Assembly: GCA_000004985.1 (NCBI GenBank)
Contig: GG738869.1
Reading direction: 5' to 3' (one strand)
Origin: Naegleria gruberi
Lineage: Eukaryota
DNA: 64,000 nt
The translations under genes were made by a program, and so were the position numbers. Below are positions 1 through 64,000 of the stretch, in pieces. Below the pieces are notes generated by a model. That model was not told the origin of the DNA, did no database searches, and saw only the letters and a list, made by a program, of their open reading frames with translations. How positions within the stretch are numbered: position 1 is the first letter of the stretch; every line of letters begins with the position of its first letter.

Positions 1-6
1 CATCAA

Positions 7-1554
7 ATGGTTTCACTCATGAATGAACATTGCATTTCTGCTTCTGGCTTACAGAATGAAAATAATTTAACTCAACCAAATATGGATTATTCAAATAGTG
101 GAAAGGGAATACATTTTGGTATAATGGATGCTCGATTTTTTGAGGCAACTAGTGTTTATTCTCAAACTCTTGCCAAGATTATACCTAAAGATTGGTCAAC
201 AGACAATTTGGCTTATTTTTTCAAGTCAATGTTTCCAATAGAGTCAACAGGATCACAATTTACATCAAGTGAAATGCCAATGTTCTGCCATTGTGGTAAA
301 ACCAATGATTTTTCATTTAGATGTTATGACGTTAATCACATGTTTCTAACTCCGTACAGATACCAAACGTCACCAATCATTTTCCTATTCTTTTCCATCG
401 TGTCAAGTATTTTCTTTGTTTTGGGAGTTGTCATTCCAAGATGCAAGGTAACATTCTCAATATTAACTCAAAAACCAGATTTCAAAAAGGATGAAAATTT
501 CTATTTTGGAACTTCTGAAGCAACTCATATCATTCTCAGATATTTGAGAGCTATTTGGTTGATTACATTTGGTGATATCAAATTCCATTCGATATTTTGG
601 AATTCACTCCTCTTGATTTTAATGTACTTGGTAGAAATTACCTACTTTGCAAGAGCATTCACTGAACCAATTTTGAATTTCACAATTGATGACACAGGTG
701 GAACGATTAGAGCAATTGCATTCGTGTCATTGGCATTGTGTTTCAGTTCAATGATTGTCCATTGGAGTCATACTTTGGATTTAATTAAGAAAGCCAAGTC
801 TAAGGGAGCTCTTTCCATTTTGAATAGCTCAATTACTTTATCATTTTACTTGTTCATGATTGCATTCTTGGTGGTTGGATTGATTGTGGCTGTGGTCACG
901 AATGTATTGTCCATGTTTTTCTTTTTCCTTTCTATATTGTATACTACCTTGTCATTAATATTTTGTGTTGTTTTCACACTGGTTGGCGTGACTATTCTTA
1001 TTAGATTGAGAAAAGGAAAGACAAATGTGATTGGTGTCAAGTTGACTAAATCTACCATGGTAATGAATGCTATTAATTTCTTACTAGTCTTGTCAACAGG
1101 TATTTCAATGCCAACATTTTTCATTGGATGGGACATTTTCAGTGTGGAATTGGGGTTATTAAGAGGAACTGTCTTTGACATCTTTTTGCTATTGGCCTCT
1201 AACTGTGTCACTTACATTTTGTACACTCCATTAGAAGGTAAAACTGTTTATGGAGAGACATGTAGTGATACAGTTCATAGAATTCTCAATTGTGAGTGCC
1301 GTTTTCTAATGAGAAGTGAGGATGAGGATGGAAATATTGAGAATGCAAAGAGTTCATCATCAAGAAGTGGACATTTGAGGAATAAGAATGTTGAACATGT
1401 GAAGAAGAATGAACCCATGCCACACTTTGGTTCTCCAAGTTCTAGTCAATCAGATTTGTCAAATGCTTCGATAGATTGTCCTATCGTTCCTCAAGAGGAA
1501 GGTACAGAAATGATGGAGGTTAGTCCTAAAGAATCCAAAGAAGTTATTGAATAA
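7..1554 (+). CDS. multi-pass membrane protein with 7 or more predicted TM helices (GPCR-like) and a Ser/acid-rich C-terminal tail; the 5' end may extend upstream of the window
   Basis: 515-aa uninterrupted ORF. It has at least 7 hydrophobic 20-25-residue segments separated by short loops, then a hydrophilic tail rich in S, E and D. No stop lies in the 6 nt upstream, so the start is uncertain. Confidence 0.5.
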   Translation: MVSLMNEHCISASGLQNENNLTQPNMDYSNSGKGIHFGIMDARFFEATSVYSQTLAKIIPKDWSTDNLAYFFKSMFPIESTGSQFTSSEMPMFCHCGKTNDFSFRCYDVNHMFLTPYRYQTSPIIFLFFSIVSSIFFVLGVVIPRCKVTFSILTQKPDFKKDENFYFGTSEATHIILRYLRAIWLITFGDIKFHSIFWNSLLLILMYLVEITYFARAFTEPILNFTIDDTGGTIRAIAFVSLALCFSSMIVHWSHTLDLIKKAKSKGALSILNSSITLSFYLFMIAFLVVGLIVAVVTNVLSMFFFFLSILYTTLSLIFCVVFTLVGVTILIRLRKGKTNVIGVKLTKSTMVMNAINFLLVLSTGISMPTFFIGWDIFSVELGLLRGTVFDIFLLLASNCVTYILYTPLEGKTVYGETCSDTVHRILNCECRFLMRSEDEDGNIENAKSSSSRSGHLRNKNVEHVKKNEPMPHFGSPSSSQSDLSNASIDCPIVPQEEGTEMMEVSPKESKEVIE

Positions 1555-1614
1555 ATTCCTTCAATCTCTATTCTGATCATATTTGTTCATAAAGTATTTG
1601 GTCAAGAATTAACT

Positions 1615-2728
1615 TTATTGTTGTGGATTCTTGATATCAAATTGAGCCTTGACGTGTCCCTTGTGATTAATAAATGAAACGCTCATGGATGATTTGGTCA
1701 ATTGAACAGCTGTGAATGCAGATTCTTCCAAATAATATTTCAATCCAGGATGAGTTGGATCAATTTCACCCTTATGGACCTTACTTCCACCTCCACTGAC
1801 AATTTGATGCATACAATTATTTCCATTACAATCAAATCCATTCAAATATTGTAAATTGTGATCGTGTCCAGATAAGTAAACATAAAATCCATTCTTTTGA
1901 AGGAATGGTTCCAACTTTTTGGTAATATCAATATTGTCTCCATGTTTACCAGCAGACTTGATTGGATGGTGACCAACAGCAATCTTGAAACTAATTTGGT
2001 TTTCTCTAGAAATACTATCAATAGTTTGTTGCATGAATGCAAGTTGTCTATTGATGTCCTTTTGAAGAACAAGTGCAGTCATATTGACCTTGGAACTGGC
2101 ATAATATGATTCAATCATTGGACTTGTATCAAAAACAGCAAGTAGAATATTCAAATTACCAACCGAAATCACTCTAGCATAATATTCATTAGGCAAATAA
2201 AACTTGCTCGAATGTTTCTCTCCATTATTATACCTCAAACTGTACTCCACTTCAGCATGAGCATACCCATAATATTCATGATTTCCTAATGCATTATAAA
2301 ATTGGTTACCAAAAGCATGACGAGGTCTATAAACATCTTCAAAACTTGATTGAAATTGTGAATCATGAATTCCAGAAACTCCATTCGGATAGAAATTATC
2401 ACCCACTCCAAGAGAGAAATCACAACTTGGAGCCACACTTGTACACCATTTAGCCATTTGTTGGGCAACCTCAAGCTATTTCCAAATTGGAATTATTATC
2501 CAAATTATTTAATTTATATAAATTTACCTGATTATCACCTCCATTTCTTCCATAATCTCCAATCACTGTAAAATAGGCTACATTTCCATCATCGGATGCT
2601 GATAATACTTTCTTATTTCCAACTCCAACCTTCAAATGAAAGCCTTCAACACCCGAACGGATAAAGTTCAACACGACAACAACAAGCAGAACAACCAAGA
2701 GAAAAAATCTATCAACTTGTTGAGACAT
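1615..2728 (-). CDS. purple acid phosphatase / tartrate-resistant acid phosphatase type 5-like metallophosphoesterase. Exon 1 is 2528-2728, exon 2 is 1615-2475, and the intron 2476-2527 is 52 nt.
   Basis: Exon 1 encodes a signal peptide and the motif FTVIGDYGRNGG. Exon 2 carries GDNFY, GNHEY and GHDHNLQ, which together are the dinuclear-metal phosphoesterase signature of the ACP5/PAP family. The intron reads GTAAAT...AATAG on the minus strand, and the reading frame is continuous after its removal. Confidence 0.8.
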
Positions 2729-2848
2729 TTTTTTGTAATGATTTTTTAAAATAGATTATAAGAGGTGTTTCATGGTGAGGAGTTAATTTTTCCAAATAAA
2801 GAAGATTGTAAAAAGATTTTTCATTGAAATACAGTGAATATTGATGAA

Positions 2849-3433
2849 CTAATTAAAAGCACCTCTGATGAGAATTGGATTTTTGGATGCTTGTTTTCTT
2901 CTTGGACAGGCATACTTGGTAATAATCTTGAATTCATAGGTGTACTCCTTTTTCAAGAGTTTTTTACTCTTTCCAATGTAATGTCCATTAAAGTCAACCT
3001 TCTCATCACAAACTAGTTCAAATTTAGCTCCTGATAATTCATTATTTGAACTGAGAATCATGTCAAATTCCACAACAATTCCATGGGCAATATTTGATGG
3101 ATCAAAAAGTGAAATTTTAGGTCCTGGTTTACCAATATTTAAACATCTGTGAAAATAATTATCAATGTAAACAATTTGATAGGATCCATGATTGGTGGCA
3201 CATGTAGCATTGGTTGGAATGACTGGTTTGCATAGATTTACCATATAATATGATCCTGGAATGTAGTCTGGTACTTGCCATCCCGATTGACCGTTATCGG
3301 ATTGGGACAAGTCAACAATCATTCCATCCTTTTCAATAGAACAATCTTGAGAGTAAACTAAACTAACGGAAGAAGAAAGAATAGCACAGAGCAGTAATAA
3401 ACAGCAAAAAGTAACAGTTGAAGTGAAATGCAT
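2849..3433 (-). CDS. secreted protein with a mannose-6-phosphate-receptor-homology (MRH) lectin-like domain
   Basis: N-terminal signal peptide. Conserved Cys spacing and the C-terminal motif YTYEFKIITKYACP are typical of MRH domains (OS-9, glucosidase II beta, GNPTG). 194 aa. Confidence 0.45.
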   Translation of the reverse strand: MHFTSTVTFCCLLLLCAILSSSVSLVYSQDCSIEKDGMIVDLSQSDNGQSGWQVPDYIPGSYYMVNLCKPVIPTNATCATNHGSYQIVYIDNYFHRCLNIGKPGPKISLFDPSNIAHGIVVEFDMILSSNNELSGAKFELVCDEKVDFNGHYIGKSKKLLKKEYTYEFKIITKYACPRRKQASKNPILIRGAFN

Positions 3434-3673
3434 TTTTTTTTTCGAAAAGAAAACGAGACGAATCTTGTTGAACTGGAAGGGCTTTTAGTTTAACCTTTCG
3501 TAAATGATGACAAGCATCATCTTTTGTAAACGAAACCTTAGAAATCAAGCAATATCAGTGCGACCTTACTGTAAAGCGCACTTTTTCCACTTTTACTTTT
3601 TCAACAATGCAAGCTTCTTACTAATTCATCAAAACCAAACAAGCACTGGCATATTAAAGACTCCTTAAAAAAA

Positions 3674-6600
3674 ATGTCGCGCCCGATTTCTTTCTCAAAT
3701 CGACACAATGTTCGAGGGGTGGCGATGTTGTATGTTGGTGGCTTATTGATGATGTTGATGATGATGATAGTTTTGGGATTTGGTGTTCAGGAGGGATCGT
3801 GTACGGTGTATGAAGTGAGAAATTCGACTTCCTTGTGGGACATTGTTCATGGAAATAAGTTGGTACCTGGTGATGAAGGTAAGTATCATGATTTATTCAT
3901 CATTCAATTTGGATGATATGGTGATTAGTGGTATTGAGAGAGGGCAATTATACATGCTATTATCAAAGTACTTGGTATAGAAATATTGTATTGAAAGGTC
4001 TTACTAATGCTCCTATTACTATTAGAGCTGCCAGTGGAGAGAAGGTTTTGGTCGAAGGAGATTTGAATGCTAGTCAAAATTTGTTGAATTTTAATGTAGA
4101 AAACTTTATTCTGAAAGGTATTGAATTTAGATATGGTGATAGAGGACTGAGATTTTTTGGTGCTAGCAATGTTCTATTGGAAGATTTACACATTCATGAT
4201 ACCAGTGATGTTGGTATGGCAATGAACGATCGTGATGTTACCTATTCTAATGTTACAATTAGGGAAGCTTTTGTGTTTTTACTTTATTAGAAACTGGATG
4301 AAAACAGACACGTTCAAATCCACCACACTCATGGTACTGGAGAGTGCTTCTACTTGGGCTGTAATGATGATGCTTGTCGTTTGATTAATTCACTTATTGA
4401 ATATAATTATTGCCATCATACATGTTGCGTTCAAGGTGATGGTATCGAAGTGAAGAGAGGTTCCTACAATAATGTTATTCGCCACAATGTCATTCACGAT
4501 ACTCACTATCCTGGAATTATTGTGTACGGTGCCAACAATGGTATTCCAAATATTATTGATTCCAACATTATTTGGAACGCTGGTGATAATGGTATTCAAA
4601 TTGCTGCTAATACCATTGCTCGTAACAATATTGTACTCAACTCAAAGATGAATGGTATTAGTATTCAACCTAATCAAGGCAATCCAACAGCTGTTATTTT
4701 GGAACATAACACTGTCATTGGAGCTCTCAGTGGGTCGTGTCTCTCTACTTATAGTACATACATTGGTTCAGAGTTTGTGATTGCAAACAATGCATTCTAT
4801 TGTGAGAATGCTAGTGCAATTTCTGAAACCAATGCAAACTCCAAAACTGTCTATCTTTCTAATGTTGTGAAAGGAAAAGTTACAAGCCAATATGCCAGCA
4901 ATATTATTTATGGAACTGGGTTGAGGGATTTTACCAGTACTGCTTCTCTTCCTTTCAACACTTATCCTTCCCTTGGTTCGTCCTTACTTGGAGTTTCAAC
5001 CTACATGGCTAATACATCAACTCCTTTGGATTTTGATGGTCGTGACAGAAGTGCAGCCTCACGTATTGATGCAGGTGCTTATCAACGGGTTGCTCAAAAC
5101 TCACCAACATGGATTCCAGTAGCTGGTTTCAAAGATGGTTGGAGCAGTCCTGCTCAATCAACTTCTCCAAAGCGTGTAAAGCCTGTTCCTTCAGATAATG
5201 CACATTACAATAGAACAACTTTTATCATCACTCCACAAAATGGTTCTTCATTATTTGACTTGATGAGCACTTTACAACCTGGAGACACCTTATTGGTACG
5301 AGCAGGCACTTATCCTGTTAAATTTGCCAATGCTTGGTTTACCAAGATTGTCCTCTCTGGATCTCCATCAAATCCAATTACTGTTTCTGCATGGCCTGGT
5401 GAAAGAGTTGTTTTGTATGGTGATCCATACGGATCTCAAAACATAATCAACTTGGAAGTTATGTACTTTGTCTTCAGAGGTTTTGAAATGGTTTATGGTT
5501 CCAGAGGAATTAGACTTCATGAATCCTCTCATTCAATCTTTGAAGACTTGAACGTGCACCACACTTGGGCAAATGCAATCTCTGCAAATGATAAGGGTGT
5601 TCATTATCAAAATATTACATTCAGAAATAATCGGGTTGCTCATACTCATGGTACTGGAGAATGTTTTTATTTGGGTTGCCAAGATGCTGCTTGTATCTTT
5701 TCAGATTCTCTCATTGAAGGAAATCTATGTGAATACACGTGTTGTGAACAAGGTGATGGTATTGAACTAAAGCATGGTTCTTACAATAACATAGTTAGAA
5801 ATAACGTTGTTCACGACACACCATATCCAGGTATTACCACTTATACTACTGGGGGCAATGCTCCAAATATTATTGAGGGAAATTTCATTTTTAATACTGG
5901 TGATAATGGTATTCAATGTACATCAGGTCAAATTATTCGAAACAATATCATTGTCAATGCAAGCATCAATGGTATTGATATTCACGATGATGGAGCTGTT
6001 TCTGATCTTACCATCACTCATAACACTGTAATTAACGCCAAAATTGCTTGTTTTTCTGCTGGTGGTTTACAAACAGCTTCAAACGTAATTATTGCAAACA
6101 ATGCTTTGTTTTGTAAGTTTCATACTTTAAATGATTAACTAATCATTATAGGTGACAACTCTCAATACGGATATTATGAGAGATATTTATCTGATAAGAA
6201 GACTAGCACTTTTTATTCGGCAAGAAACTATTATTCAGGAAAAACAAATGGTGTTGGCATTGATTTGGTAAAGGTCAATAACAGTTCTCATGACATACTG
6301 TTGGGTATTGATTTACTGAATGCCTATCCAACATCGATCAGTAACCTTATTGGAGCGGGTAGCCTAAAGTATTCAACACCTTTGGATTTTAATGGAAATT
6401 CCAGATCATCAACTCCAGATGTTGGCGCTTATCAATATTCAACCCCTTCAAATCCAGGTTGGGTTGCTAAAGGATGGTTCAAGAATGGATATAACTCAGT
6501 ATCCGTGTCAGGAAATTGGGAATATCCAAAGAATGTCCTTATTCCTCAAGACGACGATTCTTATATTGGAATGGTTTATCACATCACAGAAGCCAATTAT

Positions 6601-8077
6601 TCATCTTCAAACTGCAAGTATGAAAATATATGGAAAACCATGGCATTGTTGAAACCTGGAGATACTATGATTTTCCATTCAGGAACATTACTAACCCAAG
6701 TCTGTGGGCATGGTTCTTTCTACAGAAGATTAACGGTTATTGGTAGCCCAAATCGTCCAGTGGTAATTAAGGTTGCGGATGGAGAAAGTGTAACAATTCA
6801 AGGCGACATCGGTCAGTCACAAAATATCATGGATGTTGCTTTTTACAATGTCCTTTTTAAAGGATTCAATATGAAATATGGATCCAGAGGTCAGTATCAT
6901 TTTTGAGAAATATTAACTTTTGACAGGTCTTAGAGTCTATGAAGCCCAAAACACAACATTTGAAGGATTGGAAATTTCTGAAACAGCAGATGTTGCTTTC
7001 GCAGGAAACGATCTAAGAGGAGATTACAACAATGTAACTATCAGAAGAGTTAAAGTTCACCACACGCATGGTACAGGGGAATGTTTCTATTTGGGTTGTA
7101 ATTTTGGTGAGTGCATTTGGAGAAATTCCATCATTGAGTACAACCATTGTTCGTAAGTTTCATTGTTTTTTTGAGATACTAAGAAAAAATCATTTAGACA
7201 CACTTGTTGTGAACAAGGTGATGGTATAGAATTAAAGGCTGGTTCGTATGGAAATATTATTCGCCACAATGTAATTCATGATACTATCTATCCTGGAATC
7301 ACATTGTACACTCCAATGGAGGGCAAGCCACCAAATGTTGTCTATGGTAATATTGTGTGGAATACTCAAGATAATGGAATACAAGTAACAGGAAATACAA
7401 TTCTCATGAATAATATTGTAATGAATGCCAAATATTATGGAATTTCAATTCAAGAAAATCAACAGAGGGTGAACGGACTTGGTAACATTGAAAATGTTGC
7501 AATTCTCCACAATACAGTTGTTGGGGTAAGCTCTAAAACCAGTGGAGCTTGTTTTGCCACTAGTGGAACAAATTCTGGAAAAGGAAACATTGTAATTGCT
7601 GGAAATGCCTTTTACTGTTCAGATGCCAAGGCAACACGTGAAGTTAATGTTCATCCAAACACTAAGTATGGTATTAATGTTGTTAGCGGAACCAGTACAA
7701 TGTCAGGTACCTTAATTGGCGACTTGGTGTCAGACTTTTTGGATGTTTCTTCAATTCCTTACAATTTGTATCCAAGAAAGGGAGGGAAATTATATGGCTC
7801 ATCAAATCTCACAATTTACGATCTAGTTTCAAAAGATTTCAATGGTCTTGTTAGATCTTCACAAAGAATGGATGTTGGTGCCCTTCAATATATTGAAGGA
7901 AAAGATAACAACCCAGGTTGGATTCCAAAGGATGAATTCAAACCATTTACTGATCTTTCGCCTCTTGCAAGTCAGTCCACCAATACCACAATGTCCGATG
8001 CCCAAATAATTCTCAATAATGTAACTCTCAACTATTTTTTGGTCATTCTAATGGTATTTGTTTCAATTTGCTTATAA
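3674..8077 (+). CDS. large secreted, probably GPI-anchored, right-handed parallel beta-helix (PbH1, pectin-lyase fold) repeat protein with three tandem modules. Proposed exons are 3674-3878, 3929-4274, 4308-6112, 6152-6889, 6927-7152 and 7198-8077.
   Basis: N-terminal signal anchor and C-terminal hydrophobic tail. PbH1-type repeats such as NNVIRHNVIHDT and NGIQIAANTI recur. A motif HHTHGTGECFYLGC...EYN.C..TCC.QGDGIE.K.GSYNN recurs three times (about 4310, 5650, 7050). Six track ORFs join through GT..AG introns of 50, 33 (candidate), 39, 37 and 45 nt with phases preserved. The 33-nt candidate contains the in-frame TAG at 4288-4290. Confidence 0.7.
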
Positions 8078-8131
8078 TACTCTATCTGTTTGAAATAAAC
8101 TTTACAATTTTCTGAACAATAAAGCAAAAAA

Positions 8132-9535
8132 ATGTCATCACAACTTCTCTACTCGATGTATTGCATTTTGGAGGGCAACTTTCCAATGGATAAACAACAT
8201 ATTCAGGACTTCAACCAAAGAAAATCACCCGATTGGATGAATCTTTCTAAACCGTTAATTAGCAAGACCAATATTTGGCATCAGGCCTCAAGTTTTCATC
8301 AATTACAAATTAAATCAACACTCTGTGGATCAACGTGCACCGAATTAATTTCAGTGCTGGATTTTGAGGATACTTCATGTTGTTCTCTCTTTTTAATATT
8401 CGGAGGAAGATCTTCCGAAATCAGGGAAGGTACTTGCATGGTAAATGATGAAAAACAATTGTATTTGATAGAGATGGTTGATAATGAATTTTCCACATGT
8501 TTGAGCTATGTCTATGATGAAAATGTGTTGAATGAAAAACAAATTCCACAGGCACGATACGGCCATTCTAGTGTCTTTGATAAAGATAGAAAGTTAATGT
8601 ATGTCTTTGGTGGGATGGCTGGAGGGAAGTGTCATAATGATTTGGCAATTTTTGATGTAGTGACAAGTTTGTGGACAATTGTTAATTTTGCAAATGTTGG
8701 ATGCTTGATTCTTCCACAAGAAAGATATGGACATAATTGTGCCATTTACAAAAATTGGATGTTTGTTTGTGGAGGAAGGGATAGCTCAGGAAATATTTTA
8801 GGAGGAATTCAAGCTATGGATTTGGATCGTTGTTTATGGATGAATATTCAAGTGGAATCATTGAGTGGAAGAAGTTTCTTTACTATGGACGTGATTGAGA
8901 GAAGAGATGATAAAATTGAGATGATCATTGCTGGAGGAATTAGAAAAGATCTCAACGAAAAACCACTACAAAGACTTACCATCACTGTTGGGAATGAAAG
9001 ATCTATACACTGCTCAGTTAATCCAATAGAAAATCAAGAACTGACTTGGGATAAGTACGGACATTGCTCTGTATTCAAAAATCAAACCTTGCTATTGGTA
9101 GGAGGTCAGAATCAAGATCACTCTCTAGATTGTAATAGCTTGGAATTTAGTATTGAGAGTGAAACCTTCTCCTCATTCTCATACTTTCTACAGCCATCTA
9201 CACATTGCAGTTTGTCGTTCCTGAACATTTCGCAAGATCTTGATGTCAATCAGAATGATGGATTCTATTTTGCTTCATTACTTTATGACAGCACTTTGAA
9301 TTGCTATGTTGTTGGGGGAAATTCGATAGCTACTTATAGAACTACACCATCAATAGATGTTTCAGAAAACGTTATCAGTGATACGTGGGTAAAGATTGTC
9401 AGCTTTTTGAATTACGATGACTTGAAGAAATTATGTCTAGTTTCCAAACGATTCTACACAATATTTACTGCAGATGTGATTTGGAAGCCAATTCTGTTTA
9501 AATTCTTTGCAGAAAAATTGATAATACCCGTATAA
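8132..9535 (+). CDS. kelch-repeat beta-propeller protein with a C-terminal F-box-like motif
   Basis: Repeated kelch-type blades such as ARYGHSSVF...MYVFGG and ERYGHNCAIY...MFVCGG. C-terminal WVKIVSFLNYDDLKKLCLVSKRFYTIF resembles an F-box. The gene may continue into the 9607 ORF through a candidate 32-nt intron at 9530-9561. Confidence 0.55.
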   Translation: MSSQLLYSMYCILEGNFPMDKQHIQDFNQRKSPDWMNLSKPLISKTNIWHQASSFHQLQIKSTLCGSTCTELISVLDFEDTSCCSLFLIFGGRSSEIREGTCMVNDEKQLYLIEMVDNEFSTCLSYVYDENVLNEKQIPQARYGHSSVFDKDRKLMYVFGGMAGGKCHNDLAIFDVVTSLWTIVNFANVGCLILPQERYGHNCAIYKNWMFVCGGRDSSGNILGGIQAMDLDRCLWMNIQVESLSGRSFFTMDVIERRDDKIEMIIAGGIRKDLNEKPLQRLTITVGNERSIHCSVNPIENQELTWDKYGHCSVFKNQTLLLVGGQNQDHSLDCNSLEFSIESETFSSFSYFLQPSTHCSLSFLNISQDLDVNQNDGFYFASLLYDSTLNCYVVGGNSIATYRTTPSIDVSENVISDTWVKIVSFLNYDDLKKLCLVSKRFYTIFTADVIWKPILFKFFAEKLIIPV

Positions 9536-9606
9536 TATGTGATTATAAGAAACAATTTCAGAAACTCATTCAAGACAAAATTTCTTCAATTAATGATAAT
9601 AACAAG

Positions 9607-10230
9607 TTGTCCAATAAGGTGTGGCCTTTCAAAAGGAGATCATATTACGAGAGGGAAATCAACTTTACTCCACCAAATATCACATGCCCAATAAGGACTT
9701 TCAAAATTTCAGTTGTAGGAGAACCATTTATGGTGAAAGCATTTATTTCCAAAATTACAGGTAAAGATGTGAACAAGATAACTGAGGAGGAACCAATTCA
9801 CATGGTGCAATTTTATTTCCATCACAATATCTATCACTTCTTGATGGATACTAGAACTAATGACATTCCAGAAGATCAACAGCAATCGTTCAGCCTCAAA
9901 TTAGTTTGCATTCGATTAGGAAGAGCTAATCAATCTATCGCAAATTCTCATGATGTTACCTGTCCTACTATAGTTCTAGGTCTCGAAGAAGAGCTTTACA
10001 AGTTTTCAATATTTAAAAAGAGTTACAATAGTCAATACTTTCAACATGTGCTACCATTCGCAACTAGTAAGGATTTGACTTTAATATTCAAACAAATTAC
10101 TTCAATTGGAGCATTTGAGAAGATTTCAACAGAGACTGGTTTTGGAATGTATCAGTTATTGGAATTCTTTCTTGATTGTATCAAAAATGATCCAACACAA
10201 TCTTCAACCTCTGGTTGTGAACTTAATTGA
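9607..10230 (+). CDS. hypothetical protein or possible 3' exon of the kelch/F-box gene
   Basis: 207-codon ORF with no recognisable motif. It lies in a frame reachable from the 8132 ORF by removing the 32-nt segment GTATAATATGTGATTATAAGAAACAATTTCAG. Confidence 0.3.
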   Translation: MSNKVWPFKRRSYYEREINFTPPNITCPIRTFKISVVGEPFMVKAFISKITGKDVNKITEEEPIHMVQFYFHHNIYHFLMDTRTNDIPEDQQQSFSLKLVCIRLGRANQSIANSHDVTCPTIVLGLEEELYKFSIFKKSYNSQYFQHVLPFATSKDLTLIFKQITSIGAFEKISTETGFGMYQLLEFFLDCIKNDPTQSSTSGCELN

Positions 10231-10524
10231 ATCAGAACAACAAATAGCACCAATTTCTAGGGTATAGCTATGCTTTATATGAGCCGTTAGAGAGAGACAT
10301 CACGATTGGTATGTAATAGATATCCATTGGATGAGCCAACGGAGTGTAGGATAGCTGTTGTAAGATACTTGTCCTTGTAGTTTGGTACAGTAGTTTCCTG
10401 TAATCTCAACGTTTCACTGATATTCATTTAAAAACACCAAAGATATTGAGCGCTGCAAATTCATTTAAGAAAAATTCACTTCAACAATATTACTTGAAGG
10501 ACTTTCCAGTAGAATATTAAGAAA

Positions 10525-11091
10525 ATGGGTTTGAAATTAAGTATTGATGCAGTTGAGGAAATGTTGATTCCTCCACCAGGAATGCGTATCACTCCAGTTC
10601 TTTTCACTGCCTTATTCTGTGGAGCATTCCTAGTATTGAAATTGATCATTCAGGACATTATTCTATTTGTAATGAAGAGAAGAAGCAAATATTTAGAGGT
10701 TGAGGAAGGGGAAGGATCATCAAACGATGCAGCATTACCAATGAGTACATTCGCACTCGTTCAGAAAATGCAACAAGATGACAAGAATTCCATTTTCACC
10801 TTTCTTATTGTTTTGATTCCATACTTGATCTACTCTCAATCCAGTTACTTTAATTACACCTACTCATCTATTGATAAGCAAGTTTATTGGAGTTATACAT
10901 GCATTGCCAATAGCATTTTTGGATGTCTTTTCATTTGCATCTTTACAATTTTAAGAGTCGTTCATTCAATTATTCTCAAAGTTGCTCCAAAATTGAATAT
11001 TGGTTTTTGGCTTGCAAATCATGTCCTATCCATTCTCTTTATTTTGTATGCAATCAGTCTTGCCTTTACCTATCATTACACATTCATGTAA
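10525..11091 (+). CDS. small multi-pass membrane protein (hypothetical)
   Basis: 188-aa ORF with ATG in an A-rich context and several hydrophobic segments. No homology recognised. Confidence 0.3.
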   Translation: MGLKLSIDAVEEMLIPPPGMRITPVLFTALFCGAFLVLKLIIQDIILFVMKRRSKYLEVEEGEGSSNDAALPMSTFALVQKMQQDDKNSIFTFLIVLIPYLIYSQSSYFNYTYSSIDKQVYWSYTCIANSIFGCLFICIFTILRVVHSIILKVAPKLNIGFWLANHVLSILFILYAISLAFTYHYTFM

Positions 11092-11544
11092 ATTTCACAT
11101 GCAACACGTTCAATGAAAGATGTGAAATTGTTCAACACAAAATAAATTTTTAATTTCCACCTCAAACCATAATTAATAATCTGCAATTCTAGAACATTGC
11201 GAGCTTGATATTGACAAGCAAGTATCCCTTCCAGAATAAATCAGTGATGCCTTAGCATTCTCATAAGCAAACAATGTCTTTCGCCTTTTACTAAAGACAT
11301 CCGTGTGAGTGTGTAATCATGGGCTTCACGAATTTTTCTGCCACTTTCTCGAGTGGACAATCTTAATAGAAAACAAGCATTACTATTATATTCAACATTA
11401 GAATGAGAATTTTGATTATGTTCCTTCATCGCAACTCCTCTAAATAATGTATTGTAAAGTAATATTATCGGATTTCCCTTCGAAAAACCATTTTGGGAAG
11501 ATTTAAATGACCTATCACAAGAAGAATCCAAGCTCTTTTTAAAA

Positions 11545-12285
11545 ATGTCTCAACACCACCAATGCAACACCTACACTGAAGCTCTTGATCAGATTCATCT
11601 GCAATCCCTCGAATATTATCAAGAAGTTGTCGATCAACAAGGAGGTTGGGAGAATTACAAAGTCACACCAGAACAAGCTCGATACTACATCAATAAGAAG
11701 AAGCATACTTATCATATTTGGATGGGTGAGATGAAGAATGTTCATTTGGGAGAATCTGTTGTGAAGGATTTGAGAGATTTCATCAAGTATTTGGATCATG
11801 AGGAGGTGAGATTATTGTGGGATGAAGAATTGGTCAAGAGTCAAACTATTCACGAAACAATTGCAAAAAATTGTAAAGAAAGTTGTAAGCATGATGATTT
11901 GAAAGTTTTTTATAGAGAGTTTAGTTCTGGAAGTAAGGCCATTTCGAATCGTGAATTTGTAGTTTCTAGAAATATTTATCAAGATCCCAAATTGGAAAAT
12001 GTGATGTGGTTGTGTACTCATACACCAATGGACTTTCCAGATTATGAACACAAGAATGCACCAAAGAATTCATCATGTGTAAGAGGAAAGGTCATGCTGA
12101 CTTCATGGAGATTTGAAAAGTTACCATCCACTATTGAAGGAAAATCATGTTTTAACATTTCTATAATGACACATTCAGAACCTGGAGGTTGGGTAACTGC
12201 TTCTTTGTTTAATAATAGTGCAGGTGATAGACCAGCAGCAACAGTTTCGAGATTGGTTAAATATTTACAAACAACCAAACAATAA
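11545..12285 (+). CDS. START / Bet v1-like lipid-binding domain protein (tentative)
   Basis: 246-aa ORF. Its C-terminal half (FYREFSSGSKAISNREFVVSRNIY...WLCTHTPMDFP...GWVTASLFNNSAG) resembles StAR-related lipid-transfer domains. Confidence 0.4.
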   Translation: MSQHHQCNTYTEALDQIHLQSLEYYQEVVDQQGGWENYKVTPEQARYYINKKKHTYHIWMGEMKNVHLGESVVKDLRDFIKYLDHEEVRLLWDEELVKSQTIHETIAKNCKESCKHDDLKVFYREFSSGSKAISNREFVVSRNIYQDPKLENVMWLCTHTPMDFPDYEHKNAPKNSSCVRGKVMLTSWRFEKLPSTIEGKSCFNISIMTHSEPGGWVTASLFNNSAGDRPAATVSRLVKYLQTTKQ

Positions 12286-12342
12286 ATAGCTAAAATATGT
12301 TTATTAAGGCGAAGTAAGGAATGATAAATTCATTTGGTGTAA

Positions 12343-12400
12343 TCGGGCGTGGTATAGTGGTAGCATTCCAGACTGTCACTCTGGCGACCCGGGTTCAATT
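12343..12400 (+). pseudogene. truncated tRNA-Asp(GTC) gene. The 5' 58 nt are present (acceptor 5' strand, D-arm, anticodon arm, variable loop, T-stem 5' half and T-loop) and end abruptly.
   Basis: The sequence is TCGGGCGTGGTATAGTGGTAGCATTCCAGACTGTCACTCTGGCGACCCGGGTTCAATT. Anticodon stem CCAGA/TCTGG, loop CTGTCAC with GTC anticodon, close to canonical eukaryotic tRNA-Asp. After TTCAATT the expected CCCGG plus 3' acceptor strand is replaced by unrelated AT-rich sequence. Confidence 0.6.
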
Positions 12401-12999
12401 TTATGTAGTTTTAGGTTTTGGAAATTTTAAATGAAAATTTATGTTCCAGCCTTTGTGGTCAATAAATACTAATCGTATTTAATTATGAATTAAGAGTTGC
12501 TCCAGAGGATCATGAAATGTTATATCATGATTAAATCCAATGGAAATGTTTGAATTCTTCATTCATAGAAGATGAAAAATGTGTTTAGGTGGTATTGTTG
12601 TTCTATTAATTAATAAAAATTGAAATTTAAGGTACCAATCTGCATGTTCACAAATCCCCCATTCACAAACCATGGCTGGAAAGGAATGCAGCAATCATCT
12701 ATGAACGAGGAAACCTACAGCGAAGCATGTTTCCAGTTCGATATCATGCTCAAGATATGTGACTACAGAGTCTTCATCTTGGTTAACCTCAAAGGTCAGA
12801 TTGACTCAAAAAAGTCGAGTTTATGTATTCCTACAGAAAAGATCCTGTAGAAGTACAGTCAATGGTTTTATCAATCTTGCATCCTCAATGATGTTATATC
12901 GGTTGTGAAAGTGAGAAATGTTGTGAGGAAAAGTTATGGTTAAAAAATTGAGAAAAATTAGAAGACATATTCAAGAAAATATTTGAATGAGTTGGAGAA

Positions 13000-13112
13000 A
13001 CACAAGGTCGTTTTTTAGTTGAGAATTTACAAATTTTGGTTGTTTAATTTGTAAATTGGAGAATTACTCTGTTGGAAGAAAATGATAAATAACTAAAAAC
13101 GACCTTGTGTGA
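13000..13112. repeat. 21-bp near-perfect inverted repeat (AACACAAGGTCGTTTTTTAGTT / AACTAAAAACGACCTTGTGTG) flanking a spacer of about 70 bp, forming a hairpin
   Basis: Read directly from the sequence. The arms at 13000-13020 and 13091-13112 are reverse complements with one T-length difference. Confidence 0.6.
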
Positions 13113-13161
13113 TTATTGATCTATTCCCATATGAAAATCAAGTTTGTTTCCCAAACATGAA

Positions 13162-13242
13162 GCAGGGGTTCCCGAGTGGTCAAAGGGGGTAGACTCAAGT
13201 TCTACTGCGCAAGCTTCGTGGGTTCAAATCCCACCTTCTGCA
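13162..13242 (+). tRNA. tRNA-Leu(CAA), type II with a long variable arm
   Basis: GCAGGGGTTCCCGAGTGGTCAAAGGGGGTAGACTCAAGTTCTACTGCGCAAGCTTCGTGGGTTCAAATCCCACCTTCTGCA. Anticodon stem GTAGA/TCTAC, loop CTCAAGT, T-arm GTGGG-TTCAAAT-CCCAC, acceptor pairing GCAGGGG/CTTCTGC. Closely resembles eukaryotic tRNA-Leu-CAA. Confidence 0.85.
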
Positions 13243-13596
13243 GCTTTTGCTTCTTTCTCCCTCAATATTTTTGGTAATACCACCAGTTTCCTATTTTTAT
13301 TGTGCGTATGACGTCTAGTTTCTATGGTAAAAGTTTGATTCAATTCCGTCAAGGCTCTATGAAGATAATCAATAAAGATAACACTGACCTCAAATATTCC
13401 AGTAAAAATACCTTTAAAAATTTCAAACAAACCAAAGATTGAGAAACAGCCGCTCATAGTTATTCTCTGAATGAAATGCCTTCTAGGAGCTACAGATCCA
13501 TATTGTTACAGCGGAATAAGGTTTTTGTGAATGACAACATGGAGAACATTTTGGAAATGAAAAGTTTAAAATATTAATTTGCTTTTCAAGTTCTAT

Positions 13597-14430
13597 TTAT
13601 TTCCACAGATTTTTCAATGGAAAATTAAATTCTTTCGATTTTTCTATAAGTGAATGGATGATTGACTTGTCAATTGAATCATTTTTGATGAGAACTTGGA
13701 GTGGATCTACCCTTTCAAATAAGGATATAAAATACAACAAATAAATTCCATTTTCTATTGATAGTAACTTATCTGAATATAATTTGATGAAAGAGTCCAT
13801 AATTGGATAGGATCTGTTCAATGTGTATACAAGTTGTGTTTTTTTGAACAATTGGAAATAATCTGGTAAGACTTTACACAATCTTTCCAATAGTGGGATT
13901 GTAAAATTGTTGGAAAGCAATAATTGGTCAAAATATCTTGGGACAGCAATCAATAAACACACTATAGTTCTGTGGTTTGTTTGAATTTTGTAAGCACCAA
14001 TCCATTTTAAATGATTTTCAAAGTAGGTCATATAAATTGACAGTTCCTTCTCCCGACATGCAAGTTCTGTATTCAATTCAAACCACCATGCACTCATCAA
14101 TATTTTGATTCTGTGATAGTGAAACTTTTTCATTAGTACTTCTTTTTCATTTTGATTTTTTGGGATAGTCTGAGATAGAATAATCAATTGTTGGCAATTT
14201 TCTTTTGGAAGTGGTATTTTGTTCCTTCTCACTCTTGACAATAAAACAAATTTAGGATTATTTGATTCGGAGATCATTGATGTGAAGGCATTCAGTAAAT
14301 CATTGGTAGTGATTAATTGACAAAATTGAGGTTCATTCTTCAAAAGTGTATACAGTTCGGAAAAAGGCAAGAATTTCAATATTAAAGATAGTATTTCCGT
14401 GGGTAAGCTAGTTACATAATAAATACACAT
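13597..14430 (-). CDS. F-box-like domain protein (hypothetical)
   Basis: 277-aa ORF starting at ATG. The N-terminus VTSLPTEILSLILKFLPFSELYTLL matches the F-box consensus LP.EIL..IL..L. The rest is Leu-rich. Confidence 0.5.
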   Translation of the reverse strand: MCIYYVTSLPTEILSLILKFLPFSELYTLLKNEPQFCQLITTNDLLNAFTSMISESNNPKFVLLSRVRRNKIPLPKENCQQLIILSQTIPKNQNEKEVLMKKFHYHRIKILMSAWWFELNTELACREKELSIYMTYFENHLKWIGAYKIQTNHRTIVCLLIAVPRYFDQLLLSNNFTIPLLERLCKVLPDYFQLFKKTQLVYTLNRSYPIMDSFIKLYSDKLLSIENGIYLLYFISLFERVDPLQVLIKNDSIDKSIIHSLIEKSKEFNFPLKNLWK

Positions 14431-14502
14431 TTTTTAATGTTGCGTAAATCCTCCCAAAAGATTGCACTTTGGTGTTTAATATCTTTGAAACTTGTTGCTG
14501 GT

Positions 14503-14513
14503 AAAAATTAAAA
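14503..14513 (-). terminator. RNA polymerase III T-run terminator just 3' of the 5S gene
   Basis: The minus strand reads ...GGTGCTGTAGTC followed by TTTTAATTTTT. Confidence 0.5.
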
Positions 14514-14631
14514 GACTACAGCACCACAGGTTCCCAAGTTGTCTCCAACCTCAGTACTGATGTGGCTCGACGATGCTTAACTTCTCAAATCGGACGGGAT
14601 GAGGTGCATTCATCGTGATATGGCCGTAGCC
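14514..14631 (-). rRNA. 5S ribosomal RNA gene, about 118 nt
   Basis: The minus strand reads GGCTACGGCCATATCACGATGAATGCACCTCATCCCGTCCGATTTGAGAAGTTAAGCATCGTCGAGCCACATCAGTACTGAGGTTGGAGACAACTTGGGAACCTGTGGTGCTGTAGTC. Helix I pairs GGCUACGGC with GCUGUAGUC. Conserved 5S blocks CGGCCATA, TCCCGTCCGAT, AGTTAAGC, AGTACT and TGGGAA..GGTGCTGTAG are present. No ORF crosses it. Confidence 0.85.
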
Positions 14632-14883
14632 GTCTACTTCATTAAAATCACTCTTTTATTCCTTCCTCAACTTTAAGTATTGCTTAACCATCATCCTTGT
14701 TAAAACTCCTTCTTATTCTCCTCCTGTCAGCTTCATCTTGCAAATGCACGTTATCCAAATTATCAAATCTCAAGAAATCGCTTCAATAAATTACTACAAC
14801 ATGAACGTTGAAGCCTTTTTGAGCGTTTTTAAAAAGAATATTCAAAACACTTCACGAATAAGCTCAAAAAAAAAATATCAAAG

Positions 14884-15471
14884 ATGCCAGCCTACAAGAA
14901 AGCACAACAATACGATTCCGACGACTCTGAAGAACAACAAGAAGAACAAGAAGTCATTGAAGAAGCTGAAGAAGAAATTCAAGACGTTAACGATGCTTCT
15001 GAAGATGAAAATGCTGATTCTGATGATGATATGCCAAAGAATAAGCCATTGAAGAAGCACGGTTTCAATGGTGGTAACCGTGGAGGTTTTGGTGGTGATA
15101 GAGAAGGTGGCCGTGGTGGCTTCAGAGGTGGAAGAGGTGGCCGTGGTGGTCGTGGAGGATTCAACAGAGATGGTCCACGTGGTATTGAAAAGCAAGATAA
15201 GATGGGAGGTGGTTTCAGAGGTGGCCGTGGTGGTTTTGGTGGCGATAGAGGTGGCCGTGGTGGTCGTGGTGGCTTCAGAGGAGGTCGTGGTGGTAGTTTT
15301 GGTGGTGATAGAGATGGAGGAAGAGGTGGTTTCAGAGGAGGTAGAGGTGGTGGCCGTGGTGGTGGCAGAGGTGGTTTTGGTGGTGATAGAGGTGGCCGTG
15401 GTGGTGGTCGTGGAGGATTCAGAGGAGGTAGAGGTGGTCGTGGTGGTAGAGGTGGTTTCAACAGAGATTAA
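14884..15471 (+). CDS. glycine/arginine-rich (RGG/GAR) protein with an acidic Ser/Asp/Glu-rich N-terminus, nucleolar-type
   Basis: 195-aa ORF. The N-terminal 60 aa are D/E/S-rich, followed by repeats of GGRGGFRGGRGGRGG. Overlapping alternate-frame ORFs are artefacts of the GGN repeats. Confidence 0.6.
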   Translation: MPAYKKAQQYDSDDSEEQQEEQEVIEEAEEEIQDVNDASEDENADSDDDMPKNKPLKKHGFNGGNRGGFGGDREGGRGGFRGGRGGRGGRGGFNRDGPRGIEKQDKMGGGFRGGRGGFGGDRGGRGGRGGFRGGRGGSFGGDRDGGRGGFRGGRGGGRGGGRGGFGGDRGGRGGGRGGFRGGRGGRGGRGGFNRD

Positions 15472-16111
15472 TTTCTTTATTCACCCTAGAACCATTTCAA
15501 AAGAACCTATAGTTGTAGTGCTATCATTCCTGTTATCTTTGTGGAGTGAATTAATACTGCTGCAATGGTTCTTTTCTCTATTGTTACCAAGATTTTTGGT
15601 GACATTTTCTCTCAACACTTGTTTATACACTTTAGGTCCAACTCAAATTCCCTCAACAAACTTGAAAGTCTGAGATGAGCCTGTCTCAGCTAAATTGAAA
15701 CAGGTCTATTTAATAACTAGGTCTGATTGGTCTTACTTGTTTGCTTGACCCATGCTAAATATTCATTTATTATAATATTATCAAGTTTGTTCATTATTTT
15801 AAAAAGCCACACACAGTTCGTATGTATGAGGGAAGCTATGAATTGATTCAAATATCAATCTAGCACAAAATCGCAAGTCAGATATCATGGCTGACAACAA
15901 GCAAACAGACCAATGTTATGTTTCAACGAGTTGGATGAATGTGGTGTGAATAGTTGGGAAATATGTCCAATGTTTGAATAGGCAATAATGTGGAATATTT
16001 GGAAGTTGGCAAGATAGCAACTTGAATTGTTCGGAAAGTTTGTTGTGGAATTACTCGAGGAAATATTCACAAATTAGGATTTTGTTAGGAATTTATTAGG
16101 AGGATAATTGG

Positions 16112-17950
16112 TCAACAGAATTCTGGATGTCTGACATAGTCCATTGGTTCGGCTCCACAACGTTCATTCATTTTGGCATAAGGTTTAATTGTGGAAAAGT
16201 TGTCCAATTTCCAATACCAAGGTCCAGCTACTTGACAGTAAGGTAGATTATCATTGTTGACATTACACTTTTCAGGTCTCCAATTCAAATCCCATATTCC
16301 CAATTGGTATATATCCTTTGGGGTAAACTCACCACTTTCTAATTGGTTAGTCAAATTTCCAAATATTCCAGCAGCCTTTAACAAATTCATATACATTACT
16401 GAACATACCATCATTGGCTTGCCGTCATAAAGCCATCCATCTTTTTCAGGTAATGTAAGAGCATAATTGATTGTAATGTTCAATTTGTTCAAATAATCGA
16501 ATACACACATAACTTCCGTACAATTAGCATTAATTCCATAATAATGTTTGAGTCTTTGATTCATTCCTTTAAGGAAGAGCAAATTAATTGCAGAACCAGC
16601 ATACCAATTGTTAAATAGAACAAAAGTGGCACCAATCATATCTCCAGAGAGTGGGTGTGGATAATTATCTTCTTCAGTATCTATCCATGCATAGGCAATA
16701 TTTACAAAACCATATTCATTTCCTTCCAAAGTTTTAAACAACTCTACAGCTGCAGATTCATTATAGAGTTTTCTATATTCTGGAGCTAATCTTGCAATAA
16801 TAATGGTAGAATCAACTTGAGAAGCAGTGTACCATGCTGGCCATGGAGTTCTTCTGACTCCTTCCTCAGTCGACTCGACAACGTATTTAACACCATCAAT
16901 CTTTAAAATAGACGCAATATGTCCAGTTCTGGCTCCAGTTCCGTACATTAATAAACAATCCAATCCACTCAATTGAAGTTGCATGACAACATCACCACTT
17001 TCTAGCTCATAATCTTCCAAGTAAATTTGTTTGATAGGTCTTTCATTGAATTCAAAACCCATATCTTCTTTCAAGAAACTCATCTTATCCTTCTCAAAAT
17101 ACATGCCAGCAAGTAATTTTCCAGCATTGAAAGCATCAATAATGGTTTGGAAAATGGCATCTTTGAAATAAAACATTCTCAACCCATTTTGTAAAACGTC
17201 TTCCCATTCTCCGTCATCTTTCAAGTGTTCCAAAATCAGTTCATGTTTTCCGTGTGTGAATAGAACCTTGACAAAGTAATTTTCTCTTGTTGTAATAAAA
17301 TACCAATCATAACAGAGGTAAGATACTGGTCCACTTGTCTCAAATTCCAAAGTGACGGATTTCTTTGCAGAATCAATTTTGGTAATTCTGGCAGATGTGT
17401 TTTGGAAACAAGGAGCATAGGACCAACTAATTGGCTTGCCATCAATTTTAGCATTTCCAATAAATGATGGAACCCAATTTCTTCTATGATCTGGAGGCAT
17501 TGGATCTGAGCTACTTTTTCCAAATTGTGTCTTGATTGACTTGTTATTTTCTTTTGACAATTGCCACAATGCCTTCCAACTCATTCTCTTCATAGTTCTA
17601 GCAATTGATCTCGTTCTCACAAAATCACCCTTCCTTTCCACAAGCATGGTCTCCGTCTTGTGATAGAGTGATTCACTCTCAGTATAATATCCATTACTTG
17701 GTGATGCATAAATATTTCCTCTCTCGTGATGTTCTTTATGATGATGAATATTATTGTTACTATTCAATAATTGTTGGGTAAACTTATTAAAAGTTTCCTT
17801 GTTAGAAGTTACATAGGTGAGTGAAGCCTCTTCATGATGATGATCAAACATCGGAATGGTTAATTTTGCATTTACAATTACAATTGATAGAATCAATAGT
17901 ACAATATTTATCCAATTATAAATAATAAAATTCTTCCCCCGCAACATCAT
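16112..17950 (-). CDS. type II membrane or secreted protein with a His-rich region (hypothetical)
   Basis: 612-aa ORF. N-terminal hydrophobic segment NWINIVLLILSIVIVNA, then His-rich stretches and a large Cys-containing luminal domain. No confident domain match. Confidence 0.45.
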   Translation of the reverse strand: MMLRGKNFIIYNWINIVLLILSIVIVNAKLTIPMFDHHHEEASLTYVTSNKETFNKFTQQLLNSNNNIHHHKEHHERGNIYASPSNGYYTESESLYHKTETMLVERKGDFVRTRSIARTMKRMSWKALWQLSKENNKSIKTQFGKSSSDPMPPDHRRNWVPSFIGNAKIDGKPISWSYAPCFQNTSARITKIDSAKKSVTLEFETSGPVSYLCYDWYFITTRENYFVKVLFTHGKHELILEHLKDDGEWEDVLQNGLRMFYFKDAIFQTIIDAFNAGKLLAGMYFEKDKMSFLKEDMGFEFNERPIKQIYLEDYELESGDVVMQLQLSGLDCLLMYGTGARTGHIASILKIDGVKYVVESTEEGVRRTPWPAWYTASQVDSTIIIARLAPEYRKLYNESAAVELFKTLEGNEYGFVNIAYAWIDTEEDNYPHPLSGDMIGATFVLFNNWYAGSAINLLFLKGMNQRLKHYYGINANCTEVMCVFDYLNKLNITINYALTLPEKDGWLYDGKPMMVCSVMYMNLLKAAGIFGNLTNQLESGEFTPKDIYQLGIWDLNWRPEKCNVNNDNLPYCQVAGPWYWKLDNFSTIKPYAKMNERCGAEPMDYVRHPEFC

Positions 17951-18494
17951 CTCTCTCTTATATTGTATTAAAAAAGTGATGTTGTTGTTTTTTGCTTTGG
18001 AGTTTTTAAGATTTTTTTTAAAATTAGAATTGATTTGGATTCTTGAAGGAAGTTGTTTTACAAAATGGTTTGTTGTAAAGTAGAGTCCAATTTAGCTGTT
18101 TGTATACAATGTGATATTTCAAATATAGAGAATAGGGAATGTATTCAATAAAGATTTTTTCCCATCTAGCAAGGAAACCAAAGAGTTCTTTAAATTGTAA
18201 TAATTGTTAGTTCCGTAATTAATGTTTCCAATAGTTATTGAAGCTTTACATTTCTGAGATTTCCAATACTGGCTTGAACTAATTTACAATCTTCTTCAGA
18301 AATTGGAGTTAAATGCTTTTTATATTTGGAAAAAATCTTTTGTATTACGAAAATAATCATCAACTTCCTTATCAATAAATATTTTGGTTTTATCCTCTAA
18401 TCAATCATATGCTTTTGGTCTCTTTTCAAAGTCCGTTGCTATTTCATAATCTATTGAAAAGGAAACACGATTGATTGATACGCTTGTTGGGAAA

Positions 18495-19060
18495 CTAGTT
18501 GTGAGTTTTCTTATTTGGAGAGCTAGTATTCATTTCTTGGGTTTGTTCGGTAGTGAGATATTTCTCAACTTGATCAACTTGTGGATACCATAAATTTGAA
18601 ATTAGTATAGAAACAAGATCTATTCTTTTCTTTAGGTTAAAGTGACTATATGAACCAAAATATGACAAGGTATAAGCCAGCTTAATGTTTTCATCAACAG
18701 GACATACAAATTGCACTTTGTTGGTTTTCCAGTCACGCCTAATATTTGTAATTCTTTGTGCCATTCCTCAAGTGGGCTCTTTATCAATTTTCTTGCAGTA
18801 AACGCCAAAGTCAATTGCAGGTCCAGTAATTAAAGGGATGAAATCTTTGTGCAAAGAGTGACGGCTGTACGAAACAGACGAATCTTACCTAATTAGTTTG
18901 ATAAATTTATGGTTTTTGTACTCATCAATTGATAAACGAATTTTCTTATCATTAATAAATAAACCAACATGTTCCAATCCTTTTCTCAATTCCTGCAAAT
19001 TGTTGTTCTTAAAAATGGTTGTAAACTTTTGTAGTTTTATTTGCCCTAATCTGCTGTTTT
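18495..19060 (-). pseudogene. degenerate coding remnant or unrecognised multi-exon gene (tentative)
   Basis: The minus strand has protein-like segments in one frame (...INDKKIRLSIDEYKNHKFIKLIR, then RHSLHKDFIPLITGPAIDFGVYCKKIDKEPT, then GMAQRITNIRRDWKTNKVQFVCPVDENIKLAYTLSYFGSYSHFNLKKRIDL...). They are interrupted by a 24-nt GT..AG segment containing TAA (18864-18887) and one in-frame TGA. Confidence 0.25.
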
Positions 19061-19119
19061 TTAAAAGAAATATCGTTTGGAATTCACAACAGAAACACGG
19101 AATTGTAAATTCGAAAAAA

Positions 19120-19437
19120 ATGGAGGAAAAAATTCCTGCGATTTTTCATCGAGAAGTAATCACAAAATTTGATTTTCTACCCAAGCTAAAGCATTCGACT
19201 ATTGCAAGACATTCAGAATTTCAAAAATTCCTATCAAATTTTCTACGCGAATACAATTCTTCAAAGAACCAAATTCCTTCAAGACGATATGGTAAATATG
19301 CAACCACTAAAGAAGTGAGTGCCATCATCAAGGAAATTCTAGAGTGGTACTGGCTAGATACGGAGGAGGAGAAGGATAGCACTGCTCTTGGATTAATTCT
19401 GGAGAGAATGGGATTTCCGAATCATGTGATTAGTTAA
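19120..19437 (+). CDS. small ORF immediately upstream of the RdRP, in the same frame. It is either a separate small gene, a uORF, or a 5' exon of the RdRP.
   Basis: ATG at 19120 after an A-run. 106 aa ending at TAA 19435-19437. The RdRP ORF continues in the same frame 9 nt later. Confidence 0.3.
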   Translation: MEEKIPAIFHREVITKFDFLPKLKHSTIARHSEFQKFLSNFLREYNSSKNQIPSRRYGKYATTKEVSAIIKEILEWYWLDTEEEKDSTALGLILERMGFPNHVIS

Positions 19438-19563
19438 GGTCTGGAAGTGTGTAATTTTATTGGTCATTTCCATTTGGATACTTGTTTGGTTTTCTTGTTA
19501 TCTTCTTATAAGTGGTTGCTGAATGAATCCTTTTTCAAGAAACAACAACACAATAGCAATTTC

Positions 19564-22500
19564 ATGGGCAAGATTAATGATGGTGAATGTGTTAATGCTT
19601 TCAATTATGTTAGAGATTTGGAACGTGCAAGAGAACAGTTTGATTCATCGTATTCGGAAAGAACAACTTCTATTGGTGATGATGAAATTCAACATGTTCT
19701 TGATGGACATATGGTCAATTGGATTTTATTACTCCAAAGAGTGTTAAAGATGAGACCAGAATTGCAGAGGCAGATAAAGGAGGATGGAGGTGCTGATTGG
19801 TTGGTTCGTGCAGTGTCTTTAAAAACACATCACCCAGTAATTCATAATATGGCAAGTGCTAAGAAGTTTCTCCAATTAATGAAGAAATTTACAACTTTAC
19901 AAGGTCAACCGTATGCAGAAATGAATTTTGATGAAAAATTTGAAATGCTCAAGGTTGTGACAAGAACATTTCTTGTTACAATGAATGGTTTAGAGCAAGT
20001 CCACAAATGGTTTTTGGATGGTAATCAGGATTTATCTGTGAATCAACTAGAGAATGATAGAGATCACTTTCGTATAAGAATAGTTGAAATTTGCATTAGA
20101 AATTCAACAAGCTTACAAGGACTTGCAGGAGACTTATACTCAGACAATAGTGATCCAAGAGCAATTGTCAAACTCAGAAGTTCACCGAAAGGAAAATACT
20201 CAAAGAGTCGTTATAGATTATATTTTGGTGTTAACACAACCTTGACTGTATTATTTTCCTTTCCAAGAATGGGATTGACATCTCAATTATTTCTTTCAGA
20301 AAATTCAGATTTGGAAAGTTTAAAGGATTTGAAAACTGTTGCAGGAAATTATTGGGGAGAAGAAACAGTTCTCAAGATTAAGCAAGATTTTTGTAATAGC
20401 ATCAATAATGGTAAAAAGCCAACAGTTTCAAAGCAAGATTTTTCAAAATGCAAACATTTGGAAAGAATTTCACAAGAATTTAGAGCTGCTCGAGTTTTGA
20501 AAAGTTATCAAGATTCTCCAATTACAATTGCCGGTTATTCATTTCATCAATTATGTCAAAATACCAGTGGAATGCATTCGTATAAGTATACTTATTATTG
20601 TGGAGATTTGGCTGATGAATTGCCATTGGGAGTGGAAGATGTGAAGGAGTTTTTTATTCCTAGTCATCTCAATCCAGATTTGTACAAACCAGAAAATCAA
20701 TTGAAATTAACAGTTCGTTTATCGCTCTTAAATACTCCAATATCTCCTACGATTAATATTTCAGAATATCAAGTTATTGAAGATGTTGGTCTTTTCACAG
20801 ATGGTTGTGGTTTCATTTCTCCTGATTTAGCAAGAGAAATTTATAGAAAAATTAAACAGGCAGAATCTAGAGAGAAAGTTCACGTATTTGAGAATGCACA
20901 ATACATGGTTGATGTACAGATGATTTATCAAGATTCTGATCCAGTTGAGGATGATATGGATGATAATGTTCCTTCAGCATTTCAGATTCGTTTTAGAGGA
21001 GCAAAAGGCATGCTCCTACAAAATCCAAATGTGAAAGGAATTGTATTAAGAGAATCTATGGTTAAATTCAACGTAGATTTAGATGAAGATCTCGATGAGG
21101 AAGACGAAAGTCTTTCGAATATCCATGTAGTCGGTTATTCAGAACCATCTAATTTTGCATTCGCCAACTCAACAATTTTGTACATGATGAGTGGATGTGT
21201 TGATGGAGGTGAGAAATTTGAGGGAATAATTATGAATATGTGGAAGGATTATGTTAATGACATTTTAAAAACCTATTCTAATGAAGATACTTCCCAATTG
21301 ATGAAGAAATATTTCAAAGAAGGCGATTTTCATGCCTTAAACATTTTCGGATTGACCAAAGATGTTGCACTCGCTTTCCTTGCAGGACCATTCAGAACTC
21401 AATTGTTGAATCTTAAACTCCCTATTCAAAATGCTCGGAGAGTTTACGGAGTTTGTGATCCACTCGAAGTGTTAGAACCAGATGAAGTTTTTGTTAGAAT
21501 TAGAATGGAAGATGGCACTTTGAAAACCTTGGAAGGAACTATTGCCATCACTAAAGAGCCATGTCTTCATAGAGGTGATTTACGTTTGCTGAAAGCTAAG
21601 AAAATAGAGAGTTTAGAATATCTTTCAGAAGTAATTGTTTTTCCTATTAAGGGAGAAAAAAGACCTATTCCTAACATGATTACAGGAAGTGATTTGGATG
21701 GTGACAAATATCTTGTCATTTGGGATGAACCTCTTGTTTCATCTTTCGTCCAACAATTCGAACCTGGAAACTTTGATGAAGAAATTGAAGGAGAAAAACG
21801 TAATTTCGAACCAGATGTTTTTAAGGACTGGATAGGATTGAGACATTCCTATGTAGATTCGTATGGATATGAATGGAGTAAAGGTGAGAATTGGAAAACC
21901 ATGCAAAGACTTTCAGATATTGTAAATATGGCTGTCGATGCACCTAAAAAGGGGAAAACATTCAAGGCAGGTGCAATGGAGAAGGATATTGTTAGAAACT
22001 TTCCGAAATATCCTCATTTCCATAATTCAAAGACAAAGGAAGCTGTTAGAGTGAGTACTTCAGTTGTTGGGAAAATGTATGATTTTGCAATTGATAGAGT
22101 TACTGAGCGTTTTAAATTTCAGCCAGTTACTGACAAGCGTCAAACATCAACTGACGACAAGGAATATTTATTCTTGGATAATTTATACCAAGTATTGCGA
22201 AGGAATAAGGATATTTCAGTCAATCAGTTTTTGAACTTTATTTGGAAACATTTTTCAAACATTTTATTGAGAAGCACTACAATTCAATTTGCTTCTGAGT
22301 TTTTAGATTCGTTTTGGAGATTCTTATGTATGTTGACAATACGAAAAGAGAAAACTATTATATTGTGTTGTCTTAACACAACTGTTGATAAGGTTAATAA
22401 CAGTTCTATGAATGCAATTATTAGCGAAATGACAAAGAGCGATAATTTAGTACTAATGGTTCAAGGAATATCCGAAACTAAACTCAAATTCAAAGAAGAT

Positions 22501-24555
22501 TTGCAAAATGACAAGATACATGACTCCTCTGCATGTTCTTTATTCAAATTTTCCAACTCGAATGTTGAATTTATTCATTTCCTTTTTTATGAAATATTCT
22601 TTGATGCAGCTTCAAGAATCCAAATTGATCTAGGGTACAATTTGCTTACCAATTATACCCTATCTCAAACCCTATTTGAAAATATTGTAGAACCATCGAC
22701 TTTGAATCCAGTTCTCTTTAAAAAACCAAAAACTATCTTTGAAATAATTTACAAAGCTTGCAATGGCAAAGACTCAGATAGAAAGAAGCATGCATTGTAC
22801 ATTGTTGGACTTTTATTCAAGAATGGTATAATTTTACCTAGAAACTATGATTTGGCTATCAAATGCTTTAAACTGGCACTTTCAAAAGAGAACAATATCC
22901 GAATTGGATTTATACCATATTTGTATAATAGTGAAAAACGACCTGTAATGAAAGAATTGAAGATTCTGGCAAAGGCAGGATATGCTGAAGCACAATACAA
23001 CTTGGGAAGATTAAGCTATTTTGATGGCGATCAATGGTCTGCTTTGGAATGGTTGAAAAAAGCTGCTTTTCAATGTGTTCTTAATATTGAAAACAGAGGA
23101 TTGGATAAGAAGAACACTCTTTACTTTTTATCAAATCTCTACAGGGATGGTACTATTGTTGAGTGGAATAATGATAGATATCTTCAATTATTGGAAGAAT
23201 CTGCTAAATTAGGATCTATTGATGCAATGTACAAGATTGGAAGAAGGATGGAGTTGACCAAACAGTATTCATTTGCTTGTTTTTGGTATGAGAGAGCAGC
23301 CTATGAGGGAATATTAGAAAATTATTTGCAAGGTTATGGAATGAAAAACTCTTGTCGATTCAGCTTGGAAATTGATGAATATGGAATTGATTCAATGAAT
23401 AGATTGCCACCTCTTCCATTGCAAAATGATCTACAAGTTGAAATTCAACTTGATATTTCAATAGAAAGTCCTCTCTTGAAGAAAAATATGCTATTTGTGC
23501 AGAGTTCAAATCCAGTTTTCCAAACTTTTTGTAATGATGGAACAATTATTCCACCAAACGAAATTGAAGAATTTACCAAGATTCTCCCAAGTTCTAATAT
23601 ATTACAAAAGAAATATGAAAGGAAATATGAAAGCATCCATGACTCAGCAAAGAGAACTATGGAAAAAGCAGAAAAAATGCTGAAATTGGCTAACCAAACT
23701 ATTGCTCATATAGATAGAATTTTAAACAAGGGAAAGAGTTCAGATTCGAAAGAATCTCCTCTTGAAAATGAGAGTAAAGAAGAAGTAGAAGAAATATCTA
23801 CTGAACAAATATCAACTGAACAAGAAGATACAAAAGAATCTATTATTCCACACACAAAATGGAAACTGATTTATAGAGGAAGTAAGGATGGATACGAATC
23901 TAATGATTTCCATAGAAAGTGTGATGATAAAGGTTCCACTTTCATCATAGTCAAGACTAAAGAGGACGAAATATTTGGAGGATATACAACCCAAACTTGG
24001 AAAATTCCCCAAGCAAATATCTTTGGACACACACAACGAAACGATGAAAATGCATTCTTATTCATTCGTTCCAAGAGTCGCAAATATTTTAAACTTCCAA
24101 TCACAAATCAACCAAGTATTGATTGTACTCACGCAAGATTAATTGACTTTCTTGATTTTACCATACCAAATAATTGTGATATAATTCCAGGACATACTAA
24201 TTTCGGAATGAATTATCAACTTCCAAAATGGTCTAAGGGAAATGGATTCAGTTTTAGTGAATCTCTTGATAATAGAAGAAGTTTTTATGTGGAAGAAATT
24301 GAAGTTTATTCATTAATAGATTCTGAAGATGAAAATAGTCCACTCATGTCTGGATCAATCAATCTTTCTCAGATAAGAACAGATGGTCCTATGTTTAATT
24401 GGGATGATTATTTGAGCTACGTTAGAGCACGAAATAGTGATCCTTATGGTACAAGAGCATACACAGAAAGTGTAAGACAAGCAAGAATTTCAAGTGATGA
24501 AGGAATTGAAAGATTGAAAGACAAGTTGCGTCTAATGGGAGTTTTCAAGGAATAG
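19564..24555 (+). CDS. cellular RNA-dependent RNA polymerase (RDR/QDE-1/EGO-1 family) fused to C-terminal Sel1-like repeats and a TLDc domain
   Basis: Uninterrupted 1702-codon ORF (19447-24555); the first ATG is at 19564. The catalytic core has AFQIRFRGAKGMLLQNP and the cellular-RdRP signature GSDLDGDKYLVIWDE (DLDGD, about 21690). Residues around 22900-23300 carry Sel1-type repeats (AEAQYNLGRLSYF..., AMYKIGRRMEL...). The C-terminus (about 23850-24300) has WKLIYRGSKDGYESNDFHRKCDDKGSTFIIVKTKEDEIFGGYTTQTWK, typical of TLDc. Confidence 0.8.
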   Translation: MGKINDGECVNAFNYVRDLERAREQFDSSYSERTTSIGDDEIQHVLDGHMVNWILLLQRVLKMRPELQRQIKEDGGADWLVRAVSLKTHHPVIHNMASAKKFLQLMKKFTTLQGQPYAEMNFDEKFEMLKVVTRTFLVTMNGLEQVHKWFLDGNQDLSVNQLENDRDHFRIRIVEICIRNSTSLQGLAGDLYSDNSDPRAIVKLRSSPKGKYSKSRYRLYFGVNTTLTVLFSFPRMGLTSQLFLSENSDLESLKDLKTVAGNYWGEETVLKIKQDFCNSINNGKKPTVSKQDFSKCKHLERISQEFRAARVLKSYQDSPITIAGYSFHQLCQNTSGMHSYKYTYYCGDLADELPLGVEDVKEFFIPSHLNPDLYKPENQLKLTVRLSLLNTPISPTINISEYQVIEDVGLFTDGCGFISPDLAREIYRKIKQAESREKVHVFENAQYMVDVQMIYQDSDPVEDDMDDNVPSAFQIRFRGAKGMLLQNPNVKGIVLRESMVKFNVDLDEDLDEEDESLSNIHVVGYSEPSNFAFANSTILYMMSGCVDGGEKFEGIIMNMWKDYVNDILKTYSNEDTSQLMKKYFKEGDFHALNIFGLTKDVALAFLAGPFRTQLLNLKLPIQNARRVYGVCDPLEVLEPDEVFVRIRMEDGTLKTLEGTIAITKEPCLHRGDLRLLKAKKIESLEYLSEVIVFPIKGEKRPIPNMITGSDLDGDKYLVIWDEPLVSSFVQQFEPGNFDEEIEGEKRNFEPDVFKDWIGLRHSYVDSYGYEWSKGENWKTMQRLSDIVNMAVDAPKKGKTFKAGAMEKDIVRNFPKYPHFHNSKTKEAVRVSTSVVGKMYDFAIDRVTERFKFQPVTDKRQTSTDDKEYLFLDNLYQVLRRNKDISVNQFLNFIWKHFSNILLRSTTIQFASEFLDSFWRFLCMLTIRKEKTIILCCLNTTVDKVNNSSMNAIISEMTKSDNLVLMVQGISETKLKFKEDLQNDKIHDSSACSLFKFSNSNVEFIHFLFYEIFFDAASRIQIDLGYNLLTNYTLSQTLFENIVEPSTLNPVLFKKPKTIFEIIYKACNGKDSDRKKHALYIVGLLFKNGIILPRNYDLAIKCFKLALSKENNIRIGFIPYLYNSEKRPVMKELKILAKAGYAEAQYNLGRLSYFDGDQWSALEWLKKAAFQCVLNIENRGLDKKNTLYFLSNLYRDGTIVEWNNDRYLQLLEESAKLGSIDAMYKIGRRMELTKQYSFACFWYERAAYEGILENYLQGYGMKNSCRFSLEIDEYGIDSMNRLPPLPLQNDLQVEIQLDISIESPLLKKNMLFVQSSNPVFQTFCNDGTIIPPNEIEEFTKILPSSNILQKKYERKYESIHDSAKRTMEKAEKMLKLANQTIAHIDRILNKGKSSDSKESPLENESKEEVEEISTEQISTEQEDTKESIIPHTKWKLIYRGSKDGYESNDFHRKCDDKGSTFIIVKTKEDEIFGGYTTQTWKIPQANIFGHTQRNDENAFLFIRSKSRKYFKLPITNQPSIDCTHARLIDFLDFTIPNNCDIIPGHTNFGMNYQLPKWSKGNGFSFSESLDNRRSFYVEEIEVYSLIDSEDENSPLMSGSINLSQIRTDGPMFNWDDYLSYVRARNSDPYGTRAYTESVRQARISSDEGIERLKDKLRLMGVFKE

Positions 24556-25144
24556 TGTATTTATTTAAAGTTTAAAAGGATTCATTCCAAAACAAAGATA
24601 CCTTCTCTTCCCTCTCTGAAGAATGTCATGAAGAATATTTCAATTTCCAGTGATTTGCAATGTCTGTGCTCCAATCTACAAATAAAATTACAAAAATCTG
24701 AATCAAATCCATGAGACTGATCAATTAAAAAACACTAATCGGACCGAGTGTGAAATTCCTGACAATTCAATGGATGGAAATTTTGGAATTTGTACAGCGT
24801 TACGTTTCTTTTCCCCAAATGTAAAGAATCAAATTAGAAAGTTAGACCTGACTGATTCCATACATCTATTGAAATCCCTTGAATTGAATGAACACCCATT
24901 TATGTGTAATAATCATTCCTAACTTGTGAAATATTTTGGCGTGAAGATTGATTCCTTGATGCGTGGGGGCATTTTTTCCTTAATTCCTTACAGGAACAAC
25001 AGTAAAGTGAATGTTGAAAAATTGCTTTGATGAAGAATATAAAATAAACCTAGGGGATTCACAATGAAATAGTTCACGATTGTATTAATTTCTTGTTTTG
25101 TATCAGGGAAAAAACTGTTAATAGAACTATTTCAAGAAATCCAG

Positions 25145-26812
25145 TTACTCATATTCAATCCCAGTTAAAGATTGCATTTCTGTACCAAAGCTTTTAATGA
25201 TTCGAATCTCTTGAGAAGTAAGATTCGATTGATTCAAATGGTTTAATCTGTCCTTGGCCTTCTCTATTTGAAGATCAATTGTCCTTTGATTGTCTTCTGC
25301 TAGGATCGTAATCTGTTCAATATTTGATTTAATCTCCTCCAACTGGTGTTTATGTGTGTCCTCAAAAGATGATGACAGAATAGATGTTAAATAGTGATCT
25401 TTAAAATCTTTGGGTTGCTGCCTTGCACTAATCTTGTTTTGAAGAAGTTGTAAGTTCTCAATAACTTTCTTCCATAAAAACTGTAAGAATCTATTGTTGA
25501 TATTTTTGAAATAGAAACAATTCTCAGCTGCAGGATATTTGAGAGTAGTGAGGTCTGTCAACAAGTTGTAAAATTGAAAAACAGAAAAGTAATACAAATC
25601 GAAGCAGAGAGTATTGCTTCCACTAACAGGCATCGATTCTGAAGAGTGGGAAATGTGTGAAAAGGACTGTGTTTCAAAAACAAGATGGAAATTATGAATA
25701 CAGACTAACAAAGCATTCAACAACTCATTTCTATCCATTTCTAACTTATTCTTGACAACAAGTTGACAAACTAATGCCAGTTTGTGAGCTTTGGTTTGGA
25801 AAGAATCAATTGAAAGGAATGTACTGTTGATGGTTTTGTACAAACTTAACATCTGCTGGTTTGAGTCGTTAGAGTTTCCAATTCGTAATAAATCCTCAAG
25901 GAAATTTTGTGATTTGAACTCTTTTCGTGATACACATTTTAAATCTTCACCAAACTTGAAAGAAGATGAAGGAATAATATCTGGTCTTAGGTTTCTTGTA
26001 ATATTACTATACAGTATTTCACAAAAAGTGTCAGAAGAGAACAACAATGACCCCAAATTTGAAGTTGATATCCTTCTAGAAAGAAACTCTACAAGTTGGG
26101 ATAACAGTGGAGAAAATGTCTGTTTGAATTTTACAATGAATGAATTTCCTATCTGCAACATGAGAGTTTCAGCTCCCAGAGGATCAACTACACTTGCAAA
26201 ACTGGAAAGTATAAAAGCATCTCCAAGCAATTCTAAACAAGGTTGTTTCTTATAGATATTAAAGAGAATCATGGCCATGCAAGTAAGATCACTAGGTTCT
26301 AGCTTATCTGAGTTATAGAGCATCAAGTCACAATGTTCAATGCATTGTTCAACCTGATCAAGGGATGGTTTATCAATATAGTTAAATGCAAGTAAAACCA
26401 TGAGAGCAGATGTTCTCTCAAAATTCTCAAAAGAAACTTTTACGGCATCCATTCTTTCTAATAGATTTGTTGTTGGTTTTACGGTTGTTCCATCCCGTTT
26501 TGATATTTCAATTGAGAGGAGGCATTCAGCAAGTTTACACAGAGTTCCCTGCTCTTCAAGTGAAGAGTTTGATTCAATCAATTTGGAAAGACTCATTAGT
26601 ATTGGGAACAGTGATGTAAGCTCTTGAGAAACCATCTTGGAGATGATACTACCGTCTTGTGGTATCCTCTGGAATTTGATAACCAAAGAAAGAGATTGAT
26701 TCAAAACATGGTTCATGTGACTGTGGAATAAGTTGTCGTCCTCTGATGATTCGGGTGCTTGCCTGAAATTGTTGCTTCCATGAATAAATCCATCACTATA
26801 CACCTTCTTCAT
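25145..26812 (-). CDS. hypothetical Leu-rich protein with a C-terminal coiled coil
   Basis: Long ORF. The track start at 26821 is a TTG; the first ATG is at 26812. No recognisable domain. Confidence 0.45.
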   Translation of the reverse strand: MKKVYSDGFIHGSNNFRQAPESSEDDNLFHSHMNHVLNQSLSLVIKFQRIPQDGSIISKMVSQELTSLFPILMSLSKLIESNSSLEEQGTLCKLAECLLSIEISKRDGTTVKPTTNLLERMDAVKVSFENFERTSALMVLLAFNYIDKPSLDQVEQCIEHCDLMLYNSDKLEPSDLTCMAMILFNIYKKQPCLELLGDAFILSSFASVVDPLGAETLMLQIGNSFIVKFKQTFSPLLSQLVEFLSRRISTSNLGSLLFSSDTFCEILYSNITRNLRPDIIPSSSFKFGEDLKCVSRKEFKSQNFLEDLLRIGNSNDSNQQMLSLYKTINSTFLSIDSFQTKAHKLALVCQLVVKNKLEMDRNELLNALLVCIHNFHLVFETQSFSHISHSSESMPVSGSNTLCFDLYYFSVFQFYNLLTDLTTLKYPAAENCFYFKNINNRFLQFLWKKVIENLQLLQNKISARQQPKDFKDHYLTSILSSSFEDTHKHQLEEIKSNIEQITILAEDNQRTIDLQIEKAKDRLNHLNQSNLTSQEIRIIKSFGTEMQSLTGIEYE

Positions 26813-27156
26813 GTGTTGCAAAAATTGGGACCACTATCTTGGGAAGATGTTTTTGTTCCTTCAGCAAAACACGCCTCAAAGAAATCACTAATAACTGGCG
26901 AACGATCACACAAATACATTTTGAGTATGTTGGGTGTGGACTTAATTTTTTTTGAAAATTTAATTATTTGAAATAAGCTAATAAGAGGAATGATACTTGT
27001 GTGCTGATAAAAAACTGTTAGGTAAGAGGAGTCTTTTCAATAGATGTTGGCCAAGGTAGTGCTCTCTTTCATTGCCCTTAATTATATTCTTTCCTTCAAT
27101 GACTGTATCGAGCTCATGAACTTCTTCCTTTTTCTTTCACGAACTTGTTGAGAACA

Positions 27157-27978
27157 ATGAAATGGCTGAAGACAAACACAGGTCATCACAAACATCTCCA
27201 ACTAAAAAAAATGTTCAAAAAGATCTTCTCTCGAGTTTCGAATAATGAAGCCGATGATGACTTGTCCTCTCTTCCCTCCACAAAACACAACATCTTTAAA
27301 GAAACTCTCAGCACGGAATTAATTTTAATAATTGCACAATATTTACCAATTGGAGATTTGAATTCTTTTGCGAGAAGTGATGAATATTTATTGGAAATGA
27401 TTTTTGATTTGACTGTTGAAAAAGTGGAGGCCATTGCAAAGAGAAAACAAGAATTGTTGCAACTTGACCTTGAAAGTAGGATTGTATCGGTCAAAGATCA
27501 GTATAAAGAAAACGAAACTGCACTTGCTCAGACACTTTTGTGGAAACCACTTGTACTTTATTACTTTCCAAATTATTCAGCAAGTTTGAATGTCAAGAAT
27601 TGGATGCATGTCATGAGAAGGAGAGTCATCCATTTACAAAACAAATTTCCACAAGAATTACCACTTTCGAAAATAATTAAAGAAGAATCTGGACCTTTAG
27701 GATCAACATTTAGAAAGAATAAGGACAGACAATTTATTGAGAATTGTGATTGGGAATATGAATGTCCATTGAAGAAGTCTACTGCTTTTAGACATGTTTC
27801 GAAAGGAGTTTCGTTTTGTGCTGTTTGTAAAGAAAATGTTTATGAAGTAATTAGTGACAATGATTTTGAACATCATGTAAAACAAGGTCATTGTGTTTCA
27901 TTCTCCAAATATTTGGTTGAGGAGAAACGTCCACTAATGCGAGGAAAGATTGCATACAGGCCTGCAAACAATCATTAA
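27157..27978 (+). CDS. F-box-like protein with a C-terminal Cys/His zinc-binding-like motif (hypothetical)
   Basis: LSTELILIIAQYLPIGDLNSFARSDEYL is F-box-like. C-terminal CAVCKENVYEVISDNDFEHHVKQGHC. Confidence 0.45.
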   Translation: MKWLKTNTGHHKHLQLKKMFKKIFSRVSNNEADDDLSSLPSTKHNIFKETLSTELILIIAQYLPIGDLNSFARSDEYLLEMIFDLTVEKVEAIAKRKQELLQLDLESRIVSVKDQYKENETALAQTLLWKPLVLYYFPNYSASLNVKNWMHVMRRRVIHLQNKFPQELPLSKIIKEESGPLGSTFRKNKDRQFIENCDWEYECPLKKSTAFRHVSKGVSFCAVCKENVYEVISDNDFEHHVKQGHCVSFSKYLVEEKRPLMRGKIAYRPANNH

Positions 27979-28206
27979 ACTAAACTACTAATGCTTTACA
28001 ACATTTTCTGTTCTATTTAAATCTAACTAATCATTTTCAAATCATTCTCTACAAAATCAATCTCAATATTATAACATCGTATAATAAAACCAATGAATCA
28101 TCGCAATAGGACACCTAGGAAGTACGAGGATATCGACACAAATATGGAGAGGAAATCTTTACAATCACCCCAATTATAAATCCTACATTTCCTACACATT
28201 AAAAAA

Positions 28207-28940
28207 ATGTCTTCAGTTGAATTTCTCAAAGCACCTCTTCATGATTTGTTTGCTTGGGCACGTGTTGGTTCCATGTGGCCAGTAACCTTTGGTTTGGCAT
28301 GTTGTGCAGTGGAAATGATGCATGCTTCTGCTTCTGTAAGTTTAACTAATTTCACATTCGAAACCAAGGTTGATTTCTCTCTAATATATAGAGATATGAC
28401 TTGGAAAGAAAGGGTATCTTCTTTAGACCTACTCCTCGTCAAGCTGATGCCATGATCATTGCTGGAACTTTGACAAATAAGATGGCACCAGCTCTTCGTA
28501 AAGTTTGGGATCAGATGGCTGAGCCACGTTACTCAATTTCAATGGGAAGTTGTGCAAATGGAGGTGGTTATTATCACTTCTCATATCATGTTGTCAGAGG
28601 TGCTGATCAAATTGTTCCTGTGGATGTTTATGTACCTGGTTGTCCTCCAAGTAAGTTTAATTTCATTTAGAATTGTTTGTTGGATTGAGAATGGTGAATT
28701 TGCACAATGTGAATTTCGATGGTTGATAGCTTGTGTGAGTATTTTTTATTGAAAATTTGATGAAATGTTTACAATGAATTTATGGAACTTTAGGAAGCTT
28801 TGATTTATGGTATTTACATGCTTCAAAAGAAGATTAAGAGAAATCCATACAAGCCAGAGATTATGGAGCAAGATTTCAACATGCCAGGAAAAGTGTATCG
28901 TCCAACTGATTCTAATAATCATCATTTGAATCAATTGTAA
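28207..28940 (+). CDS. NDUFS7: NADH:ubiquinone oxidoreductase 20-kDa PSST subunit (NDUFS7 / NuoB / Nad10). Exons 28207-28335, 28392-28650 (or 28656) and 28794-28940.
   Basis: [18 protein letters not shown] | [86 protein letters not shown] | [16 protein letters not shown]. Nearly invariant NuoB sequence with all four Fe-S cluster N2 cysteines. Intron 1 is 28336-28391 (GTAAGT...ATATAG). Intron 2 ends at 28793. Its donor is either GTAAGT at 28651, which needs a shorter junction, or GTTTAA at 28657, which gives PPSKEALIYG. Confidence 0.85.
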
Positions 28941-29456
28941 AGAGTTTATTCGAATCTGTAATGGGCTTGTCCCAACACAATCAATATGGGAATTTGAAAA
29001 CTGCTTGTGTCAACAGCAAATTAGAATAATAAAAATTGAAAATTTTCTTTAAATTAACAAATTACCTAATCTCAATTTGAAAGATTACAAAAAATTTCTT
29101 TCGTTCTCTTGCCATCCTTCTCCATTTTCAACCAAACCAACCTTTCTCCACAGATTCACACAAGCAAAAACTCTATTTCTATAACCACGCAATACCAAAT
29201 CCAAAACAGCGCCAACAATTTTTGACCTGTAGTTCATCCTCAAAATAGTTAATTCTTCCGATCCATTTGCGTCCGCCAACAAGAATAGAAAGTTTGGAAA
29301 AAATTGAAAAAAAAATCAAAACAACAACAAACCTTTTTCAAAGCCTTTTTTTTGAAAGAACGAATTCAAGTGGTTATCATTCTCTGTTCCGAGCATTGAT
29401 TCTTTTTGTAAATAAGAAATAACAACAATTAAGAGAGAATATAAATTATTAGATAC

Positions 29457-31303
29457 ATGATGGTGGTGAATAGAAGGATATGTGTAATACAATTATTACT
29501 AATTGTTATTATTGGCTTGATTGTTTCGATAGGCTTGTTTGTAAATTGTTCAGAAGCATCAGCGTTGTTATCATCATCATCGGAATCTTTGGATAATGAA
29601 ACTTTAAGTGATAATAATCAACTTGACTGGCAATATGTTGATTCATATTTTAATAGGGAATGTAATGTTACAGCACAATGCGGAAGTCAATTGGTTTGTG
29701 TGAATGGAAGTTGTAATGCTTGCCAGGTGGATGGTGATGATGAATGTAATGATCATCCATATGTTATTTGTCAATATTCTAATGTTTCTGTGCCAATTAG
29801 AAATTCATCCATGTTTGAGAATCGTGTTATTGGATTGTGTGACACAAAATCATTGTTTCCTATTAGTGTTTGGGATATTTTGGCAACATTTTTTTCATCA
29901 TTTGGAGGTATTGCTGCTGCAGCATCTGGTGTAGGTGGTGGTGGAGTGTACGTTCCAGTTATGTTTCTCATTGGTAGATATCCAGCTCAAGTTTCAGTTG
30001 CCTTGTCAACTGTTATGATTTTCGGAGCTTCAACAAGTGTTTACTTGATGCTTATTCCTAAAAGACATCCATTTTCAAGTAGTAGACCACTCATTGATTA
30101 TCATGCTGCCTTAATTACTGAACCTATTATTTTGGCTGGATCGATTGTTGGTGTCTTTCTCAATGTTTGGTTTCCTAATTGGTTTTTGACAATTCTCCTA
30201 TTGGCCATTCTGTTATTTGTTGCATGGAGATCGATAGTTAAGGGAAGACAACAATGGAAGAAAGAAAATGAAGAAAGAAGAAAGAAAGAAGAAGCCACGA
30301 CTAAGGCAAGTGCTGCTGCTGAGGAAGATACAGCCCAAATTGTAGAGAATAAGGAAGTGGAATTGAATGAAGAAGTGAAAGAAGAAGAAGAAGCAGTTGT
30401 TGATAACTCTCAACAAGAAGTTGACCCAAATGAAACTCCAAAAGAAAATTTGGGTGAGTCATTAGTTGTGAAATCTGAAGAAAATAACAAATTATTAGAA
30501 AGGATTAAGAAATTGGAATTAGTTGCCTTCCCATCAATTTCATGGATCTTGCTGTTGATCAGTTGGGCTATTGTGTTTGTGTCATCATTCTTGAAGGGTG
30601 GTAAATCTTTCCCATCCGTAGTTGGAGTCCAGAGATGTTCTCCTGAATGTAAGTATATTGTAACAAAACCATTATAACATTTTAAAGATTGGGGAATTGT
30701 TGGATCTTCATTTCCACTTTTATTAATCATGTCAGGAATTGCAGCCATTTTCTTGAGATATTTGCACCACAAGAAGGTTCAATCAAATTATGAATTCTTA
30801 GAGGGAGATATCAAGTGGACCACAAAATATGTCACTCTCATTCCTCTCATCTTTTTCACAGCTGGTCTAGTTGCCGGTTTATTAGGTATTGGTGGAGGTC
30901 TTGTCGTTGGTCCATTGCTTCTTGAAATGGGAGTCAATCCACTTGTCAGCGTTGCTACATCAAGCTTTACAGTCTTACTGACTGGGTCCTCAACTGCCAT
31001 TCAATTCTTAATTATGGGAGTGGTTTCTTGGGACTATTTCATTTGGTATTTTGTTGCAGGTATTTTGGTATGTTTTCTATTTTCATTTGCTAACTAAGTT
31101 TTCTTTTGTACAAATAGAGTGGTACTGCTGGTCAAATTGTTGTTGCTCTTATTATGAAGAAATTTGGTAGACCAAGTATTATTGTATTCATTATTGCTTT
31201 ATTTATTGCCATCTCCTCTGTACTGACTGGAGCTATGGGAATTACATCATTAGTTACCACTTTAACTAAGGGTGGTAATTTAGGATTTAACAATATTTGT
31301 TAA
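29457..31303 (+). CDS. TauE/SafE-family (DUF81) membrane transporter with an N-terminal Cys-rich luminal domain. Exons 29457-30648, 30688-31067 and 31118-31303.
   Basis: Signal and Cys-rich N-terminus. Two TauE half-domains carry the glycine motifs GGIAAAASGVGGGGVYVP and LLGIGGGLVVGPLLL, separated by a charged loop. Introns are 30649-30687 (39 nt) and 31068-31117 (50 nt), and splicing preserves the frame. Confidence 0.75.
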
Positions 31304-31324
31304 TAAATTATATTCGAAAATATT

Positions 31325-33178
31325 TTACAAATTCTCATTCAAGAGTTCCAAAAGTGGATTGGTAAAACACATATCATTATCAATACATCTAACAAGTCTC
31401 TCGTCAGTTAACAAAAAGGTATGAACTCTCATACATAAAAAGCCAAACAATCCAACAAAAGTATAGTCATCTATTGCCGAAGAAGCATCCTTTCCCAAAA
31501 TTTGGTTCTTGAATTGTGGATCGACAGTAGCTATCCTCTCGAAATCATTCTGCGAGAAATCAATCAGAATTGACTTGTCCTTTTGATTAATTAATTTGAA
31601 AGTTATTGATCTGGAATGATAACCTTGAACATCTGACAGATTTGCCTCCACTATTAATTTGGAATTTTCACATTGTAGAGTTGCCTCCGTAAAACTTCTC
31701 GATTGAGTAACATACTCTCCAATAGTAACAAAGAATCCAGTGGAATTTTCAGTTTTGAGTATAGTGGATTTGATAATTTCTACATAACCTAAAAAATCCT
31801 CAGATACGTCAGTACCAAAATTGGATTTCGAGCAAACATCTAAAACAATCCTTCTCAAAGAAACTAGGTCCATATAGATTTGTGAAATGCTCTTGTTTTG
31901 ATGACAACATTTGGAAAGTAAACCATCCATAAAGATTTTCCCTGATTTTTCCTGCTCTAAATTAATTTCGTCTCCTTCATAATTAAATAGTCTCATTGGT
32001 TCGTCCTCTTCATCTTCTTCATCTTCTTCATCATCCTCATCTCTTTCACCTTCTTCATCATCCTCAATTTCATCATCTTCCAATAAATTACCAGAAAAGA
32101 CAGCACAGGTCTTGATTCTTTCCCACAAAGAAGCATTTTCATAATTAGTTCTTTTTAAAAACGAGTTGGAACACAACATCATGAATGAAATAAATTGTTC
32201 ATAATTCCAGTTACTAGGAAGTTCACAAGTCTTGATCAATTTTGTAATCTTACTCTTCTTTGTGTACCCTTCACCACTTGGATCTCTGTAAAACATATAT
32301 TCCATTAGAGGTATAGTTTTGTTTGAACCTTCTTCTCTCATGAGCATGTAGTAACTCTCATCCATAGTCCCTTCTCTACCGTTCATTCCAACACAGTTAG
32401 CTTGATACAAGTACACATAGGATGGTTTAGATTTTGAACTGTTAGATTTCTTCTTGATTCGGATTTCACAGGCAGAACCTTCACTATATTCCAATGTACC
32501 AGCCACCCATTCTGTGTATTTTACAGCTCCACTTTTGAATAGATTGACATATTCATCATTCTTCACAAGTTCCTCAAAATTCAAATCTTCTCCATCAATG
32601 AAATAGTTCTTGAAAGGATTTACTCTATCCTCCAACAGATGCTTTGAACACACCTGAGCATTTCTAATCTCTCCTTGAAGTCTTGTCAAACATCCACTCA
32701 AATTGTAAAGTATTTTCCTACTTCTCATTGAACTGGCCTCCTCCTTCTTCATTTCTCTACAAAATCTTTCAAAATTCAACATTACTTGAAAAGCATACCA
32801 AGGACATGCTCTTTCTCCCAATTCATCATCACTCCACAAGGCCAATTCTTCATTCATTCCACAATTTACCAATCTAAATCTCAACTGATCCTCAAACTCC
32901 AAATATTCATATACATTTCTCAACACGATCGTATTCAACCACTCATGATCATTTCTCTTCCGATGATCAGCAGCATCATTACCAACATTTACCTTCTTCT
33001 TCTTCTTGGCGCTCTCCAAATAATAACCATCATCAAGAGTTCGATAGATTTGTATCGGATTTTCTGGTGGTTCGTATAATCTCTTGACTGCTCTATTGGG
33101 AATTGGTTCTCCTAGGCCAAGTCCTTTTCCTCCCTTTCCTCTTCCAAGGGAGATGGTTGGATCATTGTTTGTTGACAT
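31325..33178 (-). CDS. hypothetical protein with an N-terminal histone-H4-tail-like motif and an internal poly-acidic tract
   Basis: First ATG at 33178; the track's TTG start is at 33187. Residues 12-21 are GRGKGGKGLG (33116-33145), identical to H4 residues 2-11. There is an acidic run EDDEIEDDEEGERDEDDEEDEEDEEDE near 31990-32070. The rest is unrecognised. Confidence 0.5.
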   Translation of the reverse strand: MSTNNDPTISLGRGKGGKGLGLGEPIPNRAVKRLYEPPENPIQIYRTLDDGYYLESAKKKKKVNVGNDAADHRKRNDHEWLNTIVLRNVYEYLEFEDQLRFRLVNCGMNEELALWSDDELGERACPWYAFQVMLNFERFCREMKKEEASSMRSRKILYNLSGCLTRLQGEIRNAQVCSKHLLEDRVNPFKNYFIDGEDLNFEELVKNDEYVNLFKSGAVKYTEWVAGTLEYSEGSACEIRIKKKSNSSKSKPSYVYLYQANCVGMNGREGTMDESYYMLMREEGSNKTIPLMEYMFYRDPSGEGYTKKSKITKLIKTCELPSNWNYEQFISFMMLCSNSFLKRTNYENASLWERIKTCAVFSGNLLEDDEIEDDEEGERDEDDEEDEEDEEDEPMRLFNYEGDEINLEQEKSGKIFMDGLLSKCCHQNKSISQIYMDLVSLRRIVLDVCSKSNFGTDVSEDFLGYVEIIKSTILKTENSTGFFVTIGEYVTQSRSFTEATLQCENSKLIVEANLSDVQGYHSRSITFKLINQKDKSILIDFSQNDFERIATVDPQFKNQILGKDASSAIDDYTFVGLFGFLCMRVHTFLLTDERLVRCIDNDMCFTNPLLELLNENL

Positions 33179-33844
33179 TTTTTTCAAAGTGTTAAGTTTT
33201 GGCGGTTTCAGTTTTCGCGCCTTTTTGTCATTGTTAAGCTGTTACTACAGACAAAATTCCAGTTTTTTAAAGAAAATACTATCAATACCAACCTTTCTCA
33301 TTAAAAAAGTTGTCAAAGAGAGAAGAACAAATTTATTAGTATATTTAACAAACTAACAAACCTTGACCTTTCAGAAAACGGGATTGAGAGTTGTGAATCG
33401 ATTGAGGAGTTGAAGCAATTGACATATCTCAATTAATGGAATTGATGATGAAAACGTTGGTTAAATTAGTCAATCTCAATATTTCATTTAATGATATAGG
33501 AGATAACGGGGCTGAACAGATCAGTGGTATAGAAAAATTGACACACCTTGAGATTCGTGGTTGTGAAATATTTTTGATGAAATGCAAGGAACGAGAATCT
33601 ATTAAATTAAGCTAAACATTTAATATAGTTCAGTAATATCTACTATCATGGAGTCATTTAAGAGAATTTACAAAGAATGGCAACAATACAATAATGGACA
33701 ACTAAACTCAAAAAGAGTTACTCAAATTCTGTGGATTTGACTGTATGGAACGTTCCTTTCACTTTGGATTTAACCACCGTATATGTTATAATAATCGCTT
33801 TGGGATTTATATTACGAATTGAGAAGTCAACAAACAAGAAAAAA

Positions 33845-34595
33845 ATGCCTAGAAGTCCTCTTAACACATTTCTGCTTTTATCTGTATTGATTGTATGTGT
33901 TAGTTGTGTGAATGTGTTGATCAATGTTAAAGATCTTCCAACAGATTCTGTAATAGAGATATCTGGTGAGAACCCAATTACCGTAATTATTCCAAGTAGA
34001 AATTACACAGCACCTGTTGGTTTAAAAATTGATGGAGCTAAAAAATTTGTGAATCATAGCTTTAGGATGTAAAATTTATTCGTTGAAGGTTTCATTGGAC
34101 AAACCTTACTACAGAGGAAATACTCCTGCTAGAACAGATATTCAAAACATTTACTTTGGATATCGTGCTAGATACAGAACATTGGACAATAGATGTATCG
34201 GTGTTGGTTCTGACTGGAGTTTGTATCCCTATGCAGATGGTGCTGAAAGTGTTTGCAATTGTTCAATGATATTCACAGTTTTCCATACAGGATTAGGATT
34301 CATCGATAATTCAACAATACCAGATGAATATTATCCCTTGACCATTAGTATCACACCAAGTTTCAAGAATTACAAAAATGAGCAATACTCCTACTGCACT
34401 GCTAACACACCTTCTTGTTCCAAACAATACTGTACATGTACTACATTGGGAGGCAACAATTTTGATGAAAATCGTTTCTTGTACCCTCCCATTAGCACAT
34501 CAACTAGTACAAGGAGTGTCTCTTCAGCTCGACCAATTTCACAAAATATTTATTTAATAGTTTTATTGATTTTCTTCATTTTGTATATTCAATAA
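33845..34595 (+). CDS. secreted, probably GPI-anchored, Cys-containing protein. Exons 33845-34048 and 34089-34595.
   Basis: N-terminal signal peptide, Ser/Thr-rich stretch and C-terminal hydrophobic tail. The two ORFs join in frame on removing 34049-34088 (40 nt, GTGAAT...TTGAAG). Confidence 0.45.
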
Positions 34596-35161
34596 ATTAT
34601 ACAGTCTATCCTTTAGTGCAATTACAATATCATTACTGAAATAGTTTGGGCCTAAACCATAACCATCAATATTAAGGCATTTCAATACAAGTTACTTTAG
34701 AACCTAATGAGGAAAGGACAAGATAATAAGAAAAAGTATGTTTGATGGAACTTTATTCATTTTCGAATTAAGTATATTATTTAATAAGCATTCCATTTGA
34801 AAGGTTGGTGTAACGACCTCGTGCCTCAAGTACCTAATATCATCAAGGAGGGTGATCTTATGCATAGATTGAAGAGGCTTTATGATCAGTGTTACGTGTT
34901 GTAAACCATGCTTATTACTCTCCCGCCACCAGTGCTTCCATTCAGTTGATGGTATTTAATAGATTAAATTTAAAAAAAATATTTCCAACAATCAACAATA
35001 TAAAATTGATATGAATTAAAATACGTATTTTAAAAATTCATCATAAGCCAGGTTTGTTCCAACTATTGCAATAGTCAAGTTTTTTAAAGTACTTTTTCCT
35101 TTTAATTTAAAAGAATAACTTCGGAAATGTAACAGATACAAGAGCTATTTCAAAAAGAAAA

Positions 35162-36592
35162 ATGATCACTTCCCTACCCCATGAAATCCTTGCCAATGAA
35201 ATCTTTATTTTTCTTCCAGAATTATTTCTTTTCAAAGTTTGTTCTATATGCAAACTGTGGAGACATTTAATTATTGAAAAATTAACACAACACGGATTGA
35301 CCATTTTAAAGTACAAACAAATGGAAAATCAGTGGTCCGAAGATCAATTTAATATTTCCCTTCCGATTCATCACCTATTGATCATCAAATCACAATTTAA
35401 ATCTGCTTGTTTGGATGTGTTTTTTAAAAATGATATTTTGAGTTTTTTAACGAGATTCGAATTGATTGGAGTTCCAATAGGAAACAAACCTTTAAAGATG
35501 ATTTCAAATTGTAAATATTTGGGTCAATTGGAAAAATTGGTCATGTTGGCATGTGGGATTGGAGATGCTGGTGTGCAGTCTCTTGTTAATTCAAGTAAGA
35601 ATTTGAAATCATTGAAATATTTGGACCTTTCATGTAATGTAATTACTGACAATGGTTTGAAAATGATCTTAAATTCAGATTTTAATTTGGAAGAATTCTA
35701 CTTGACAACCAATAAGATTAAATATACAAGTATTAATGAAAGGCCAATGGAAAGTTTGAAAATTCTCCAATTGGAAGAATATTACACAGTGGAAACAGTT
35801 CATGATATGCATATGGAAATATTTTATCAAACTGGAAGGGTGCCAACAAATGTAAACACTCCCCAAGCTCAATCTCTGCATGATGTTGCACTAATGTTGC
35901 AACAACCACAGATTTTACAAGTTACTACAAGAGTTTCGTTAGAAATGCTTTTGGAGAGTGCCAAGCAAGGTTCAACACAAGCTCAGTACAGAATGGGAGG
36001 AATATATTTCGTAAAATGTGAACCAGATTATGGATTTTCTCAAAACATTGATCTAGCCATTGACTTTTTAAGGAAAGCAGCTGAAAAGAAACATCCTGAA
36101 GCGACTGCTTTGCTGTCTGTTCTTTATGAAGAAATTGGAAATTTGGAAAAGTCGTTTGAATGGTGTAAGAAAGCTTCTGAACTTGGCGATTCATCATCTA
36201 TGATAAGATTAGGATATATGTACGATAAGGGAAACGAATTTATTAAGGTAGACCACGTACTAGCATTGGAAATGTACGAAAAGGCATTGAAAATTGAAAC
36301 CTCTTCTCAAAACTATTATCTTCTTGGAAGTTTGTTTCATGAGGGAAGATGTGACAAATTTGGTAAAGTAATTATTGGACAAGATTATCAAAAAGCAATG
36401 GAATATTATCATGAATGTTTGAAACTTGAAGAAGATAACGAATGGGCAAATTATCATTTGGGTATAATGTATAAACTAGGGGAAGGTATTGATCAACCAA
36501 ATAACGAATTGGCTAAAAAGTATTTGTCGCGAGCAGCCGAGTTAGGGGATGACACAATATCAGAACAAGAATCGAATCAGAATTTGGAGTGA
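35162..36592 (+). CDS. F-box / leucine-rich-repeat / Sel1-repeat protein
   Basis: The N-terminus MITSLPHEILANEIFIFLPELFLFKVCSICKLWRHL is an F-box. LRR-like segments (LKSLKYLDLSCNVITDNGL) follow. C-terminal Sel1/TPR-like repeats (AQYRMGGIYF..., MIRLGYMYDKGN...). Confidence 0.6.
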   Translation: MITSLPHEILANEIFIFLPELFLFKVCSICKLWRHLIIEKLTQHGLTILKYKQMENQWSEDQFNISLPIHHLLIIKSQFKSACLDVFFKNDILSFLTRFELIGVPIGNKPLKMISNCKYLGQLEKLVMLACGIGDAGVQSLVNSSKNLKSLKYLDLSCNVITDNGLKMILNSDFNLEEFYLTTNKIKYTSINERPMESLKILQLEEYYTVETVHDMHMEIFYQTGRVPTNVNTPQAQSLHDVALMLQQPQILQVTTRVSLEMLLESAKQGSTQAQYRMGGIYFVKCEPDYGFSQNIDLAIDFLRKAAEKKHPEATALLSVLYEEIGNLEKSFEWCKKASELGDSSSMIRLGYMYDKGNEFIKVDHVLALEMYEKALKIETSSQNYYLLGSLFHEGRCDKFGKVIIGQDYQKAMEYYHECLKLEEDNEWANYHLGIMYKLGEGIDQPNNELAKKYLSRAAELGDDTISEQESNQNLE

Positions 36593-38163
36593 ATATAGGA
36601 CTATTTATTAGATCGGTTCTTTGTCAAATAAGCATTCTTGGTTTTTTAACAGCAAACAGTTCAGCAAAGTTCTTTTCCACAAGTTCATCAGTTTGAAGTT
36701 ATGGTCTTGTTTAGCCCTTGTTTTTGCTTCTTACTAACACGGTTAAGGAAGACTTGAATTTTCCTTTAAATCCGAAAGCATGAGGCAAAAATACATGATT
36801 TACAGTAGCATGAGGCAAAAATCAATCTTGTCTAAAATTCTTAATAAACATGAGCAAGAACATGATTTGATTAATGGCAATTAACGCACAACCCTGAATT
36901 GTTTCATTTTCTCAATTGCTCAATTCAGTCAATCTCTTCATAAATTAGATCTACAACATTTGACATCAACTAACATCAAACTCAATATCACAAGACATTA
37001 TCTCTAATACATTGAACAAGATTCAAAACATTGTAGTTCTTTCAAAAAAACTTCAAGAATCATTGTATACACTACAATGGAGTGCATGTTGTCAACTCTT
37101 ATATCTCACAAATATATGGAGGACATTTTTTCAGTTCCATTTTTGTAACATTTAGCAACAAACTAATTGAATTCACAATAGAGACTTCATGTCGTCATTC
37201 TTCACGCCTTCAACATTCCCATTTAGGCAGCTTTCGTTTATTTACTTGTAGTGGAAGATTTAAATTGGATACTTGTGGCAAAGATCTGAAACACTGTTGT
37301 GTGATATCTTTGAAAACCATCCGCTCTTAGTTGGTGCTTTCTTCATTTTTAGAATTTTTGTAAATTCTCCTTGTCGAATAGATAAACGAAAGTCAAAAGA
37401 AACGATAGATATTTAATCTGAGGATTTCCTCTTACTACGATGATATCATAGATAGTCCAACATTCAAGATCTCTTGCATATTATCCTATTGACATTTATA
37501 TTACATGTGTGTTGTATTATGAGATGAGGAAAGGTACAAATTAACTAAATATCCTATTCGGTAAGGTGTGTATCGATTACGGTTATCTTCTTGTTTTGAT
37601 AAGAAACGAACCCTATGATGTCCAGACAATATATAGAATGTGTATCTCATTGTTTGCGTGAAACCCTTCGACTTGCTTATTAGAAAGTAAACGAAACAGT
37701 GATAAAAAACAAGGTTCATGAATGAAACAGGTGCCCACACAAAGGTTAATTATGGGGCATTTATCTAAAATAACATGAACGCCTTGTTGGAAATAAAAGA
37801 TAACAGGAAAATGTGCTGCCAAACGTCAAACATCTTTTCTCACGAAGAATGAGAAAATGCAAATTGGTAACACAAGCAGAACAATCATCACTAAACAAGA
37901 TTTAAATAAAAAGAACATAAACCTAAAGAACCTGTCAGCTGCCAACACATCAACAGTGAACCATCACAACATTTCATTGGATTACCAAAAGTTTATTGTC
38001 GACTAGTTTGTGATAATATCAGCCGAATTGAAATAACATCAAAGTCTTTGACATATTCTGACATTGTTTCTAATCTCGCAACCTAAACTTGTAAGATCCA
38101 AACAAAGACGTTTCTTCCTCCTCTGCATTCAAGTTATTAGAAATCAAACTTTAAAAAAAAGAG

Positions 38164-39687
38164 ATGATACAACAATCTGCCAGCCAAATGTTATTCGAAA
38201 CAACCAACATGCATTCAAAGAATAATGCACAATTTCAACAAGCTTCCTATTCGAAAGTTCCCCCTTCCACTGCTGTACTATTAAACAATGAGACCCACAG
38301 AACTAATCGCGACAACAGTCCAGTACAGAAAGATATCAGCGACATGTCTGGGTCAACTGGACCATTTGTTTCGAATAACATTTCTAAAGAAAAATCACAA
38401 CAACCACCCATGATGTTACCAAACTTGAGAGATTTACTGAATGAATCAGCACCGCCTTCAGCACATGTTGCAGAAACCTTGTATCCACGTGTCCAGTACC
38501 AACAATCACAGCCACAGAATGGTGGCAACTTTAACTCCAGAAACTTGCATTCATACTATTCGAATACAAACAACAACATGTCTTCCAATCCCATGCATCA
38601 ACAACAATATCCAAATTTGGGTTTTGATAAAATCCCAGCTCACATTCAATCCAACTCTTCCCAACAAAATCCATTATTCGAAACATCACATGCAAGGTAT
38701 TCACCACCACATCCACAACAACATGTATACTCTACTCAACCACCACATACCATACAACCATCACCTCTTCAACAACAACATGTTTCAAGATTATCACCTC
38801 CTCATGATCCACATCCCCTCCAACCAATAACTCATCAACAACATTTAAATCAATCGTCTCCTCCACCACAACAACAACCAATGACACAACAACAACATAT
38901 AAATCCACAAGTGATTGCGAATAGAACAATTCAAGATTTGGAGAGAGAACTCGATTATCAGTCGAGGTTTATTGTAGAGTTGGAGAGGCAGAATAGTGAA
39001 TTGAGAAGGGAGTTGATGCATGTGAGACAACAACAACAGCAACAACATGTACCTTCACAGACAAGTTCTAATGGATCATCTATAGTACCAGCTGGTACTG
39101 CTCGAATGATGCCTATTCGAACAAAGAATGATCCATTCGAAACTGCCAACAAGAAGAGAAATTTTGCAGATGTTCAACCTACTACTGTAGGAGGATCTGC
39201 AGTAACGACCTATCTTACATCGAGTGTAAATGATTCAAAGAAGAGAAAGACAAGCGCATCATCACCAAGTGCGTCATCTGCATCAAATATCTTAGATTCG
39301 AATAATAATAAGGAAATTTCTATTGTTGATGAATCAGTGGACAAGTTAAATACTGCAAACATGCACAAGTATATTGTTAAATGGAAGGGCGAAACCTATG
39401 TTCTAGTCAGCATTTTCAAGAATAGAACCCAAATTCTCAATTATTACGTTCCTCTCTATCAGAGTCAGAATCCAGATAAGGTTTGCAAGATTGTGTTGAG
39501 TAATGAAGATTACAAACAACTTTCTAATGAAAACCCTGACACTGTTGAAAAGAAGAAGCATGCATGGAGAGTTTCTGTGTTTAGTTTGGATTTTTACAAT
39601 TTTGTAAAGAATTTTCAAAAGAAAAATCATCAACAGAAAGCTTCATCCTTCATTCCATTTGATGCCACAACACAAATAAATAAGTAA
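38164..39687 (+). CDS. Gln/Pro/His-rich putative nuclear regulator with a coiled-coil segment
   Basis: 507-aa ORF. Long Q/P/H-rich low-complexity N-terminal half, coiled coil IQDLERELDYQSRFIVELERQNSELRREL, C-terminal globular region (KYIVKWKGETYVLVSIF...). Upstream lies 1.5 kb without genes. Confidence 0.5.
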   Translation: MIQQSASQMLFETTNMHSKNNAQFQQASYSKVPPSTAVLLNNETHRTNRDNSPVQKDISDMSGSTGPFVSNNISKEKSQQPPMMLPNLRDLLNESAPPSAHVAETLYPRVQYQQSQPQNGGNFNSRNLHSYYSNTNNNMSSNPMHQQQYPNLGFDKIPAHIQSNSSQQNPLFETSHARYSPPHPQQHVYSTQPPHTIQPSPLQQQHVSRLSPPHDPHPLQPITHQQHLNQSSPPPQQQPMTQQQHINPQVIANRTIQDLERELDYQSRFIVELERQNSELRRELMHVRQQQQQQHVPSQTSSNGSSIVPAGTARMMPIRTKNDPFETANKKRNFADVQPTTVGGSAVTTYLTSSVNDSKKRKTSASSPSASSASNILDSNNNKEISIVDESVDKLNTANMHKYIVKWKGETYVLVSIFKNRTQILNYYVPLYQSQNPDKVCKIVLSNEDYKQLSNENPDTVEKKKHAWRVSVFSLDFYNFVKNFQKKNHQQKASSFIPFDATTQINK

Positions 39688-39691
39688 TTTG

Positions 39692-42571
39692 TTAGAGCAT
39701 ATCACTTTCAATATTGTTTTGTGCCGTTTCAACTTCGTCTTCAGTTAAATCTATTGAACCTTCAGTTAATTGGAATTTCTCAATATTTACAATGAGCTTT
39801 TTGATGCTTGCAGGAACAAATTTGTTTCCAAAAGCTTTGATACATAAATCCTCTGGGATTTCATTTCTTTCTCGTGGTTTAATTATGGATGGAATATCAT
39901 CAAGCAACTTGTCAAATATAACAGTCTTGTGAGCTTGAAGTTCCTTAACAGCTACATCCACCGATTCTCGGCAAACCAATCTGAAAATTTTGACTTGTTC
40001 CTTTTGATTTTTTCTGACTAATCTGCAAATTGCTTGGTCATCTTTGGCAAAGTTAAAGTCCAAATTGAATAATACAACATTGGTGGCCGTTGTAAGGTCA
40101 ATACCAACACCTCCCGCATTCTTACTAATAAGCAAAGTGTTGATAATTCCCCTATTGAATTGATTGATAATCTCTGCTCTCTTGGGAGATGATGTATCTC
40201 CTGTAAATACACCAATCTTGATTGTATTGTCTTTGCTCAACTCCTTAACAATGACAGAGTTGTAGCAAACTAACCCAGAAAATACGACAACCTTTTCCTT
40301 TTTACCTCCAACTATCCTAGAAACTAAGTTTTTCAAAATTTTCACTCTTGTAGAGCCGGTTAATTTGGGATGGCTTTCTTGAATATATTTCTTGAGGGTT
40401 GTTTGAAAACTCTCAGGTGTTACATCTTCATCGTTATATTCTTGTGAAAATTCTTCCAAATCTTTCTCATCTGATTCTTTCAAATAATCGACACAGTCGA
40501 GGCATAATCTCTGATAAAAGTATCTGGCAAAGTAACACTTAGTTCTGTATTTTTGAGAAATGAACTCGTAAATATCCTTCTCCTCTTTGCTCATTTTAAA
40601 TTCTATGATAATATCCTCTTTCTTTTTTGCAATCTCTTCCATTTCCTTGATATTAACTTTTCTATGAATCAATTCCTTAAAGTAATTGTAAAAGACTTCA
40701 GTTCTAGCAAGAACCTCTCTGTTTTCAATGTTTTTTCTATTTTTAGAGAAGAATTCTGTAAATGTGGAATTAAAACAACGCATCAACTTCCTCACATATG
40801 GGTTCTGAGGTTCTAAAAATCTTATCAACGTGAATATTTCAGCTATACTATTCTGTAATGGCGTACCAGTAACTAGTAATTTGATAGATTTGGAAAAGGA
40901 TGAGAAATGCTTGAATCTTTCAGATTCTGGATTTTTGATAACATGAGCTTCATCAATTACTAAAATATCAGCTTTCTTTAGATACAATGCCTCCTCAGGA
41001 CTATTTTTCAAAATATTCATACACCTGTCATAGGTCATTACCATCATTCTTCCTCCCTTATCGAATTCCAACATTTTGTCGTACATATTTTCATTGTCAT
41101 TCAATACTATAATTTCAGATAAAAATCCTCCAGAAGGAAAATGGTACATGTACTGTTTTGAAAAGTGATCAATATTTGATTTTGGAACAAGAACTAGATA
41201 TTTGAGTGATTTACCAATTTTGTTCTGAGAATATATTCTGTTGTAATTCTTCAATATCAATAGGACCGTAAGTGTTTTACCTAAACCCATAGAATGAGCT
41301 GTAACACGTTAGAATATTGTGTTAATTTCACACTTACCAATCAATAAGGATTTTCCTTGCATCATTCTATTAATGGCCGTTCTTAAACAATCAATTTGGT
41401 GATCCATGACGTAGTCCTGATACTCTAATTCATACTCTCCATGTTGCTTCTTGATAAAGGTGACTGATTCCTTAACCTCCTCGACAATATGTTGATTTTG
41501 AAGTGCCTCCTCTGCCAATTGTTCCTTAAGTTTTAATTTTTGTGCCTCCTGTTGCATCTTTTTGAAACCTTGTTCGTATTGTTGGCGTCTGAAGTGATAG
41601 GCAAGTTTTGTTTTGAACGCTACAACAACTGGAATCTCCCTTCTTGCATACATTCTCAAATATTCTCTGAACTTATTATTATTTTTTTCCATAATGCATT
41701 TTTCAATTTCATCAGCCAATGCTTGTTGCTTTTCATTGAGGATTACTGTTTTGATTATTCTTTCAGTTGGCTCTTCGTCACTCGTTATAACTTCCTCAAC
41801 ACCCTCATCATCAATGAAATCATTCATATCATTCTCTTCATCGACTGTTGGTGCTGATTTTCTCTTTCTGTTTGGTCTCGTATTCTTGTTCAAAGTAGCG
41901 TCCACTCTTTTCTTCTTTTTAACCACTTGCTTGTCAAATTCCTGTAAAGCCAATTGATGAATAATACTATCTCTAAGAGTGGTGTCTAATCCTTTGAAAT
42001 TCCCATTCAATGTATCTTTCAGTTTTAGTAATCTCTCCTCCAACCTTTGCCAATTATCATGAATATCTTCCTTGGTTTTGTCTTGACAAAACTCACGAAT
42101 TTCCTCATCAGTACATTGAAATCTTTTTACATAGTTTTCAATATACATCTGACACTCATCCACTACCTCATCATCATCATTCAATTCTTCTACAGAATAT
42201 TCAATAGCCTTGTCTTCAAAAAGTAATTCTGGGCCATCATCAGAGTCTTCCGAATCAACTTCCGAATCAAAATCATTCAAGTCAATAGAAGACTCATCCT
42301 CTTCATCATTCATATCTATTATATCACCTACATCATAGCTGGCTTCTTCCGATACATCAAATTCTGATGGGGAAATTGGAGGCCGATACATTGGGGCCTC
42401 ATTGTGTTGTTCCATTTTTTTAGAATTTGTTATTTTAGCAATTGAACTGGCTTTCCAAATATAATTGTTAAGAAACTGGTTTGTGTTTTCAATGTTTTGA
42501 TCAAAATTATGAGAATTAGAACAAATTTTCTTGTAAGTGTTGGGAATTCTCAAAGATAAAGTAGTCGGCAT
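39692..42571 (-). CDS. SNF2-family DNA-dependent ATPase/helicase with an acidic N-terminal region. Exon 1 is 41338-42571, exon 2 is 39692-41298, and the intron 41299-41337 is 39 nt.
   Basis: Walker A ...LLIAHSMGLGKTLT spans the intron (GTAAGTGTG...TTACAG). Motif II DEAH (ILVIDEAHVIKNP). Helicase-C block LLISKNAGGVGIDLTTATNVVLFNLDFNFAKDDQAICRLVR. The N-terminal 400 aa are D/E-rich. Confidence 0.8.
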
Positions 42572-43045
42572 TCAAGATACTGGTCGAGATTGAACCTTGG
42601 AATGTTCAATTTCATATTCGAACAAGTAGTATTACTTGGTGATCAACACAAACTCGAAATACAAACATTACTCAACCCGAAACAACAACTTTTTATCATA
42701 CAACCATTAAACCCCAACCGAATTAAAAACAACAAAAAACCTCCTCAACTATCATAGGCTTGATTTTACAGCTCTTTGAAATCTTGTAGCCAAAAATTTC
42801 ACCAACTTCCAAAAAAAACAAAACAGAAAAAATTTACAAGGGTGTATTCTTGCTAATTTCTCTCTTCACGTTTTTTTTTCTTCTCTCTCTCGATCGCATC
42901 CAAGAAGGAAGACACATTGTTATTAGTAGCGTCATTGCTTCATAGTCATTAATTGTGGGAACATACTTTGTATCATCAATAGGAAAATATTTTTCTTTTA
43001 AGAGCAAAGAAAGAGAAAATATACTACAAATTCCGAAGATCAAAG

Positions 43046-45336
43046 ATGGTGAAGGAAAAGTTAACTTTTACAAACCCTAAGAAGGCTAACACAAAAAAGC
43101 CTCAGCCAAAACAACAACAAGTTGGGCAAACTAAACAACCTGTTGCTGAGGAAGTAGCTGCTGAACAAGTTGTTACTACTCAACAACCTGTAGTTACCGA
43201 AGTTGAAGATTCTAACAATGAATTAATCAACAAAATCAACAAGGAAATTAGACAATATAGAAAACAAGTTGTAAAGCACAAAAAGCTTCATGAAGATGTA
43301 AGTCATTTACATAGCAAAGCCTTTTCTAAAATGTAATAGATTACCAATCAATTGGATTTTAATATTGCTATTCCGACAATCCCTTCCCACCTCAACAAGA
43401 AGGATCTTTCATTCGAAGAGATTTTACAAAGAAAGAATTTCGATGCTCAAATCGAAGAATCAAAGAAGAAGGAAAAACAATTGAAGGATATGATTGAAAT
43501 TTTAGATAATGAAAACAAATCATTGGAGGTTCTCGAAACTATTCAAAGTAGTATGAGTAAGATTTTCAATGAGGTATGTAGTAGACTTTTGATTCGGAAG
43601 TAATAGTCTAACAATTTTTCTAATAGCATGATTCACGTCAAACAAAACTTGAAAAGGACTTGAAACAATTGCAAAAGGATGTTAAACAAAAGGATCAACA
43701 ATTGGAGGAATTGAATCAAACTCTTAATCATACCAAATTCCAACTTTCTCTGCAAGTTAACAACAAGAAGGAAAATGTTTCAAAAATCACTAGCTTTGAA
43801 CAACAAATCAATGAACTTACTGAACAAAACACAAAACTCTTGAAACAAAACCAGGATGTGGAATCACTCAAAACTGAAATTACTCGTCTTCAATCTTTGA
43901 ATTCAAATTTATCCAAAACACTTGAGGATCAAAGACAACAATCTTCCCAACAATTAATGGTTCAACACAATGTGATAGAGGAACAAAAAAAGCTTCTCCA
44001 ACAAAAGGAAGAAACATTAATGTTCAACTTTTCCAGATTTAACCAAGTGAATACAGAATTAATGATGATCAAACAACAATTTACCGACCAAGACAAATTC
44101 ATCAAATTCCAACAACATCAAATTTCTCTCAAATCTGAGGAAAATAACTCTATCACAAAGGAGGTTAATTCATTGAAAGAGGAAAACTCTTCAGTTGTGA
44201 AAAAGAATCAAGACTTGTTGGACAATATCAAACAATTGGAAGAAAAGATTGCTAATTTGGAAAACTCTAACAAGCAATTATTAGATAAAATGCAAAGAGA
44301 TGAAAATGACCACAAACATTCTATACAACAACTCGAAGAACAATTAAAGCACAGACCAATTGTGACGTTCCCTGTAAAGTTTGAAGAGGATATAATTAAT
44401 GAAGCTTTGGACAAGAAGAGAACCAAGGATATTGTTCAACTTATTCAAGTTTTGAGTTTTTTCAATATTTCTAATCCAGACTCATTCGAAAGAAGATCCA
44501 TGTTCCTTTCAGACCAACTTTGTATTAGCCAAACTGGAAAACAAGTATCAATTTTGACTCACAACGATTTTGCAGCTGTAGATGCTCTTTCACGTTCCCT
44601 CTTTGGTCAACAACAAAATATTGATCAAGTGGAAAATTGTATTAATGATGGAGTAAGAAAATTAGAAAAAATTATTGCAAGATCTGAAGATGATTCAATT
44701 ATTGGAGTTTCATACAAGATTTTAGCAGAACAAATAAGAGAACTTGCCTCTTCGAGTATCTACCAATATGGCAAGACTTTGTATCCATACTTGGGTCAAG
44801 ATGAACATTCCTTGACTAGTAATTCTATTTTCAATACTAATGGTTATAATATTAGAATGGATGATGCAAATCAATCAAGCTCATCTCCAAAACTTAAGAG
44901 TAATTTTATTAATACTGACATTTCTTCCACAACTTCTGAAACTAAAAAATCCACCATAATTGAGAATAAGACATTTGAAGAAACTCCATCATCCAATATT
45001 AATGTCACATACGAGGTTCCATCTGAACAAACATCATGGAAATTGGAAGTTACAAACAACAATACAAATGTTGAATCCACAACACCAAGTGCTCCAATAG
45101 AAAGTGACATAATTAACACCTCACCTGCCAATCCAAATGTTGTCTCTACCACAGAAGATGAAAATTCAGTTCCTTCAGCTCCATCTCCTTCATTAGAACA
45201 ACAATCTGAAAATGGTGAAAATCTGACGAAGAAAAAGTTTACAAACAATTCCAGAGGTAGAGGAAGAGGAGGTTTTGTTCCAAATTCACGAGGCGGCCGT
45301 CAAAGAAAACTCTTTGTACGAACAGATAATAAATAA
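43046..45336 (+). CDS. long coiled-coil protein with a C-terminal RGG motif. Exons 43046-43297, 43340-43573 and 43627-45336.
   Basis: Heptad-rich Q/E/K/L sequence throughout. Introns are 43298-43339 (42 nt, GTAAGT...AATAG) and 43574-43626 (53 nt, GTATGT...AATAG), both frame-preserving. The C-terminus is NNSRGRGRGGFVPNSRGGRQRK. Confidence 0.55.
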
Positions 45337-45387
45337 ATATTGTAAAATTAAAGTTTTTCAATGTTTTAATTCCAATTATTTTTACAA

Positions 45388-45936
45388 TTATTTCTTATTT
45401 TTGATATTTTCACTCAACCATTCCAAACCTTCATTTATACCAATTCCATTCAGTGCAGATGTTTTAAATATTGTCCATGTTCTATTCTTTATCTTTGTTA
45501 AATTCAATTGTTCAGAAACTTCTTCAACACTCATAGCATTCTTGGCATCTTGTTTGTTAGCCATAATTAAAAGTATAGAGTCTTTCAACTCCTTTTCATC
45601 GAGCATTGCAAAAAGTTCTTCTTTAGCAATACCCATTCTTTCTCTATCACTTGAATCAACAACATAAATAATAGCATCTGTGTTTGCATAGTAACATCTC
45701 CAATATGGTCTAATCGATGTTTGACCTCCCAAGTCCCACACTTGGAATTTTATATTCTTGTATGTTATTGTTTCTACATTGAATCCGATTGTAGGTATTG
45801 TTGTAACAGCTTCTCCTACTTGTAATCGGTAGAGAATTGTTGTCTTACCAGCATTGTCTAATCCCAATATTAAAATACGCACTTCTTGTTCGCTATTAAA
45901 GAGTCCTCCAAATATTGAAGCAATTAAATTTCCCAT
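45388..45936 (-). CDS. ARL1: ADP-ribosylation factor-like GTPase ARL1
   Basis: Single-exon 181-aa ORF: [11 protein letters not shown]...[60 protein letters not shown]...ANKQD...[16 protein letters not shown]. Very close match to ARL1 orthologues, with the N-terminal myristoylation Gly and G1-G5 boxes. TAA stop. Confidence 0.9.
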
Positions 45937-46447
45937 GTTTTTGTTTTTTTAAGTTACAATATATTCCTAGTGATATGTATAGTCCTGATGATGATGAAGC
46001 AATAGTTTGTTATATATTATTCAGTCCAATTACTTTAAAAATCAACCTTCTCCTTTTTTTAAATTACTCTAATGTACACAACTTCCGTTATTATTAAAAT
46101 TTACAAGTACAGCTGCTGTCTACTATTGTATCCGAAAGATTAAGCTGTTATAACAAGTGGCAAGGTGTGTTTTAAAGCCAATTTTTTTATATTGAAAGGA
46201 ATTGATGAGTCATGAACAGATGATGATGACTTGGAGTTTATGAATAATAATAAAATATGACGTCATAATGGAAGGGAAATGGATTGTGATAAGATGATTC
46301 TCTTGATGGTAATGATAATAAGATAACCAAAAAGCACAGTATATTATTTTGATGAAGAATTTAAAAAACAATGATGAAGAAGTTTGCGTTAATTTCCAAA
46401 GAGCAAGAACAAAAAAATTCAACTAGTAAACTTTGAAAAAGCACACA

Positions 46448-48149
46448 ATGTCCTCCCTATTGCCCAAAACACAGGAAGACCAACAAGCAACAATAGTAGT
46501 AGAATTGGAGGAGAAGAATAAATTGAAAAGAGTTTTGGATCAGGTAGAATCATCTTCATCAATAGAGGAAAAACCACTAGTCAGCAATAAGAAGAGAATT
46601 AAATTATTTGATGAAATTGAGAGTAAACAGGGTGTTTGTTGGCACTTTAGAAAGAAGGGATTTTGCAAATTGGGCTCTGAATGTAAATTCCGACATATTA
46701 AAGTGGATGATTATGGATTAATTATTGAAAATGATTTGTCATCTTCTAATAATTCATCATCTTTGGATAATAATTCAAATACAACATTAGGAAATAATTT
46801 AGAGGAACCTACATTATCATTAACAATAGAACCATCATCACTCTCTAATAGTACATCATTAAATGTTGAACAACCAAGGAGAAAACTTTGCTATTGGATT
46901 TCAAAGGCTAAAGAAACAAAATCAGCAACCTCAGCTTTACGAAGAACTTACGAAGAGAATGGATTTAATTTAATACTCTCCACTGATAATACCGAAACAG
47001 AGAATTATACAGCAGTTTTCTGGGGACATACCTTCCCTCATACTTCAGACCTTTGGAAAAAGTTGCCATCCTACACTTACATTAATCACTTCCCTAATTC
47101 ACACCACTTATCTAATAAGAGTTTGATGGCAATGAATTTTCAGGAAATATCTAAGGATAATTCCTCAATCAAATTCAAATCAGAGTTTATTCCTCATACA
47201 TTTTACTTTCCCTCACAAATTAATTTATTCTTCAATTATTTAAAGACTGAAAAGGATGATATTTGGATTATTAAACCACAAGGTTCAGGCGAAGGAAGAG
47301 GAATCAGATTATTTTCCAATTCTAAACAAATTTTACAGGAGGAATTTCCAACAATACCAACCTCAGAAATAGAGTCTGGGTTTGTCTCTGAGGAAACTTT
47401 GAAAAGGAAGGAGATTAGAAAACACAAGATTGTTGTTTGTAAATATGTAAGAAATCCATTGTTAATTAATGGTAAAAAATTCGATATGAGATTGTATGTT
47501 TTGGCTGTGGGATCCTTCGAAGGACCTTTCAACAACTCCACATAGAGCCTATCTCTATAAGGATGGTATTGTAAGATTGGCCAGCGAGGACTATACGGAA
47601 TCAGAGGAAACTCTCACTAATGCATTCATACACATTACTAACAATACTGTAAATGATAAGAAGAATCGTCCTCAACATGAAACAGCCAAGTCCCAATATG
47701 GATTCTTTTGTAATATGAATTTGAATGAATTGGAAGAATACTTCCAAAAGAACTCTTTGGATTACCAACTCTTCTGGGATAGACTCAAAAATCTAGTTTC
47801 AGAATCATTGAAAATGACAATATTTAACACTGAAAAACAAGATGATACATTCAAAGCCTGCTCATCGAAATGTTTTGAAATTTATGGATTTGATGTAATG
47901 ATAGACAAGAATTTGCAACCTTATTTATTGGAAGTTAACTCAATGCCTGACCTTTCTGCTGTCAGTAATACTAGCCACTTGGTATTAAACAAGGATTTCA
48001 CCATCAAATCTAAAATGCTTGTCAATGCCCTCAATCTCATTGGCATAACAATCGAGGATGAAAACACAGTCCTGAGCCGATTCATCAACATTTCAGATTA
48101 CAACACTGATGACTATCTCAATAATTTTGAGAAAATAATTTATCAATAA
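46448..48149 (+). CDS. tubulin-tyrosine-ligase-like (TTL/TTLL family) protein with an N-terminal CCCH zinc finger; an apparent +1 frameshift near 47505-47545 may make it a pseudogene
   Basis: CWHFRKKGFCKLGSECKFRH is a C-x8-C-x5-C-x3-H finger. TTL motifs WIIKPQGSGEGRGIRLF, KFDMRLYVLAVGSF, HRAYLYKDGIVRLASEDY and FEIYGFDVMIDKNLQPYLLEVNSMPDLS are present. The two halves lie in different frames (ORFs 46433-47545 and 47496-48149) with no room for an intron. Confidence 0.6.
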
Positions 48150-48302
48150 TAACCAAACAATTTGAAATTTCAAATGAACCAAGACCTATTCAACTAGTAA
48201 TACCCAAAAGATATTTTACTCTCTGGTTTACGCTCTGAATCCAATCAGACATTCACTTTACAATGTCGCATCTGCACCAATTATTTTCCACTCATCAAAA
48301 AA

Positions 48303-49703
48303 ATGCACAAAATCAAAGGGCTAACATCTGCGTTGGGTGCAGTTTTGGTTTTATCCATCATCGCCTTCTTGAGTGTTCATGTTGATGCTTGTGGTCATCA
48401 TCGTCAACAACATCATAATGGATATCATCACCATCATCACCATCATCATGAAGAAAATCCAAAATCATCCGATAAGCCTGTATCTGCCCCACCAAAATCT
48501 GTTTGGGATAATTTGGAAAATATAATTACCAAGTCCATTGCTTCTCAAGCCTTCCCAGGAGCTGTCCTTTTGGTTGCTTCTAAAAATTCAGGAATAATTT
48601 ATTCTAATAGTTTTGGACATTTTACCTACAATCAACAATCATCACCAATGACCATCGGAAGTAAATTTGATATGGCATCCTGTACAAAGGTTTTGGCAAC
48701 AACATCTGCTACTGCATTGCTTTATCAAAAAGGATTGATTGGATTGAAGGATAGAGTTATTAAATATTATCCTGCATTTGCTGTTAATGGGAAGAGTGAA
48801 ATTATGATTGAAAATCTCTTATTGCACAATGCTGGTTTGCCACCAGATCCAAATCCTGGTTATTCTGCAACTCAATTTGGTTGTCCTGCTACTTCTGACT
48901 ATCATCCTCCTCAAGTTTTCACTTGTGCATCAAAGATTTTCAATTCTTGGTTGAATCAAGTTTTGGAAAATAAGCCAGGTCAAGTTTATGTCTACAGTGA
49001 TTTATCAATGATTTCAATGATGTACATTATTGGTAATGTTGTCAAGAAGAATATGGCCATGTTGGAAATGCATGAAGGAGATTTGAGAGTTGAATGTGTT
49101 CAACAAGTTGGTGGAATAGATGCTCCAGGTCATGAAACTTGCTATTATGAAGCTTTTGTTAATAAGCATGTTTTACAAAATCTCCAAATGACAAAGAGTG
49201 GATTCATTCCAAAACCAGAAGAAAAATCCAACATTCCACCAACCTGGTTGGATACTACCTATAGACACGAACTCATTCAAGGTTATGTCTCTGACGAAAA
49301 TGGTTATGCTTTGGGTGGTATTGCTGGTCATGCTGGGTTATTCACTCCAGTTGTTGACGTCTATCGTTTGATGAATGAACTCATGTTCAGAGCTAGAGGA
49401 AACTTTATCAATGAAACCACTTTCGACATGTTTACAACAGTTAAGAATACCACTCAAAGTTCAAGAGCTTTGGGATGGGATACTAATTCTCAAGGAAATG
49501 GAACATGTGGTAGTTTATCAAAGAAGACATTCTTGCATTTAGGATTCACTGGTACCCAAGTTTGTGGTGATCCAGATAGAAATTTATTCACCGTCTTTTT
49601 AACCAACAGAGTTTATCCAGATAAGGATAACAACAAGATGGCTCCAGTAAGAAATGCTGTCAACTCTGAAATTCAACGAGTATTCGATCAATATTATCAT
49701 TAA
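48303..49703 (+). CDS. secreted beta-lactamase-related serine hydrolase (class C / LACTB-like) with an N-terminal poly-His tract
   Basis: Signal peptide, H-rich tract (HHHHHHHHH), active-site SCTK (S-x-x-K) at about 48675. The fold-wide similarity is to AmpC-type esterases and penicillin-binding-related hydrolases. 466 aa, single exon. Confidence 0.75.
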   Translation: MHKIKGLTSALGAVLVLSIIAFLSVHVDACGHHRQQHHNGYHHHHHHHHEENPKSSDKPVSAPPKSVWDNLENIITKSIASQAFPGAVLLVASKNSGIIYSNSFGHFTYNQQSSPMTIGSKFDMASCTKVLATTSATALLYQKGLIGLKDRVIKYYPAFAVNGKSEIMIENLLLHNAGLPPDPNPGYSATQFGCPATSDYHPPQVFTCASKIFNSWLNQVLENKPGQVYVYSDLSMISMMYIIGNVVKKNMAMLEMHEGDLRVECVQQVGGIDAPGHETCYYEAFVNKHVLQNLQMTKSGFIPKPEEKSNIPPTWLDTTYRHELIQGYVSDENGYALGGIAGHAGLFTPVVDVYRLMNELMFRARGNFINETTFDMFTTVKNTTQSSRALGWDTNSQGNGTCGSLSKKTFLHLGFTGTQVCGDPDRNLFTVFLTNRVYPDKDNNKMAPVRNAVNSEIQRVFDQYYH

Positions 49704-49858
49704 TTTATAAAATTTTCATTTGCACACGTATCTTCACAACAATTTTCCACACCATCATTACAAAAACCCATTTTTGCAAATTATACTTTTTTGGAAAGGA
49801 CTGTGATTTCCCTTTGGATTTAATAGACTTTTGGGCCTCTGAGCGAACATTATTAATA

Positions 49859-50422
49859 ATGCATTCATTAATGATCACACAATCAAAAACACACACAAAA
49901 CAAATGCCATACCAATCAACATCTCGACATTCTCAACAACGTCATCGATATTTCAATCAACAACAACAACCACAACAGCAGGAGCATGATGATGAAAATT
50001 TTAATCAAACCACTGGAAAACAAGAATCACAACACAAGGATTGGATTTCTAAAAAGAAAATCAAACAAAAGAACAAGTATTCATCTAAAATAAAAGATTT
50101 GAAAAGACAGTTGGCAGAGAAGGATGAACGTTTCGAAAATGAAAGATTTAAATTAAGTGTTAAAGAATGCAACAAATTGACAACACCTTATTTGAAACTG
50201 TTAAAACAGGATATTTCTGAAGCATTGAAATTGATAGAGAATGAACTTTCGGATAGAGAGGATAGAGAACGAAACTGTATCGTTTGTATGGAAAATCAGA
50301 GAGAAATTGTTTTTTTACAATGTAAACATTTTATAACATGCAGTTCATGTGCTGATCAGTTAAGAGAATGTCCAATTTGTCGACAATCTATTACTAAGAG
50401 CATGAAGGTAATTCTTTCTTGA
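49859..50422 (+). CDS. C-terminal RING-finger (C3HC4) protein with a Q-rich and coiled-coil N-terminus; putative E3 ligase
   Basis: CIVCMENQREIVFLQCKHFITCSSCADQLRECPICRQ is a RING with IAP/MUL1-like C-terminal placement. TGA stop. The first ATG in the ORF is at 49859. Confidence 0.6.
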   Translation: MHSLMITQSKTHTKQMPYQSTSRHSQQRHRYFNQQQQPQQQEHDDENFNQTTGKQESQHKDWISKKKIKQKNKYSSKIKDLKRQLAEKDERFENERFKLSVKECNKLTTPYLKLLKQDISEALKLIENELSDREDRERNCIVCMENQREIVFLQCKHFITCSSCADQLRECPICRQSITKSMKVILS

Positions 50423-50781
50423 GGCAATTTACAGAGAAATTTTCTTATTCGAAAGCTAAGGAGAAAGACGATCAAAAATTAAAAAGTAACACATCAATTT
50501 GATTCTTGTCTTCTTTTGATAATTTCTTTAAAGAGACAATTGTAATCAAAGTCCTTCATCATCAGTTGTTATTTTGCATGTTGATCATCTTGTATTCTAA
50601 ACATTTCGAATAGAAGAAAATTAAAGAATATTATCTTTACCAACGAAATTCTTGTATCAATAAAATAGATCATACAAGAAAGAAGAGGATCTGTACCTTC
50701 CAAAATTGTTGTTAAATTCTTCACATTTCACTTGTCATTACAGAAACCACCTGTCATCAAGCAACAAACTCATCAAAAAAA

Positions 50782-53700
50782 ATGGCCAGAACTGTAGACA
50801 ATATGATCATGTTGGAGGATGTCTCTGAACGAGGCATTCTCACCAACTTGAAGAATATGTATAAGAAGGATAATATTTATGTAGGTTTCTTTAGTTTACT
50901 TTCGAATACAAACATAAAAGACATTTATTGGAGAAGTTTTAATATCTGTCAATCCGTTCAAACATTTGAACATTTATAACGAACAAAAACTTCGTCAATA
51001 TAGATCACACTGTATGTTTATTCTTCATTTCGAATAGTAGTATTCTAATCATCATCACACTAAATAGATCCTTTCGAATTACCTCCTCACGTTTATTCTA
51101 TTGCAGAAAGTGCTTACAGAAATTTGATTTCGGAAAGAGTTTCTCAATCCATTATCATTTCAGGAGAATCAGGTGCAGGTAAGCAAAAAAATCTTTTCTT
51201 TTCATAACTTTGAAATTTTCATAACTTGGGAAAAATAAATTCATAGGTAAAACTGAAGCTGCAAAACAAATCATGAATTATATTGCTGCCGTGAGTGGTG
51301 GAGAAAAAGAAGGAGAAAATAGGGTCAAGGCACAAATCTTGAAAAGTAATCCATTGTTAGAAGCTTTTGGTAATGCCAAGACAGTTAGGTAAGTTTTTAA
51401 GGATTTTACTGTAAATTCTAATGGTTTATATGTAATTTGTTGTGTGTACTGATGGTTTGAATTGATTTTATTACTGTATATATATAGAAATAACAATAGT
51501 TCTAGATTTGGTAAATATATGGAAATTTTCTTTTCAGATTTGAATCAAATTATGGGAGGTCAAATTATGCAATTCTTATTGGAAAAGTCTAGAATTGTTT
51601 CTCAATCACAAGGTGAACGTAATTTTCACATTTTCTATCAAATTTTCACAGATGATGCTTTGGCTAAAAAGTTAAACTTGACAAAACCTCAAGATTACAA
51701 ATATTTGAACAATACTTATACTGTTGATACAGTTGATGATAAACAAGGTTTCCGTGAGACAAAAGAAGCTCTCGATTTCATTGGAGTTAAAGAAGAAACT
51801 CAATTCCAAATTTGGGAAATGGTTGCTGGTATTTTACATTTGGGAAATATTGAATTCCAAGGTGTTGAAAAGAATGCAAAGGGTGGAAGAAAGGATGGAT
51901 CTGAAATTATTGATAAGAATCCATTGAGATTGTGTGCTAAATGCCTCCATGTTGATGAACAAATGTTGGAAACTTCACTCACCACTAAAACTGTCGAAGC
52001 TGGTGGTAGAAATTCTGTCTATGCTTCACCATTGAGTGTTGATGGAGCTATCAATGCAAGAGATGCATTGGCAAAGGGTCTCTATAGAAGATTGTTTGAT
52101 TGGATTGTAAAATCAGTTAACGAATCAATTACCTTACCGTCATTGATTAATAGAAGATTGTCAACTATGAATGGCAAACCAGGAAAGAAGGGAGAAAAGC
52201 TTAATACCAAACCAAATGAATTTGTAACTATTGGTATTCTAGATATTTATGGTTTTGAAATTTTTGAAACCAACTCACTCGAACAATTAACAATTAACTA
52301 CATTAACGAAAGATTACAGCAAATGTTTATTGAACTAACTTTGAAAGAAGAACAAGAAGAGTACATTAGAGAAGGTATCAAATGGGAAAAGATCCCATAC
52401 AGTGATAACAAACCTTGTGTTGAACTCTTTGATTCCAAACTTGGTATTTTCAATTTATTGAACGAGACAAGTTTATTGAGTAAGGGTGATGATGATTTCT
52501 TGAGAAAACTCAAGGAAAACAATGGAAAACATCCATTCATGGTTCCATTCGATAAGGTCATTTCAAAGGAACAAGAAAAGAACTTTAAGGTTAAACATTA
52601 TGCTGGTATTGTAGAGTATCACTCTCCAACATTTGTTGAAAAGAATTTGGATACCTTGTATCAAAATTTGGTCGCTCTTGCCTTGTCTTCAAGATCTGAT
52701 TTGATGGTTCAATTGTTTTCATCTGATAAGATTGCAACTGGTGGTAATAATGTTGCTGCTAAACCTCCAATGATTTGTACTCAATTCAAGAAGCAAGTTG
52801 ACCACTTGATGACCAAGCTCTACAATTGTAAACCACATTACATTAGATGTATCAAGCCAAACGATAGAAAGATTGGTAACTTGTTCGAAGATGAAATGGT
52901 TACTCACCAAATCAGATGTTTGGGTCTCTTGGAAAACGTATTGGTCAAGAGAGCTGGTTTCGTCTATAGACACAAGTTTGACTTCTTCCTTCATCACTAC
53001 AAGGTCACTACAAAGGAAACTTATCCATTCCTTGCCGACAGTTTCAGAGGTAATGAAATTGAGGCCTGTAAACATATTGCCCAAAATGTATTGAAATCTG
53101 GAGCTGATCACTCTAAAATGTTCCAAATTGGTAAAACCAAGATCTTTATCAAGAATCCGGAGACTGTATTCGCATTGGAAGAATTGAGAGATCGATGCTC
53201 CATTGATTGTGCCATTCAAATTCAAAGAAAATTCAGAAAATTCATTGCCAAGAAGAGAGCTGAAGAAAACAAACGTGAAATCAATAACATCTTTAACAAT
53301 CAAAAGAAGAGACGTCGTATCAGTTACAATAGAATTTATCAAGGTGATTATTTGAACTTTGCATTCAATTCTGAAATGGCCAAACTCTTAGCCAAACACA
53401 ATGACTCTATGATTCACTACTCTGGAAGAATTCAAAAGATTAACAATAGAAACAAGATTCAAGACAGAACCTTGGTCATTACTGAAAGTAACATTTACAA
53501 TATCGATTGGAATGATAAGAAGAATAAGATGAAACTCAAGAGAATATTGCCACTCTCAGATCTCATCAGTCTCAAAGTTTCTCCATTCACTGATGGTTAC
53601 TTTGTTCTATTCTTTGGTACAAGATATTGTTATTTCTTTAATTCTGATGATACTTCTGAAATTGTTTCAATTCTCATTAGAATTTTCAAACAAAAACAGA

Positions 53701-53879
53701 AAAAGATCCCAGTTGAAGTAGCTCAACAATTCGATTACAAACCAACTCTCAAAGAAACTAGAACTCTCAAATTCATTGAAGTTAGCGCCATTCCAAAAAA
53801 TGGTCCAATTGACAAGACTGGTAAATCAGAAATTACAGTTTCTATCATTCCAGCTGCTGAGGAAAAATACTACAAATAA
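50782..53879 (+). CDS. short-tailed class I myosin heavy chain. Exons 50782-50880, 50921-51011, 51068-51178, 51247-51388 and 51488-53879.
   Basis: Spliced product: ...NMYKKDNIY|[30 protein letters not shown]|[38 protein letters not shown]|KTEAAKQIM...[12 protein letters not shown]|[15 protein letters not shown].... The P-loop, switch regions, IQ motif ([15 protein letters not shown]) and a TH1 tail are present, with no SH3. Introns are 40, 56, 68 and 99 nt, all GT..AG. TAA stop. Confidence 0.9.
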
Positions 53880-54104
53880 ATATCTCCATTACTATTAAAA
53901 TTCTATTGTAAACTTCCTGTCAATTATCTTGAAGATTCTTCTCATTTATTCTCCTGTGGTTTTTGTGCTCAACGAACAAATTCGCACATAAAAATTAAAA
54001 ATAATCAAAAAAAATAGGAAAACACTTATTAGAGAGAGGATTTTTCTCTATTCACCAAAGATTGATTTGTATTGAAGAAATAAAATTGAAGAAATTATCG
54101 GAAA

Positions 54105-54905
54105 ATGTTCGGAGTCAAAAATCCAAGGCTTCAAGAAGCCCAGAGAATGTTCAGTTTTAAAATTGATACAAAATCTGAAGATCAAAGAGACACAATGGCA
54201 ATGGTTAATAGTTTAGATCCAGAATCATCAACTGTTAAGGATATTACAATTGTAAAACAAATGAGAGATGAGCCAGAAAGATATGAAAGATTGAGTTGGG
54301 ATTATAATTTTCCAAAATTAATTGATACAACTATTCAAAGAAGTTTAGGAAGAAAAGGAAGTGCTTTTGCAGTTTACTCAATTGAGAAATTAATGTTTTG
54401 GGATAAGAAGGAGAAAAAGATTGTTGGAGTTGTTGCTTTTGCCAATGATTGTGAAGGTCCACCAGCTTGTGTTCATGGTGGTTGTATTGCCACTGCTTTG
54501 GATGAAGCTTTTGGTTGGTGTTGCATCAGAAATATTGGTTTCAGTGGTGTCACTTTAAATCTCAGTGTAAATTATTTCAAATTTATTCCACTCAAGAAGG
54601 CCATTGTTGGTTTGGAAATTGAAACTGAAAAAGTGGAAGGAAAGAAGGTCTTTATGAAGGGAAAATTATATGACCTATCAGATCCATCAGTAGTTCACAA
54701 TACTGGTACAGCCTTATTCTATAAAGCTAATGAACATATGCCAACATGGGAAGAAGCTGTTCAATACTTTGGTCCACAGTCTACATTGACAAAGAATCAA
54801 ATTCTTTCTTACTTTAAGGTAAGAATAAAGAAGAAGGCACAAGAAAAGAAGGAAGAAAAGGATCTTGACGTACAGTCACAACCTCATAGAACTTCCAAAT
54901 TATAA
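54105..54905 (+). CDS. hotdog-fold acyl-CoA thioesterase (PaaI / THEM-like)
   Basis: GPPACVHGGCIATALDEAFGWCC is the HGG..ALD thioesterase signature, followed by a beta-sheet region and a Lys/Glu-rich C-terminal tail. 266 aa. Confidence 0.6.
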   Translation: MFGVKNPRLQEAQRMFSFKIDTKSEDQRDTMAMVNSLDPESSTVKDITIVKQMRDEPERYERLSWDYNFPKLIDTTIQRSLGRKGSAFAVYSIEKLMFWDKKEKKIVGVVAFANDCEGPPACVHGGCIATALDEAFGWCCIRNIGFSGVTLNLSVNYFKFIPLKKAIVGLEIETEKVEGKKVFMKGKLYDLSDPSVVHNTGTALFYKANEHMPTWEEAVQYFGPQSTLTKNQILSYFKVRIKKKAQEKKEEKDLDVQSQPHRTSKL

Positions 54906-55446
54906 ACGCTTATCCAATATTGTAAAATTTACCAACCTCTCGTTCGATCATTATTTAATATTATTGTAAATTTTAAAATGCATCAAAAAGGAAGCATACC
55001 TTGGCAACGCTGTAAATAGTTACCGTTTAAAAGATGCTTAATCACTTAATGGAAGGGAATTTGGCGTTATCAATAGAGATGCTGCAATTTTTATTGCCTT
55101 TTATTTAATTGAAAGGTGCTGCTTTGAAGAAATTTCTTGAGGATCAACCTGTGGAAGAAGTGAAGCCCGCTGATCTCAGAATCAGAAGGTCTCTTTTTTA
55201 AAAACACAGCATTTAGAGATTTTGCAAAAGGAATTCTTTCAAGAAAAAGTACATTTTTCTTTGTTCCAAAATTCCAATCCTACCATTTTTATCTGCGCAA
55301 GCTGATATCAAACAAGAAATTGAAGAAGTGGACTTGCTATGCTATGAAGATATTTAACTGACCATATCTACTTGATTGTCCACACAACAATTCAATTCCA
55401 AAGGTATCAAGATTGGAAGTCAAACTTTAGAATAACAACAACAAAA

Positions 55447-55550
55447 TCTTTCTTACTTTAAGGTAAGAATAAAGAAGAAGGCAGAGGAAAAAAAGGAAGA
55501 AAAAGATTTCAATGTACAACCACAACCTACCCAAAGAATCTAAATTATAA
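55447..55550 (+). repeat. about 105-bp duplicated copy (about 85% identical) of the last about 100 nt of the thioesterase CDS plus its stop, 540 bp downstream of the original
   Basis: TCTTTCTTACTTTAAGGTAAGAATAAAGAAGAAGGCAGAGGAAAAAAAGGAAGAAAAAGATTTCAATGTACAACCACAACC...AAATTATAA aligns with 54804-54905, TCTTTCTTACTTTAAGGTAAGAATAAAGAAGAAGGCACAAGAAAAGAAGGAAGAAAAGGATCTTGACGTACAGTCACAACC...AAATTATAA. Confidence 0.6.
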
Positions 55551-55611
55551 AACTGGTATTTTCTCACCACACAGCTTAGAAGATAATCTCACAATGTTGA
55601 AATGTCAATCC

Positions 55612-57429
55612 TTAATATAAAGGTTCAAATTTACCCTTTTTCCATTTTCTATAACATCTTACCAATCTATCACTCACAATACCAACAATTAATCCAACAA
55701 GACTGAATAAAAGGAATGATACAAGACCTGTGGTAAACCAATTCTCATAAACAAATATGTAAAATCCCTCTGATGATGAATACGGCCGGGAAACATCTAT
55801 TTCTATTGAACTTGTGAGGAAAACATACTGTTGTAGTGGAACTTCACTATTAACAGTTACAACAGCAATTAAAGGATAGTAATCTCTATCAAATCCATAT
55901 TTGTCCTTGTGTGTATAGGTTGTATAACTTCCGAGTGAGATAAATCGCCAACGAAAATTAACAGTTGAATCCAAATCTAACTGATCTCTGTATGGGAAAT
56001 TGAGTCTAGGATCATTTGGTGAAAAGTCTTCATATGTTGGTGGTTTCTCCTCTGAAAAAGGTCCTCCAAATATTGAGAATGATGACATGTAATTATGAGG
56101 ATGGGTTGTGGCAATAAGAAACAAATCGAATGGTGACGTATCCAACAGAATATCACCAGCTCCAAAGTCTCTACATCTCATACCACTTTCTTGATAATAA
56201 ACCTTCTCCTCCAACATGTCTATTTTTTGTAAGATGCAAAACTCCTTTCTATAATATTTAACAATTACAAACAATTCAGTTGCATCACTTTTAGAGACCT
56301 TAATATTGGAATGCTCTGATTGTTCATGTGGTAAAAAGTTAATAGATTTCGTCTCGTTAAATTCTAGCAAATCTATTTGTTTCACTTCTGAAACGATAAA
56401 TTCTTCATTCCCTCTCAAGTAGTGCACACCAACATAGAGGAACCTAATCTTGGCTGTCCTAATGTTAGCAAGCTCGGTATAAATATTTACAATATACATA
56501 TTTGAAATTGATATTAAATCCAAAAAGCCATCATAACGAATATCAATAGGTTGGTTGTTAATTGTTGGATCTATCAATGATAACTTAATAATCTTGCTTT
56601 GGGGCATTTTAAAATCATTGGCACTCGTTAATATGTACACTAATCTAGATTCATAATCTACTTCAATACTATTTACAATCTTTTCTCCAATTGTTGGATC
56701 TATTTTCTCAATTTTTACACACGAGTCTTCCAATAAAAATCCATTACTATCAATAATTGATATATTTCCATAATTTGTTTGAATTAGGAATACCTTTTGA
56801 CAAAAGAGTCCAATCTTATTTTGAGTAGCCATATAGGTTAAATCAACAAATGACAATATCAATGTAGAAGTATACGAATCAACATTCATGGATGTACATT
56901 TCAAATTCGAAGGGAATGTAAACACTTTCTGATCTGAGAGAGAAAATTCATACTGTTCAGAACTATTTCCATTAATCTTTTGATCAAATATCCTCAATAA
57001 ATACAAATTCTGTCCAACAGCTCCCTCCTCTTCTCCAAACACCAATGAAAGTTTCACAAACACAAATACTCTATTCACATCAGAAGAATAAAAATCAGTA
57101 ACTGTAAATATCTCCTCCGAGATTGAACTACTCATATTGGCCGTGACAGTGTGAAAGTTTGGTATTGTATTATTATAAAAGAATGGATATAAATTCTTCA
57201 CGTAAATACTTTTTCCATCATCATCATCGTTGGAAGACAATAGGGAATTTAAATCCTTATTTACAATAGTCTTGGTTGATTGTCCTGAATACTTCACTGA
57301 TGGTTCTGTCATTTGATTAAAATTGAGAACATTTCTACTTTCCGAAGAAAAGGCTACTAATTCCAAAATCAACAAGAATCCAACAAGAATAATCAAATAA
57401 TTAATCTTCTTCATCTGTTCCGAATTCAA
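55612..57429 (-). CDS. type I membrane glycoprotein with a large extracellular domain (hypothetical)
   Basis: 605-aa ORF. N-terminal signal (LIILVGFLLILELVAFS) and a single C-terminal TM (LVSFLLFSLVGLIVGIV) followed by a short basic tail. No domain recognised. Confidence 0.5.
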   Translation of the reverse strand: MNSEQMKKINYLIILVGFLLILELVAFSSESRNVLNFNQMTEPSVKYSGQSTKTIVNKDLNSLLSSNDDDDGKSIYVKNLYPFFYNNTIPNFHTVTANMSSSISEEIFTVTDFYSSDVNRVFVFVKLSLVFGEEEGAVGQNLYLLRIFDQKINGNSSEQYEFSLSDQKVFTFPSNLKCTSMNVDSYTSTLILSFVDLTYMATQNKIGLFCQKVFLIQTNYGNISIIDSNGFLLEDSCVKIEKIDPTIGEKIVNSIEVDYESRLVYILTSANDFKMPQSKIIKLSLIDPTINNQPIDIRYDGFLDLISISNMYIVNIYTELANIRTAKIRFLYVGVHYLRGNEEFIVSEVKQIDLLEFNETKSINFLPHEQSEHSNIKVSKSDATELFVIVKYYRKEFCILQKIDMLEEKVYYQESGMRCRDFGAGDILLDTSPFDLFLIATTHPHNYMSSFSIFGGPFSEEKPPTYEDFSPNDPRLNFPYRDQLDLDSTVNFRWRFISLGSYTTYTHKDKYGFDRDYYPLIAVVTVNSEVPLQQYVFLTSSIEIDVSRPYSSSEGFYIFVYENWFTTGLVSFLLFSLVGLIVGIVSDRLVRCYRKWKKGKFEPLY

Positions 57430-57673
57430 ATTCTACAGAAAATTCCTCTCGGAGGGTGGGTTTTGGATTGTTGTGTTTTGTGGTATTCCACCTTCATCCA
57501 CTAATCGGAGAACTTGAATATTTTTTTAAGAAGATTTTCTGCAAGATTTTTAAATATTTAAATATGTTACAAATCCATAAATAACCAATCAACCAAATAA
57601 AGAAAATAAAGGATTTTTTTAATAATTTTAATTGATATATTTTGATTTATTTTGAAAATTAGTGTTGATTGCT

Positions 57674-60600
57674 TTACTCGTATTGCTTCTTATCTTCTAA
57701 CGGAGTGTAGGCATATTTTTGGCTGAGCAAAGCTTTAAGAATTTCATCAGATTGACTCAAAATGTCCTTTGGTAAGTACATGATTTCTTGTGTCACTCTA
57801 GTGGCAATGACACGTTCAGTTGAGGTTGGTTTGAATTGCTCGTTCAATTGTTTAATCTCAGATGTAGCAAGTGCCTTACGGGCAGCTCTAACAACTCTAG
57901 ATCTAAATCTACGCATGAGAACCTTTCTGATGAAGATCTTCTTGGCCTTCTTACCCCTGATGGCAGTTTCCTTATTCTTCTTGGCAATCTTCAAGATCTT
58001 CTTGATGGTTCTCTTGACCTTCTTGCCATTCTTCAAAACTTGTTTGAGAACAATCTTCCAAACAGCATTCTTAACTCTCTTATTGAGTTTGATAACTTGA
58101 ACCTTCCATGTGGCAGAAGTTCTAGTGTAACGAATGGTTTGGCCAGCAAGATCCTTATCAATATCAGAAACAGAGGTTGGGATCTTGGTATAGATAATCT
58201 TGGTGAAGACATTGTCCTTCAAATAAGAGGAGACCAATTCATTGATAAATGATGGTCTCAAACCACATCTCTTAGTACCAGCAACATAGGCACATACAGC
58301 TGGAGCATGAGTATTGTAACCAAGTTGTTTGATGAGCTTGACAATGGCCTTGATGTGATTATCGAGAGAAGTGAGACAGATGGTTTGTTCCTTAACTTGT
58401 TCTTCGAGGAGTTTCTTTCTCTTTCTAGCCATTTCGTCAGCCTTCTTAAACATGGAAGCAGAAATCTTCTTCTTGATAACCAATTGCTTCAAGATAATTC
58501 TGAGATTGACCAAAGCTCTTCTGTAAATGGTGATCTTCTTTCTCAAAACAACAATATAATTGTATCTCTTTTCAATGGCAATCTTGACTTCTTCCTTAGT
58601 TTGGAAGTTATTCTTGACCTTATCGAAGAATGCTGGATCATACCAAACAGTGTAAGGAATGTAAACTCTCTTTGGAACATGTTTAACAATTGGAATGGTA
58701 ATCTTCTTTGATTTACAACACTTGCATTGGACACAATTCTTACATTGGCAGTATTTACAACCATAATTATCAACAGCAACCTTTTCAAAGTATTGAGAAC
58801 CTCCACATCTGTCATTACAATCTGGAATTGGTGGACAGACAATAATTGGTTCTCCCTTGCATTTACATTGATCACAACCATTAGCATCCTTAACCATTTC
58901 AAACATGTCAGAACCGCAGATAGCAGAACAGTTTGGTAAAAGATCTGGACAAGTTGGTTTGATACATCTACATCTAGTACAGTTGTAGTTATCACGATAA
59001 GTGACATACTTCAAAGTACCACAGGTATCTCTACAATTGACATCATCAGCACAAACTGGAGGAGTATTACAGGTACACTTGGTACATCCTCTTTCATCAA
59101 CAGTTGTTTCCTTAATACCAGCACTTCCACAAACATCTCCACAATTGGTTGGTGGACACTTGAATTCAAGACATTTGCATTGTTTACAACCATTAGCATT
59201 GTAAGACACTTCAGCAACACCGAAAGTACATTGAGCAATACAATCTGGTTCTGGTTGTGGGCAAGTTGGTGGAGCAATACATCTGCACATATCACATCCA
59301 GAATCATCGGTAATCATTTCATAAGGAAGAGTTCCACATTGAGCTTCACAAATTGGGAGAGTATCTGGACAAGTTGGCTTATAACATTTGCATCTAGTAC
59401 AATTGTAATTGTCACGATAAGTAGCATACTTCAAAGTACCACAGGTATCTCTACAATTGACATCTTCAGTACAAACTGGAGGAGTATTACAGGTACACTT
59501 GGTACAGCCCTTTTCATCAACAGTAGTTTCCTTAATACCAATAGAACCACAAACATCAGCACAGCTAGTTGGTGGACATTTGAATTCAAGACATTTGCAT
59601 TGTTTACACTTGTTGCTGTCATAGGAAACTTCAGCAACACCAAAAGTACATTGAGCAATACAGTCTGGTTCTGGTTGTGGGCAAGCAGTGTCATTACATT
59701 TACATGATTGACATCCCTTAGAGTCAGTAGTGTAATAGTAACCATTTGGACAATTAAGAGAGGTACAATCTGGTGGGGTAGTTGGACAAACTGGTGGTTG
59801 ATTACAGACACATTGACGGCAACCAGTATCAGTATTGTACTTGTATTGATATCCATATGGACATTGAACAGCATCACAATCAACAGCAGGGCATTGAGTA
59901 CACTTACAAACTGGGCATCCATTGGAGTCAGAATCATAGGTGTGACTAAGCTTATTACCACAAACTTGTTGACAATCTGGAGGACTTGGTGGGCACTTGT
60001 TACACTTGCACAAGTTACATTCAGAGCTAGGATCGAAAGCATAAGAACCACCATAAACACAGCTGCTATTACACTTTTCAATATTAACAACTGGACATCT
60101 CAAACATTCACAGGTTGGACAACGAGCACCATCACTTGATGTTTGTGTAGTATTGACATAACCGTATGGACAGTTAGCTTGACAGTAAGAAATTGGAGCT
60201 TCAGGACAAGTATAACAGACACACTTTGGACAACCATATTGATCATTCTTCAAAGAACCACCGTATGGACAAGTGACAGTATTACATTTGGAAGCATCAT
60301 CAGGTGTACAAGCTGGTGGAGGATTACATGAACAAGCATCACAACCATTGGCATCCTTACCAATAATATAACCATATGGGCAGACAGATTCACATTTTGG
60401 AGTTGGTGGACAAGAACAATTACAAACTTGACAACCGTCACCACGTCCTGAATCAGAAAGAGTGAATCCATACAAACAGGAAGCAGCACAATTAAGGGTT
60501 GGACAAGTCTTACAAGAACATTGATTACATCCAGTTGTTTGATTCAAAACAATATCATATCCCAAAACTGAGTTACATTGATCACAACTTGTGGCATTAA

Positions 60601-61114
60601 CACAAGGTGGTGGAATAACAATTGGTGGTTTACATGTACAATTAGTAATGCAACCAGAAATTCCTCCAACAGTTCCATAAGTAATATCGTATTGTCTGCT
60701 ATCACAGGTACCAATCAATGGACAAGCTTCAGTTTCAGTTTTACATTTACAGATACATTGATCACATCCAACAGAGTCCTTTGAAATAGATTCTAATAAA
60801 AGCCCTTTGTTGGCACATTCTGCAGTACAATCCTTTGATCCTGTTGGACAATTATTTGGACAATCTGGACAAACACATTTTCCGTTAACGACTTGAACTT
60901 TTCCACAAAGACAAACCACTCCTGGACATTCTTCAAATCCTGGTTCTCCATCATTAGTAATGGCACCATCAAAATACATTGGATTTTCAGAACCAGTTGA
61001 TTGTTGGAGAGATGAATGTGTCATAAAGGACACAATCAACAAGACAACCAGCAATAAAGCTGATATCAAAATTGGTTGTTGCTTTCTCATATTATTACTC
61101 AATCGCACACCCAA
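57674..61114 (-). CDS. secreted cysteine-rich repeat protein with about 20 antistasin/TIL-like Cys modules and a highly cationic, helix-prone C-terminal region of about 330 aa
   Basis: 1146-aa uninterrupted ORF with a signal peptide. It has dozens of modules such as CPYGYxYxxDxxGCxxCxC. The last 340 residues (57674 to about 58700) are K/R-rich amphipathic sequence such as KKVKRTIKKILKIAKKNKETAIRGKKAKKIFIRKV. The plus-strand ORFs at 57762-60784 are antisense artefacts. Confidence 0.65.
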   Translation of the reverse strand: MGVRLSNNMRKQQPILISALLLVVLLIVSFMTHSSLQQSTGSENPMYFDGAITNDGEPGFEECPGVVCLCGKVQVVNGKCVCPDCPNNCPTGSKDCTAECANKGLLLESISKDSVGCDQCICKCKTETEACPLIGTCDSRQYDITYGTVGGISGCITNCTCKPPIVIPPPCVNATSCDQCNSVLGYDIVLNQTTGCNQCSCKTCPTLNCAASCLYGFTLSDSGRGDGCQVCNCSCPPTPKCESVCPYGYIIGKDANGCDACSCNPPPACTPDDASKCNTVTCPYGGSLKNDQYGCPKCVCYTCPEAPISYCQANCPYGYVNTTQTSSDGARCPTCECLRCPVVNIEKCNSSCVYGGSYAFDPSSECNLCKCNKCPPSPPDCQQVCGNKLSHTYDSDSNGCPVCKCTQCPAVDCDAVQCPYGYQYKYNTDTGCRQCVCNQPPVCPTTPPDCTSLNCPNGYYYTTDSKGCQSCKCNDTACPQPEPDCIAQCTFGVAEVSYDSNKCKQCKCLEFKCPPTSCADVCGSIGIKETTVDEKGCTKCTCNTPPVCTEDVNCRDTCGTLKYATYRDNYNCTRCKCYKPTCPDTLPICEAQCGTLPYEMITDDSGCDMCRCIAPPTCPQPEPDCIAQCTFGVAEVSYNANGCKQCKCLEFKCPPTNCGDVCGSAGIKETTVDERGCTKCTCNTPPVCADDVNCRDTCGTLKYVTYRDNYNCTRCRCIKPTCPDLLPNCSAICGSDMFEMVKDANGCDQCKCKGEPIIVCPPIPDCNDRCGGSQYFEKVAVDNYGCKYCQCKNCVQCKCCKSKKITIPIVKHVPKRVYIPYTVWYDPAFFDKVKNNFQTKEEVKIAIEKRYNYIVVLRKKITIYRRALVNLRIILKQLVIKKKISASMFKKADEMARKRKKLLEEQVKEQTICLTSLDNHIKAIVKLIKQLGYNTHAPAVCAYVAGTKRCGLRPSFINELVSSYLKDNVFTKIIYTKIPTSVSDIDKDLAGQTIRYTRTSATWKVQVIKLNKRVKNAVWKIVLKQVLKNGKKVKRTIKKILKIAKKNKETAIRGKKAKKIFIRKVLMRRFRSRVVRAARKALATSEIKQLNEQFKPTSTERVIATRVTQEIMYLPKDILSQSDEILKALLSQKYAYTPLEDKKQYE
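58890..59740. repeat. two tandem copies of an intragenic duplication of about 420 bp (about 90% nucleotide identity) inside the cysteine-rich gene
   Basis: 58960-59160 versus 59380-59580 and 59161-59290 versus 59581-59710 align base for base with few substitutions. The protein segment CPQPEPDCIAQCTFGVAEVSY...CTRCKCYKPTCPD is repeated as CPQPEPDCIAQCTFGVAEVSYNANGC...CTRCRCIKPTCPD. Confidence 0.7.
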
Positions 61115-61770
61115 TAAATATATATATAGAAAATAAATTAACCCTTCTCAAAAGTAATATTTTCAGTTCAGTTACAAACGCAACGATCGTTATTAAAGGT
61201 TCAAAACGTTGGCGCTTTTTTCGAAAGTCTATTGTTGTTGTTGTTGTTCAAACTTTGGCGCTCAACTCTACGTTCAAAACTCTCTCAAATATGATGAATG
61301 AAAAAAAACAACGTTGGGAAGTGCGTGGGTGTTTTTTGAATTTTTTTAAGATGGATTTTAGGCGTGACGGTTGAAATAGCGTATCAGTCAAGCATCAGCA
61401 GACATGACTTGGTGAAAGTTGCATTGCAATGTTTTTGGGTGCTGTTGTTCTGAGATACTGGGTGGGAATGTGAATTTTTGTAAGGTGGTTTGATTTTGCT
61501 TGTTGTATTATTGTTCGATGGACTGGTTGACTGGTTGACCAGTAAATTTCTGAAATAATTTTGAACAAATGGGAAAGAGATGATATTACTAGAGATGGTG
61601 TTGAATTAAGATTAGGAAATATCCAAATTCATTTAATTTCCAATTCTCTTTCTTCCTAATTACTTTTGTAAACTGTACAATTTAAATTCAATATTCACAT
61701 ACAACAATGAACCCATTACAACATAAAGTTAAGATATTTAACAAGAACTCAATACGAAATCAAAAAAAAA

Positions 61771-63456
61771 ATGTCCAGAATAACTGCGTTCCAACAGGAT
61801 CAACCTGCTGTCTTTTCAGAACCGAGAATTTCCCACAAAAAGACAACCTCTCTGCTCGTTGATAGAAATCCGGAATTTTTGAAGGGAAAAACAGTTTTTC
61901 AAGCCTTCGGAGAACATCAATATGATGTACAGGGAAATATTAATAATTGTAAACATTTGCAGGTGGGAGAGTATTTTCTAAAGGTATCTAGTGGTGCTCA
62001 TCACACGTTTCTATTGACAAATTATGGAAATGTATTGAGTTTCGGAAGGTAGGTTTTATTGTTAAATAGATAGATGATATATGTAATTTTTGTAATTTAT
62101 GTTGACTATGATGATCAAATTAGAAATGGTGATGGTCAGTTAGGTTAGTACTATAATTGATGATCAGTATTCAAATTTTCTGTTCTGATCATTATCACAT
62201 GTTAATTTATTAATAATTATTATTCATTATTTGATTATATTTAATTATGATGATTATTATAATTGAAAATTCAGGAAATGGATCAATTGAATCAACTTTT
62301 AGAAAGGATATTCTACCAGTTTTTCCAAAATATGCCAATGAAGGAGAATCTGTTGTTGATGTTCAATGTGGATCCAATCACACAGTTATTTTGACCAATT
62401 TTTCGAATTGTCTTGGTTGTGGTTGGAATGAGTTCTTCCAACAGGGTCAGAAACGTCATGGTGTTCAAGTATCCAAGTTTGGGTATTTGGATATTGGAAA
62501 GCCAGTAATTATGGTAAGATGTGCTAATAATATGACCATTGTGCTTACAAAGGAAATGGAAATTTATGGAAGTGGACGAGTTGCTGCAACAATTACCTAT
62601 GAAGATTTTACTCTTCTTCAAGATTTTTCAGAGCTCTTATCAGATGAGGAAGTTATTACTGATATACAATGTGGATCTCAACACATCATCGTTTCTTCAA
62701 GTTTCAACAGAATTTTTGCATTTGGATCCAATGGTTTTACACAAATGGGAAAAAATGTCAAGGATATGGATAAATTTACTGAAATTACAAAGAATTTACC
62801 ATTTCCAAGAGATGAATTCAAGAGTTTCGCTACTGGATTATTGTTTACCATCTTTTTAACAAAGGGAGGTGGTGTTTACGCTTGTGGTTACAATGGATAT
62901 GGTCAATTGGGTACAGGTACCAGGACTGATCCAGAGGATTTTGTAAGAGTGAAAAATTTTTACAAAATTAAGAGTCAATCTCAAAGTGTTTTATCCAAAT
63001 TTGAAAAGAGGAAGGAATCAGAATATACTTGCTATAAGGCCTCACTCAATTCAGAAATTGGAAATAATGTCTATTACATTGATGGAAATGAAATTATTAA
63101 GAGCATCCATGCAGGCTCCTCACACACAATTTTTGTATCAAATATTGGAAATGTCTACACATGTGGATTCAACAAGGTAAGTATTGCATATGAGGAATTG
63201 TAAATGACTAATTTTCACATTAAAGTTTGGTCAATTGAGTCTTCCAACAGACGGAGATGATTATGCTGCAACATACTCTGCAACTCAAGTCGTTCTCTCG
63301 AGCCACTTGATCGATGTTCAAGTATTTGCCAATCCAAGTGCTAACATCACAATCTTAGCTGATAGACAACCAATTAATTCCTATATGAGCAATAATTTAA
63401 AGAAACGAGCAAGAGAAGGCGACCTTTCAGATATCATTCTCAAACACAAGCTTTAA
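61771..63456 (+). CDS. RCC1-repeat (regulator of chromosome condensation-like) protein. Exons 61771-62048, 62303-63176 and 63226-63456.
   Basis: Repeated RCC1 blades (GAHHTFLLTNYGNVLSFGR, CGSNHTVILTNFSNCLGCGWN, CGSQHIIVSSSFNRIFAFGSN, GYNGYGQLGTG, AGSSHTIFVSNIGNVYTCGFNK|FGQL). Introns are 62049-62302 (254 nt, GTAGGT...TTTTAG) and 63177-63225 (49 nt, GTAAGT...TTAAAG). Confidence 0.65.
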
Positions 63457-63521
63457 TATATATGCACTTTGAATAAAACTCTTTTCATAACTTTACAATT
63501 TCAAAAACGAACACAAAAAAA

Positions 63522-64000
63522 ATGGGAAAACGAAATGGCTTGAGAAAAGTCGTCTTTTTCAAGATGCATCTCCAGAATGGAACCAACACGATTTGTTCAT
63601 CATCATCGGAAGAAGATTTGGGGAAGATAGCGAGTGGTGTAGAATGGAAGGAATGTAAATGGTGGGAAAATAAGGAAGAGAATATCGAGCATTTGGCAAA
63701 TTATTGTTCCTCTTCCGATCAATTAAAAGTATTACAATTTAATATTTTGAATGATGATTTGGTGAATGAAACTCTTACTGAAAAAATTGCTACCCATAAG
63801 AGATTTGATTATATTGCTCATAAATTGTTGCCAAATTCAAATGCAGATGTGATTTGTTTGAATGAGGTGGGAAATGGATTTTTGAAGAAATTATTGGATG
63901 AATGTTCTGATGGTTGGATGAAAGATGGAAAGTATTTCTATATTTCTCATTTGGATCAAGAAAGATTCTTTGATATTCCATCTAATAAGGTCATTCCTGA
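63522..64000 (+). CDS. endonuclease/exonuclease/phosphatase (EEP) family protein; N-terminal fragment truncated by the window end
   Basis: ATG at 63522 after an A-run. The frame is open to the window end (about 159 codons) and is not in the ORF track because no stop is reached. LKVLQFNILNDD and DVICLNEVGNG match the EEP motifs LxxxTxN and D-h-h-CLQE. Confidence 0.5.
   Translation, partial: MGKRNGLRKVVFFKMHLQNGTNTICSSSSEEDLGKIASGVEWKECKWWENKEENIEHLANYCSSSDQLKVLQFNILNDDLVNETLTEKIATHKRFDYIAHKLLPNSNADVICLNEVGNGFLKKLLDECSDGWMKDGKYFYISHLDQERFFDIPSNKVIP

Follow-up and report, generated by a model that had tools for sequence, protein, structure and literature searches.

An in-frame stop codon within a candidate 45-nt intron of a three-module beta-helix gene of Naegleria gruberi

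Introduction

In human splicing mutations, a change at position +2 of a donor site can activate a nearby cryptic donor. Gene 60 of phage T4 represents a case of translational bypass. The tiny introns of ciliates, as reportedly described by Jaillon et al. in 2008, include ones of multiple-of-three length with in-frame stops, the retained forms being said to undergo nonsense-mediated decay. Surveillance of such multiple-of-three introns by nonsense-mediated decay has been described for the Paramecium type (PMC5014332).

This study concerns a stretch of 64,000 nucleotides of the genome of Naegleria gruberi (GCA_000004985.1, GG738869.1), hereafter the window, in which a gene for a right-handed beta-helix protein is interrupted by a single in-frame TAG. 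A first-pass annotation of the window had noted that the open reading frames 3928-4290 and 4354-6138 lie in one frame with this TAG as their only break, and that the stop is enclosed in a 33-nt GT..AG segment; direct reading agrees with it on both points, including the sequence of the segment. It had gone on to propose the 33-nt segment as a stop-containing mini-intron. The analysis presented here points to a longer unit sharing the same acceptor. Judged from the sequence, with a probability of about 0.6, the TAG lies inside an ordinary 45-nt spliceosomal intron at 4263-4307, the donor of which carries a G that would be a miscall, an allelic variant or a recent mutation.

The locus resembles the Paramecium-type tiny introns in its multiple-of-three length and in the premature stop, here TAG, that retention brings. 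In Paramecium, however, this is a statistical feature of the genome as a whole, with introns of about 25 nt, whereas the reference introns of the window are 37-99 nt long and all lie outside the range of ultra-short introns (about 15-30 nt); the N. gruberi genome is not of the tiny-intron type represented by Paramecium. The likeness to ciliates is a trivial one, namely that retention gives a stop, which is true of all multiple-of-three AT-rich introns here. With human +2 T>G donor mutations the locus shares a near-consensus donor with +2 as its only deviation and, 12 nt further on, an in-frame GT, the use of which would add four residues; it differs in that this cryptic donor is very weak and that a stronger GT, at 4273, is out of frame. 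As in phage T4 gene 60, a gap of about 45-50 nt with a stop inside it separates two synonymous codons, but at this locus, a nuclear eukaryotic gene, the stop is not adjacent to the putative take-off codon and no hairpin is predicted.

Results and Discussion

General features of the gene

The window has a G+C content of 34%, and its myosin open reading frame (51462-53879) is 100% identical to N. gruberi myosin D2VG39, so the window is nuclear DNA of N. gruberi. The long open reading frames of the window end in TAA (27), TGA (13) and TAG (4), which fits the standard genetic code.

The interrupted gene is a putative surface-protein gene of N. gruberi, the product of which comprises 1,395 residues arranged in three modules with 40-46% mutual identity and matches the Pfam family PF13229 (Beta_helix). 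A hydrophobic stretch at the N-terminus and a hydrophobic tail at the C-terminus suggest that the protein may be anchored in a membrane. Four clear introns were recognised (Table 1), with 5' ends GTAAGT or GTCAGT and 3' ends TAG or CAG. Their removal leaves a coding sequence of 4,233 nt in a single frame with exactly one internal stop, the TAG under study, and the frame is open without any stop from 4291 to 6135. No other defect, either a second stop or a frameshift, was found in these 4.2 kb, corresponding to about 1,400 codons of AT-rich sequence, and both halves of module 1 are intact.

All four introns start with GT(A/C)AGT(A/T)TCAT, with TCAT at +8 to +11, and this tetranucleotide was found at those positions in none of the 10 remaining reference introns of the window. 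Alignments of the four over their whole lengths revealed no significant similarity.

Table 1. Coordinates of the features of the beta-helix gene, and scores of splice variants of module 1 with the family profile HMM
Feature	Position	Strand	Description	Family HMM (bits)
Three-module right-handed beta-helix gene, coding span	3674..8077	+	ATG 3674 to TAA 8075-8077	
Intron 1	3879..3928	+	50 nt, GTAAGT..TAG; links open reading frames in frame	
Intron 2	6113..6151	+	39 nt, multiple of three, in-frame TAA	
Intron 3	6890..6926	+	37 nt, GTCAGT..CAG	
Intron 4	7153..7197	+	45 nt, multiple of three, in-frame TAA and TGA	
In-frame TAG	4288..4290	+	direct reading; sole interruption of the pair of open reading frames	
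45-nt intron-like insertion	4263..4307	+	phase 2, AG/../A giving Arg; 5' dinucleotide GG	
Donor-like motif (tag/)GGAAGCTTT	4263..4271	+	G for T at +2 (position 4264)	
Branch-site-like GAAAC	4290..4294	+	motif scan; A putatively about 15 nt upstream of the acceptor	
Acceptor GAAAACAG/aca	4300..4307	+	4.8 bits; reference introns 1.9-9.0; top 8.7% of AG sites	
33-nt GT..AG segment	4275..4307	+	reads GTTTTTACTTTATTAGAAACTGGATGAAAACAG; possible cryptic donor at 5' end	
45-nt removal	4263-4307			461.0
33-nt removal	4275-4307		8.9 bits under the 45-nt removal	452.1
18-nt removal	4273-4290			447.4
Unspliced				438.7

Homologues and origin of the gene

Module 1 is most similar to proteins with a single module, which come from Willaertia magna (44% identity), from N. 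lovaniensis (40%) and, at about 40%, from many Myxococcota. In the searched collection nothing exceeded 44% identity to module 1; the N. gruberi myosin encoded in the same window is present there at 100% identity. The apparent absence of the 4.4-kb beta-helix gene from the searched sets is probably due to its GG donor and in-frame stop. Outside Heterolobosea, the nearest relatives are beta-helix proteins of Myxococcota described as 'MYXO-CTERM domain-containing', with 40-50% identity, and this closeness suggests, on sequence similarity, a bacterial origin of the gene.

The gene was compared with homologue loci (L001 3001-4547, L002 3001-4518, L003 and L004). The N. gruberi gene has three modules, and the introns occupy different positions in each of them. 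The N. lovaniensis homologue has one intron of 83 nt, located elsewhere, and the Willaertia homologue is intronless; none of the homologues has an intron at the site of the TAG; every other intron of the gene likewise has no counterpart at its site. This distribution makes the introns look like gains that would have followed the transfer of the gene into the lineage. A metagenome scan for relatives of Naegleria returned two GC-rich bacterial loci only.

The stop lies in an insertion of 45 nt

Alignment of module 1 with both paralogous modules and 12 homologues revealed an insertion of 15 columns in module 1. This 15-residue (45-nt) insertion, which encloses the stop, is absent from both paralogous modules and from a larger set of 120 homologues, all of which show only gaps in the inserted columns. 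The NVTIR-to-HGTGEC span comprises 18 residues in 110 of the 120 homologues, 21 residues in nine, where the extra residues lie elsewhere, and 19 in one. In the raw sequence of the window the same span has 33 residues; removal of 45 nt reduces it to 18, the family mode, and removal of 33 nt to 22. No gaps were needed to align the two bacterial loci of the metagenome scan with the protein from which the 45 nt have been removed.

In order to compare the possible splice variants of module 1, they were scored with a family profile HMM built from the 120 homologues, and the 45-nt removal obtained the highest score (Table 1). Excisions of 18, 39 and 54 nt with GT..AG ends that finish at TAG 4290 were tried as well and rejected, having lower HMM scores and losing or adding conserved residues. 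In a confident AlphaFold model of the paralogous module 2 (pLDDT 94), the site corresponds to a two-residue turn between two beta-strands. On this model, the four residues left over by a 33-nt removal would lengthen this turn, which shows no variation within the family.

The first-pass annotation had described the product of the 33-nt removal as matching the paralogous module. The two differ in fact by four residues, EAFV, since the 33-nt removal gives NVTIR-EAFVHVQI-HHTHG, compared with NVTIR-RVKV-HHTHG in the module. The candidate junction peptides are NVTIRHVQIHH or NVTIREAFVHVQIHH. What holds of the earlier proposal is that the TAG is probably intronic and that the two open reading frames belong to one gene, as indicated by the intact halves of module 1 and by the position of the stop within an insertion unseen in homologues. 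The boundaries 4275-4307 are the weaker of two options, given the poor donor, the short length and the four extra residues.

Splice signals of the insertion

Donor sites were scored with a position weight matrix covering -3 to +9 and derived from 14 reference introns of 37-99 nt in the window. Eleven of these introns came from junctions of open reading frames and three from alignment of the annotated myosin protein, the latter having the donors GTAGGT, GTATGT and GTAAGC. The matrix is somewhat circular, as 11 of its 14 introns were chosen by a GT(A/C)AGT filter; the three added myosin introns agree with it, and a fourth myosin intron was already in the filtered set. The myosin gene also contains introns of 68 and 99 nt, and the earlier statement that local introns measure 37-56 nt is thus not quite accurate.

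Between the TAG and position 4340, AG occurs just once, in the CAG at 4305-4307, so that 4263-4307 is the one possible excision of 45 nt. This unit begins with GGAAGC, with GG at 4263-4264 where a canonical intron has GT, and direct reading finds no GT-AG, GC-AG or AT-AC excision of exactly 45 nt. With position +2 left out, TAG/GGAAGCTTT scores 10.2 bits, compared with 7.2-13.1 bits for the reference donors, and this score is reached by 0.016% of the positions in the window. The corresponding string with T at +2, GTAAGC, serves as a donor in the annotated myosin gene (position 51179). By chance, about a dozen G(A/C/G)AAGT-like strings in the coding sequence of the window attain such a score, and the donor argument therefore rests on the occurrence of the motif exactly 45 nt upstream of the acceptor.

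In other respects the 45-nt unit is close to the ordinary U2-type introns of N. gruberi, as found in this gene and in that for myosin D2VG39. It has the same length as intron 4 of its own gene, which is inside the local range of 37-99 nt, is similarly AT-rich (31% G+C), follows an exon ending in AG, and has a CAG acceptor and a branch-like A about 15 nt from its 3' end. The branch-like motif GAAAC resembles CAAAC in the annotated 40-nt intron of the myosin gene and the TAAC cores of other introns, and the distance from the donor to the branch-like A, about 31 nt, is as in the reference introns. The multiple-of-three length and the in-frame stop are also shared: each of the six multiple-of-three reference introns holds an in-frame stop when retained, and the special class of stop-containing mini-introns invoked in the first-pass annotation is not needed. 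The unit differs from ordinary introns in the G at +2, in its weaker branch motif and, compared with the other four introns of the gene, in having no TCAT at +8 to +11.

A search for a second copy of the 45-mer in the window found none, and a mobile or repeated element was rejected on this ground. Pairwise alignments of the 45-mer with the other introns, evaluated with shuffled sequences, gave no convincing similarity, the best p value being about 0.01 among 105 pairs; a common, introner-like origin of the introns was likewise rejected. Folding of the RNA around the stop predicted no stable local structure (z = -0.7).

Proposed interpretation

We infer that the 45-nt segment is, or recently was, spliced as a phase 2 intron interrupting module 1 of a bacterial-type beta-helix gene. 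Splicing of 4262 to 4308 would produce the working form of the gene, in which AG/A forms an Arg codon and the protein reads NVTI-R-HVQIHHTHGTGEC with the spacing typical of the family. If the intron were retained, the in-frame TAG would stop translation, as in the other multiple-of-three introns here. The G at 4264 would be due to an error of base calling, to a variant present in one haplotype or to very recent mutation of the donor. Naegleria has been described as a heterozygous diploid (PMC9928731), which makes an allelic variant at this position plausible. RNA-seq of N. gruberi exists under PRJEB23822 (PMC6142364).

Against the 45-nt intron stands the missing GT that defines a donor, as splicing from a GG donor would be unexpected; the homologues, as mentioned above, have no intron at this site. 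In this interpretation of a 45-nt intron, the 33-nt segment would offer at best a weak cryptic donor, 12 nt further downstream than the original. Should the donor mutation be real, splicing may shift to the in-frame GT at 4275, weak as it is, or the intron may be retained, with TAG truncating the protein.

Alternative explanations

One alternative, which we regard as unlikely, takes the reference sequence as correct and the locus as dead or null: the intron could not be spliced, or the 45 nt would be an insertion of non-intronic nature, and translation would yield a fragment of about 200 residues ending at the TAG. The GG donor is what would be expected of such a copy, the gene seems to be unannotated, and the searched collection has other N. 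gruberi proteins and nothing above 44% identity to module 1; loss of a surface protein is plausible in NEG-M, a laboratory strain kept in culture for a long time. The rest of the gene argues otherwise. A pseudogene would be expected to show several disabling changes or relaxed constraint, but one stop is all that was found in about 1,400 AT-rich codons, and the other four introns are intact. This speaks against an old pseudogene, and inactivation, if it took place, must have been very recent. A non-intronic origin of the 45 nt is made unlikely by the donor-like motif, the acceptor and the intron-like length, and no other copy of the 45-mer is present in the window.

We consider it improbable that 4275-4307 is a productive 33-nt GT..AG intron, with the protein gaining EAFV. 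Such an intron may stem from mutation of the donor at 4263, splicing having moved to the next in-frame GT. Enumeration of the GT..AG options showed that this segment, with its GTTTTT...CAG ends, is the sole canonical excision by which the TAG is lost while the frame and the conserved residues are preserved. It uses the same good acceptor as the 45-nt unit, the intactness of the remaining gene suggests that selection is still acting, and a bulge of four residues in a two-residue turn between strands is conceivable. The signals of the segment, on the other hand, are poor. Its donor, TGT/GTTTTTACT, scores -8.2 bits with the matrix from the 14 local introns, a value equalled or exceeded by 84% of the GT sites in the window, and has T at +3 and +5, a base found at these positions in none of the 14 reference donors. 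The length of 33 nt is below that of the shortest reference intron (37 nt), in what is a small sample from one window, and only about 18 nt separate the donor from the branch-like A, compared with at least 26 nt in the short reference introns. At 4273 there is a cryptic GT of better quality, but its use would cause a frameshift. The protein evidence points in the same direction, given that none of the 120 homologues has an insertion there and that the family HMM prefers the 45-nt removal.

The presence of a multiple-of-three GT..AG segment around the stop carries little information by itself. In the coding sequence of the window, segments of this kind 18-60 nt long cover 60% of 5,365 codons, and those of up to 36 nt cover 29%, so the property is no more than expected by chance.

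It is correspondingly improbable that the G at 4264 is real in a working gene, a T>G change at +2 having shifted splicing to the GT 12 nt downstream. Such splicing would represent the sliding of an intron boundary caught in progress. Splicing of a GG-AG intron as such is less likely.

Finally, decoding or skipping of the stop by the ribosome, either by readthrough of the TAG or by bypass from AGG 4261-4263 to AGA 4306-4308, is very unlikely: Arg would be specified by take-off and landing codons alike, and the ribosome would skip a distance equal to the 45-nt deletion, but no stop follows the putative take-off codon, the RNA has no stable local structure, the usage of all three stops at the ends of long open reading frames is consistent with the standard code, readthrough would add 15 residues to a turn invariant in 120 homologues, and we know of no translational bypass in nuclear genes.

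Other sites in the window

A 24-nt GT..AG segment on the minus strand had been put forward in the first-pass annotation as a similar mini-intron. The segment exists, at 18888..18865 (-), one position away from where it had been placed. Its interpretation as a mini-intron found no support, since the frame lacks an ATG and runs into another stop after about 100 nt. This frame has no Pfam match; the donor, GTAAGA, is decent, and the length of 24 nt is far under the local intron range. The same GTAAGA at 18888 (-) also joins in frame to an acceptor 135 nt downstream (18888-18754), linking two small open reading frames; the joined frame has no start codon and no Pfam match.

Several other sites with related features were observed. 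The open reading frames 18862-19434 and 19438-24552 (+), upstream of and within an RNA-dependent RNA polymerase gene, are in the same frame and are split by TAA 19435-19437. Two in-frame GT..AG options span this stop, one of 87 nt (19426-19512, donor GTGATT) and one of 147 nt (19292-19438, donor GTAAAT). High donor scores were also obtained for GT sites at 62049 (+), where GTAGGTTTT lies upstream of the open reading frame 62247-63203, and at 47080, 8979 and 12718 (-). The stretch 14630-15670 is of low complexity and contains several open frames over the two strands; its translations are repetitive, rich in Glu and Val or in Thr and Ser, and it mimics a pair of same-frame open reading frames split by one stop.

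Significance

No new class of intron is opened by this locus, as stop-containing introns of multiple-of-three length are the rule here. The main import of the finding is for annotation: a gene for a three-module beta-helix protein of 1,395 residues is seemingly missing from the protein sets searched, and recognition of the non-GT..AG intron allows it to be rescued. With a real G at 4264, the gene would provide a small natural experiment on an intron-definition spliceosome facing a +2 donor mutation, the intron being either retained, with a premature stop, or spliced from a cryptic donor, with insertion of four residues.

What the first reader, a model, noticed from the sequence alone, without database searches (positions are those of the whole stretch)
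3674..8077. Triplicated parallel beta-helix surface protein with a conserved His/Cys-rich motif
Six track ORFs assemble into one protein of about 1400 aa. It has three tandem modules, each combining PbH1 beta-helix repeats with the motif HHTHGTGECFYLGC...C....EYN.C..TCC.QGDGIE. This is a candidate metal-binding or disulfide-knot insert. The N-terminal signal anchor plus C-terminal hydrophobic tail suggest a GPI-anchored surface glycan-binding or glycan-degrading protein. Module-to-module divergence differs; modules 2 and 3 are closer, which suggests stepwise duplication.
Basis: partly seen in the sequence, partly recalled or inferred. Interest (0 to 1): 0.5.

Follow-up and report, generated by a model that had tools for sequence, protein, structure and literature searches.

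The report
Triple lyase-like beta-helix amoeba surface protein
This is a real, intron-containing Naegleria gruberi gene for a cell-surface protein built from three copies of a bacterial-type sugar-chain-cutting (polysaccharide lyase-like) domain, and the striking "His/Cys motif" is that enzyme's active site decorated with amoeba-specific cysteines.

Summary
Six exons at 3674-8077(+) splice into a 1395-aa protein. It has an N-terminal signal sequence, three 440-aa right-handed beta-helix modules, and a C-terminal hydrophobic tail that looks like a GPI signal. The window is Naegleria gruberi. The closest relatives are two Willaertia magna paralogues (54-56% identity) with the same three modules, so the triplication predates that split.

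The module belongs to a large uncharacterised bacterial family, with 684 cluster representatives at E<=1e-30. These are mostly single-module proteins, and many carry a MYXO-CTERM signal.

A family profile matches the PL31 alginate lyase PsAly (PDB 6kfn) at E=8e-22 (hhalign probability 98.9%). These residues are 99-100% conserved in bacteria and intact in all three modules.

Four of the six motif cysteines are eukaryote-specific replacements of Gly, Ile/Val, Thr/Ser and Val. They co-vary in pairs, which suggests extra disulfides rather than a metal cluster.

The claim that modules 2 and 3 are closer is not supported; modules 1 and 3 are. One intron has a non-canonical GG donor.

Verdict: a new eukaryotic, triplicated variant of a known enzyme kind. 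Activity and substrate are inferred, not shown.

The parts
3674..8077 (+). Whole gene, from the start codon to the TAA stop at 8075-8077. It has 6 exons and encodes a 1395-aa product.
   Evidence: The spliced translation has one stop, at the end. It is colinear with Willaertia magna P0001 and P0002 at 54-56% identity over 98% of its length.
3674..3878 (+). Exon 1. It encodes the signal peptide or signal anchor (aa 1-41, nt 3674-3796) and the start of module 1.
   Evidence: There is a Kyte-Doolittle hydrophobic segment at aa 15-39. Both Willaertia orthologues have classical N-terminal signal peptides.
3879..3928 (+). Intron 1, 50 nt, GTAAGT...TAG.
3929..4262 (+). Exon 2, the N-terminal cap and first rungs of module 1.
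4263..4307 (+). Intron 2, 45 nt, in-frame and non-canonical. The donor reads AG|GGAAGC, one base away from AG|GTAAGC, and the intron contains a TAG at 4288-4290.
   Evidence: Only removal of these 45 nt gives YSNVTIRHVQIHHTHG, which matches Willaertia YDN(I/V)TIRHVQIH. The in-frame GT-AG alternatives (18 nt and 39 nt) either delete conserved residues or are too short.
4308..6112 (+). Exon 3, the rest of module 1 and most of module 2.
6113..6151 (+). Intron 3, 39 nt, GTAAGT...TAG.
6152..6889 (+). Exon 4, the end of module 2 and the start of module 3.
6890..6926 (+). Intron 4, 37 nt, GTCAGT...CAG.
6927..7152 (+). Exon 5, module 3 up to the middle of the motif (..EYNHCS).
7153..7197 (+). Intron 5, 45 nt, GTAAGT...TAG. 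It splits motif copy 3.
7198..8077 (+). Exon 6, the rest of module 3, a Ser/Thr-rich stalk and the C-terminal hydrophobic tail.
3803..5217 (+). Module 1 (aa 44-483). The PL31-like five residues are E192, Y195, D224, E227 and K229.
5218..6570 (+). Module 2 (aa 484-921). The five residues are E631, Y634, D663, E666 and K668. The AlphaFold2 model has pLDDT 87 and pTM 0.90 and is a right-handed beta-helix.
6571..7999 (+). Module 3 (aa 922-1370). The five residues are E1079, Y1082, D1111, E1114 and K1116.
4321..4518 (+). Motif copy 1 (aa 185-250), the active-site rungs plus six Cys.
5638..5835 (+). Motif copy 2 (aa 624-689).
7058..7300 (+). Motif copy 3 (aa 1072-1137, interrupted by intron 5).
7994..8074 (+). 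Candidate GPI-attachment signal. Small residues S-D-A are followed by a polar spacer and the hydrophobic tail NYFLVILMVFVSICL, which ends at the C-terminus.
   Evidence: Read from the sequence, with hydropathy. Both Willaertia paralogues have the same layout. No GPI predictor was available.

Best explanation
The locus is a genuine Naegleria gruberi nuclear gene. It encodes a secreted, N-glycosylatable protein that is probably GPI-anchored. The protein carries three tandem, independently folded right-handed beta-helix modules.

Each module is a distant homologue of CAZy family PL31 polysaccharide lyases (beta-1,4-glucuronan and polymannuronate lyases). It belongs to a large, uncharacterised and mostly bacterial sister family.

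Proposed mechanism, by analogy with PsAly:
- The Glu of G-E-C-F-Y and the Asp and Glu of Q-G-D-G-I-E hold a divalent cation that neutralises the substrate's uronate carboxylate.
- The Lys of I-E-x-K abstracts the C5 proton.
- The Tyr of E-x-x-Y protonates the leaving O4. This is beta-elimination.

The conserved 'His/Cys motif' is therefore the active-site region. The extra cysteines (GEC, NxC, TCC) are amoeba-specific additions and probably form disulfides that stiffen those rungs in an extracellular protein.

The gene most likely came from bacteria. It was triplicated before Naegleria and Willaertia diverged, and it gained introns independently afterwards. A plausible role is cleavage of acidic bacterial exopolysaccharide (biofilm or capsule) at the surface of a bacterivorous amoeba.

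What is shown and what is inferred:
- Shown: the gene structure, the fold, homology to PL31, conservation of the five residues, and the lineage-specific distribution of the cysteines.
- Inferred: lyase activity, the substrate, the disulfides, GPI anchoring, and the direction of transfer.
For: Gene model and organism:
- Splicing gives a single 1395-aa ORF.
- A neighbouring ORF is 100% identical to a N. gruberi protein.

Fold:
- Pfam Beta_helix hits at E=1.5e-34, and the NCBIfam choice-of-anchor Q C-terminal cap is above its cutoff.
- The AlphaFold2 model of module 2 has pLDDT 87 and pTM 0.90.

Homology to PL31:
- The 124-sequence family profile against all PDB sequences has 6kfn_A (PsAly) as its best hit, at E=7.9e-22 over profile positions 25-223.
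- hhalign gives probability 98.85% and E=4e-17.
- A Heterolobosea-only HMM against PsAly gives E=1e-11. Each window module is 23-25% identical to PsAly over about 200 aa.

Active site:
- PMC6796002 reports Glu181, Glu216 and Asp219 as the first cation site, and no detectable activity for the Y184F and K221A mutants.
- The HMMER and HH alignments pair these residues with family E148, D180, E183, Y151 and K185.
- Those five are 99-100% conserved in 129 bacterial sequences and in 9 of 9 heterolobosean modules.

Cysteines:
- C149, C171, C175 and C176 replace G (97%), I/V (99%), T/S and V (86%) in bacteria.
- C149 and C171 occur together in Acanthamoeba without C175 and C176.
- C154 and C159 co-occur in bacteria and are lost together.
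- Modules 1 and 3 have an even number of Cys, 10 each.

Evolution:
- Module classes are orthologous between N. gruberi and Willaertia at 53-60% identity, with 100% bootstrap for each class.
- The family has 684 cluster representatives at E<=1e-30. The only three-stretch protein among the 150 best hits listed is the Willaertia one.
- Bacterial members are mostly 430-540 aa single modules, and many are annotated as MYXO-CTERM.
- One Woeseiaceae member sits in an exopolysaccharide gene cluster with sugar-nucleotide dehydrogenase, ManC, PMM, a 2-epimerase and a priming transferase.
Against: - No enzyme of this exact family has been characterised.
- Homology to PL31 is at profile level only. A single-sequence phmmer search against the PDB found nothing at E<=10.
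- The alignment to PsAly stops after the catalytic Lys rung.
- Other PL31-invariant residues are not matched or lie outside the aligned part. His154 and Arg156 are not matched, and Asp250 and Lys252 fall outside it.
- The family instead has its own invariant residues (R194, H199, D200, Y203, Y209).
- Gene neighbourhoods in bacteria are not conserved, so context support for a uronan substrate rests on one lineage.
- The GG donor of intron 2 may mean that the sequenced allele is not correctly expressed.
Confidence: 0.6

Rival explanations
1. The protein is a non-catalytic surface adhesin or lectin. The three beta-helices would only bind glycans, on prey bacteria or substratum, like GPI-linked beta-helix adhesins of yeasts or PfbA of pneumococcus.
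For: - It has a GPI-like tail, a Ser/Thr-rich stalk and tandem repetition of the binding unit.
- GPI-anchored beta-helix adhesins exist in Candida glabrata (PMC8746771, listed).
- The Acanthamoeba homologue has lost two cation ligands plus H199 and D200, so the scaffold can survive without the full site.
Against: - All five PL31 catalytic and cation residues, plus R194, H199 and D200, are retained in 9 of 9 heterolobosean modules, although those modules are only 40-60% identical overall.
- That degree of retention is hard to explain without selection on catalysis.
Confidence: 0.15
2. The His/Cys-rich motif would be a metal-binding cluster or disulfide-knot insert that defines the protein's function.
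For: - There are six Cys and up to five His within 36 residues, strictly repeated three times.
- A ladder of His at positions 141, 172 and 199 is conserved in bacteria (96-100%).
Against: - Four of the six Cys do not exist in the bacterial family, so they cannot be the ancestral functional core.
- His141 and His172 are themselves variable in the amoeba modules (A, Y, E and S occur).
- The segment is not an insertion. It aligns rung-for-rung with PsAly.
- The protein is extracellular, where paired Cys are normally oxidised. Cys counts are even in modules 1 and 3.
Confidence: 0.05
3. The modules are active on sugars but are not lyases. They could be a uronan C5-epimerase (AlgE/AlgG-like) or a glycoside hydrolase using the same acidic residues.
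For: - Epimerases and lyases share C5 proton abstraction. This point is established knowledge, not tested here.
Against: - The only database-significant sequence match that covers the active-site rungs is to the PL31 lyase PsAly. The PL6 and chondroitinase B hits cover only the N-terminal cap, and 9rx2, an uncharacterised parallel beta-helix repeat protein, does not share the five residues.
- AlgE4 gets only E=0.0016, on a different segment.
- AlgG NCBIfam scores 9.6 bits against a cutoff of 700.
- The E..Y and D..E.K residues match the PsAly lyase site, not the epimerase YG(F/I)DPH(D/E) motif. That motif is recalled from memory and was not tested.
Confidence: 0.12
4. The sequenced allele is a very recent pseudogene. 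The GT-to-GG change at the intron 2 donor would block splicing and truncate the protein at about 196 aa. This might be tolerated because strain NEG-M is grown axenically; that strain point is from my own knowledge and is speculative.
For: - The donor reads AG|GGAAGC, and a retained intron carries an in-frame TAG.
- No N. gruberi protein for this locus was returned, although the N. gruberi proteome is in the database.
Against: - The remaining roughly 1200 codons are intact, with every catalytic residue conserved.
- A base-call error or use of a non-canonical donor would explain the data equally well.
- Gene predictors that require GT-AG would also miss the gene for the same reason.
Confidence: 0.12

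Closest known systems
PsAly, PL31 alginate (polymannuronate) lyase of Paenibacillus sp. FPU-7 (PDB 6kfn; PMC6796002). Other PL31 members are endo-beta-1,4-glucuronan lyases (PMC6442616).
   Same: - Both are right-handed beta-helices with the same N-terminal cap.
- Homology is at profile level (E=8e-22; hhalign 98.9%).
- The cation ligands (E, E/D, D/E), the catalytic Tyr and the catalytic Lys sit in identical alignment positions.
   Different: - Identity is only 23-25%, and only over the first ~200 residues.
- PsAly is a 33-kDa single domain without the choice-of-anchor Q C-terminal cap.
- The PsAly residues His154 and Arg156 are not shared, and Asp250 and Lys252 lie beyond the aligned region. 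The present family has its own invariant R194, H199, D200, Y203 and Y209.
- PsAly has none of the motif cysteines.
Uncharacterised bacterial 'right-handed parallel beta-helix repeat-containing protein' family (Myxococcota, many with MYXO-CTERM; Woeseiaceae and others), e.g. P0021 and P0124.
   Same: - It is the same module from end to end, at 35-42% identity.
- It has the same invariant residues, the same LGC....C loop, and the same C-terminal DFNG..R...D.GAY / NPGW cap.
- Members are often tethered to the cell surface by a C-terminal sorting signal.
   Different: - Bacterial proteins carry one module. They lack C149, C171, C175 and C176 and often have Cys at position 205 instead.
- The amoeba protein has three modules, introns, and eukaryotic signal and GPI-type signals.
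Willaertia magna ABK040_001621 and ABK040_015021, and Acanthamoeba castellanii ACA1_157590.
   Same: - The Willaertia proteins are three-module orthologues at 54-56% identity, with the same Cys pattern and the same N- and C-terminal signals.
- The Acanthamoeba protein has two modules that share C149 and C171.
   Different: - Willaertia has two paralogues, and its introns are at different positions.
- Acanthamoeba lacks the CC pair, has no C-terminal hydrophobic tail, and has lost D180, E183, H199 and D200.
PL6 (chondroitinase B, alginate lyases) and PL9 (Pel9A) beta-helix lyases, and PL41 SjAly of the brown alga Saccharina japonica.
   Same: - PF22842 Pel9A-like and PF14592 give weak hits on homologues.
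- SjAly is a eukaryotic beta-helix lyase that keeps the PsAly Tyr, Lys and first cation site (PMC6796002).
   Different: - There is no sequence alignment across the catalytic rungs with PL6 or PL9, whose catalytic residues are Lys/Arg or Lys/water.

Membership tests
PbH1 / Pfam Beta_helix (PF13229) right-handed parallel beta-helix | A significant match to the Pfam model. | tested here: met
   E=1.5e-34, 119 bits against a cutoff of 25.9, over 6 stretches.
PbH1 / Pfam Beta_helix (PF13229) right-handed parallel beta-helix | A three-stranded right-handed beta-helix fold. | tested here: met
   [not shown]
CAZy PL31 polysaccharide lyase | Significant sequence similarity to the catalytic module of a characterised member. 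| tested here: inconclusive
   The profile against PsAly gives E=7.9e-22, hhalign gives 98.85%, and the Heterolobosea-only HMM gives E=1e-11. A single-sequence phmmer search finds nothing at E<=10, and the alignment covers only the N-terminal ~200 residues. The dbCAN and CAZy models were not available.
CAZy PL31 polysaccharide lyase | Catalytic Tyr184 and Lys221 (PsAly numbering). | tested here: met
   They align to Y151 and K185, which are 100% conserved in the family and present in all three window modules.
CAZy PL31 polysaccharide lyase | First cation site formed by Glu181, Glu216 and Asp219. | tested here: met
   They align to E148, D180 and E183 (acidic at all three positions, with the Glu/Asp identities swapped at the last two). 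These are 99-100% conserved in bacteria and intact in 9 of 9 heterolobosean modules.
CAZy PL31 polysaccharide lyase | Other residues invariant in PsAly relatives: Lys128, His154, Arg156, Asp250 and Lys252. | tested here: not met
   His154 and Arg156 align to non-conserved Leu/Ser/Ala positions. Asp250 and Lys252 lie beyond the aligned region, where the family has Y203, P204 and Y209 instead.
CAZy PL31 polysaccharide lyase | Beta-elimination activity on beta-1,4-polyuronate. | not testable with these tools
   This needs an enzyme assay.
CAZy PL6 (chondroitinase B / alginate lyase) | Sequence similarity across the catalytic rungs (Ca2+ site plus Lys and Arg). | tested here: not met
   PL6 chains match only profile positions 20-121, the N-terminal cap. 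The Pfam Chondroitinas_B hit on homologues is limited to the first ~100 residues.
Mannuronan C5-epimerase (AlgG/AlgE) | A match to the equivalog model or similarity over the catalytic region. | tested here: not met
   [not shown]
choice-of-anchor Q domain (NF041518) | A match above the curated cutoff at the C-terminal end of the helix. | tested here: met
   27.5 bits against a cutoff of 25, at aa 845-877 (module 2). The DFNG..R...D.GAY motif is present in all three modules.
GPI-anchored surface protein | An N-terminal ER signal, plus a C-terminal signal made of small omega residues, a polar spacer and a hydrophobic tail that ends the protein. | tested here: inconclusive
   Both hydrophobic segments are present and are the only ones in the protein. 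S-D-A lies 27-25 residues from the end. The two Willaertia paralogues have the same layout. No GPI predictor or experiment was available.

The most novel reading that the evidence does not exclude
Heterolobosean amoebae (Naegleria gruberi, Willaertia magna) would carry a bacterium-derived polysaccharide lyase that was triplicated into a three-active-site enzyme, disulfide-reinforced, and GPI-anchored on the cell surface. They would use it to cut acidic exopolysaccharides of bacterial biofilms or capsules while grazing. This would be the first polysaccharide lyase described in this lineage, and it would found a new PL31-related family whose bacterial members (hundreds to thousands of cluster representatives in the library searched) are all uncharacterised.
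Probability: 0.35. Interest if true: 0.55.

Novelty: new variant of a known kind. Interest (0 to 1): 0.42.

Why it matters
If the modules are active, this gives a concrete biochemical handle on how free-living amoebae deal with bacterial exopolysaccharide matrices.

It would also assign a probable function and catalytic residues to a large uncharacterised bacterial beta-helix family: 684 cluster representatives at E<=1e-30 and about 4000 at E<=1e-10.

It would be a clear example of a gene of bacterial type being domesticated in a eukaryote. The steps include intron gain, signal and GPI-type signals replacing the C-terminal sorting signals (such as MYXO-CTERM) seen on many bacterial members, added disulfides, and internal triplication.

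The locus also appears to be missing from the N. gruberi protein set, so it is an annotation gap worth fixing.

Tried and rejected
- **Single-sequence search of module 2 against PDB sequences.** No hit at E<=10. Only the 124-sequence profile found PsAly.
- **Alternative GT-AG models for intron 2** (18 nt and 39 nt). Rejected because they are too short, or they delete the conserved VTIR strand and add KLDENR.
- **Conserved bacterial gene neighbourhood as a clue to substrate.** Four lineages were inspected. Only the Woeseiaceae locus lies in an exopolysaccharide cluster, and the others are unrelated.
- **Idea that the adjacent Kelch-repeat gene (8132-9535) is a split-off remnant of the Kelch domains fused to some bacterial homologues.** BLASTP shows no similarity, with best E=1.6.
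- **9rx2 'parallel beta-helix repeat protein'** (E=1.5e-7). It aligns over the same rungs but has N, Y and R in place of D, E and K, so it does not share the active site.
- **Looking for the N. gruberi annotation of the locus by exact-product look-ups of neighbouring ORFs.** The results were either not on record or only short metagenome contigs.
- **Foldseek against AFDB50.** The library was not available.
- **Other multi-module members.** P0208 and P0233 each have one family module plus an unrelated beta-helix. They are not tandem copies.
- **Cys-Cys distances and active-site geometry.** These could not be measured because model coordinates are not exposed.


Full report

The region 3674-8077(+) holds six ORF pieces separated by short AT-rich segments. 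Four of these segments have canonical boundaries: GTAAGT or GTCAGT at the start and TAG or CAG at the end, with lengths of 37-50 nt.

Splicing them gives a single 1395-codon frame that ends at TAA 8075-8077. Every junction restores sequence colinear with two Willaertia magna proteins that lack introns at those positions. The gene model therefore rests on homology, not only on splice consensus.

The exception is intron 2 (4263-4307).
- Only removing these 45 nt yields ...YSNVTIR|HVQIHHTHG..., which matches Willaertia YDN(I/V)TIRHVQIH.
- The donor reads AG|GGAAGC, one base away from the consensus AG|GTAAGC.
- The retained segment carries an in-frame TAG at 4288-4290.
- This could be a base-call error, a non-canonical donor, or a very recent disabling mutation. 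I cannot tell which.

The protein has three tandem modules, at aa 44-483, 484-921 and 922-1370, each scoring 740-797 bits against a module HMM.
- The long motif occurs once per module. Copy 2 has Ala in place of the first His.
- Pfam Beta_helix hits at E=1.5e-34 over six stretches.
- NCBIfam finds the choice-of-anchor Q C-terminal cap.
- The only hydrophobic segments are aa 15-39 and the last ~15 residues.
- tblastn finds no further copies in the window.

The modules are 40-46% identical to each other, and M1-M3 is the closest pair, not M2-M3. NJ bootstrap gives M1+M3 72% and M2+M3 28%.

**2. Whose genome, and who else has it?**

A SNF2 ORF in the window is 100% identical to a Naegleria gruberi predicted protein, so the window is N. 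gruberi.

The search with the full protein returned no Naegleria protein at all. Its best hits are two Willaertia magna hypothetical proteins, at 54-56% identity over 98% of the length and with the same three modules. The locus therefore seems to be unannotated in N. gruberi. The GG donor would defeat GT-AG gene finders. A homologue is also absent or unannotated in N. fowleri and N. lovaniensis, whose proteomes are in the database.

Module by module, N. gruberi and Willaertia are orthologous.
- M1-M1 is 56% identical, M2-M2 is 58-60%, and M3-M3 is 53-57%.
- Each module class has 100% bootstrap support, and Heterolobosea as a whole has 99%.
- The triplication therefore predates the split of the two genera. 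Willaertia later duplicated the whole gene.

The Willaertia P0001 gene has three introns, all in module 2. None is at an N. gruberi position, which implies independent intron gain.

Acanthamoeba castellanii ACA1_157590 has two modules. It groups with the heterolobosean modules at 77% bootstrap.

**3. The wider family**

A profile of the modules recovers more than 528 proteins at E<=1e-10 from a search limited to the 8000 candidate proteins that share the most words with the query. An exhaustive search of 1.84 billion cluster representatives recovers 684 at E<=1e-30 and 3953 at E<=1e-10.

- Almost all of the hits listed are single-module proteins of 430-540 aa.
- Where a source gives a name, they are 'right-handed parallel beta-helix repeat-containing protein' from Myxococcales, Polyangiaceae, Deltaproteobacteria, Woeseiaceae or Gammaproteobacteria.
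- Several are labelled MYXO-CTERM.
- Some carry extra domains such as dockerin, GH115_C, PhoD, Kelch or fn3.
- Among the top 150 representatives, only the Willaertia protein has three matched stretches. Two other two-stretch proteins that I read, P0208 and P0233, combine one module with an unrelated beta-helix.
- Tandem multiplication of this module thus looks confined to amoebae.

**4. What the module is**

The AlphaFold2 model of module 2 is confident, with pLDDT 87 and pTM 0.90. The inter-module linker, residues 422-438, is below pLDDT 50.

Sequence profiles are more informative.
- The 124-sequence family profile searched against all PDB sequences finds 6kfn_A, the PL31 alginate lyase PsAly, far ahead of everything else: E=7.9e-22 over profile positions 25-223.
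- hhalign gives 98.85% probability and E=4e-17.
- A Heterolobosea-only HMM still gives E=1e-11.
- Each window module is 23-25% identical to PsAly over about 200 residues.
- PL6 lyases match only the N-terminal cap.

**5. The motif is the active site**

The PsAly paper (PMC6796002) reports the following.
- The first cation site is formed by Glu181, Glu216 and Asp219.
- The Y184F and K221A mutants had no detectable activity.
- The proposed mechanism has Lys221 as the base abstracting H-5, Tyr184 as the acid protonating O-4, and the cation neutralising the carboxylate.

In both the HMMER and HH alignments, PsAly G-F-G-E181-G-I-Y184 pairs with the family's G-T-G-E148-x-x-Y151. PsAly E216-H-I-D219-I-K221 pairs with D180-G-I-E183-L-K185.

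Across 129 bacterial sequences, E148, Y151, E183 and K185 are 100% conserved and D180 is 99% conserved. All nine heterolobosean modules keep all five residues.

| Module | Glu | Tyr | Asp | Glu | Lys |
|---|---|---|---|---|---|
| 1 | E192 | Y195 | D224 | E227 | K229 |
| 2 | E631 | Y634 | D663 | E666 | K668 |
| 3 | E1079 | Y1082 | D1111 | E1114 | K1116 |

These positions in the N. gruberi protein come.

The family also has its own invariant residues that PsAly lacks: R194, H199, D200, Y203 and Y209. PsAly's His154 and Arg156 are not matched, and its Asp250 and Lys252 lie beyond the aligned region. I therefore treat the family as a PL31-related sister group rather than as a proven PL31 member.

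**6. The cysteines and histidines**

- C154 and C159 (LGC....C) are present in 97% of bacterial sequences. They are lost together in the few that lack them, which fits an ancestral loop disulfide.
- C149, C171, C175 and C176 are eukaryote-specific. Bacteria have G (97%), I/V (99%), T/S and V (86%) at these positions.
- Acanthamoeba has C149 and C171 but not C175 or C176. This suggests pairs C149-C171 and C175-C176, the latter a vicinal pair.
- A further pair (..AC.. and ..YC..) co-varies across the family. Module 3 has its own N-terminal pair.
- Modules 1 and 3 have 10 Cys each. Module 2 has 9.
- The His ladder at 141, 172 and 199 is conserved in bacteria but variable in the amoeba modules.

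All of this points to added disulfides in an extracellular protein rather than a His/Cys metal centre. I could not measure distances because model coordinates are not exposed, so the pairing is inference.

**7. Localisation**

- The N-terminus has a basic stretch followed by a 23-residue hydrophobic core. Both Willaertia paralogues have classical signal peptides there.
- The C-terminus has a Ser/Thr/Asn-rich stalk, then small residues (S-D-A), a polar spacer, and a 14-residue hydrophobic tail that ends the protein.
- Both Willaertia paralogues share this layout. Acanthamoeba does not.
- There are 18 N-glycosylation sequons.
- This matches a GPI signal, but no predictor or experiment was available.
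- Many bacterial relatives also use a C-terminal sorting signal, MYXO-CTERM. This is a functional parallel, not homology.

**8. Function and origin**

PL31 members characterised so far cleave beta-1,4-glucuronan (PMC6442616) or polymannuronate (PMC6796002).

In one bacterial lineage, Woeseiaceae, the homologue sits inside an exopolysaccharide cluster. The cluster encodes a sugar-nucleotide dehydrogenase, ManC, PMM, a 2-epimerase and a priming transferase. That fits a uronic-acid exopolysaccharide. Three other lineages show no conserved context.

My best reading has these parts.
- The protein is a surface-tethered polyuronate lyase with three active sites.
- A bacterivorous amoeba uses it on bacterial acidic exopolysaccharides.
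- The gene was acquired from bacteria long ago. Its GC content matches the genome's, it has gained introns, and its signals are eukaryotic.

The direction of transfer is inferred from the distribution: hundreds to thousands of bacterial cluster representatives against three amoeba genera. It was not tested with a rooted tree.

**9. Rivals**

- A non-catalytic adhesin is possible, since beta-helix adhesins exist. It fits poorly with perfect retention of the catalytic five residues in nine modules that are only 40-60% identical.
- An epimerase or hydrolase chemistry cannot be excluded by fold. It has no sequence support.
- Pseudogene status of the sequenced allele is an orthogonal question raised by the GG donor.

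**10. Novelty and score**

The fold and the probable chemistry are known. What is new:
- the link of this large uncharacterised family to PL31;
- the family's presence in Heterolobosea and Acanthamoeba;
- the internal triplication;
- the lineage-specific cysteines;
- the apparent annotation gap in N. gruberi.

No paper linking Naegleria or Willaertia to polysaccharide lyases was found. I rate this a new variant of a known kind, of moderate interest (0.42).

Noticed in passing
window 4263-4307: Intron 2 of the gene has a GG rather than GT donor (AG|GGAAGC). It is exactly 45 nt, in-frame, and has an internal TAG. It is one substitution away from a consensus donor. This may be a sequencing error, a non-canonical splice, or a fresh disabling mutation, and it may explain why the gene is not in the N. 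gruberi protein set.
   Followed up: partly
window 3674-8077: No N. gruberi, N. fowleri or N. lovaniensis protein was returned for this 1395-aa query, although all three proteomes are in the database. The locus appears unannotated in N. gruberi, and the gene may be missing from the other two species.
   Followed up: partly
L005:6001-10279 (Willaertia magna JBEGDK010000072.1): The Willaertia orthologue has three introns, after codons 568, 616 and 676, all in module 2. None coincides with the five N. gruberi introns, so the introns were gained independently after the split.
   Followed up: yes
window 8132-9535 (+): A 467-aa Kelch-repeat ORF (PF24681, E=6e-26) starts only 54 nt after the stop codon. 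Some bacterial homologues of the beta-helix module are fused to Kelch domains, but BLASTP shows no specific similarity (best E=1.6), so this is a coincidence.
   Followed up: yes
P0003 (Acanthamoeba castellanii ACA1_157590): Both modules of the Acanthamoeba homologue have replaced D180 with S, E183 with Q, H199 with Y and D200 with N, while keeping E148, Y151 and K185. This could be a cation-independent or non-catalytic derivative.
   Followed up: partly
window 2849-3433 (-): There is a 194-aa ORF with an N-terminal signal-like segment and several Cys, immediately upstream on the opposite strand. It has no Pfam hit at E<=1e-5, and its exact product is not on record.
   Followed up: partly
window 1615-2457 (-); L006, L007: The 280-aa metallophosphoesterase ORF is found with an identical product on ~1.8-kb contigs of a metagenome run (ERR1078381, PRJEB11402). 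N. gruberi-like DNA is therefore present in that sample.
   Followed up: no
window 19447-24555 (+), 57674-61114 (-) and others: Several very long ORFs were noticed: 1702 aa, which was not scanned, and 1146 aa, 612 aa and 620 aa, which have no Pfam match at E<=1e-5. They were not examined further.
   Followed up: no

Follow-up and report, generated by a model that had tools for sequence, protein, structure and literature searches.

We find that a 58-nt segment of Naegleria gruberi DNA, lying in a 64-kb stretch that was analysed as a whole and is referred to here as the window, is probably a non-functional remnant of a nuclear tRNA-Asp(GTC) gene. Judging from its sequence and from that of its intact relatives, this relic most likely arose by a short deletion, of about 13-17 bp, in a once-intact gene. 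The evidence for this comes from its close similarity to complete tRNA-Asp genes, from the sharp point at which that similarity ends, and from the T-rich sequence that begins there.

Identity and extent of the relic

The plus-strand sequence of 12343-12400, TCGGGCGTGGTATAGTGGTAGCATTCCAGACTGTCACTCTGGCGACCCGGGTTCAATT, retains the 5' strand of the acceptor stem, the D arm, the anticodon arm with its GTC anticodon at 12375-12377, a 4-nt variable loop, the 5' strand of the T stem and the T loop (Table 1). Absent are the 3' strands of the T stem and of the acceptor stem, about the 14 last bases, and without them the relic can neither form a cloverleaf nor be aminoacylated; the full cloverleaf with acceptor and T stems that defines a functional tRNA is therefore missing. 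When the sequence was ended at 12400, Infernal with the Rfam tRNA model returned a 3'-truncated match over model positions 1-58 of 71 (30.6 bits, E=5.3e-5), in the alignment of which all but one of the D-arm and anticodon-arm pairs are standard. ARAGORN, run over the whole window, did not call the relic and found a single tRNA, the tRNA-Leu(CAA) listed in Table 1. Nor was the relic reported by cmscan over 11800-13600, where it lay inside a longer sequence, because Infernal permits truncated matches only at sequence ends. As the relic shows, clean 3' truncations of this kind escape standard tRNA finders.

Table 1. Features of the relic and of its neighbourhood, in window coordinates
Feature	Position	Strand	Description
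U5 snRNA	11247-11357	+	Rfam RF00020, 66.6 bits (gathering score 40)
START-domain protein gene	11545-12285	+	100% identical to NCBI N. gruberi predicted protein; PF01852
tRNA-Asp(GTC) relic	12343-12400	+	58 nt, canonical positions 1-60
A box TGGTATAGTGG	12350-12360	+	Intact; tRNA positions 8-19
B-box remnant GGTTCAATTTT	12392-12402	+	9/11 against GGTTCGANTCC
TTTT cluster, four runs	12399-12402, 12409-12412, 12416-12419, 12425-12428	+	Begins at the break
U3 snoRNA	12634-12862	-	Rfam RF00012, 75.5 bits (gathering score 34); full length, 1-219
Hairpin, 111 bp	13000-13110		16-nt perfect terminal inverted repeat ACACAAGGTCGTTTTT
tRNA-Leu(CAA), intact	13162-13242	+	ARAGORN; Rfam tRNA, 48.7 bits
5S rRNA	14513-14631	-	Rfam RF00001, 105.4 bits

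A metagenome scan with the anticodon arm as query gave seven contigs, five of them with intact tRNA-Asp(GTC) genes of 71-72 nt. Four of these intact environmental genes match the relic at 93-95% identity over 60-63 nt and the fifth (contig L012) at about 90% over 58 nt, from which we conclude that the relic is of tRNA-Asp origin and that the resemblance is not due to chance. In these alignments the similarity stops at 12400 (12398 for L012). Together with the covariance-model match in truncated mode, these comparisons bear out the preliminary description, made from the letters of the sequence, which had called the segment a tRNA-Asp(GTC) gene truncated inside the T loop. Asp features present in the relic include G10-U25, GTC and C38. 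Its D-stem mismatch A12-C23 is common to four of the five intact relatives and is thus a trait of the tRNA family and no sign of decay. In fact no obvious decay is seen across the 58 kept bases, which fits a recent event and fits equally well selection that keeps the A and B boxes.

Among environmental sequences we also noted a tRNA-Asp copy (L009 1075-1116, minus strand) from which 10 nt of the T loop are gone, its sequence reading …GACCCGG directly joined to CGGTGCTCGAGA. Either this copy is a second pseudogene with a small deletion or, its coverage being as low as 0.93, the gap is an assembly error; with that reservation its sequence suggests that small internal deletions may occur in the tRNA-Asp family.

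The break and its 3' flank

At the break the window reads TTATGTAGTTTTAGG, where the intact genes read CCCGGTGCTCGAGA (CCCGG and the acceptor strand). The breakpoint is uncertain by 2 bases, T59 and T60 being assignable to either side. The preliminary description had seen unrelated AT-rich DNA beyond this point; instead, the first 25 nt from the break hold three TTTT runs and are terminator-like. At least three TTTT runs per 25 nt are found in 0.11-0.17% of all 25-nt segments of this sequence, and in 22 of the 826 segments (2.7%) that themselves start with TTTT. In intact tRNA-Asp relatives and in the nearby tRNA-Leu, one or two T runs fall in the first 30 nt or so downstream, starting 0-5 nt past the gene. 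By this comparison the TTTT cluster looks like the native Pol III terminator of the former gene, an argument that is statistical and of modest strength, considering that the genome is AT-rich (overall GC of the window about 34%) and that two of the first four T's may be tRNA-derived.

A deletion of the kind proposed would have taken out CCCGG, CGCCCGA and the discriminator, possibly mediated by the T/TT microhomology at the junction, and would have joined the T loop straight to the gene's own oligo-T Pol III terminator. When the 14 nt CCCGGTGCTCGAGA are taken from the intact gene of L010 the result is GGTTCGATTTTTGCTT, and its architecture equals that of GGTTCAATTTTATG in the window. The preliminary description had offered an insertion or deletion breakpoint, with retroelements as possible agents. 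The breakpoint stands, and a deletion is its best reading, but the retroelement part does not, as no LTR, transposon ORF or credible target-site duplication was found beside the break in the 64-kb window. A check for direct and inverted repeats around the relic gave short AT-rich matches only, at chance level, one of which, TTCAATTTT, is found at the end of the relic and in the 3' flank of U3. The sole flanking 9-mer repeat, CAATAAATA, begins 55 nt upstream of the relic and overlaps the stop codon of the START gene.

Genes surrounding the relic

U5, the relic, U3, tRNA-Leu and 5S all lie within 3.4 kb. Three of these, U5, U3 (between the relic and tRNA-Leu) and 5S, had gone unnoticed in the earlier reading of this DNA, which had correctly placed an intact tRNA-Leu downstream, 761 bp from the relic by our ARAGORN and Rfam coordinates, and before it a hairpin repeat that proves to be real. 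The stop codon of the START gene is 57 bp upstream of the relic and is overlapped by an AATAAA. U3 is convergent with the relic, with 233 bp from the U3 3' end to the end of the relic, and tRNA-Leu is divergent from U3, 299 bp from its 5' end. In such a small-RNA cluster an intact tRNA-Asp gene would have been an unsurprising former member.

The hairpin lies between the U3 5' end and tRNA-Leu, has an inner 12-nt palindromic stem and is single-copy in the window; its fold z-score is -5.8 on the plus strand and -8.2 on the minus strand, and it may represent an inserted MITE-like element or encode a hairpin RNA. A T5 run is present about 15 nt past the U3 3' end and, as a sequence feature, would fit Pol III transcription of U3. 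U5 is convergent with U3 at a distance of 1276 bp, the START gene and the relic being in between. The 5' flanks of U3 (12869-12880, minus strand) and of U5 (about 11198-11209, plus strand) share a 12-mer that is identical at 10 of 12 positions, GCAAGATTGATA and GCGAGCTTGATA, at differing distances from the predicted starts, and this could be a promoter motif or chance. The 5S gene is followed by TTTAATTTTT. Between tRNA-Leu and 5S is a 277-aa ORF (13597-14430, minus strand) for which the protein collection contains no identical sequence and just one match, a distant N. gruberi paralogue (41% identical), and which may be unannotated or differently modelled.

The missing 3' half and synteny

The expected 3' part, CCCGGCGCCCGA, is found nowhere in the 64-kb window at up to two mismatches, and a pairing-based scan for the 3' half that allowed G-U pairs on both strands of the 64 kb gave background noise only. 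The 12 kb upstream of the relic and the 51 kb downstream contain no 3' half on either strand. On the right-hand side of the cluster, 14884-17950 is syntenic with N. lovaniensis L007 10001-13693, a segment with the gene for a 612-aa protein and that for a glycine/arginine-rich protein, and this synteny ends exactly where the RNA gene cluster starts. On the other side, the START orthologues of N. fowleri and N. lovaniensis sit in a different, RNA-free neighbourhood. In fact no tRNA or Rfam RNA was found within 10 kb of the START-gene and 612-aa-gene loci of N. fowleri, N. lovaniensis and Willaertia, and none of the loci examined in these three carries an orthologous small-RNA cluster. A START paralogue on a 3-kb ENA contig (L001) likewise has no tRNA there.

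With respect to N. lovaniensis, N. fowleri and Willaertia, synteny thus breaks off to either side of the RNA cluster, which indicates that the region was rearranged during Naegleria evolution. This, along with the sharpness of the break, is what might be expected if a larger rearrangement or an insertion had split the tRNA-Asp gene and joined the DNA from 12401, possibly bearing U3, to the T loop, with the 3' half now elsewhere in the genome or lost. We nevertheless consider such an origin unlikely, since the 3' half is missing from the surveyed surroundings of the relic, since the break has no target-site duplication, LTR or transposon ORF, and since the terminator-like flank would go unexplained, a random junction showing one only about 3% of the time.

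Remaining promoter elements

A short deletion, as favoured here, would have left most of the internal promoter in place. The relic has its A box, and its B-box remnant keeps the GGTTCRA motif (reading GGTTCAA), with C61 and C62 now T and T; the spacing between A and B boxes is normal. A regular-expression search for A and B boxes together over the 64 kb found the relic and tRNA-Leu only. With an A box, most of a B box and TTTT directly after, the relic might still bind TFIIIC and Pol III. A transcript would be about 60-85 nt long, would be without an acceptor stem and would probably be unstable, and the predicted fold of a 60-nt product is no stabler than those of shuffled sequences (z = -1.06).

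These elements invite comparison with the tRNA-like sequences of trypanosomatids (e.g. that of Leishmania major U2), which are oriented divergently to the snRNA gene, have box A about 104 bp before its start and give rise to short unstable transcripts (PMC4950102). Similar to these, the relic is a tRNA-derived non-tRNA with A and B boxes in a small-RNA cluster (PMC4950102), the GGTTC core being intact and the B box agreeing at 9 of 11 positions. On this model, or on that of the yeast extra-TFIIIC sites, it could have been retained for its A and B boxes as a tRNA-like Pol III/TFIIIC element that aids U3 expression or bounds the START gene from the RNA genes. The intact A box and GGTTCRA at normal spacing, the terminator directly after them and the undecayed state of all 58 nt agree with such a role, as does a cluster layout like that of Euglenozoa, in which U3 depends on tRNA A and B boxes (PMC2784804; PMC4950102). 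However, the relic does not share the trypanosomatid geometry, being neither divergent from an snRNA gene nor placed with its box A about 104 bp ahead of an snRNA start: instead the relic and U3 are convergent, with 233 bp between the U3 3' end and the relic. Rfam models detect no RNA gene at the corresponding minus-strand position, some 104 bp before the relic, where the START coding region and an 18-bit noise match are all that is seen. Moreover, U5 has no tRNA-like element upstream of it, and the B box has lost C61 and C62. We therefore regard a maintained element as very unlikely. The narrower proposal that the relic is the heterolobosean counterpart of the trypanosomatid tRNA-like control elements, and would recruit TFIIIC and Pol III beside U3, is drawn by analogy and has, in our estimate, a slimmer chance again; if true, tRNA-assisted expression and the clustering of small-RNA genes (U3, U5, 5S) would date to the common ancestor of Discoba.

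Further copies and other gene structures

No second copy of the relic or of its flank 12401-12633 is present in the 64-kb window, and U3, the spacer and tRNA-Leu likewise have no other copies within it. The relic junction is in none of the seven metagenome matches to the anticodon arm, none of which adjoins U3, and is absent from the viral-contig collection; a probe with the 5' half as it reads in N. gruberi found nothing in the prokaryote-genome collection. After the relic there is no A-rich or simple-repeat tail. The literature on Naegleria U3, SINEs and tRNA pseudogenes yielded nothing specific to this locus.

The preliminary description had also raised the head of a tRNA-derived SINE, and more generally the relic might belong to some multi-copy tRNA-fragment repeat. 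Like a tRNA-derived SINE it starts with a tRNA-like part that carries an internal Pol III promoter, A and B boxes included, and continues into sequence that is not tRNA, and the high tDNA count of N. gruberi would favour such an origin. Unlike a SINE, it has no copy in the sequences described above, and neither the 3' tail nor a convincing flanking target-site duplication is seen. The TTTT that ends the head puts a terminator inside the would-be element, where it would halt Pol III before any body, and the U3 gene is only 233 bp away. On these grounds we consider a SINE or similar repeat to be highly improbable.

Least probable of all is that the relic is an assembly artefact, as the preliminary description had allowed, or that it belongs to a tRNA gene that is split, permuted or interrupted by an intron, with its 3' half from elsewhere, for which only the sharp break speaks: the junction has no N's and no repeats of the kind prone to mis-assembly, a permuted gene is rejected with nothing upstream of 12343 that resembles a 3' half, an intron-containing one with no 3' half downstream within the window, and the split-tRNA partner considered in the earlier reading was sought as a complete 3' half without any CCCGG+CGCCCGA-like sequence appearing on either strand of the 64 kb, and we know of no split tRNAs in this lineage.

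Comparison with known systems

A remnant left by a short deletion finds its closest parallel in tRNA pseudogenes (Bermudez-Santana et al. 2010, PMC2888827), which the relic resembles in being tRNA-derived, in lacking a cloverleaf and in belonging to a tDNA-rich genome with fast turnover; its descent from one specific tRNA, tRNA-Asp(GTC), can moreover be demonstrated. Most catalogued tRNA pseudogenes, however, keep their full length, differ by point changes and are picked up by tRNAscan-SE, whereas the relic is a clean 3' truncation. Considering that 924 tRNA genes and pseudogenes have been reported for the N. gruberi genome, and that eukaryotic tRNA loci turn over rapidly (PMC2888827), relics are to be expected. 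The relic is nothing out of the ordinary, a dead tRNA gene of the sort that tRNA-gene turnover leaves behind in a tRNA-rich genome, and it carries little weight alone. Its only notable aspect, and a mildly notable one, is its Euglenozoa-like setting of U3, U5, tRNA and 5S.

Naegleria belongs to Discoba, the same supergroup as Euglenozoa. In trypanosomatids a divergent tRNA gene lies 93-105 bp upstream of U3, its A and B boxes serving as promoter elements, and in Leishmania and Euglena a downstream convergent tRNA-Arg is also found, at 209 bp in Euglena (PMC2784804). Euglena gracilis U3 in addition has a downstream convergent U5 gene, and in L. tarentolae 5S is in the same cluster as U3 (PMC2784804). 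The N. gruberi locus differs from these in having a truncated tRNA-Asp downstream in place of the tRNA-Arg, in that the upstream tRNA-Leu is at 299 bp as against 93-105 bp, in that a protein gene stands between U3 and U5, and in that the host is a heterolobosean. Similar to Euglenozoa (PMC2784804), however, N. gruberi U3 has a divergent tRNA upstream, a tRNA relic and U5 convergent with it downstream, and 5S nearby, and the distance from U3 to the downstream tRNA is comparable in kind, 209 bp in Euglena and 233 bp for the relic. Were other Naegleria loci to show this arrangement too, it would inform both the age of tRNA-linked small-RNA gene organisation in Discoba and the question whether Pol III transcribes Naegleria U3. 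We thus have in a heterolobosean U5, U3, a tRNA, a tRNA relic and 5S in 3.4 kb, in relative orientations as in Euglena and Leishmania.

Follow-up and report, generated by a model that had tools for sequence, protein, structure and literature searches.

In the current analysis a window of 64,000 bp of DNA has been considered, which is assigned to the nuclear genome of Naegleria gruberi as proteins encoded on it match nuclear proteins of this organism. The small-RNA features of this whole stretch comprise a 5S rRNA gene, a tRNA-Leu gene, a U3 snoRNA gene, a U5 snRNA gene and a broken tRNA-Asp gene, all of which are situated inside 3.4 kb. The order of genes is U5 (+), a START-domain protein gene (+), the broken tRNA-Asp (+), U3 (-), a spacer with a palindromic element, tRNA-Leu (+), an F-box-like gene (-) and 5S (-). 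No match at the Rfam gathering level has been found in the remaining 60.6 kb of the window. A low-threshold Rfam scan between 10.5 and 15.5 kb revealed nothing beyond the four genes of U5, U3, tRNA-Leu and 5S, and a motif scan of the spacers for box C/D snoRNAs gave no candidate between 10 and 16 kb. Spurious open reading frames overlap the U3, tRNA-Leu and 5S genes, and exact look-ups showed none of them to be present in the protein collection.

The 5S rRNA gene (14513-14631, minus strand) is aligned over the full length of the Rfam model RF00001 (positions 1-120 of 120) with a score of 105.4 bits against a gathering score of 38 (E-value 4e-22). The original prediction of a complete 5S gene on this strand, followed by a T-run terminator, is thus borne out, and the score is far from the sub-threshold value that would have spoken against it. 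The gene ends with ...GTAGTCT followed by TTTAATTTTT, and runs of four and five T residues occur directly at the 3' end. A box A-like motif, GTTAAGC, is located at +51 to +57 and an A/T box, GGAATAAAAG, lies upstream at about -30 to -21. An A/T box near -30 to -20 together with an immediate T-run is common to most of the other 5S copies compared. The combination of an internal control region with an A/T box upstream, near -25, and a T-run as terminator would mark the gene as one of Pol III type 1.

This is the only 5S copy in the 64-kb window, in which Rfam detects no other rRNA match. Fourteen other contigs with a 5S gene, found by means of the same 21-mer, carry one solitary copy each, and in none of the 14 is a tRNA, U3 or U5 gene encoded beside it within their 1-6.7 kb, only one of them (L012) being demonstrably N. 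gruberi-like. The copy on L012 is identical to the present gene at 118 of 119 positions and is flanked by unrelated sequence. A published survey lists 279 putative 5S genes of N. gruberi distributed over many scaffolds (PMC3369914 Table S1; 2012), a number obtained by low-stringency BLAST that includes partial matches. The family has been scored as 'tandem' in that work (PMC3369914); the coordinates given in the same paper correspond to an irregular spacing that ranges from 0.5 kb to hundreds of kb. The rDNA plasmids of Naegleria are known to carry 18S, 5.8S and 28S only (PMC12482156), and no 18S, 5.8S or 28S gene is adjacent to the 5S gene described here.

The gene is therefore placed neither in a tandem array nor in an rDNA unit, as had been proposed. 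The further proposal that it is single-copy fails in view of the 279 putative genes and the nearly identical copy on L012, and its linkage to tRNA genes does not hold as a character of the lineage on the other 5S contigs. A few hundred such solitary copies are dispersed over the genome, and this gene is one of them. As a full-length member with a TATA-like box, an internal control region and T-runs, which is likewise unlinked to the extrachromosomal rDNA, it shows no essential difference from the dispersed family described earlier (PMC3369914). Being an ordinary member of a catalogued dispersed family, it is no distinctive single-copy marker. It lies 1.3-1.7 kb from tRNA-Leu and U3, unlike the solitary 5S genes of the other contigs examined.

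The tRNA-Leu(CAA) gene (13162-13242, plus strand) is called by ARAGORN and by Rfam RF00005 (48.7 bits against a gathering score of 29), in agreement with the original prediction. It has a complete cloverleaf with a long variable arm, has no intron and does not encode the CCA. Its B box is GGTTCAAATCC and a run of four T residues begins 3 nt downstream. The A and B boxes inside the gene and the T4 terminator behind it suggest that it is of Pol III type 2.

Two genes that were absent from the original list of features have been identified in addition. A U3 snoRNA gene, situated inside the interval first described, is encoded at 12634-12862 on the minus strand and matches the full Rfam model RF00012 (positions 1-219) with 75.5 bits against a gathering score of 34 (E-value 1e-14). 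Its 5' GAC/A'/A region is UUGACUGUACUUCUACAGGAUCUUUUCUGUAG and its box C is UGAUGAU; box C' reads UGAAGA and box D reads CAGA, variants that each differ by one base from UGAUGA and CUGA respectively. A T5 run occurs 15 nt downstream of the gene and an A/T-rich element, GATATAAC, is found at about -39 to -32. A second U3 locus was sought by an 18-mer scan of genome contigs and viral contigs; the candidates gave blastn matches of 20-25 nt only, which correspond to chance.

The U5 snRNA gene (11247-11357, plus strand) lies 1 kb to the left of that interval and matches the full model RF00020 with 66.6 bits against a gathering score of 40. The invariant loop I, for which GCCUUUUAC served as the criterion, is found as CGCCUUUUACUAAAG in the alignment, and it is accompanied by an Sm-like site, AAUUUUUC, and a 3' hairpin. 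The ~50 nt that follow the gene contain no T-run, and the haplotype represented by contig L035 carries an identical U5 gene.

Both U3 and U5 appear, from their sequences, to depend on external promoters, and each RNA gene of the locus seems to be equipped with signals of its own. Transcription of U3 by Pol III is plausible on purely phylogenetic grounds. Transcription of U5 by Pol II is likely, since no T-run is found nearby. The description of the locus as a Pol III gene cluster hence holds for 5S and tRNA-Leu, which are of Pol III type and followed by T-runs, but does not cover the whole of it, as the region also contains U3 and U5, the latter without a T-run, and two protein genes.

The first of these protein genes (11545-12285, plus strand), which is situated between U5 and the tRNA-Asp remnant, encodes a product with a START domain (Pfam, E-value 4e-8) that is 100% identical to an NCBI entry annotated as 'predicted protein [Naegleria gruberi]'. 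The second, located between tRNA-Leu and 5S, is an open reading frame of 277 residues (13597-14430, minus strand) with a weak match to the Pfam F-box-like family (E-value 0.0045). Its exact sequence is absent from the protein collection. A paralogue in N. gruberi shares a sequence identity of 41% with it (E-value 1e-45). The reading frame probably corresponds to a real protein gene, one which the public protein set apparently lacks.

An origin of the region from organellar DNA inserted into the nucleus, or from contamination, can practically be set aside. No evidence in its support has been found; the flanking genes encode N. gruberi nuclear proteins, the G+C content of 33-39% matches the rest of the window, U3 and U5 belong to RNA classes that are exclusively nuclear, and the 5S gene is a member of a nuclear multi-copy family. 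An organellar origin had been named in the original prediction as the finding that would overturn it, and the neighbouring proteins, the two nuclear RNAs and the ambient base composition all point the other way.

The U3 and tRNA-Leu genes are divergent, with their starts at 12862 and 13162, and are 299 bp apart. This spacer contains a compound palindromic element at 13000-13110. Its outer stem is formed by perfect arms of 16 bp (13000-13015 and 13095-13110), or by arms of 21 bp at 95% identity if one bulge is allowed, and it is in the latter form that the 21-bp inverted-repeat hairpin reported earlier is present. A perfect 12-bp hairpin (13024-13035 and 13046-13057) is nested within it. The predicted folding energies are -36.3 kcal/mol (z -4.35) for the plus strand and -32.9 kcal/mol (z -8.84) for the minus strand. 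Terminal inverted repeats of 16-21 bp and a total length of about 111 bp would suit a miniature inverted-repeat transposable element (MITE) inserted between U3 and tRNA-Leu, and the removal of the element would shrink the spacer to about 190 bp. Such an origin is nevertheless unlikely, as no target-site duplication is visible at the ends of the hairpin and no second copy is present in the 64 kb of the window or in 255 kb of retrieved loci.

The truncated tRNA-Asp(GTC) gene (12343-12402, plus strand) aligns with positions 1-58 of 71 of the Rfam tRNA model with 17.8 bits, below the gathering score of 29. The fragment noticed originally at 12343 is thus present. It retains the 58-60 nt of the 5' part, which include the 5' strand of the acceptor stem, the D arm, a perfect anticodon arm with the loop CTGTCAC, the 5' strand of the T-stem and the T-loop. 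At this point the gene is cut short, and the T4 terminator that formerly stood downstream of it follows directly. The A box is intact and the B box is conserved at 9 of 11 positions; the two could still bind TFIIIC. ARAGORN gives no call with standard settings, and relaxed runs that include introns give either nothing or, at a threshold of 80%, noise only.

An intact tRNA-Asp gene with the anticodon gtc has been identified at the orthologous site of contig L035 (3363-3433), where it scores 54.4 bits and is also called by ARAGORN. L035 is 97.7% identical to the window, and its match to the window ends 58 bp past the tRNA-Asp site, before U3. Over the part of the gene that remains in the window the two alleles are 100% identical. 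The intact allele contains the 8-bp direct repeat GTTCAATT in the T-loop and again just 3' of the gene, and the removal of 20 bp between these two copies reproduces the junction of the window. The loss of these 20 bp removed the 3' strands of the T-stem and of the acceptor stem, and its cause was probably replication slippage or microhomology-mediated end joining.

A perfectly tRNA-like 5' stretch of 60 nt with A and B boxes could in principle also be one half of a split, permuted or oddly interrupted gene from which a functional tRNA is made. This reading is very improbable. A search of the whole window for an exactly complementary 3' piece with up to 2 mismatches gave none, and a pattern tolerant of G-U pairs gave 16 matches in the 64 kb against 15.4 expected, none of them nearby. 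Split and permuted gene models were rejected on the absence of a 3' half from the window, intron-tolerant ARAGORN likewise finds nothing, and the contiguous gene at the L035 site differs from the remnant in a manner that is explained by the 20-bp repeat-mediated deletion.

Sequence comparison accordingly identifies the remnant as a very young deletion (null) allele, the gene itself being intact in a haplotype or strain of 97.7% identity; that the allele is young follows from its being polymorphic, present or absent, between haplotypes of about 98% identity. It is not the old relic that the term fragment had implied. The loss of exactly 20 bp between 8-bp direct repeats resembles the formation of other tRNA pseudogenes by short deletions mediated by repeats, through slippage or microhomology; the present case differs from them in being still polymorphic between nearly identical haplotypes.

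The five RNA features span 3385 bp of the 64,000-bp window, for which P = 3.7e-5; the four intact genes alone, within the same 3.4 kb of 64 kb, give P = 5.7e-4. The clustering exceeds chance statistically. The background density of small-RNA genes detected by Rfam at the gathering level is zero across 148 kb of other Naegleria-group sequence, with no match in the 87.9 kb of loci of the relatives. The genome of N. gruberi is about 41 Mb in size. Over ~41 Mb the 279 published genes (PMC3369914) amount to a 5S density of about one per 147 kb.

The position of the cluster is not conserved beside the orthologues of two nearby genes in related species. No RNA genes have been found at the loci of orthologues or paralogues of the START gene (L001, L002, L004) nor at those of the orthologues of a gene of 612 residues in Willaertia (L006) and N. 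lovaniensis (L007), the orthologue loci covered being those of N. fowleri, N. lovaniensis and Willaertia. A comparison of the regions upstream of U3, U5, 5S and tRNA-Leu revealed generic A/T boxes as the only shared motifs among these few sequences.

A co-location by pure coincidence, with no underlying cause, would be compatible with this lack of positional conservation, with the choice of the window post hoc and with the confinement of small-RNA genes to intergenic DNA, which reduces the effective space. The two P values, the zero background and the low published density of 5S genes argue against it, and we consider it distinctly improbable. The clustering is most simply read as a gathering of small-RNA genes in one permissive intergenic neighbourhood, a reading that does not imply functional coupling. 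The small-RNA genes may collect in such a shared stretch as the Pol III genes of trypanosomatids do. In all, the region is most probably an ordinary nuclear locus of N. gruberi, where the short spacers between protein-coding genes are taken up by several housekeeping small-RNA genes, each transcribed independently. It may be remarked that a 'permissive neighbourhood' names a cause for clustering at P ~4e-5 and does not explain it.

Naegleria is usually grouped with the Euglenozoa in Discoba, and the match in gene orientation around U3 between the two could mean more than coincidence. A 2.7-kb region of Leishmania tarentolae encodes U3, 10 tRNAs, U1 and 5S, and the clusters of the Tritryps comprise 2-10 tRNA genes, sometimes with other Pol III genes (PMC2784804, PMC2695483). 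Such clusters show little synteny (PMC2695483). The locus described here shares with them the occurrence of U3, tRNA, 5S and a spliceosomal snRNA gene within ~3 kb, a divergent tRNA upstream and a convergent tRNA downstream of U3, and the weak synteny between species. It differs from them in having only one intact tRNA in the reference haplotype, two interleaved protein genes, and spacers of 299 and 231 bp against 71-106 bp. The trypanosomatid U3 is transcribed by Pol III in dependence on tRNA boxes; the resemblance of the Naegleria locus to it is one of gene layout.

In Euglena gracilis, convergent U3-U5 pairs with a spacer of 160-255 bp and a convergent U3-tRNA-Arg pair with a spacer of 209 bp have been described (Charette & Gray 2009, PMC2784804), and U3-U5 linkage outside Euglena was stated in 2009 as not known. 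In Naegleria, too, U5 lies downstream of U3 and is convergent with it (gene ends at 11357 and 12634), and a convergent tRNA is found downstream of U3 at a similar distance, 231 bp. The U3-U5 spacer, which in a linkage of the Euglena type would be short and free of other genes, is here 1276 bp long and includes the START gene and the tRNA-Asp site. Furthermore, the arrangement recurs in 12 variants in Euglena against one instance in Naegleria, and the tRNA concerned is tRNA-Arg in the former and tRNA-Asp, broken in the reference haplotype, in the latter.

These similarities raise the question of a functional arrangement ancestral to Discoba, in which the flanking tRNAs recruit TFIIIC/TFIIIB and drive or permit transcription of U3 by Pol III, and in which the U3/U5 pairing is homologous to that of Euglena. 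Such an arrangement would agree with the usual placement of Naegleria, with the non-random clustering and with the T5 run 15 nt past U3, although a run of this length is weak evidence in a genome of 66% A+T. It would also agree with the divergent tRNA-Leu upstream of U3, the convergent tRNA-Asp (intact in L035) and U5 downstream of it and 5S on the opposite side, and matching orientations occur in Leishmania, T. brucei and Euglena (PMC2784804). The distances point in the other direction: tRNA-Leu is 299 bp from U3, when in trypanosomatids the tRNA-U3 spacing is critical and falls within 93-105 bp (PMC2784804), and the U3-U5 spacer far exceeds that of Euglena and holds a protein gene and the tRNA-Asp site. 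Moreover, the loss of the downstream tRNA-Asp is tolerated in the reference haplotype, and the comparison involves a single locus. The functional arrangement is consequently regarded as unlikely, and homology between the surroundings of U3 and those of the euglenid and trypanosomatid genes as equally so.

The main worth of the present findings is a correction and a small comparative data point, and their novelty is low. The locus comprises five small-RNA genes or remnants and not three, and among them are the genes for U3 and U5 in a heterolobosean used as a model. The tRNA-Asp site illustrates cleanly how a repeat-mediated deletion of 20 bp can destroy a tRNA gene, and the deletion is still polymorphic between near-identical haplotypes. 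If the arrangement around U3 were homologous, both the U3-U5 linkage and the transcription of U3 by Pol III with the assistance of tRNA and TFIIIC would already have been present in the ancestor shared by Heterolobosea and Euglenozoa. Should the resemblance of the U3 neighbourhoods turn out to be general, it would have a bearing on how Pol III came to transcribe U3 in this branch of the eukaryotes.

A set of small-RNA genes has been identified in the window, comprising all four elements of the original prediction (12343-14640), which had described a tRNA-Asp fragment, a hairpin, a tRNA-Leu and a 5S rRNA gene, together with two that it had missed. The 5S rRNA gene (14513-14631, minus strand) matches the full Rfam model with 105.4 bits, well above the gathering score of 38, and has T-runs directly 3' of it. 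The tRNA-Leu(CAA) gene (13162-13242, plus strand) is called by ARAGORN and scores 48.7 bits in Rfam (threshold 29). The tRNA-Asp(GTC) remnant (12343-12402, plus strand) is confirmed as a fragment that covers positions 1-58 of the 71 of the tRNA model; with 17.8 bits it falls short of the threshold of 29, and ARAGORN gives no call here. The U3 snoRNA gene (12634-12862, minus strand; full length, 75.5 bits against 34) lies inside the predicted interval, and the U5 snRNA gene (11247-11357, plus strand; 66.6 bits against 40) lies 1 kb to the left of it. No other gathering-level Rfam match is present in the 64-kb window.

The five features occupy 3385 bp, for which random placement gives P = 3.7e-5, and no Rfam-type RNA genes have been found in 87.9 kb of loci from relatives. 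The clustering of the small-RNA genes is non-random. Two protein genes are interleaved among them, namely a START-domain gene (11545-12285, plus strand) between U5 and the tRNA-Asp remnant, and a 277-aa F-box-like ORF (13597-14430, minus strand) between tRNA-Leu and the 5S gene.

The inverted repeat is also confirmed. Its arms (13000-13015 and 13095-13110) pair perfectly over 16 bp; with one bulge allowed the pairing extends to 21 bp, and it encloses a second perfect hairpin of 12 bp. Folded on both strands, it is far more stable than shuffled sequence (z of -4.35 on the plus strand and -8.84 on the minus strand). Another perfect inverted repeat of 18 bp, with arms 162 nt apart (38186-38203 and 38366-38383), is located within the ORF 38164-39687 and has no sequence similarity to this hairpin.

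The description of the locus as a purely RNA polymerase III cluster does not hold. As judged from the signals around them, each of the RNA genes would be an independent transcription unit. Within the 5S gene a box A-like GTTAAGC is located at +51 to +57; an A/T box precedes the gene and the T-runs follow it. The tRNA-Leu gene contains A and B boxes, with a T4 run beginning 3 nt downstream. Ahead of U3, at about -39 to -32, lies the A/T-rich GATATAAC, and a T5 run follows 15 nt after the gene. Transcription of U3 by Pol III is plausible, since Pol III makes U3 in trypanosomatids, plants and the other protists examined (PMC2784804). No T-run is found within about 50 nt downstream of U5. In the Rfam alignment of U3 the box D region reads GCAGAU, with CAGA in place of CUGA, and box C' reads UGAAGA in place of UGAUGA, with the G-A dinucleotides kept.

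The state of the tRNA-Asp gene is clarified by a 3571-bp contig (L035) of the ENA metagenome assembly ERZ929261, which aligns to window positions 8996-12460 with 97.7% identity and carries an identical U5 gene. Another contig from this sample encodes the START paralogue of N. gruberi in its exact sequence. At the site of the window fragment the contig has an intact tRNA-Asp(GTC) gene (L035:3363-3433; called by ARAGORN, Rfam 54.4 bits), and the window agrees with its first 58 nt throughout. The octamer GTTCAATT is present twice in the contig, once in the T-loop and once 20 bp further on, immediately 3' of the gene, and excision of the 20 bp between the two copies gives the window sequence through GGGTTCAATTTTA. 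The window allele is best read from this comparison as a recent deletion through slippage or microhomology, since an intact gene exists in L035 and the repeat-bounded excision reproduces the window. With the 20 bp the gene lost its 3' T-stem and acceptor strand, and its T-loop was joined to its old T4 terminator. Split and permuted tRNA gene models were also considered and are ruled out, because a complementary 3' piece of tRNA-Asp is present nowhere in the window. The broken gene retains its A box and 9 of the 11 B-box positions and, if transcribed, could give at most a 3'-truncated RNA of about 60 nt.

The match to L035 ends 58 bp after the tRNA-Asp site. The final 79 nt of the contig (3493-3571) diverge from the window past position 12460, perhaps through a structural difference or as an artefact of the contig end; another GGTTCAATTTT motif is found in this tail.

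The 5S gene had been proposed to be single-copy, dispersed outside the rDNA unit, and linked to tRNAs as a character of the lineage. The first of these is wrong and the second is correct but already known, as is evident from the catalogue of 279 putative 5S genes in N. gruberi (PMC3369914), from the rDNA plasmids of Naegleria, which encode only 18S, 5.8S and 28S (PMC12482156), and from a second copy on a metagenome contig (L012) that is identical to the window gene at 118 of 119 positions. In Table S1 of PMC3369914 the 5S genes are placed on many scaffolds at irregular spacing, ranging between about 0.5 kb and hundreds of kb. By these coordinates the family is dispersed, some members being loosely grouped locally, although it was scored there as 'tandem'. 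Metagenome contigs scanned with a 21-mer from the window 5S gave 14 matches, each with exactly one 5S gene, and none of these contigs (1-6.7 kb each) carries a tRNA, U3 or U5 gene. The linkage to tRNAs is hence not general.

Apart from L012, the 5S contigs have about 70-78% identity with the window gene over 119 nt and come from one or more organisms. In most of the contigs the 5S gene is preceded by an A/T-rich box near -30 to -20 and followed at once by a T-run. The flanks of the L012 gene are unrelated to those of the window except for AAGTAGA at -8 to -2 (window 14632-14639; L012 658-665), shared by both N. gruberi-type copies; it may serve as an initiator-like element, or transcription may in fact start further upstream. 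The 5S bodies of the VFQM/VFQO contigs (L008-L011, L013-L017, L019 and L020) are near-identical to one another. Compared with the N. gruberi copy they have about 76-78% identity across all 119 nt, and helix I shows paired changes. Their flanks are wholly unrelated, suggesting another dispersed 5S family.

The window is nuclear N. gruberi DNA and an organellar origin, evidence for which the original prediction had named as refuting it, is rejected because of its matches to N. gruberi proteins, its G+C content (31-39% throughout) and its crowd of long ORFs with eukaryotic domains including Kelch/F-box, RdRP and SNF2. The START-domain ORF matches an NCBI 'predicted protein [Naegleria gruberi]' from a 747,259-bp scaffold with 100% identity, and an exact protein look-up assigns the ORF 10525-11091 (plus strand) to EFC44189.1 (NAEGRDRAFT_67825). 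In L035 (1536-1871) the latter is interrupted by a 2-nt, a 1-nt and two 3-nt deletions, and only a 111-aa gene is called; the model may be no real gene, or a pseudogene in one haplotype.

The exact sequence of the F-box-like ORF is not found in the protein collection, and the one homologue it has, encoded on another N. gruberi scaffold, is a paralogue with 41% identity. A 612-aa ORF (16112-17950, minus strand) has clear orthologues in N. fowleri (68% identity), N. lovaniensis (63%) and Willaertia magna (55%), with no N. gruberi protein among its matches and no exact copy in the collection. It looks like a gene unannotated in the reference. An ORF of 195 aa (14884-15471, plus strand), whose start is 253 bp upstream of the 5S gene, opens with an acidic N-terminal part, after which come long RGG/GGF repeats resembling nucleolar GAR domains; it has no Pfam match and its exact sequence is absent from the collection. 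In an ORF of 1702 aa (19447-24555, plus strand) a eukaryotic RdRP domain is found together with Sel1 repeats and a TLDc domain.

The cluster is not syntenic with the START gene or the 612-aa ORF, because their orthologue loci lack RNA genes: none is found at the START loci of N. lovaniensis and N. fowleri, where the neighbours are different, or at the loci of the 612-aa ORF in Willaertia and N. lovaniensis. The only neighbour of the START gene shared across these species, and the only trace of synteny, is an RdRP gene, which in N. lovaniensis and N. fowleri (L002 16797-19784; L004 16829-20022) is found a few kb away from the orthologue.

The nearest counterparts of this layout are known from the Euglenozoa. 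In trypanosomatids a divergent tRNA lies 93-105 bp upstream of U3, and its A and B boxes are required for U3 expression; in Leishmania U3, 10 tRNAs, U1 and 5S are found within 2.7 kb; in Euglena U3 converges on U5, with 160-255 bp between them, and on tRNA-Arg, with 209 bp, and U3-U5 linkage was in 2009 stated to be unknown elsewhere (PMC2784804). The tRNA clusters of the Tritryps, of 2-10 genes, may hold other Pol III genes and have weak synteny (PMC2695483). In the window, tRNA-Leu diverges from U3 at a distance of 299 bp, and both the tRNA-Asp site (231 bp) and U5 (1276 bp) converge on it; the 5S gene is 1.65 kb upstream of U3. The orientations match those of the Euglenozoa, but the resemblance is taken as a lead of low probability and not as membership in this type of arrangement, since the tRNA-U3 spacing differs from the promoter-defining one of trypanosomatids, the U3-U5 spacer is longer than in Euglena and contains a protein gene, and the downstream tRNA (Asp) is lost in the reference haplotype.

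All the RNA genes are ordinary and the 5S family has been catalogued previously. What is new at this locus is the presence of U3 and U5, the polymorphic tRNA-Asp deletion and the Euglenozoa-like layout, and the novelty is minor.

What the first reader, a model, noticed from the sequence alone, without database searches (positions are those of the whole stretch)
19120..24555. Cellular RNA-dependent RNA polymerase fused to Sel1 repeats and a C-terminal TLDc domain
The long ORF has the hallmark cellular RdRP motifs QIRFRGAKGML and DLDGD. I do not know this architecture from any described RdRP family: after the polymerase come Sel1-type repeats (about 22900-23300) and a clear TLDc domain (about 23850-24300; WKLIYRGSKDGYESNDFHRKCDDKGSTFIIV...IFGGYTTQTWK). 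TLDc domains occur in OXR1/NCOA7-type proteins and are linked to V-ATPase binding and oxidative-stress protection. A second Sel1-repeat protein with an F-box lies 10 kb away (35162-36592). Together they could be a lineage-specific RNA-silencing or antiviral module whose adaptor domains localise or regulate the polymerase.
Basis: partly seen in the sequence, partly recalled or inferred. Interest (0 to 1): 0.8.

Follow-up and report, generated by a model that had tools for sequence, protein, structure and literature searches.

The report
Naegleria RNA polymerase with TLDc tail
This is a real, conserved gene of the amoeba Naegleria gruberi in which an RNA-silencing-type RNA-dependent RNA polymerase carries a tail of Sel1 repeats and a TLDc domain, a combination I found in no other polymerase sampled; its function is untested.

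Summary
The window is Naegleria gruberi, and the ORF 19447-24555 (+) is 100% identical to a public 'predicted protein'. It scores Pfam RdRP 3.9e-72, Sel1 5.8e-9 and TLD 3.7e-15. The motifs QIRFRGAKGML and DLDGD sit at 20983-21015 and 21691-21705.

A 65%-identical ortholog from a metagenome has the same domain order in one uninterrupted ORF. Non-synonymous change is well below synonymous change in every segment, linkers included. A confident AlphaFold model of the C-terminus matches only solved TLDc domains.

TLD was found only in this protein and its ortholog among 90 RdRPs, and no RdRP appeared among the 150 best Sel1/TLDc matches. C-terminal repeat tails (Sel1, LRR, TPR+MYND) are common in Naegleria and Willaertia RdRPs. 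The TLDc is the unusual addition.

The tail most likely acts as an adaptor. The V-ATPase is the only documented TLDc partner, but that link is inferred here.

The proposed link to the Sel1 gene 10 kb away is unsupported. The 5' end is unresolved: an in-frame TAA at 19436-19438 lies inside conserved codons that the public model removes as an intron.

Verdict: new variant of a known kind, moderate interest.

The parts
19120..19314 (+). First exon of the public gene model (65 codons from the ATG at 19120).
   Evidence: P0001 begins MEEKIP...YATTKE and then jumps to WLLNE. The sequence is shown.
19315..19512 (+). Annotated 198-nt in-frame 'intron' (GTGAGT...AG). It reads as conserved coding sequence (SAIIKEILEWY, LGLILERMGF, HLDTCLVFLL) and contains the in-frame TAA at 19436-19438.
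   Evidence: The ortholog P0002 reads straight through the equivalent codons. Amino-acid identity is 54%, with pN 0.29 against pS 0.62. All 23 in-frame GT..AG pairs that bypass the stop also delete conserved codons.
19447..24555 (+). Uninterrupted 1702-codon ORF that holds all the domains. The first ATG is at 19564 and the stop codon is at 24553-24555.
   Evidence: It is 100% identical to the N. gruberi predicted protein P0001.
20473..22083 (+). RdRP catalytic domain (PF05183). Motifs: FTDGCGF 20794-20814, QIRFRGAKGML 20983-21015, catalytic DLDGD 21691-21705.
   Evidence: Pfam 3.9e-72. These motifs are invariant across 11 diverse RdRPs. The nearest solved structure is Arabidopsis RDR2 at 2.4e-18. 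pN 0.13 against pS 0.70.
22090..22719 (+). Conserved region after the polymerase, shared with the Naegleria RdRP paralogs.
   Evidence: phmmer matches P0002, P0003, P0004 and P0005 only. Identity to the ortholog is 65%, with pN 0.23 against pS 0.75.
22783..23310 (+). About four Sel1-like helical repeats.
   Evidence: Pfam Sel1 36.6 bits against a cut-off of 30.7. A profile of the region matches the solved Sel1 proteins 6ok3 at 1.4e-30, EsiB at 9e-22 and SEL1L at 7.5e-11. The low-confidence AF2 model shows paired helices.
23311..23823 (+). Variable linker. It includes an N. gruberi-specific insertion of about 83 residues (about 23602-23850): a predicted long helix followed by an acidic Ser/Glu-rich stretch. 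The ortholog lacks the insertion.
   Evidence: Alignment. A long helix is predicted at low confidence. The aligned part of the linker has pN 0.35 against pS 0.69.
23824..24315 (+). TLDc domain.
   Evidence: Pfam TLD 3.7e-15, and 2e-20 in the ortholog. The AF2 core has pLDDT above 90. The 16 best Foldseek PDB hits are all TLDc domains and the next hit has E=0.14. The profile's best PDB sequence match is mEAK7 at 1.8e-8.
24316..24552 (+). C-terminal tail: a disordered stretch, then helices at about 24400-24435 and 24448-24534. The extreme C-terminus GIERLKDKLRLMGVFKE (24502-24552) is conserved.
   Evidence: AF2 helices at residues 191-202 and 207-235, with pLDDT 71-86 at the end. The last 17 residues align with GMERLFNQLHSLGLFKD in P0002. 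The tail as a whole is weakly constrained: pN 0.50 against pS 0.63.

Best explanation
The locus encodes one large protein of Naegleria gruberi, about 1660-1810 residues depending on the unresolved 5' end. It is a catalytically intact eukaryotic (cellular) RNA-dependent RNA polymerase. Its C-terminus carries about four Sel1-like repeats, a variable linker, a TLDc domain and a terminal helix.

Shown:
- The domains are real.
- They lie in one reading frame.
- That frame is kept under purifying selection in two organisms.
- This is one of three N. gruberi RdRP paralogs with Sel1 tails, and only this one has a TLDc.

Inferred:
- The polymerase makes complementary RNA for small-RNA amplification, as its homologs do.
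- The Sel1-TLDc-helix tail has no catalytic role. It acts as an adaptor that sets where, or with which partner, the polymerase works.
- The leading candidate partner is the V1 sector of the V-ATPase on acidic compartments (phagosome, lysosome, contractile vacuole). This is the only molecular function demonstrated for TLDc domains. The layout TLDc - linker - C-terminal helix also mirrors mEAK7.

My probabilities: architecture and single gene about 0.95; adaptor role of the tail about 0.6; V-ATPase as the partner about 0.25.
For: Domains: Pfam RdRP, Sel1 and TLD are all above cut-off in N. gruberi and in the ortholog. The RdRP motifs that are invariant across diverse RdRPs are kept, including DLDGD.

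Single gene:
- 1702 codons run without a stop, where chance gives about 1e-63. For the 170-codon Sel1-TLDc linker alone chance gives about 5e-7.
- The ortholog P0002 is one 1811-codon ORF that aligns end to end.
- pN is below pS in every segment.

TLDc fold: the AF2 model has pLDDT 80 overall and above 90 in the core. The top 16 PDB fold matches are exclusively TLDc domains.

Family pattern: the N. gruberi paralogs P0004 and P0162 are RdRP+Sel1. P0005 is followed by a strong LRR ORF. The Willaertia RdRPs carry TPR+zf-MYND. C-terminal repeat modules are therefore interchangeable in this clade, which fits an adaptor role.

V-ATPase lead:
- All tested mammalian and yeast TLDc proteins bind the V-ATPase (PMC8608904; PMC12139955).
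- mEAK7 uses its TLDc plus a C-terminal helix after a linker (PMC9263379).
- mEAK7 is the best PDB sequence match of this TLDc subfamily.
- The Gly of S-x-x-G, the Gly of IFGG and the Glu of EIEVY are kept. These correspond to NCOA7 G815, G845 and E938 by my own alignment, taken from the alignment to zebrafish Oxr2 and the Oxr2/NCOA7 residue equivalences in PMC8608904.
Against: - There are no expression, localisation or interaction data for this protein.
- Its nearest TLDc relatives are tandem-TLDc, BTB-TLDc and EGF/teneurin-type (probably extracellular) proteins. No partner is known for that subfamily, and V-ATPase binding is implausible for extracellular members.
- The conserved bend 'GPxF' of the subfamily is LIDF in N. 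gruberi and IINF in the ortholog. In NCOA7, mutating G896 in the glycine-rich bend abolishes V-ATPase binding. I did not establish that the two bends are equivalent.
- The Ser equivalent to NCOA7 S817 is Glu in N. gruberi and Lys in the ortholog.
- Isolated TLDc domains of TBC1D24 and TLDC1 did not pull down the V-ATPase.
- The C-terminal tail is only weakly constrained.
- The orthologous architecture was found in only two organisms. It did not turn up in the N. lovaniensis or N. fowleri proteins that the search could reach.
Confidence: 0.6

Rival explanations
1. The tail is an adaptor or regulator that has nothing to do with the V-ATPase. In this reading the TLDc is a generic protein-binding, oligomerising or stress/redox-responsive module that gates or targets the polymerase, for example to an RNA granule, a substrate complex or an Argonaute/Dicer partner.
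For: The closest TLDc relatives belong to a subfamily with no known V-ATPase link, and some carry extracellular-type EGF domains. The subfamily's GPxF bend and the NCOA7 S817-equivalent residue are not kept. Sister RdRPs use Sel1, LRR or TPR+MYND tails, which are generic interaction modules. TLDc proteins were first described as oxidative-stress protectors (PMC5614904, listed).
Against: No other molecular function of a TLDc domain has been demonstrated. Every solved TLDc complex among the fold-search hits is with the V-ATPase.
Confidence: 0.3
2. The gene is decaying or non-functional in the sequenced N. gruberi strain, because an in-frame TAA interrupts conserved N-terminal codons.
For: The TAA at 19436-19438 lies inside sequence that is coding in the ortholog. 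Every in-frame splice that removes it also deletes conserved codons.
Against: There is only one stop. The following 1702 codons are open and show strong purifying selection. All recognised domains lie downstream, and an ATG at 19564 could start a protein that keeps all of them. The stop could also be a sequencing error, one allele of several, or lie in a real in-frame intron as annotated.
Confidence: 0.05
3. The fusion is an artefact. The RdRP and the Sel1-TLDc part would be two adjacent genes or separate transcripts that merely share a frame.
For: No transcript evidence was available here. The public model is a computational prediction.
Against: The frame is continuous in two organisms at 65% identity. 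The junction regions are conserved at the protein level (65% after the RdRP, 47% in the linker) and have pN below pS. An open frame of this length is negligible by chance. The two other paralogs also join RdRP to Sel1.
Confidence: 0.04
4. The RdRP works together with the F-box/LRR/Sel1 gene at 35162-36592 as a genomically linked silencing or antiviral module.
For: Both proteins contain Sel1 repeats.
Against: This is a eukaryotic genome with several unrelated genes in between, including a TauE-family transporter gene and ORFs without Pfam matches. The F-box is below Pfam thresholds. There is no synteny upstream in the ortholog's contig, and that contig ends 152 bases after the gene, so the downstream side could not be checked. 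Sel1 repeats occur in all three N. gruberi RdRP paralogs.
Confidence: 0.03

Closest known systems
Eukaryotic cellular RdRPs of RNA silencing (plant RDR1/2/6, nematode EGO-1/RRF-1, fungal QDE-1/SAD-1; Pfam PF05183)
   Same: It has the same catalytic domain and the same invariant motifs, including DxDGD. The nearest solved structure is Arabidopsis RDR2 at 2.4e-18, and QDE-1 is more distant at 4e-7.
   Different: The accessory domains seen on the RdRPs sampled are RRM, helicases or family-specific head/tail domains. None of the 90 sampled RdRPs other than this protein and its ortholog has a TLD hit.
The other Naegleria / Willaertia RdRPs (P0004, P0162, P0005, P0205)
   Same: They belong to the same RdRP clade in a rough neighbour-joining tree. 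They share the post-polymerase region and a C-terminal repeat module. In the two other N. gruberi paralogs that module is Sel1.
   Different: None of them has a TLDc. Their tails end in Sel1, LRR or TPR+zf-MYND.
mEAK7 (TLDC1)
   Same: It is the best PDB sequence match of this TLDc subfamily profile, at 1.8e-8. It has the same layout: TLDc domain, extended linker, C-terminal alpha helix. In mEAK7 these grip the V-ATPase stator and rotor (PMC9263379).
   Different: mEAK7 has an N-terminal myristoylation site and an EF-hand-like domain and no enzyme domain. Identity in the fold matches is only about 14%. The resemblance of the C-terminal helix is positional, not shown by sequence.
OXR1 / NCOA7 / Oxr1p TLDc proteins
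   Same: The fold is the same, with TM-score about 0.62-0.71 normalised to the target. The Gly and Glu positions equivalent to NCOA7 G815, G845 and E938 (my alignment) are kept.
   Different: Direct sequence similarity is not significant (E 0.06-0.3). The subfamily's GPxF bend and the S817-equivalent are not conserved. The closest relatives by exhaustive search are tandem-TLDc and BTB-TLDc proteins.
Enzymes with C-terminal Sel1-like repeat adaptors, for example eEF2 kinase and SEL1L/Hrd3
   Same: The Sel1-like repeats sit next to another functional unit. The region's profile matches SEL1L at 7.5e-11 and eEF2K weakly at 0.11. From my own knowledge, the eEF2K repeats recruit partners.
   Different: The enzyme class is unrelated. 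This is an analogy of design only.

Membership tests
Eukaryotic cellular RdRP (PF05183) | Profile match above the curated threshold | tested here: met
   244 bits against a cut-off of 23.8, E=3.9e-72, covering profile positions 51-580 of 582.
Eukaryotic cellular RdRP (PF05183) | Catalytic DxDGD motif and the other invariant motifs (TDGCG, QIRxxGxKG) | tested here: met
   DLDGD is at 21691-21705. D105/D111/G112/G114, Q172/R174/K179/G180 and D408/D410/G411/D412 are invariant across 11 diverse RdRPs, this one included.
Eukaryotic cellular RdRP (PF05183) | RNA-templated RNA synthesis | not testable with these tools
   This needs a biochemical assay.
Sel1-like repeat (SLR) proteins (PF08238) | Profile match above the curated threshold | tested here: met
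   36.6 bits against a cut-off of 30.7, but only one repeat is significant on its own. The ortholog scores 35 bits with two repeats.
Sel1-like repeat (SLR) proteins (PF08238) | Several tandem repeats similar to solved SLR proteins | tested here: met
   A profile of the region matches 6ok3 at 1.4e-30, 4bwr at 9e-22, HcpC 1ouv at 2.8e-14 and SEL1L at 7.5e-11, over profile positions 26-206. The profile includes the tail of the paralog P0004, which may contribute to the score.
Sel1-like repeat (SLR) proteins (PF08238) | Alpha/alpha repeat solenoid structure | tested here: inconclusive
   The AF2 model from the two-sequence alignment shows paired helices but has a mean pLDDT of 38.
TLDc domain (PF07534) | Profile match above the curated threshold | tested here: met
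   56.7 bits against a cut-off of 24.5, E=3.7e-15. The ortholog scores 73.9 bits, E=2e-20.
TLDc domain (PF07534) | TLDc fold | tested here: met
   The AF2 core has pLDDT above 90. Foldseek ranks 1-16 are all TLDc structures with E from 6e-8 to 4e-5, and the next hit has E=0.14.
TLDc domain (PF07534) | Binding to the V-ATPase, the only demonstrated TLDc function | not testable with these tools
   This needs a pull-down, co-localisation or a multimer model. Of the NCOA7 residues tested by mutagenesis (PMC8608904), my alignment finds the G815-, G845- and E938-equivalents kept and the S817-equivalent not kept. The subfamily's GPxF bend is also not kept, and its equivalence to the G896 bend was not established.
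OXR1/NCOA7 subfamily of TLDc proteins | Closest sequence relatives are OXR1/NCOA7-type proteins | tested here: not met
   The best relatives among 1.84 billion representatives are tandem-TLDc, BTB_2-TLDc and EGF-TLDc proteins. Direct phmmer matches to Oxr2 and NCOA7 have E of 0.06-0.3.
mEAK7 (TLDC1)-like proteins | N-terminal myristoylation site and EF-hand-like domain, then TLDc, linker and C-terminal helix | tested here: not met
   The TLDc - linker - helix part is present. The N-terminal part is replaced by an RdRP plus Sel1 repeats. This is a resemblance of layout, not membership.

The most novel reading that the evidence does not exclude
[quoted passage not shown] RNA amplification for silencing would then take place on phagosomal, lysosomal or contractile-vacuole membranes. 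In a bacterivorous amoeba these are the compartments through which foreign or viral RNA enters. V-ATPase state (assembly, ATP turnover) might also gate the polymerase. More broadly, heterolobosean RdRPs may form a family with interchangeable C-terminal targeting modules (Sel1, LRR, TPR+MYND, Sel1+TLDc).
Probability: 0.15. Interest if true: 0.8.

Novelty: new variant of a known kind. Interest (0 to 1): 0.45.

Why it matters
Cellular RdRPs amplify silencing signals, but how they are directed to particular places or substrates is poorly understood outside plants, fungi and nematodes. Here an RdRP is fused to a domain whose only demonstrated partner is the V-ATPase. Its paralogs carry other swappable repeat tails.

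This gives a concrete and testable handle on RdRP targeting in a deep-branching eukaryote. It also gives the TLDc field a case in which the domain is attached to an enzyme of nucleic-acid metabolism. If the V-ATPase link were real, it would connect small-RNA amplification to the endolysosomal system.

If the link is not real, the result is still a clean example of lineage-specific domain shuffling in the RNAi machinery, and a correction to the public gene model.

Tried and rejected
1. UBA-like N-terminal domain. The conserved LGLILERMGF...HLDxCLxFLL segment looked UBA-like to me. Neither Pfam nor a profile search of PDB sequences supports this, so I dropped it.
2. AlphaFold of the whole 612-residue Sel1-TLDc tail from a two-sequence alignment gave pLDDT 38. 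It was unusable for fold search. Only its secondary structure is mentioned, and as low confidence.
3. A word-index homolog search with the TLDc region alone found nothing, not even the protein itself. I replaced it with the exhaustive HMMER search.
4. Two scans of JGI metagenome contigs, one with the Sel1-TLDc profile and one with the Naegleria RdRP profile, found no further orthologs.
5. A cluster look-up of the ten best TLDc relatives gave no organism names, so the origin of the TLDc could not be placed taxonomically.
6. Synteny between the ortholog's contig and the window: none upstream. The contig ends just after the gene.
7. A counterpart of the ortholog's extra 75 N-terminal residues (weak RING-like CPICH...CQQC, E=0.18) was not found upstream in the window. 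It may be an ORF-caller extension.
8. A short intron that removes only the TAA: none exists. All in-frame GT..AG options remove at least 29 conserved codons.
9. Other copies of the RdRP, Sel1-tail or TLDc sequence in the window: none.
Full report
**What is there.** The window has about 34% G+C and comes from Naegleria gruberi. The translated ORF 19447-24555 (+) is 100% identical to a public 'predicted protein [Naegleria gruberi]' of 1745 aa, P0001.

The ORF runs for 1702 codons without a stop. Its own base composition gives a probability of about 1e-63 for this. The other two forward frames contain 95 and 193 stops.

Pfam finds three families above their curated cut-offs:
- RdRP PF05183: E=3.9e-72, window 20473-22083.
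- Sel1 PF08238: E=5.8e-9, one repeat significant on its own, at 22789-22884.
- TLD PF07534: E=3.7e-15, window 23824-24315.

**Is it one gene?** A search of 5.8 billion proteins returned an ortholog, P0002 (1811 aa). It is 65% identical over 1477 aligned positions and has the same three Pfam families. It is encoded as a single uninterrupted ORF on a 12.1-kb contig of ENA assembly ERZ27315067.

The two proteins align end to end: N-terminal region, polymerase, post-polymerase region, Sel1 repeats, linker, TLDc and the extreme C-terminus. I computed codon-level divergence per segment. Synonymous sites are saturated (pS 0.62-0.75). Non-synonymous change is much lower everywhere:

| Segment | pN |
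|---|---|
| RdRP core | 0.13 |
| Post-RdRP region | 0.23 |
| Sel1 region | 0.25 |
| Linker | 0.35 |
| TLDc | 0.32 |
| C-terminal tail (about 75 residues) | 0.50 |

Only the C-terminal tail is weakly constrained (pN 0.50 against pS 0.63). The junctions between domains are therefore coding and under selection in both lineages. A chance fusion of two genes is very unlikely, although no transcript data could be consulted.

**The domains.**

*RdRP.* The residues that are invariant across 11 diverse RdRPs are all present, including TDGCG, QIRxxGxKG and DLDGD. The nearest solved structure by sequence is Arabidopsis RDR2 (2.4e-18). QDE-1 is more distant (4e-7).

*Sel1.* Pfam detects only one repeat by itself. 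A profile of 22717-23340 together with the ortholog and the tail of the paralog P0004 matches solved Sel1-repeat proteins strongly: 6ok3 at 1.4e-30, EsiB 4bwr at 9e-22, HcpC at 2.8e-14 and SEL1L at 7.5e-11, across profile positions 26-206. By eye there are about four repeats between 22783 and 23310.

*TLDc.* Direct phmmer against PDB sequences is weak, although every top hit is a TLDc protein. A 35-sequence alignment gave an AlphaFold model with mean pLDDT 80 and above 90 in the domain core. Foldseek against the PDB then returned, as ranks 1-16, only TLDc domains: Skywalker/TBC1D24, NCOA7, Oxr2, mEAK7, Oxr1 and Rtc5p, with E from 6e-8 to 4e-5. The next hit has E=0.14.

*Tail.* After the TLDc the model shows a disordered stretch and then two helices (24400-24435 and 24448-24534). 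The last 17 residues are conserved with the ortholog.

**How unusual is the architecture?** I ran an exhaustive HMMER search with the Sel1+TLDc profile against 1.84 billion representative proteins. It gave 15,089 hits at E<=0.001, but only P0001 (whose cluster should also cover P0002, given their identity) matches the whole profile.

Among the best 150 hits, local phmmer found no other protein with an RdRP domain and no other protein with both a Sel1 and a TLDc match.

Conversely, a profile search with diverse RdRPs listed 90 RdRPs with precomputed Pfam content. PF07534 occurs only in P0001 and P0002.

Both samples are incomplete (top 150 of 15,089, and 90 RdRPs reached through a word index). 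The claim is therefore 'not seen elsewhere', not 'absent'. Three literature searches found no paper that mentions this protein or architecture.

The protein and its Pfam hits are already in public databases. What is new is the recognition and analysis, not the sequence.

**Family context.** N. gruberi has at least three RdRPs:
- P0001: RdRP-Sel1-TLDc.
- P0004: RdRP-Sel1, 1235 aa.
- P0162: RdRP-Sel1, 1384 aa, Sel1 4.8e-36.

The metagenomic organism also has three RdRP genes, all from assembly ERZ27315067:
- P0002: the ortholog described above.
- P0213: an RdRP+Sel1 fragment.
- P0005: its ORF is followed, with a 4-nt overlap, by an ORF with strong LRR matches (LRR_6 2.1e-23). This is probably an RdRP-LRR fusion split by a frameshift or an intron.

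Willaertia magna and a related protein have RdRP+TPR+zf-MYND. A rough neighbour-joining tree puts all the Naegleria proteins in one clade, with P0001/P0002 as one sub-branch.

C-terminal repeat modules are thus a theme of heterolobosean RdRPs and appear to be interchangeable. The TLDc is the addition specific to this paralog. No ortholog turned up among the N. lovaniensis or N. fowleri proteins that the search could reach.

**What kind of TLDc is it?** Its closest relatives are proteins with two to eight tandem TLDc domains, BTB_2 (KCTD-type)-TLDc proteins, and one protein that combines TLDc domains with teneurin-type EGF and laminin-G domains. These share the pattern YRGSRDGF..FH.KCD..G.T...IFGGYT..W...AFIFSL...EIEVY.

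The best PDB sequence match of the subfamily profile is mEAK7 (1.8e-8).

Mutagenesis of NCOA7 identified residues that affect V-ATPase binding (PMC8608904). I mapped them onto this protein using the alignment to zebrafish Oxr2 and the Oxr2/NCOA7 equivalences given in that paper:
- The G815-, G845- and E938-equivalents are kept.
- The S817-equivalent is Glu in N. gruberi and Lys in the ortholog.
- The subfamily's conserved bend, GPxF, is LIDF in N. gruberi and IINF in the ortholog. NCOA7 G896 lies in a glycine-rich bend, but I did not establish that the two bends are equivalent.

**Mechanism.**

*Shown:* an intact polymerase core, and a conserved, selected C-terminal tail made of a helical-repeat scaffold, a variable linker, a TLDc domain and a terminal helix.

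*Inferred from homology:* the polymerase makes complementary RNA for small-RNA pathways. N. gruberi has Dicer homologs (PMC4791657).

*Inferred from design and family pattern:* the tail is an adaptor that targets or regulates the enzyme.

The only demonstrated molecular function of TLDc domains is binding the V-ATPase:
- All five mouse TLDc proteins tested co-purify with it (PMC8608904).
- Yeast Oxr1p and Rtc5p and human mEAK7 have been solved on it.
- mEAK7 grips the stator with its TLDc and the rotor with a C-terminal helix that follows an extended linker (PMC9263379). The Naegleria tail has the same layout.

I therefore rank 'tethering to V-ATPase-bearing acidic compartments' as the leading specific hypothesis, but only at about 0.25. 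The subfamily is distant, some relatives look extracellular, two of the binding-relevant positions are changed, and isolated TLDc domains of TBC1D24 and TLDC1 did not bind in pull-downs.

The main rival is a V-ATPase-independent adaptor or regulatory role.

**The 5' end.** The frame from there hits a TAA at 19436-19438.

The public model avoids the stop by splicing out 19315-19512 (198 nt, in frame, GTGAGT...AG). That 'intron' aligns codon for codon with coding sequence of the ortholog: SAIIKEILEWY/SAIIKDILEYY, LGLILERMGF in both, and HLDTCLVFLL/HLDCCLIFLL. It shows pN 0.29 against pS 0.62.

Every in-frame GT..AG pair that bypasses the stop also removes conserved codons. Four readings remain possible:
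- The TAA is a sequencing error.
- It is one allele of several.
- The segment is optionally spliced.
- The N-terminal part has been lost in this strain and translation starts at the ATG at 19564.

None of these affects the RdRP-Sel1-TLDc architecture.

**The neighbour.** The ORF 35162-36592 has Sel1 (1.7e-25, four repeats) and LRR_6 (5e-7). Three F-box models hit its N-terminus, but all below their cut-offs (E 0.003-0.1). It is plausibly an F-box/LRR/Sel1 protein.

Nothing links it to the RdRP:
- The surrounding genes are unrelated: a TauE-family transporter, a Kelch/F-box protein, a beta-helix protein, an SNF2 helicase, a myosin I, a beta-lactamase-fold protein and several ORFs without Pfam matches.
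- The ortholog's upstream 6.5 kb shares nothing with the window.

**Verdict.** This is a real, conserved and apparently rare domain architecture: a cellular RdRP with a Sel1-TLDc tail. It lies within a protist RdRP family that has diversified its C-terminal adaptor modules. It is a new variant of a known kind. Interest is moderate, because the function of the tail is entirely inferential.

Noticed in passing
window 19315-19512 (TAA at 19436-19438): The public N. gruberi gene model removes this 198-nt in-frame segment as an intron. In the ortholog it is conserved coding sequence, and in N. gruberi it contains one in-frame stop. The model, the sequence or the strain's allele needs checking.
   Followed up: yes
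window about 23602-23850: An N. gruberi-specific insertion of about 83 residues lies just upstream of the TLDc: a predicted long helix followed by an acidic Ser/Glu-rich stretch with a small ISTEQ duplication. The ortholog lacks it. Glu-rich motifs upstream of the TLDc were reported to show a non-significant trend towards enhancing V-ATPase binding in NCOA7 and TLDC2 (PMC8608904).
   Followed up: partly
L002 2839-6941: In the metagenomic Naegleria-like organism, the RdRP paralog P0005 is followed, with a 4-nt overlap, by an ORF with strong LRR matches (LRR_6 2.1e-23). This is probably an RdRP-LRR fusion split by a frameshift or an intron. It adds a third kind of repeat tail to this RdRP family.
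   Followed up: partly
P0205 (Willaertia magna) and P0201: These heterolobosean RdRPs of about 1870-1900 aa carry TPR repeats and zf-MYND fingers C-terminal to the polymerase. This is another unusual RdRP architecture.
   Followed up: partly
window 35162-36592 (+): A protein with four Sel1 repeats (1.7e-25) and LRR_6 (5e-7). Weak, sub-threshold F-box hits fall at residues 2-65. It is probably an F-box/LRR/Sel1 substrate adaptor, with no evident link to the RdRP.
   Followed up: partly
window 8132-9535 (+): A Kelch beta-propeller protein with a C-terminal F-box (F-box-like 2.8e-5, F-box 1.2e-4). The order is unusual, because F-boxes are normally N-terminal.
   Followed up: no
window 39692-42571 (-): An SNF2-family helicase (SNF2-rel_dom 2.6e-29, Helicase_C 7.5e-16) lies in ORF 39692-41290. 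The adjacent ORF 41309-42571 on the same strand has no Pfam hit and may be its N-terminal part, separated by an intron.
   Followed up: no
window 51462-53879 (+), 48303-49703 (+), 57674-61114 (-): A class-I myosin (Myosin_head 8e-164, TH1 tail 4e-38), a beta-lactamase-fold protein (4e-35), and a 1146-aa ORF with no Pfam match.
   Followed up: no
P0002 residues 1-75 (L001 6514-6738): The ortholog's called ORF extends 75 residues further upstream and includes a weak RING-like CPICH...CQQC pattern (zf-RING_UBOX, E=0.18). No counterpart exists upstream in the window. It may be an ORF-caller extension or a lineage-specific exon.
   Followed up: partly
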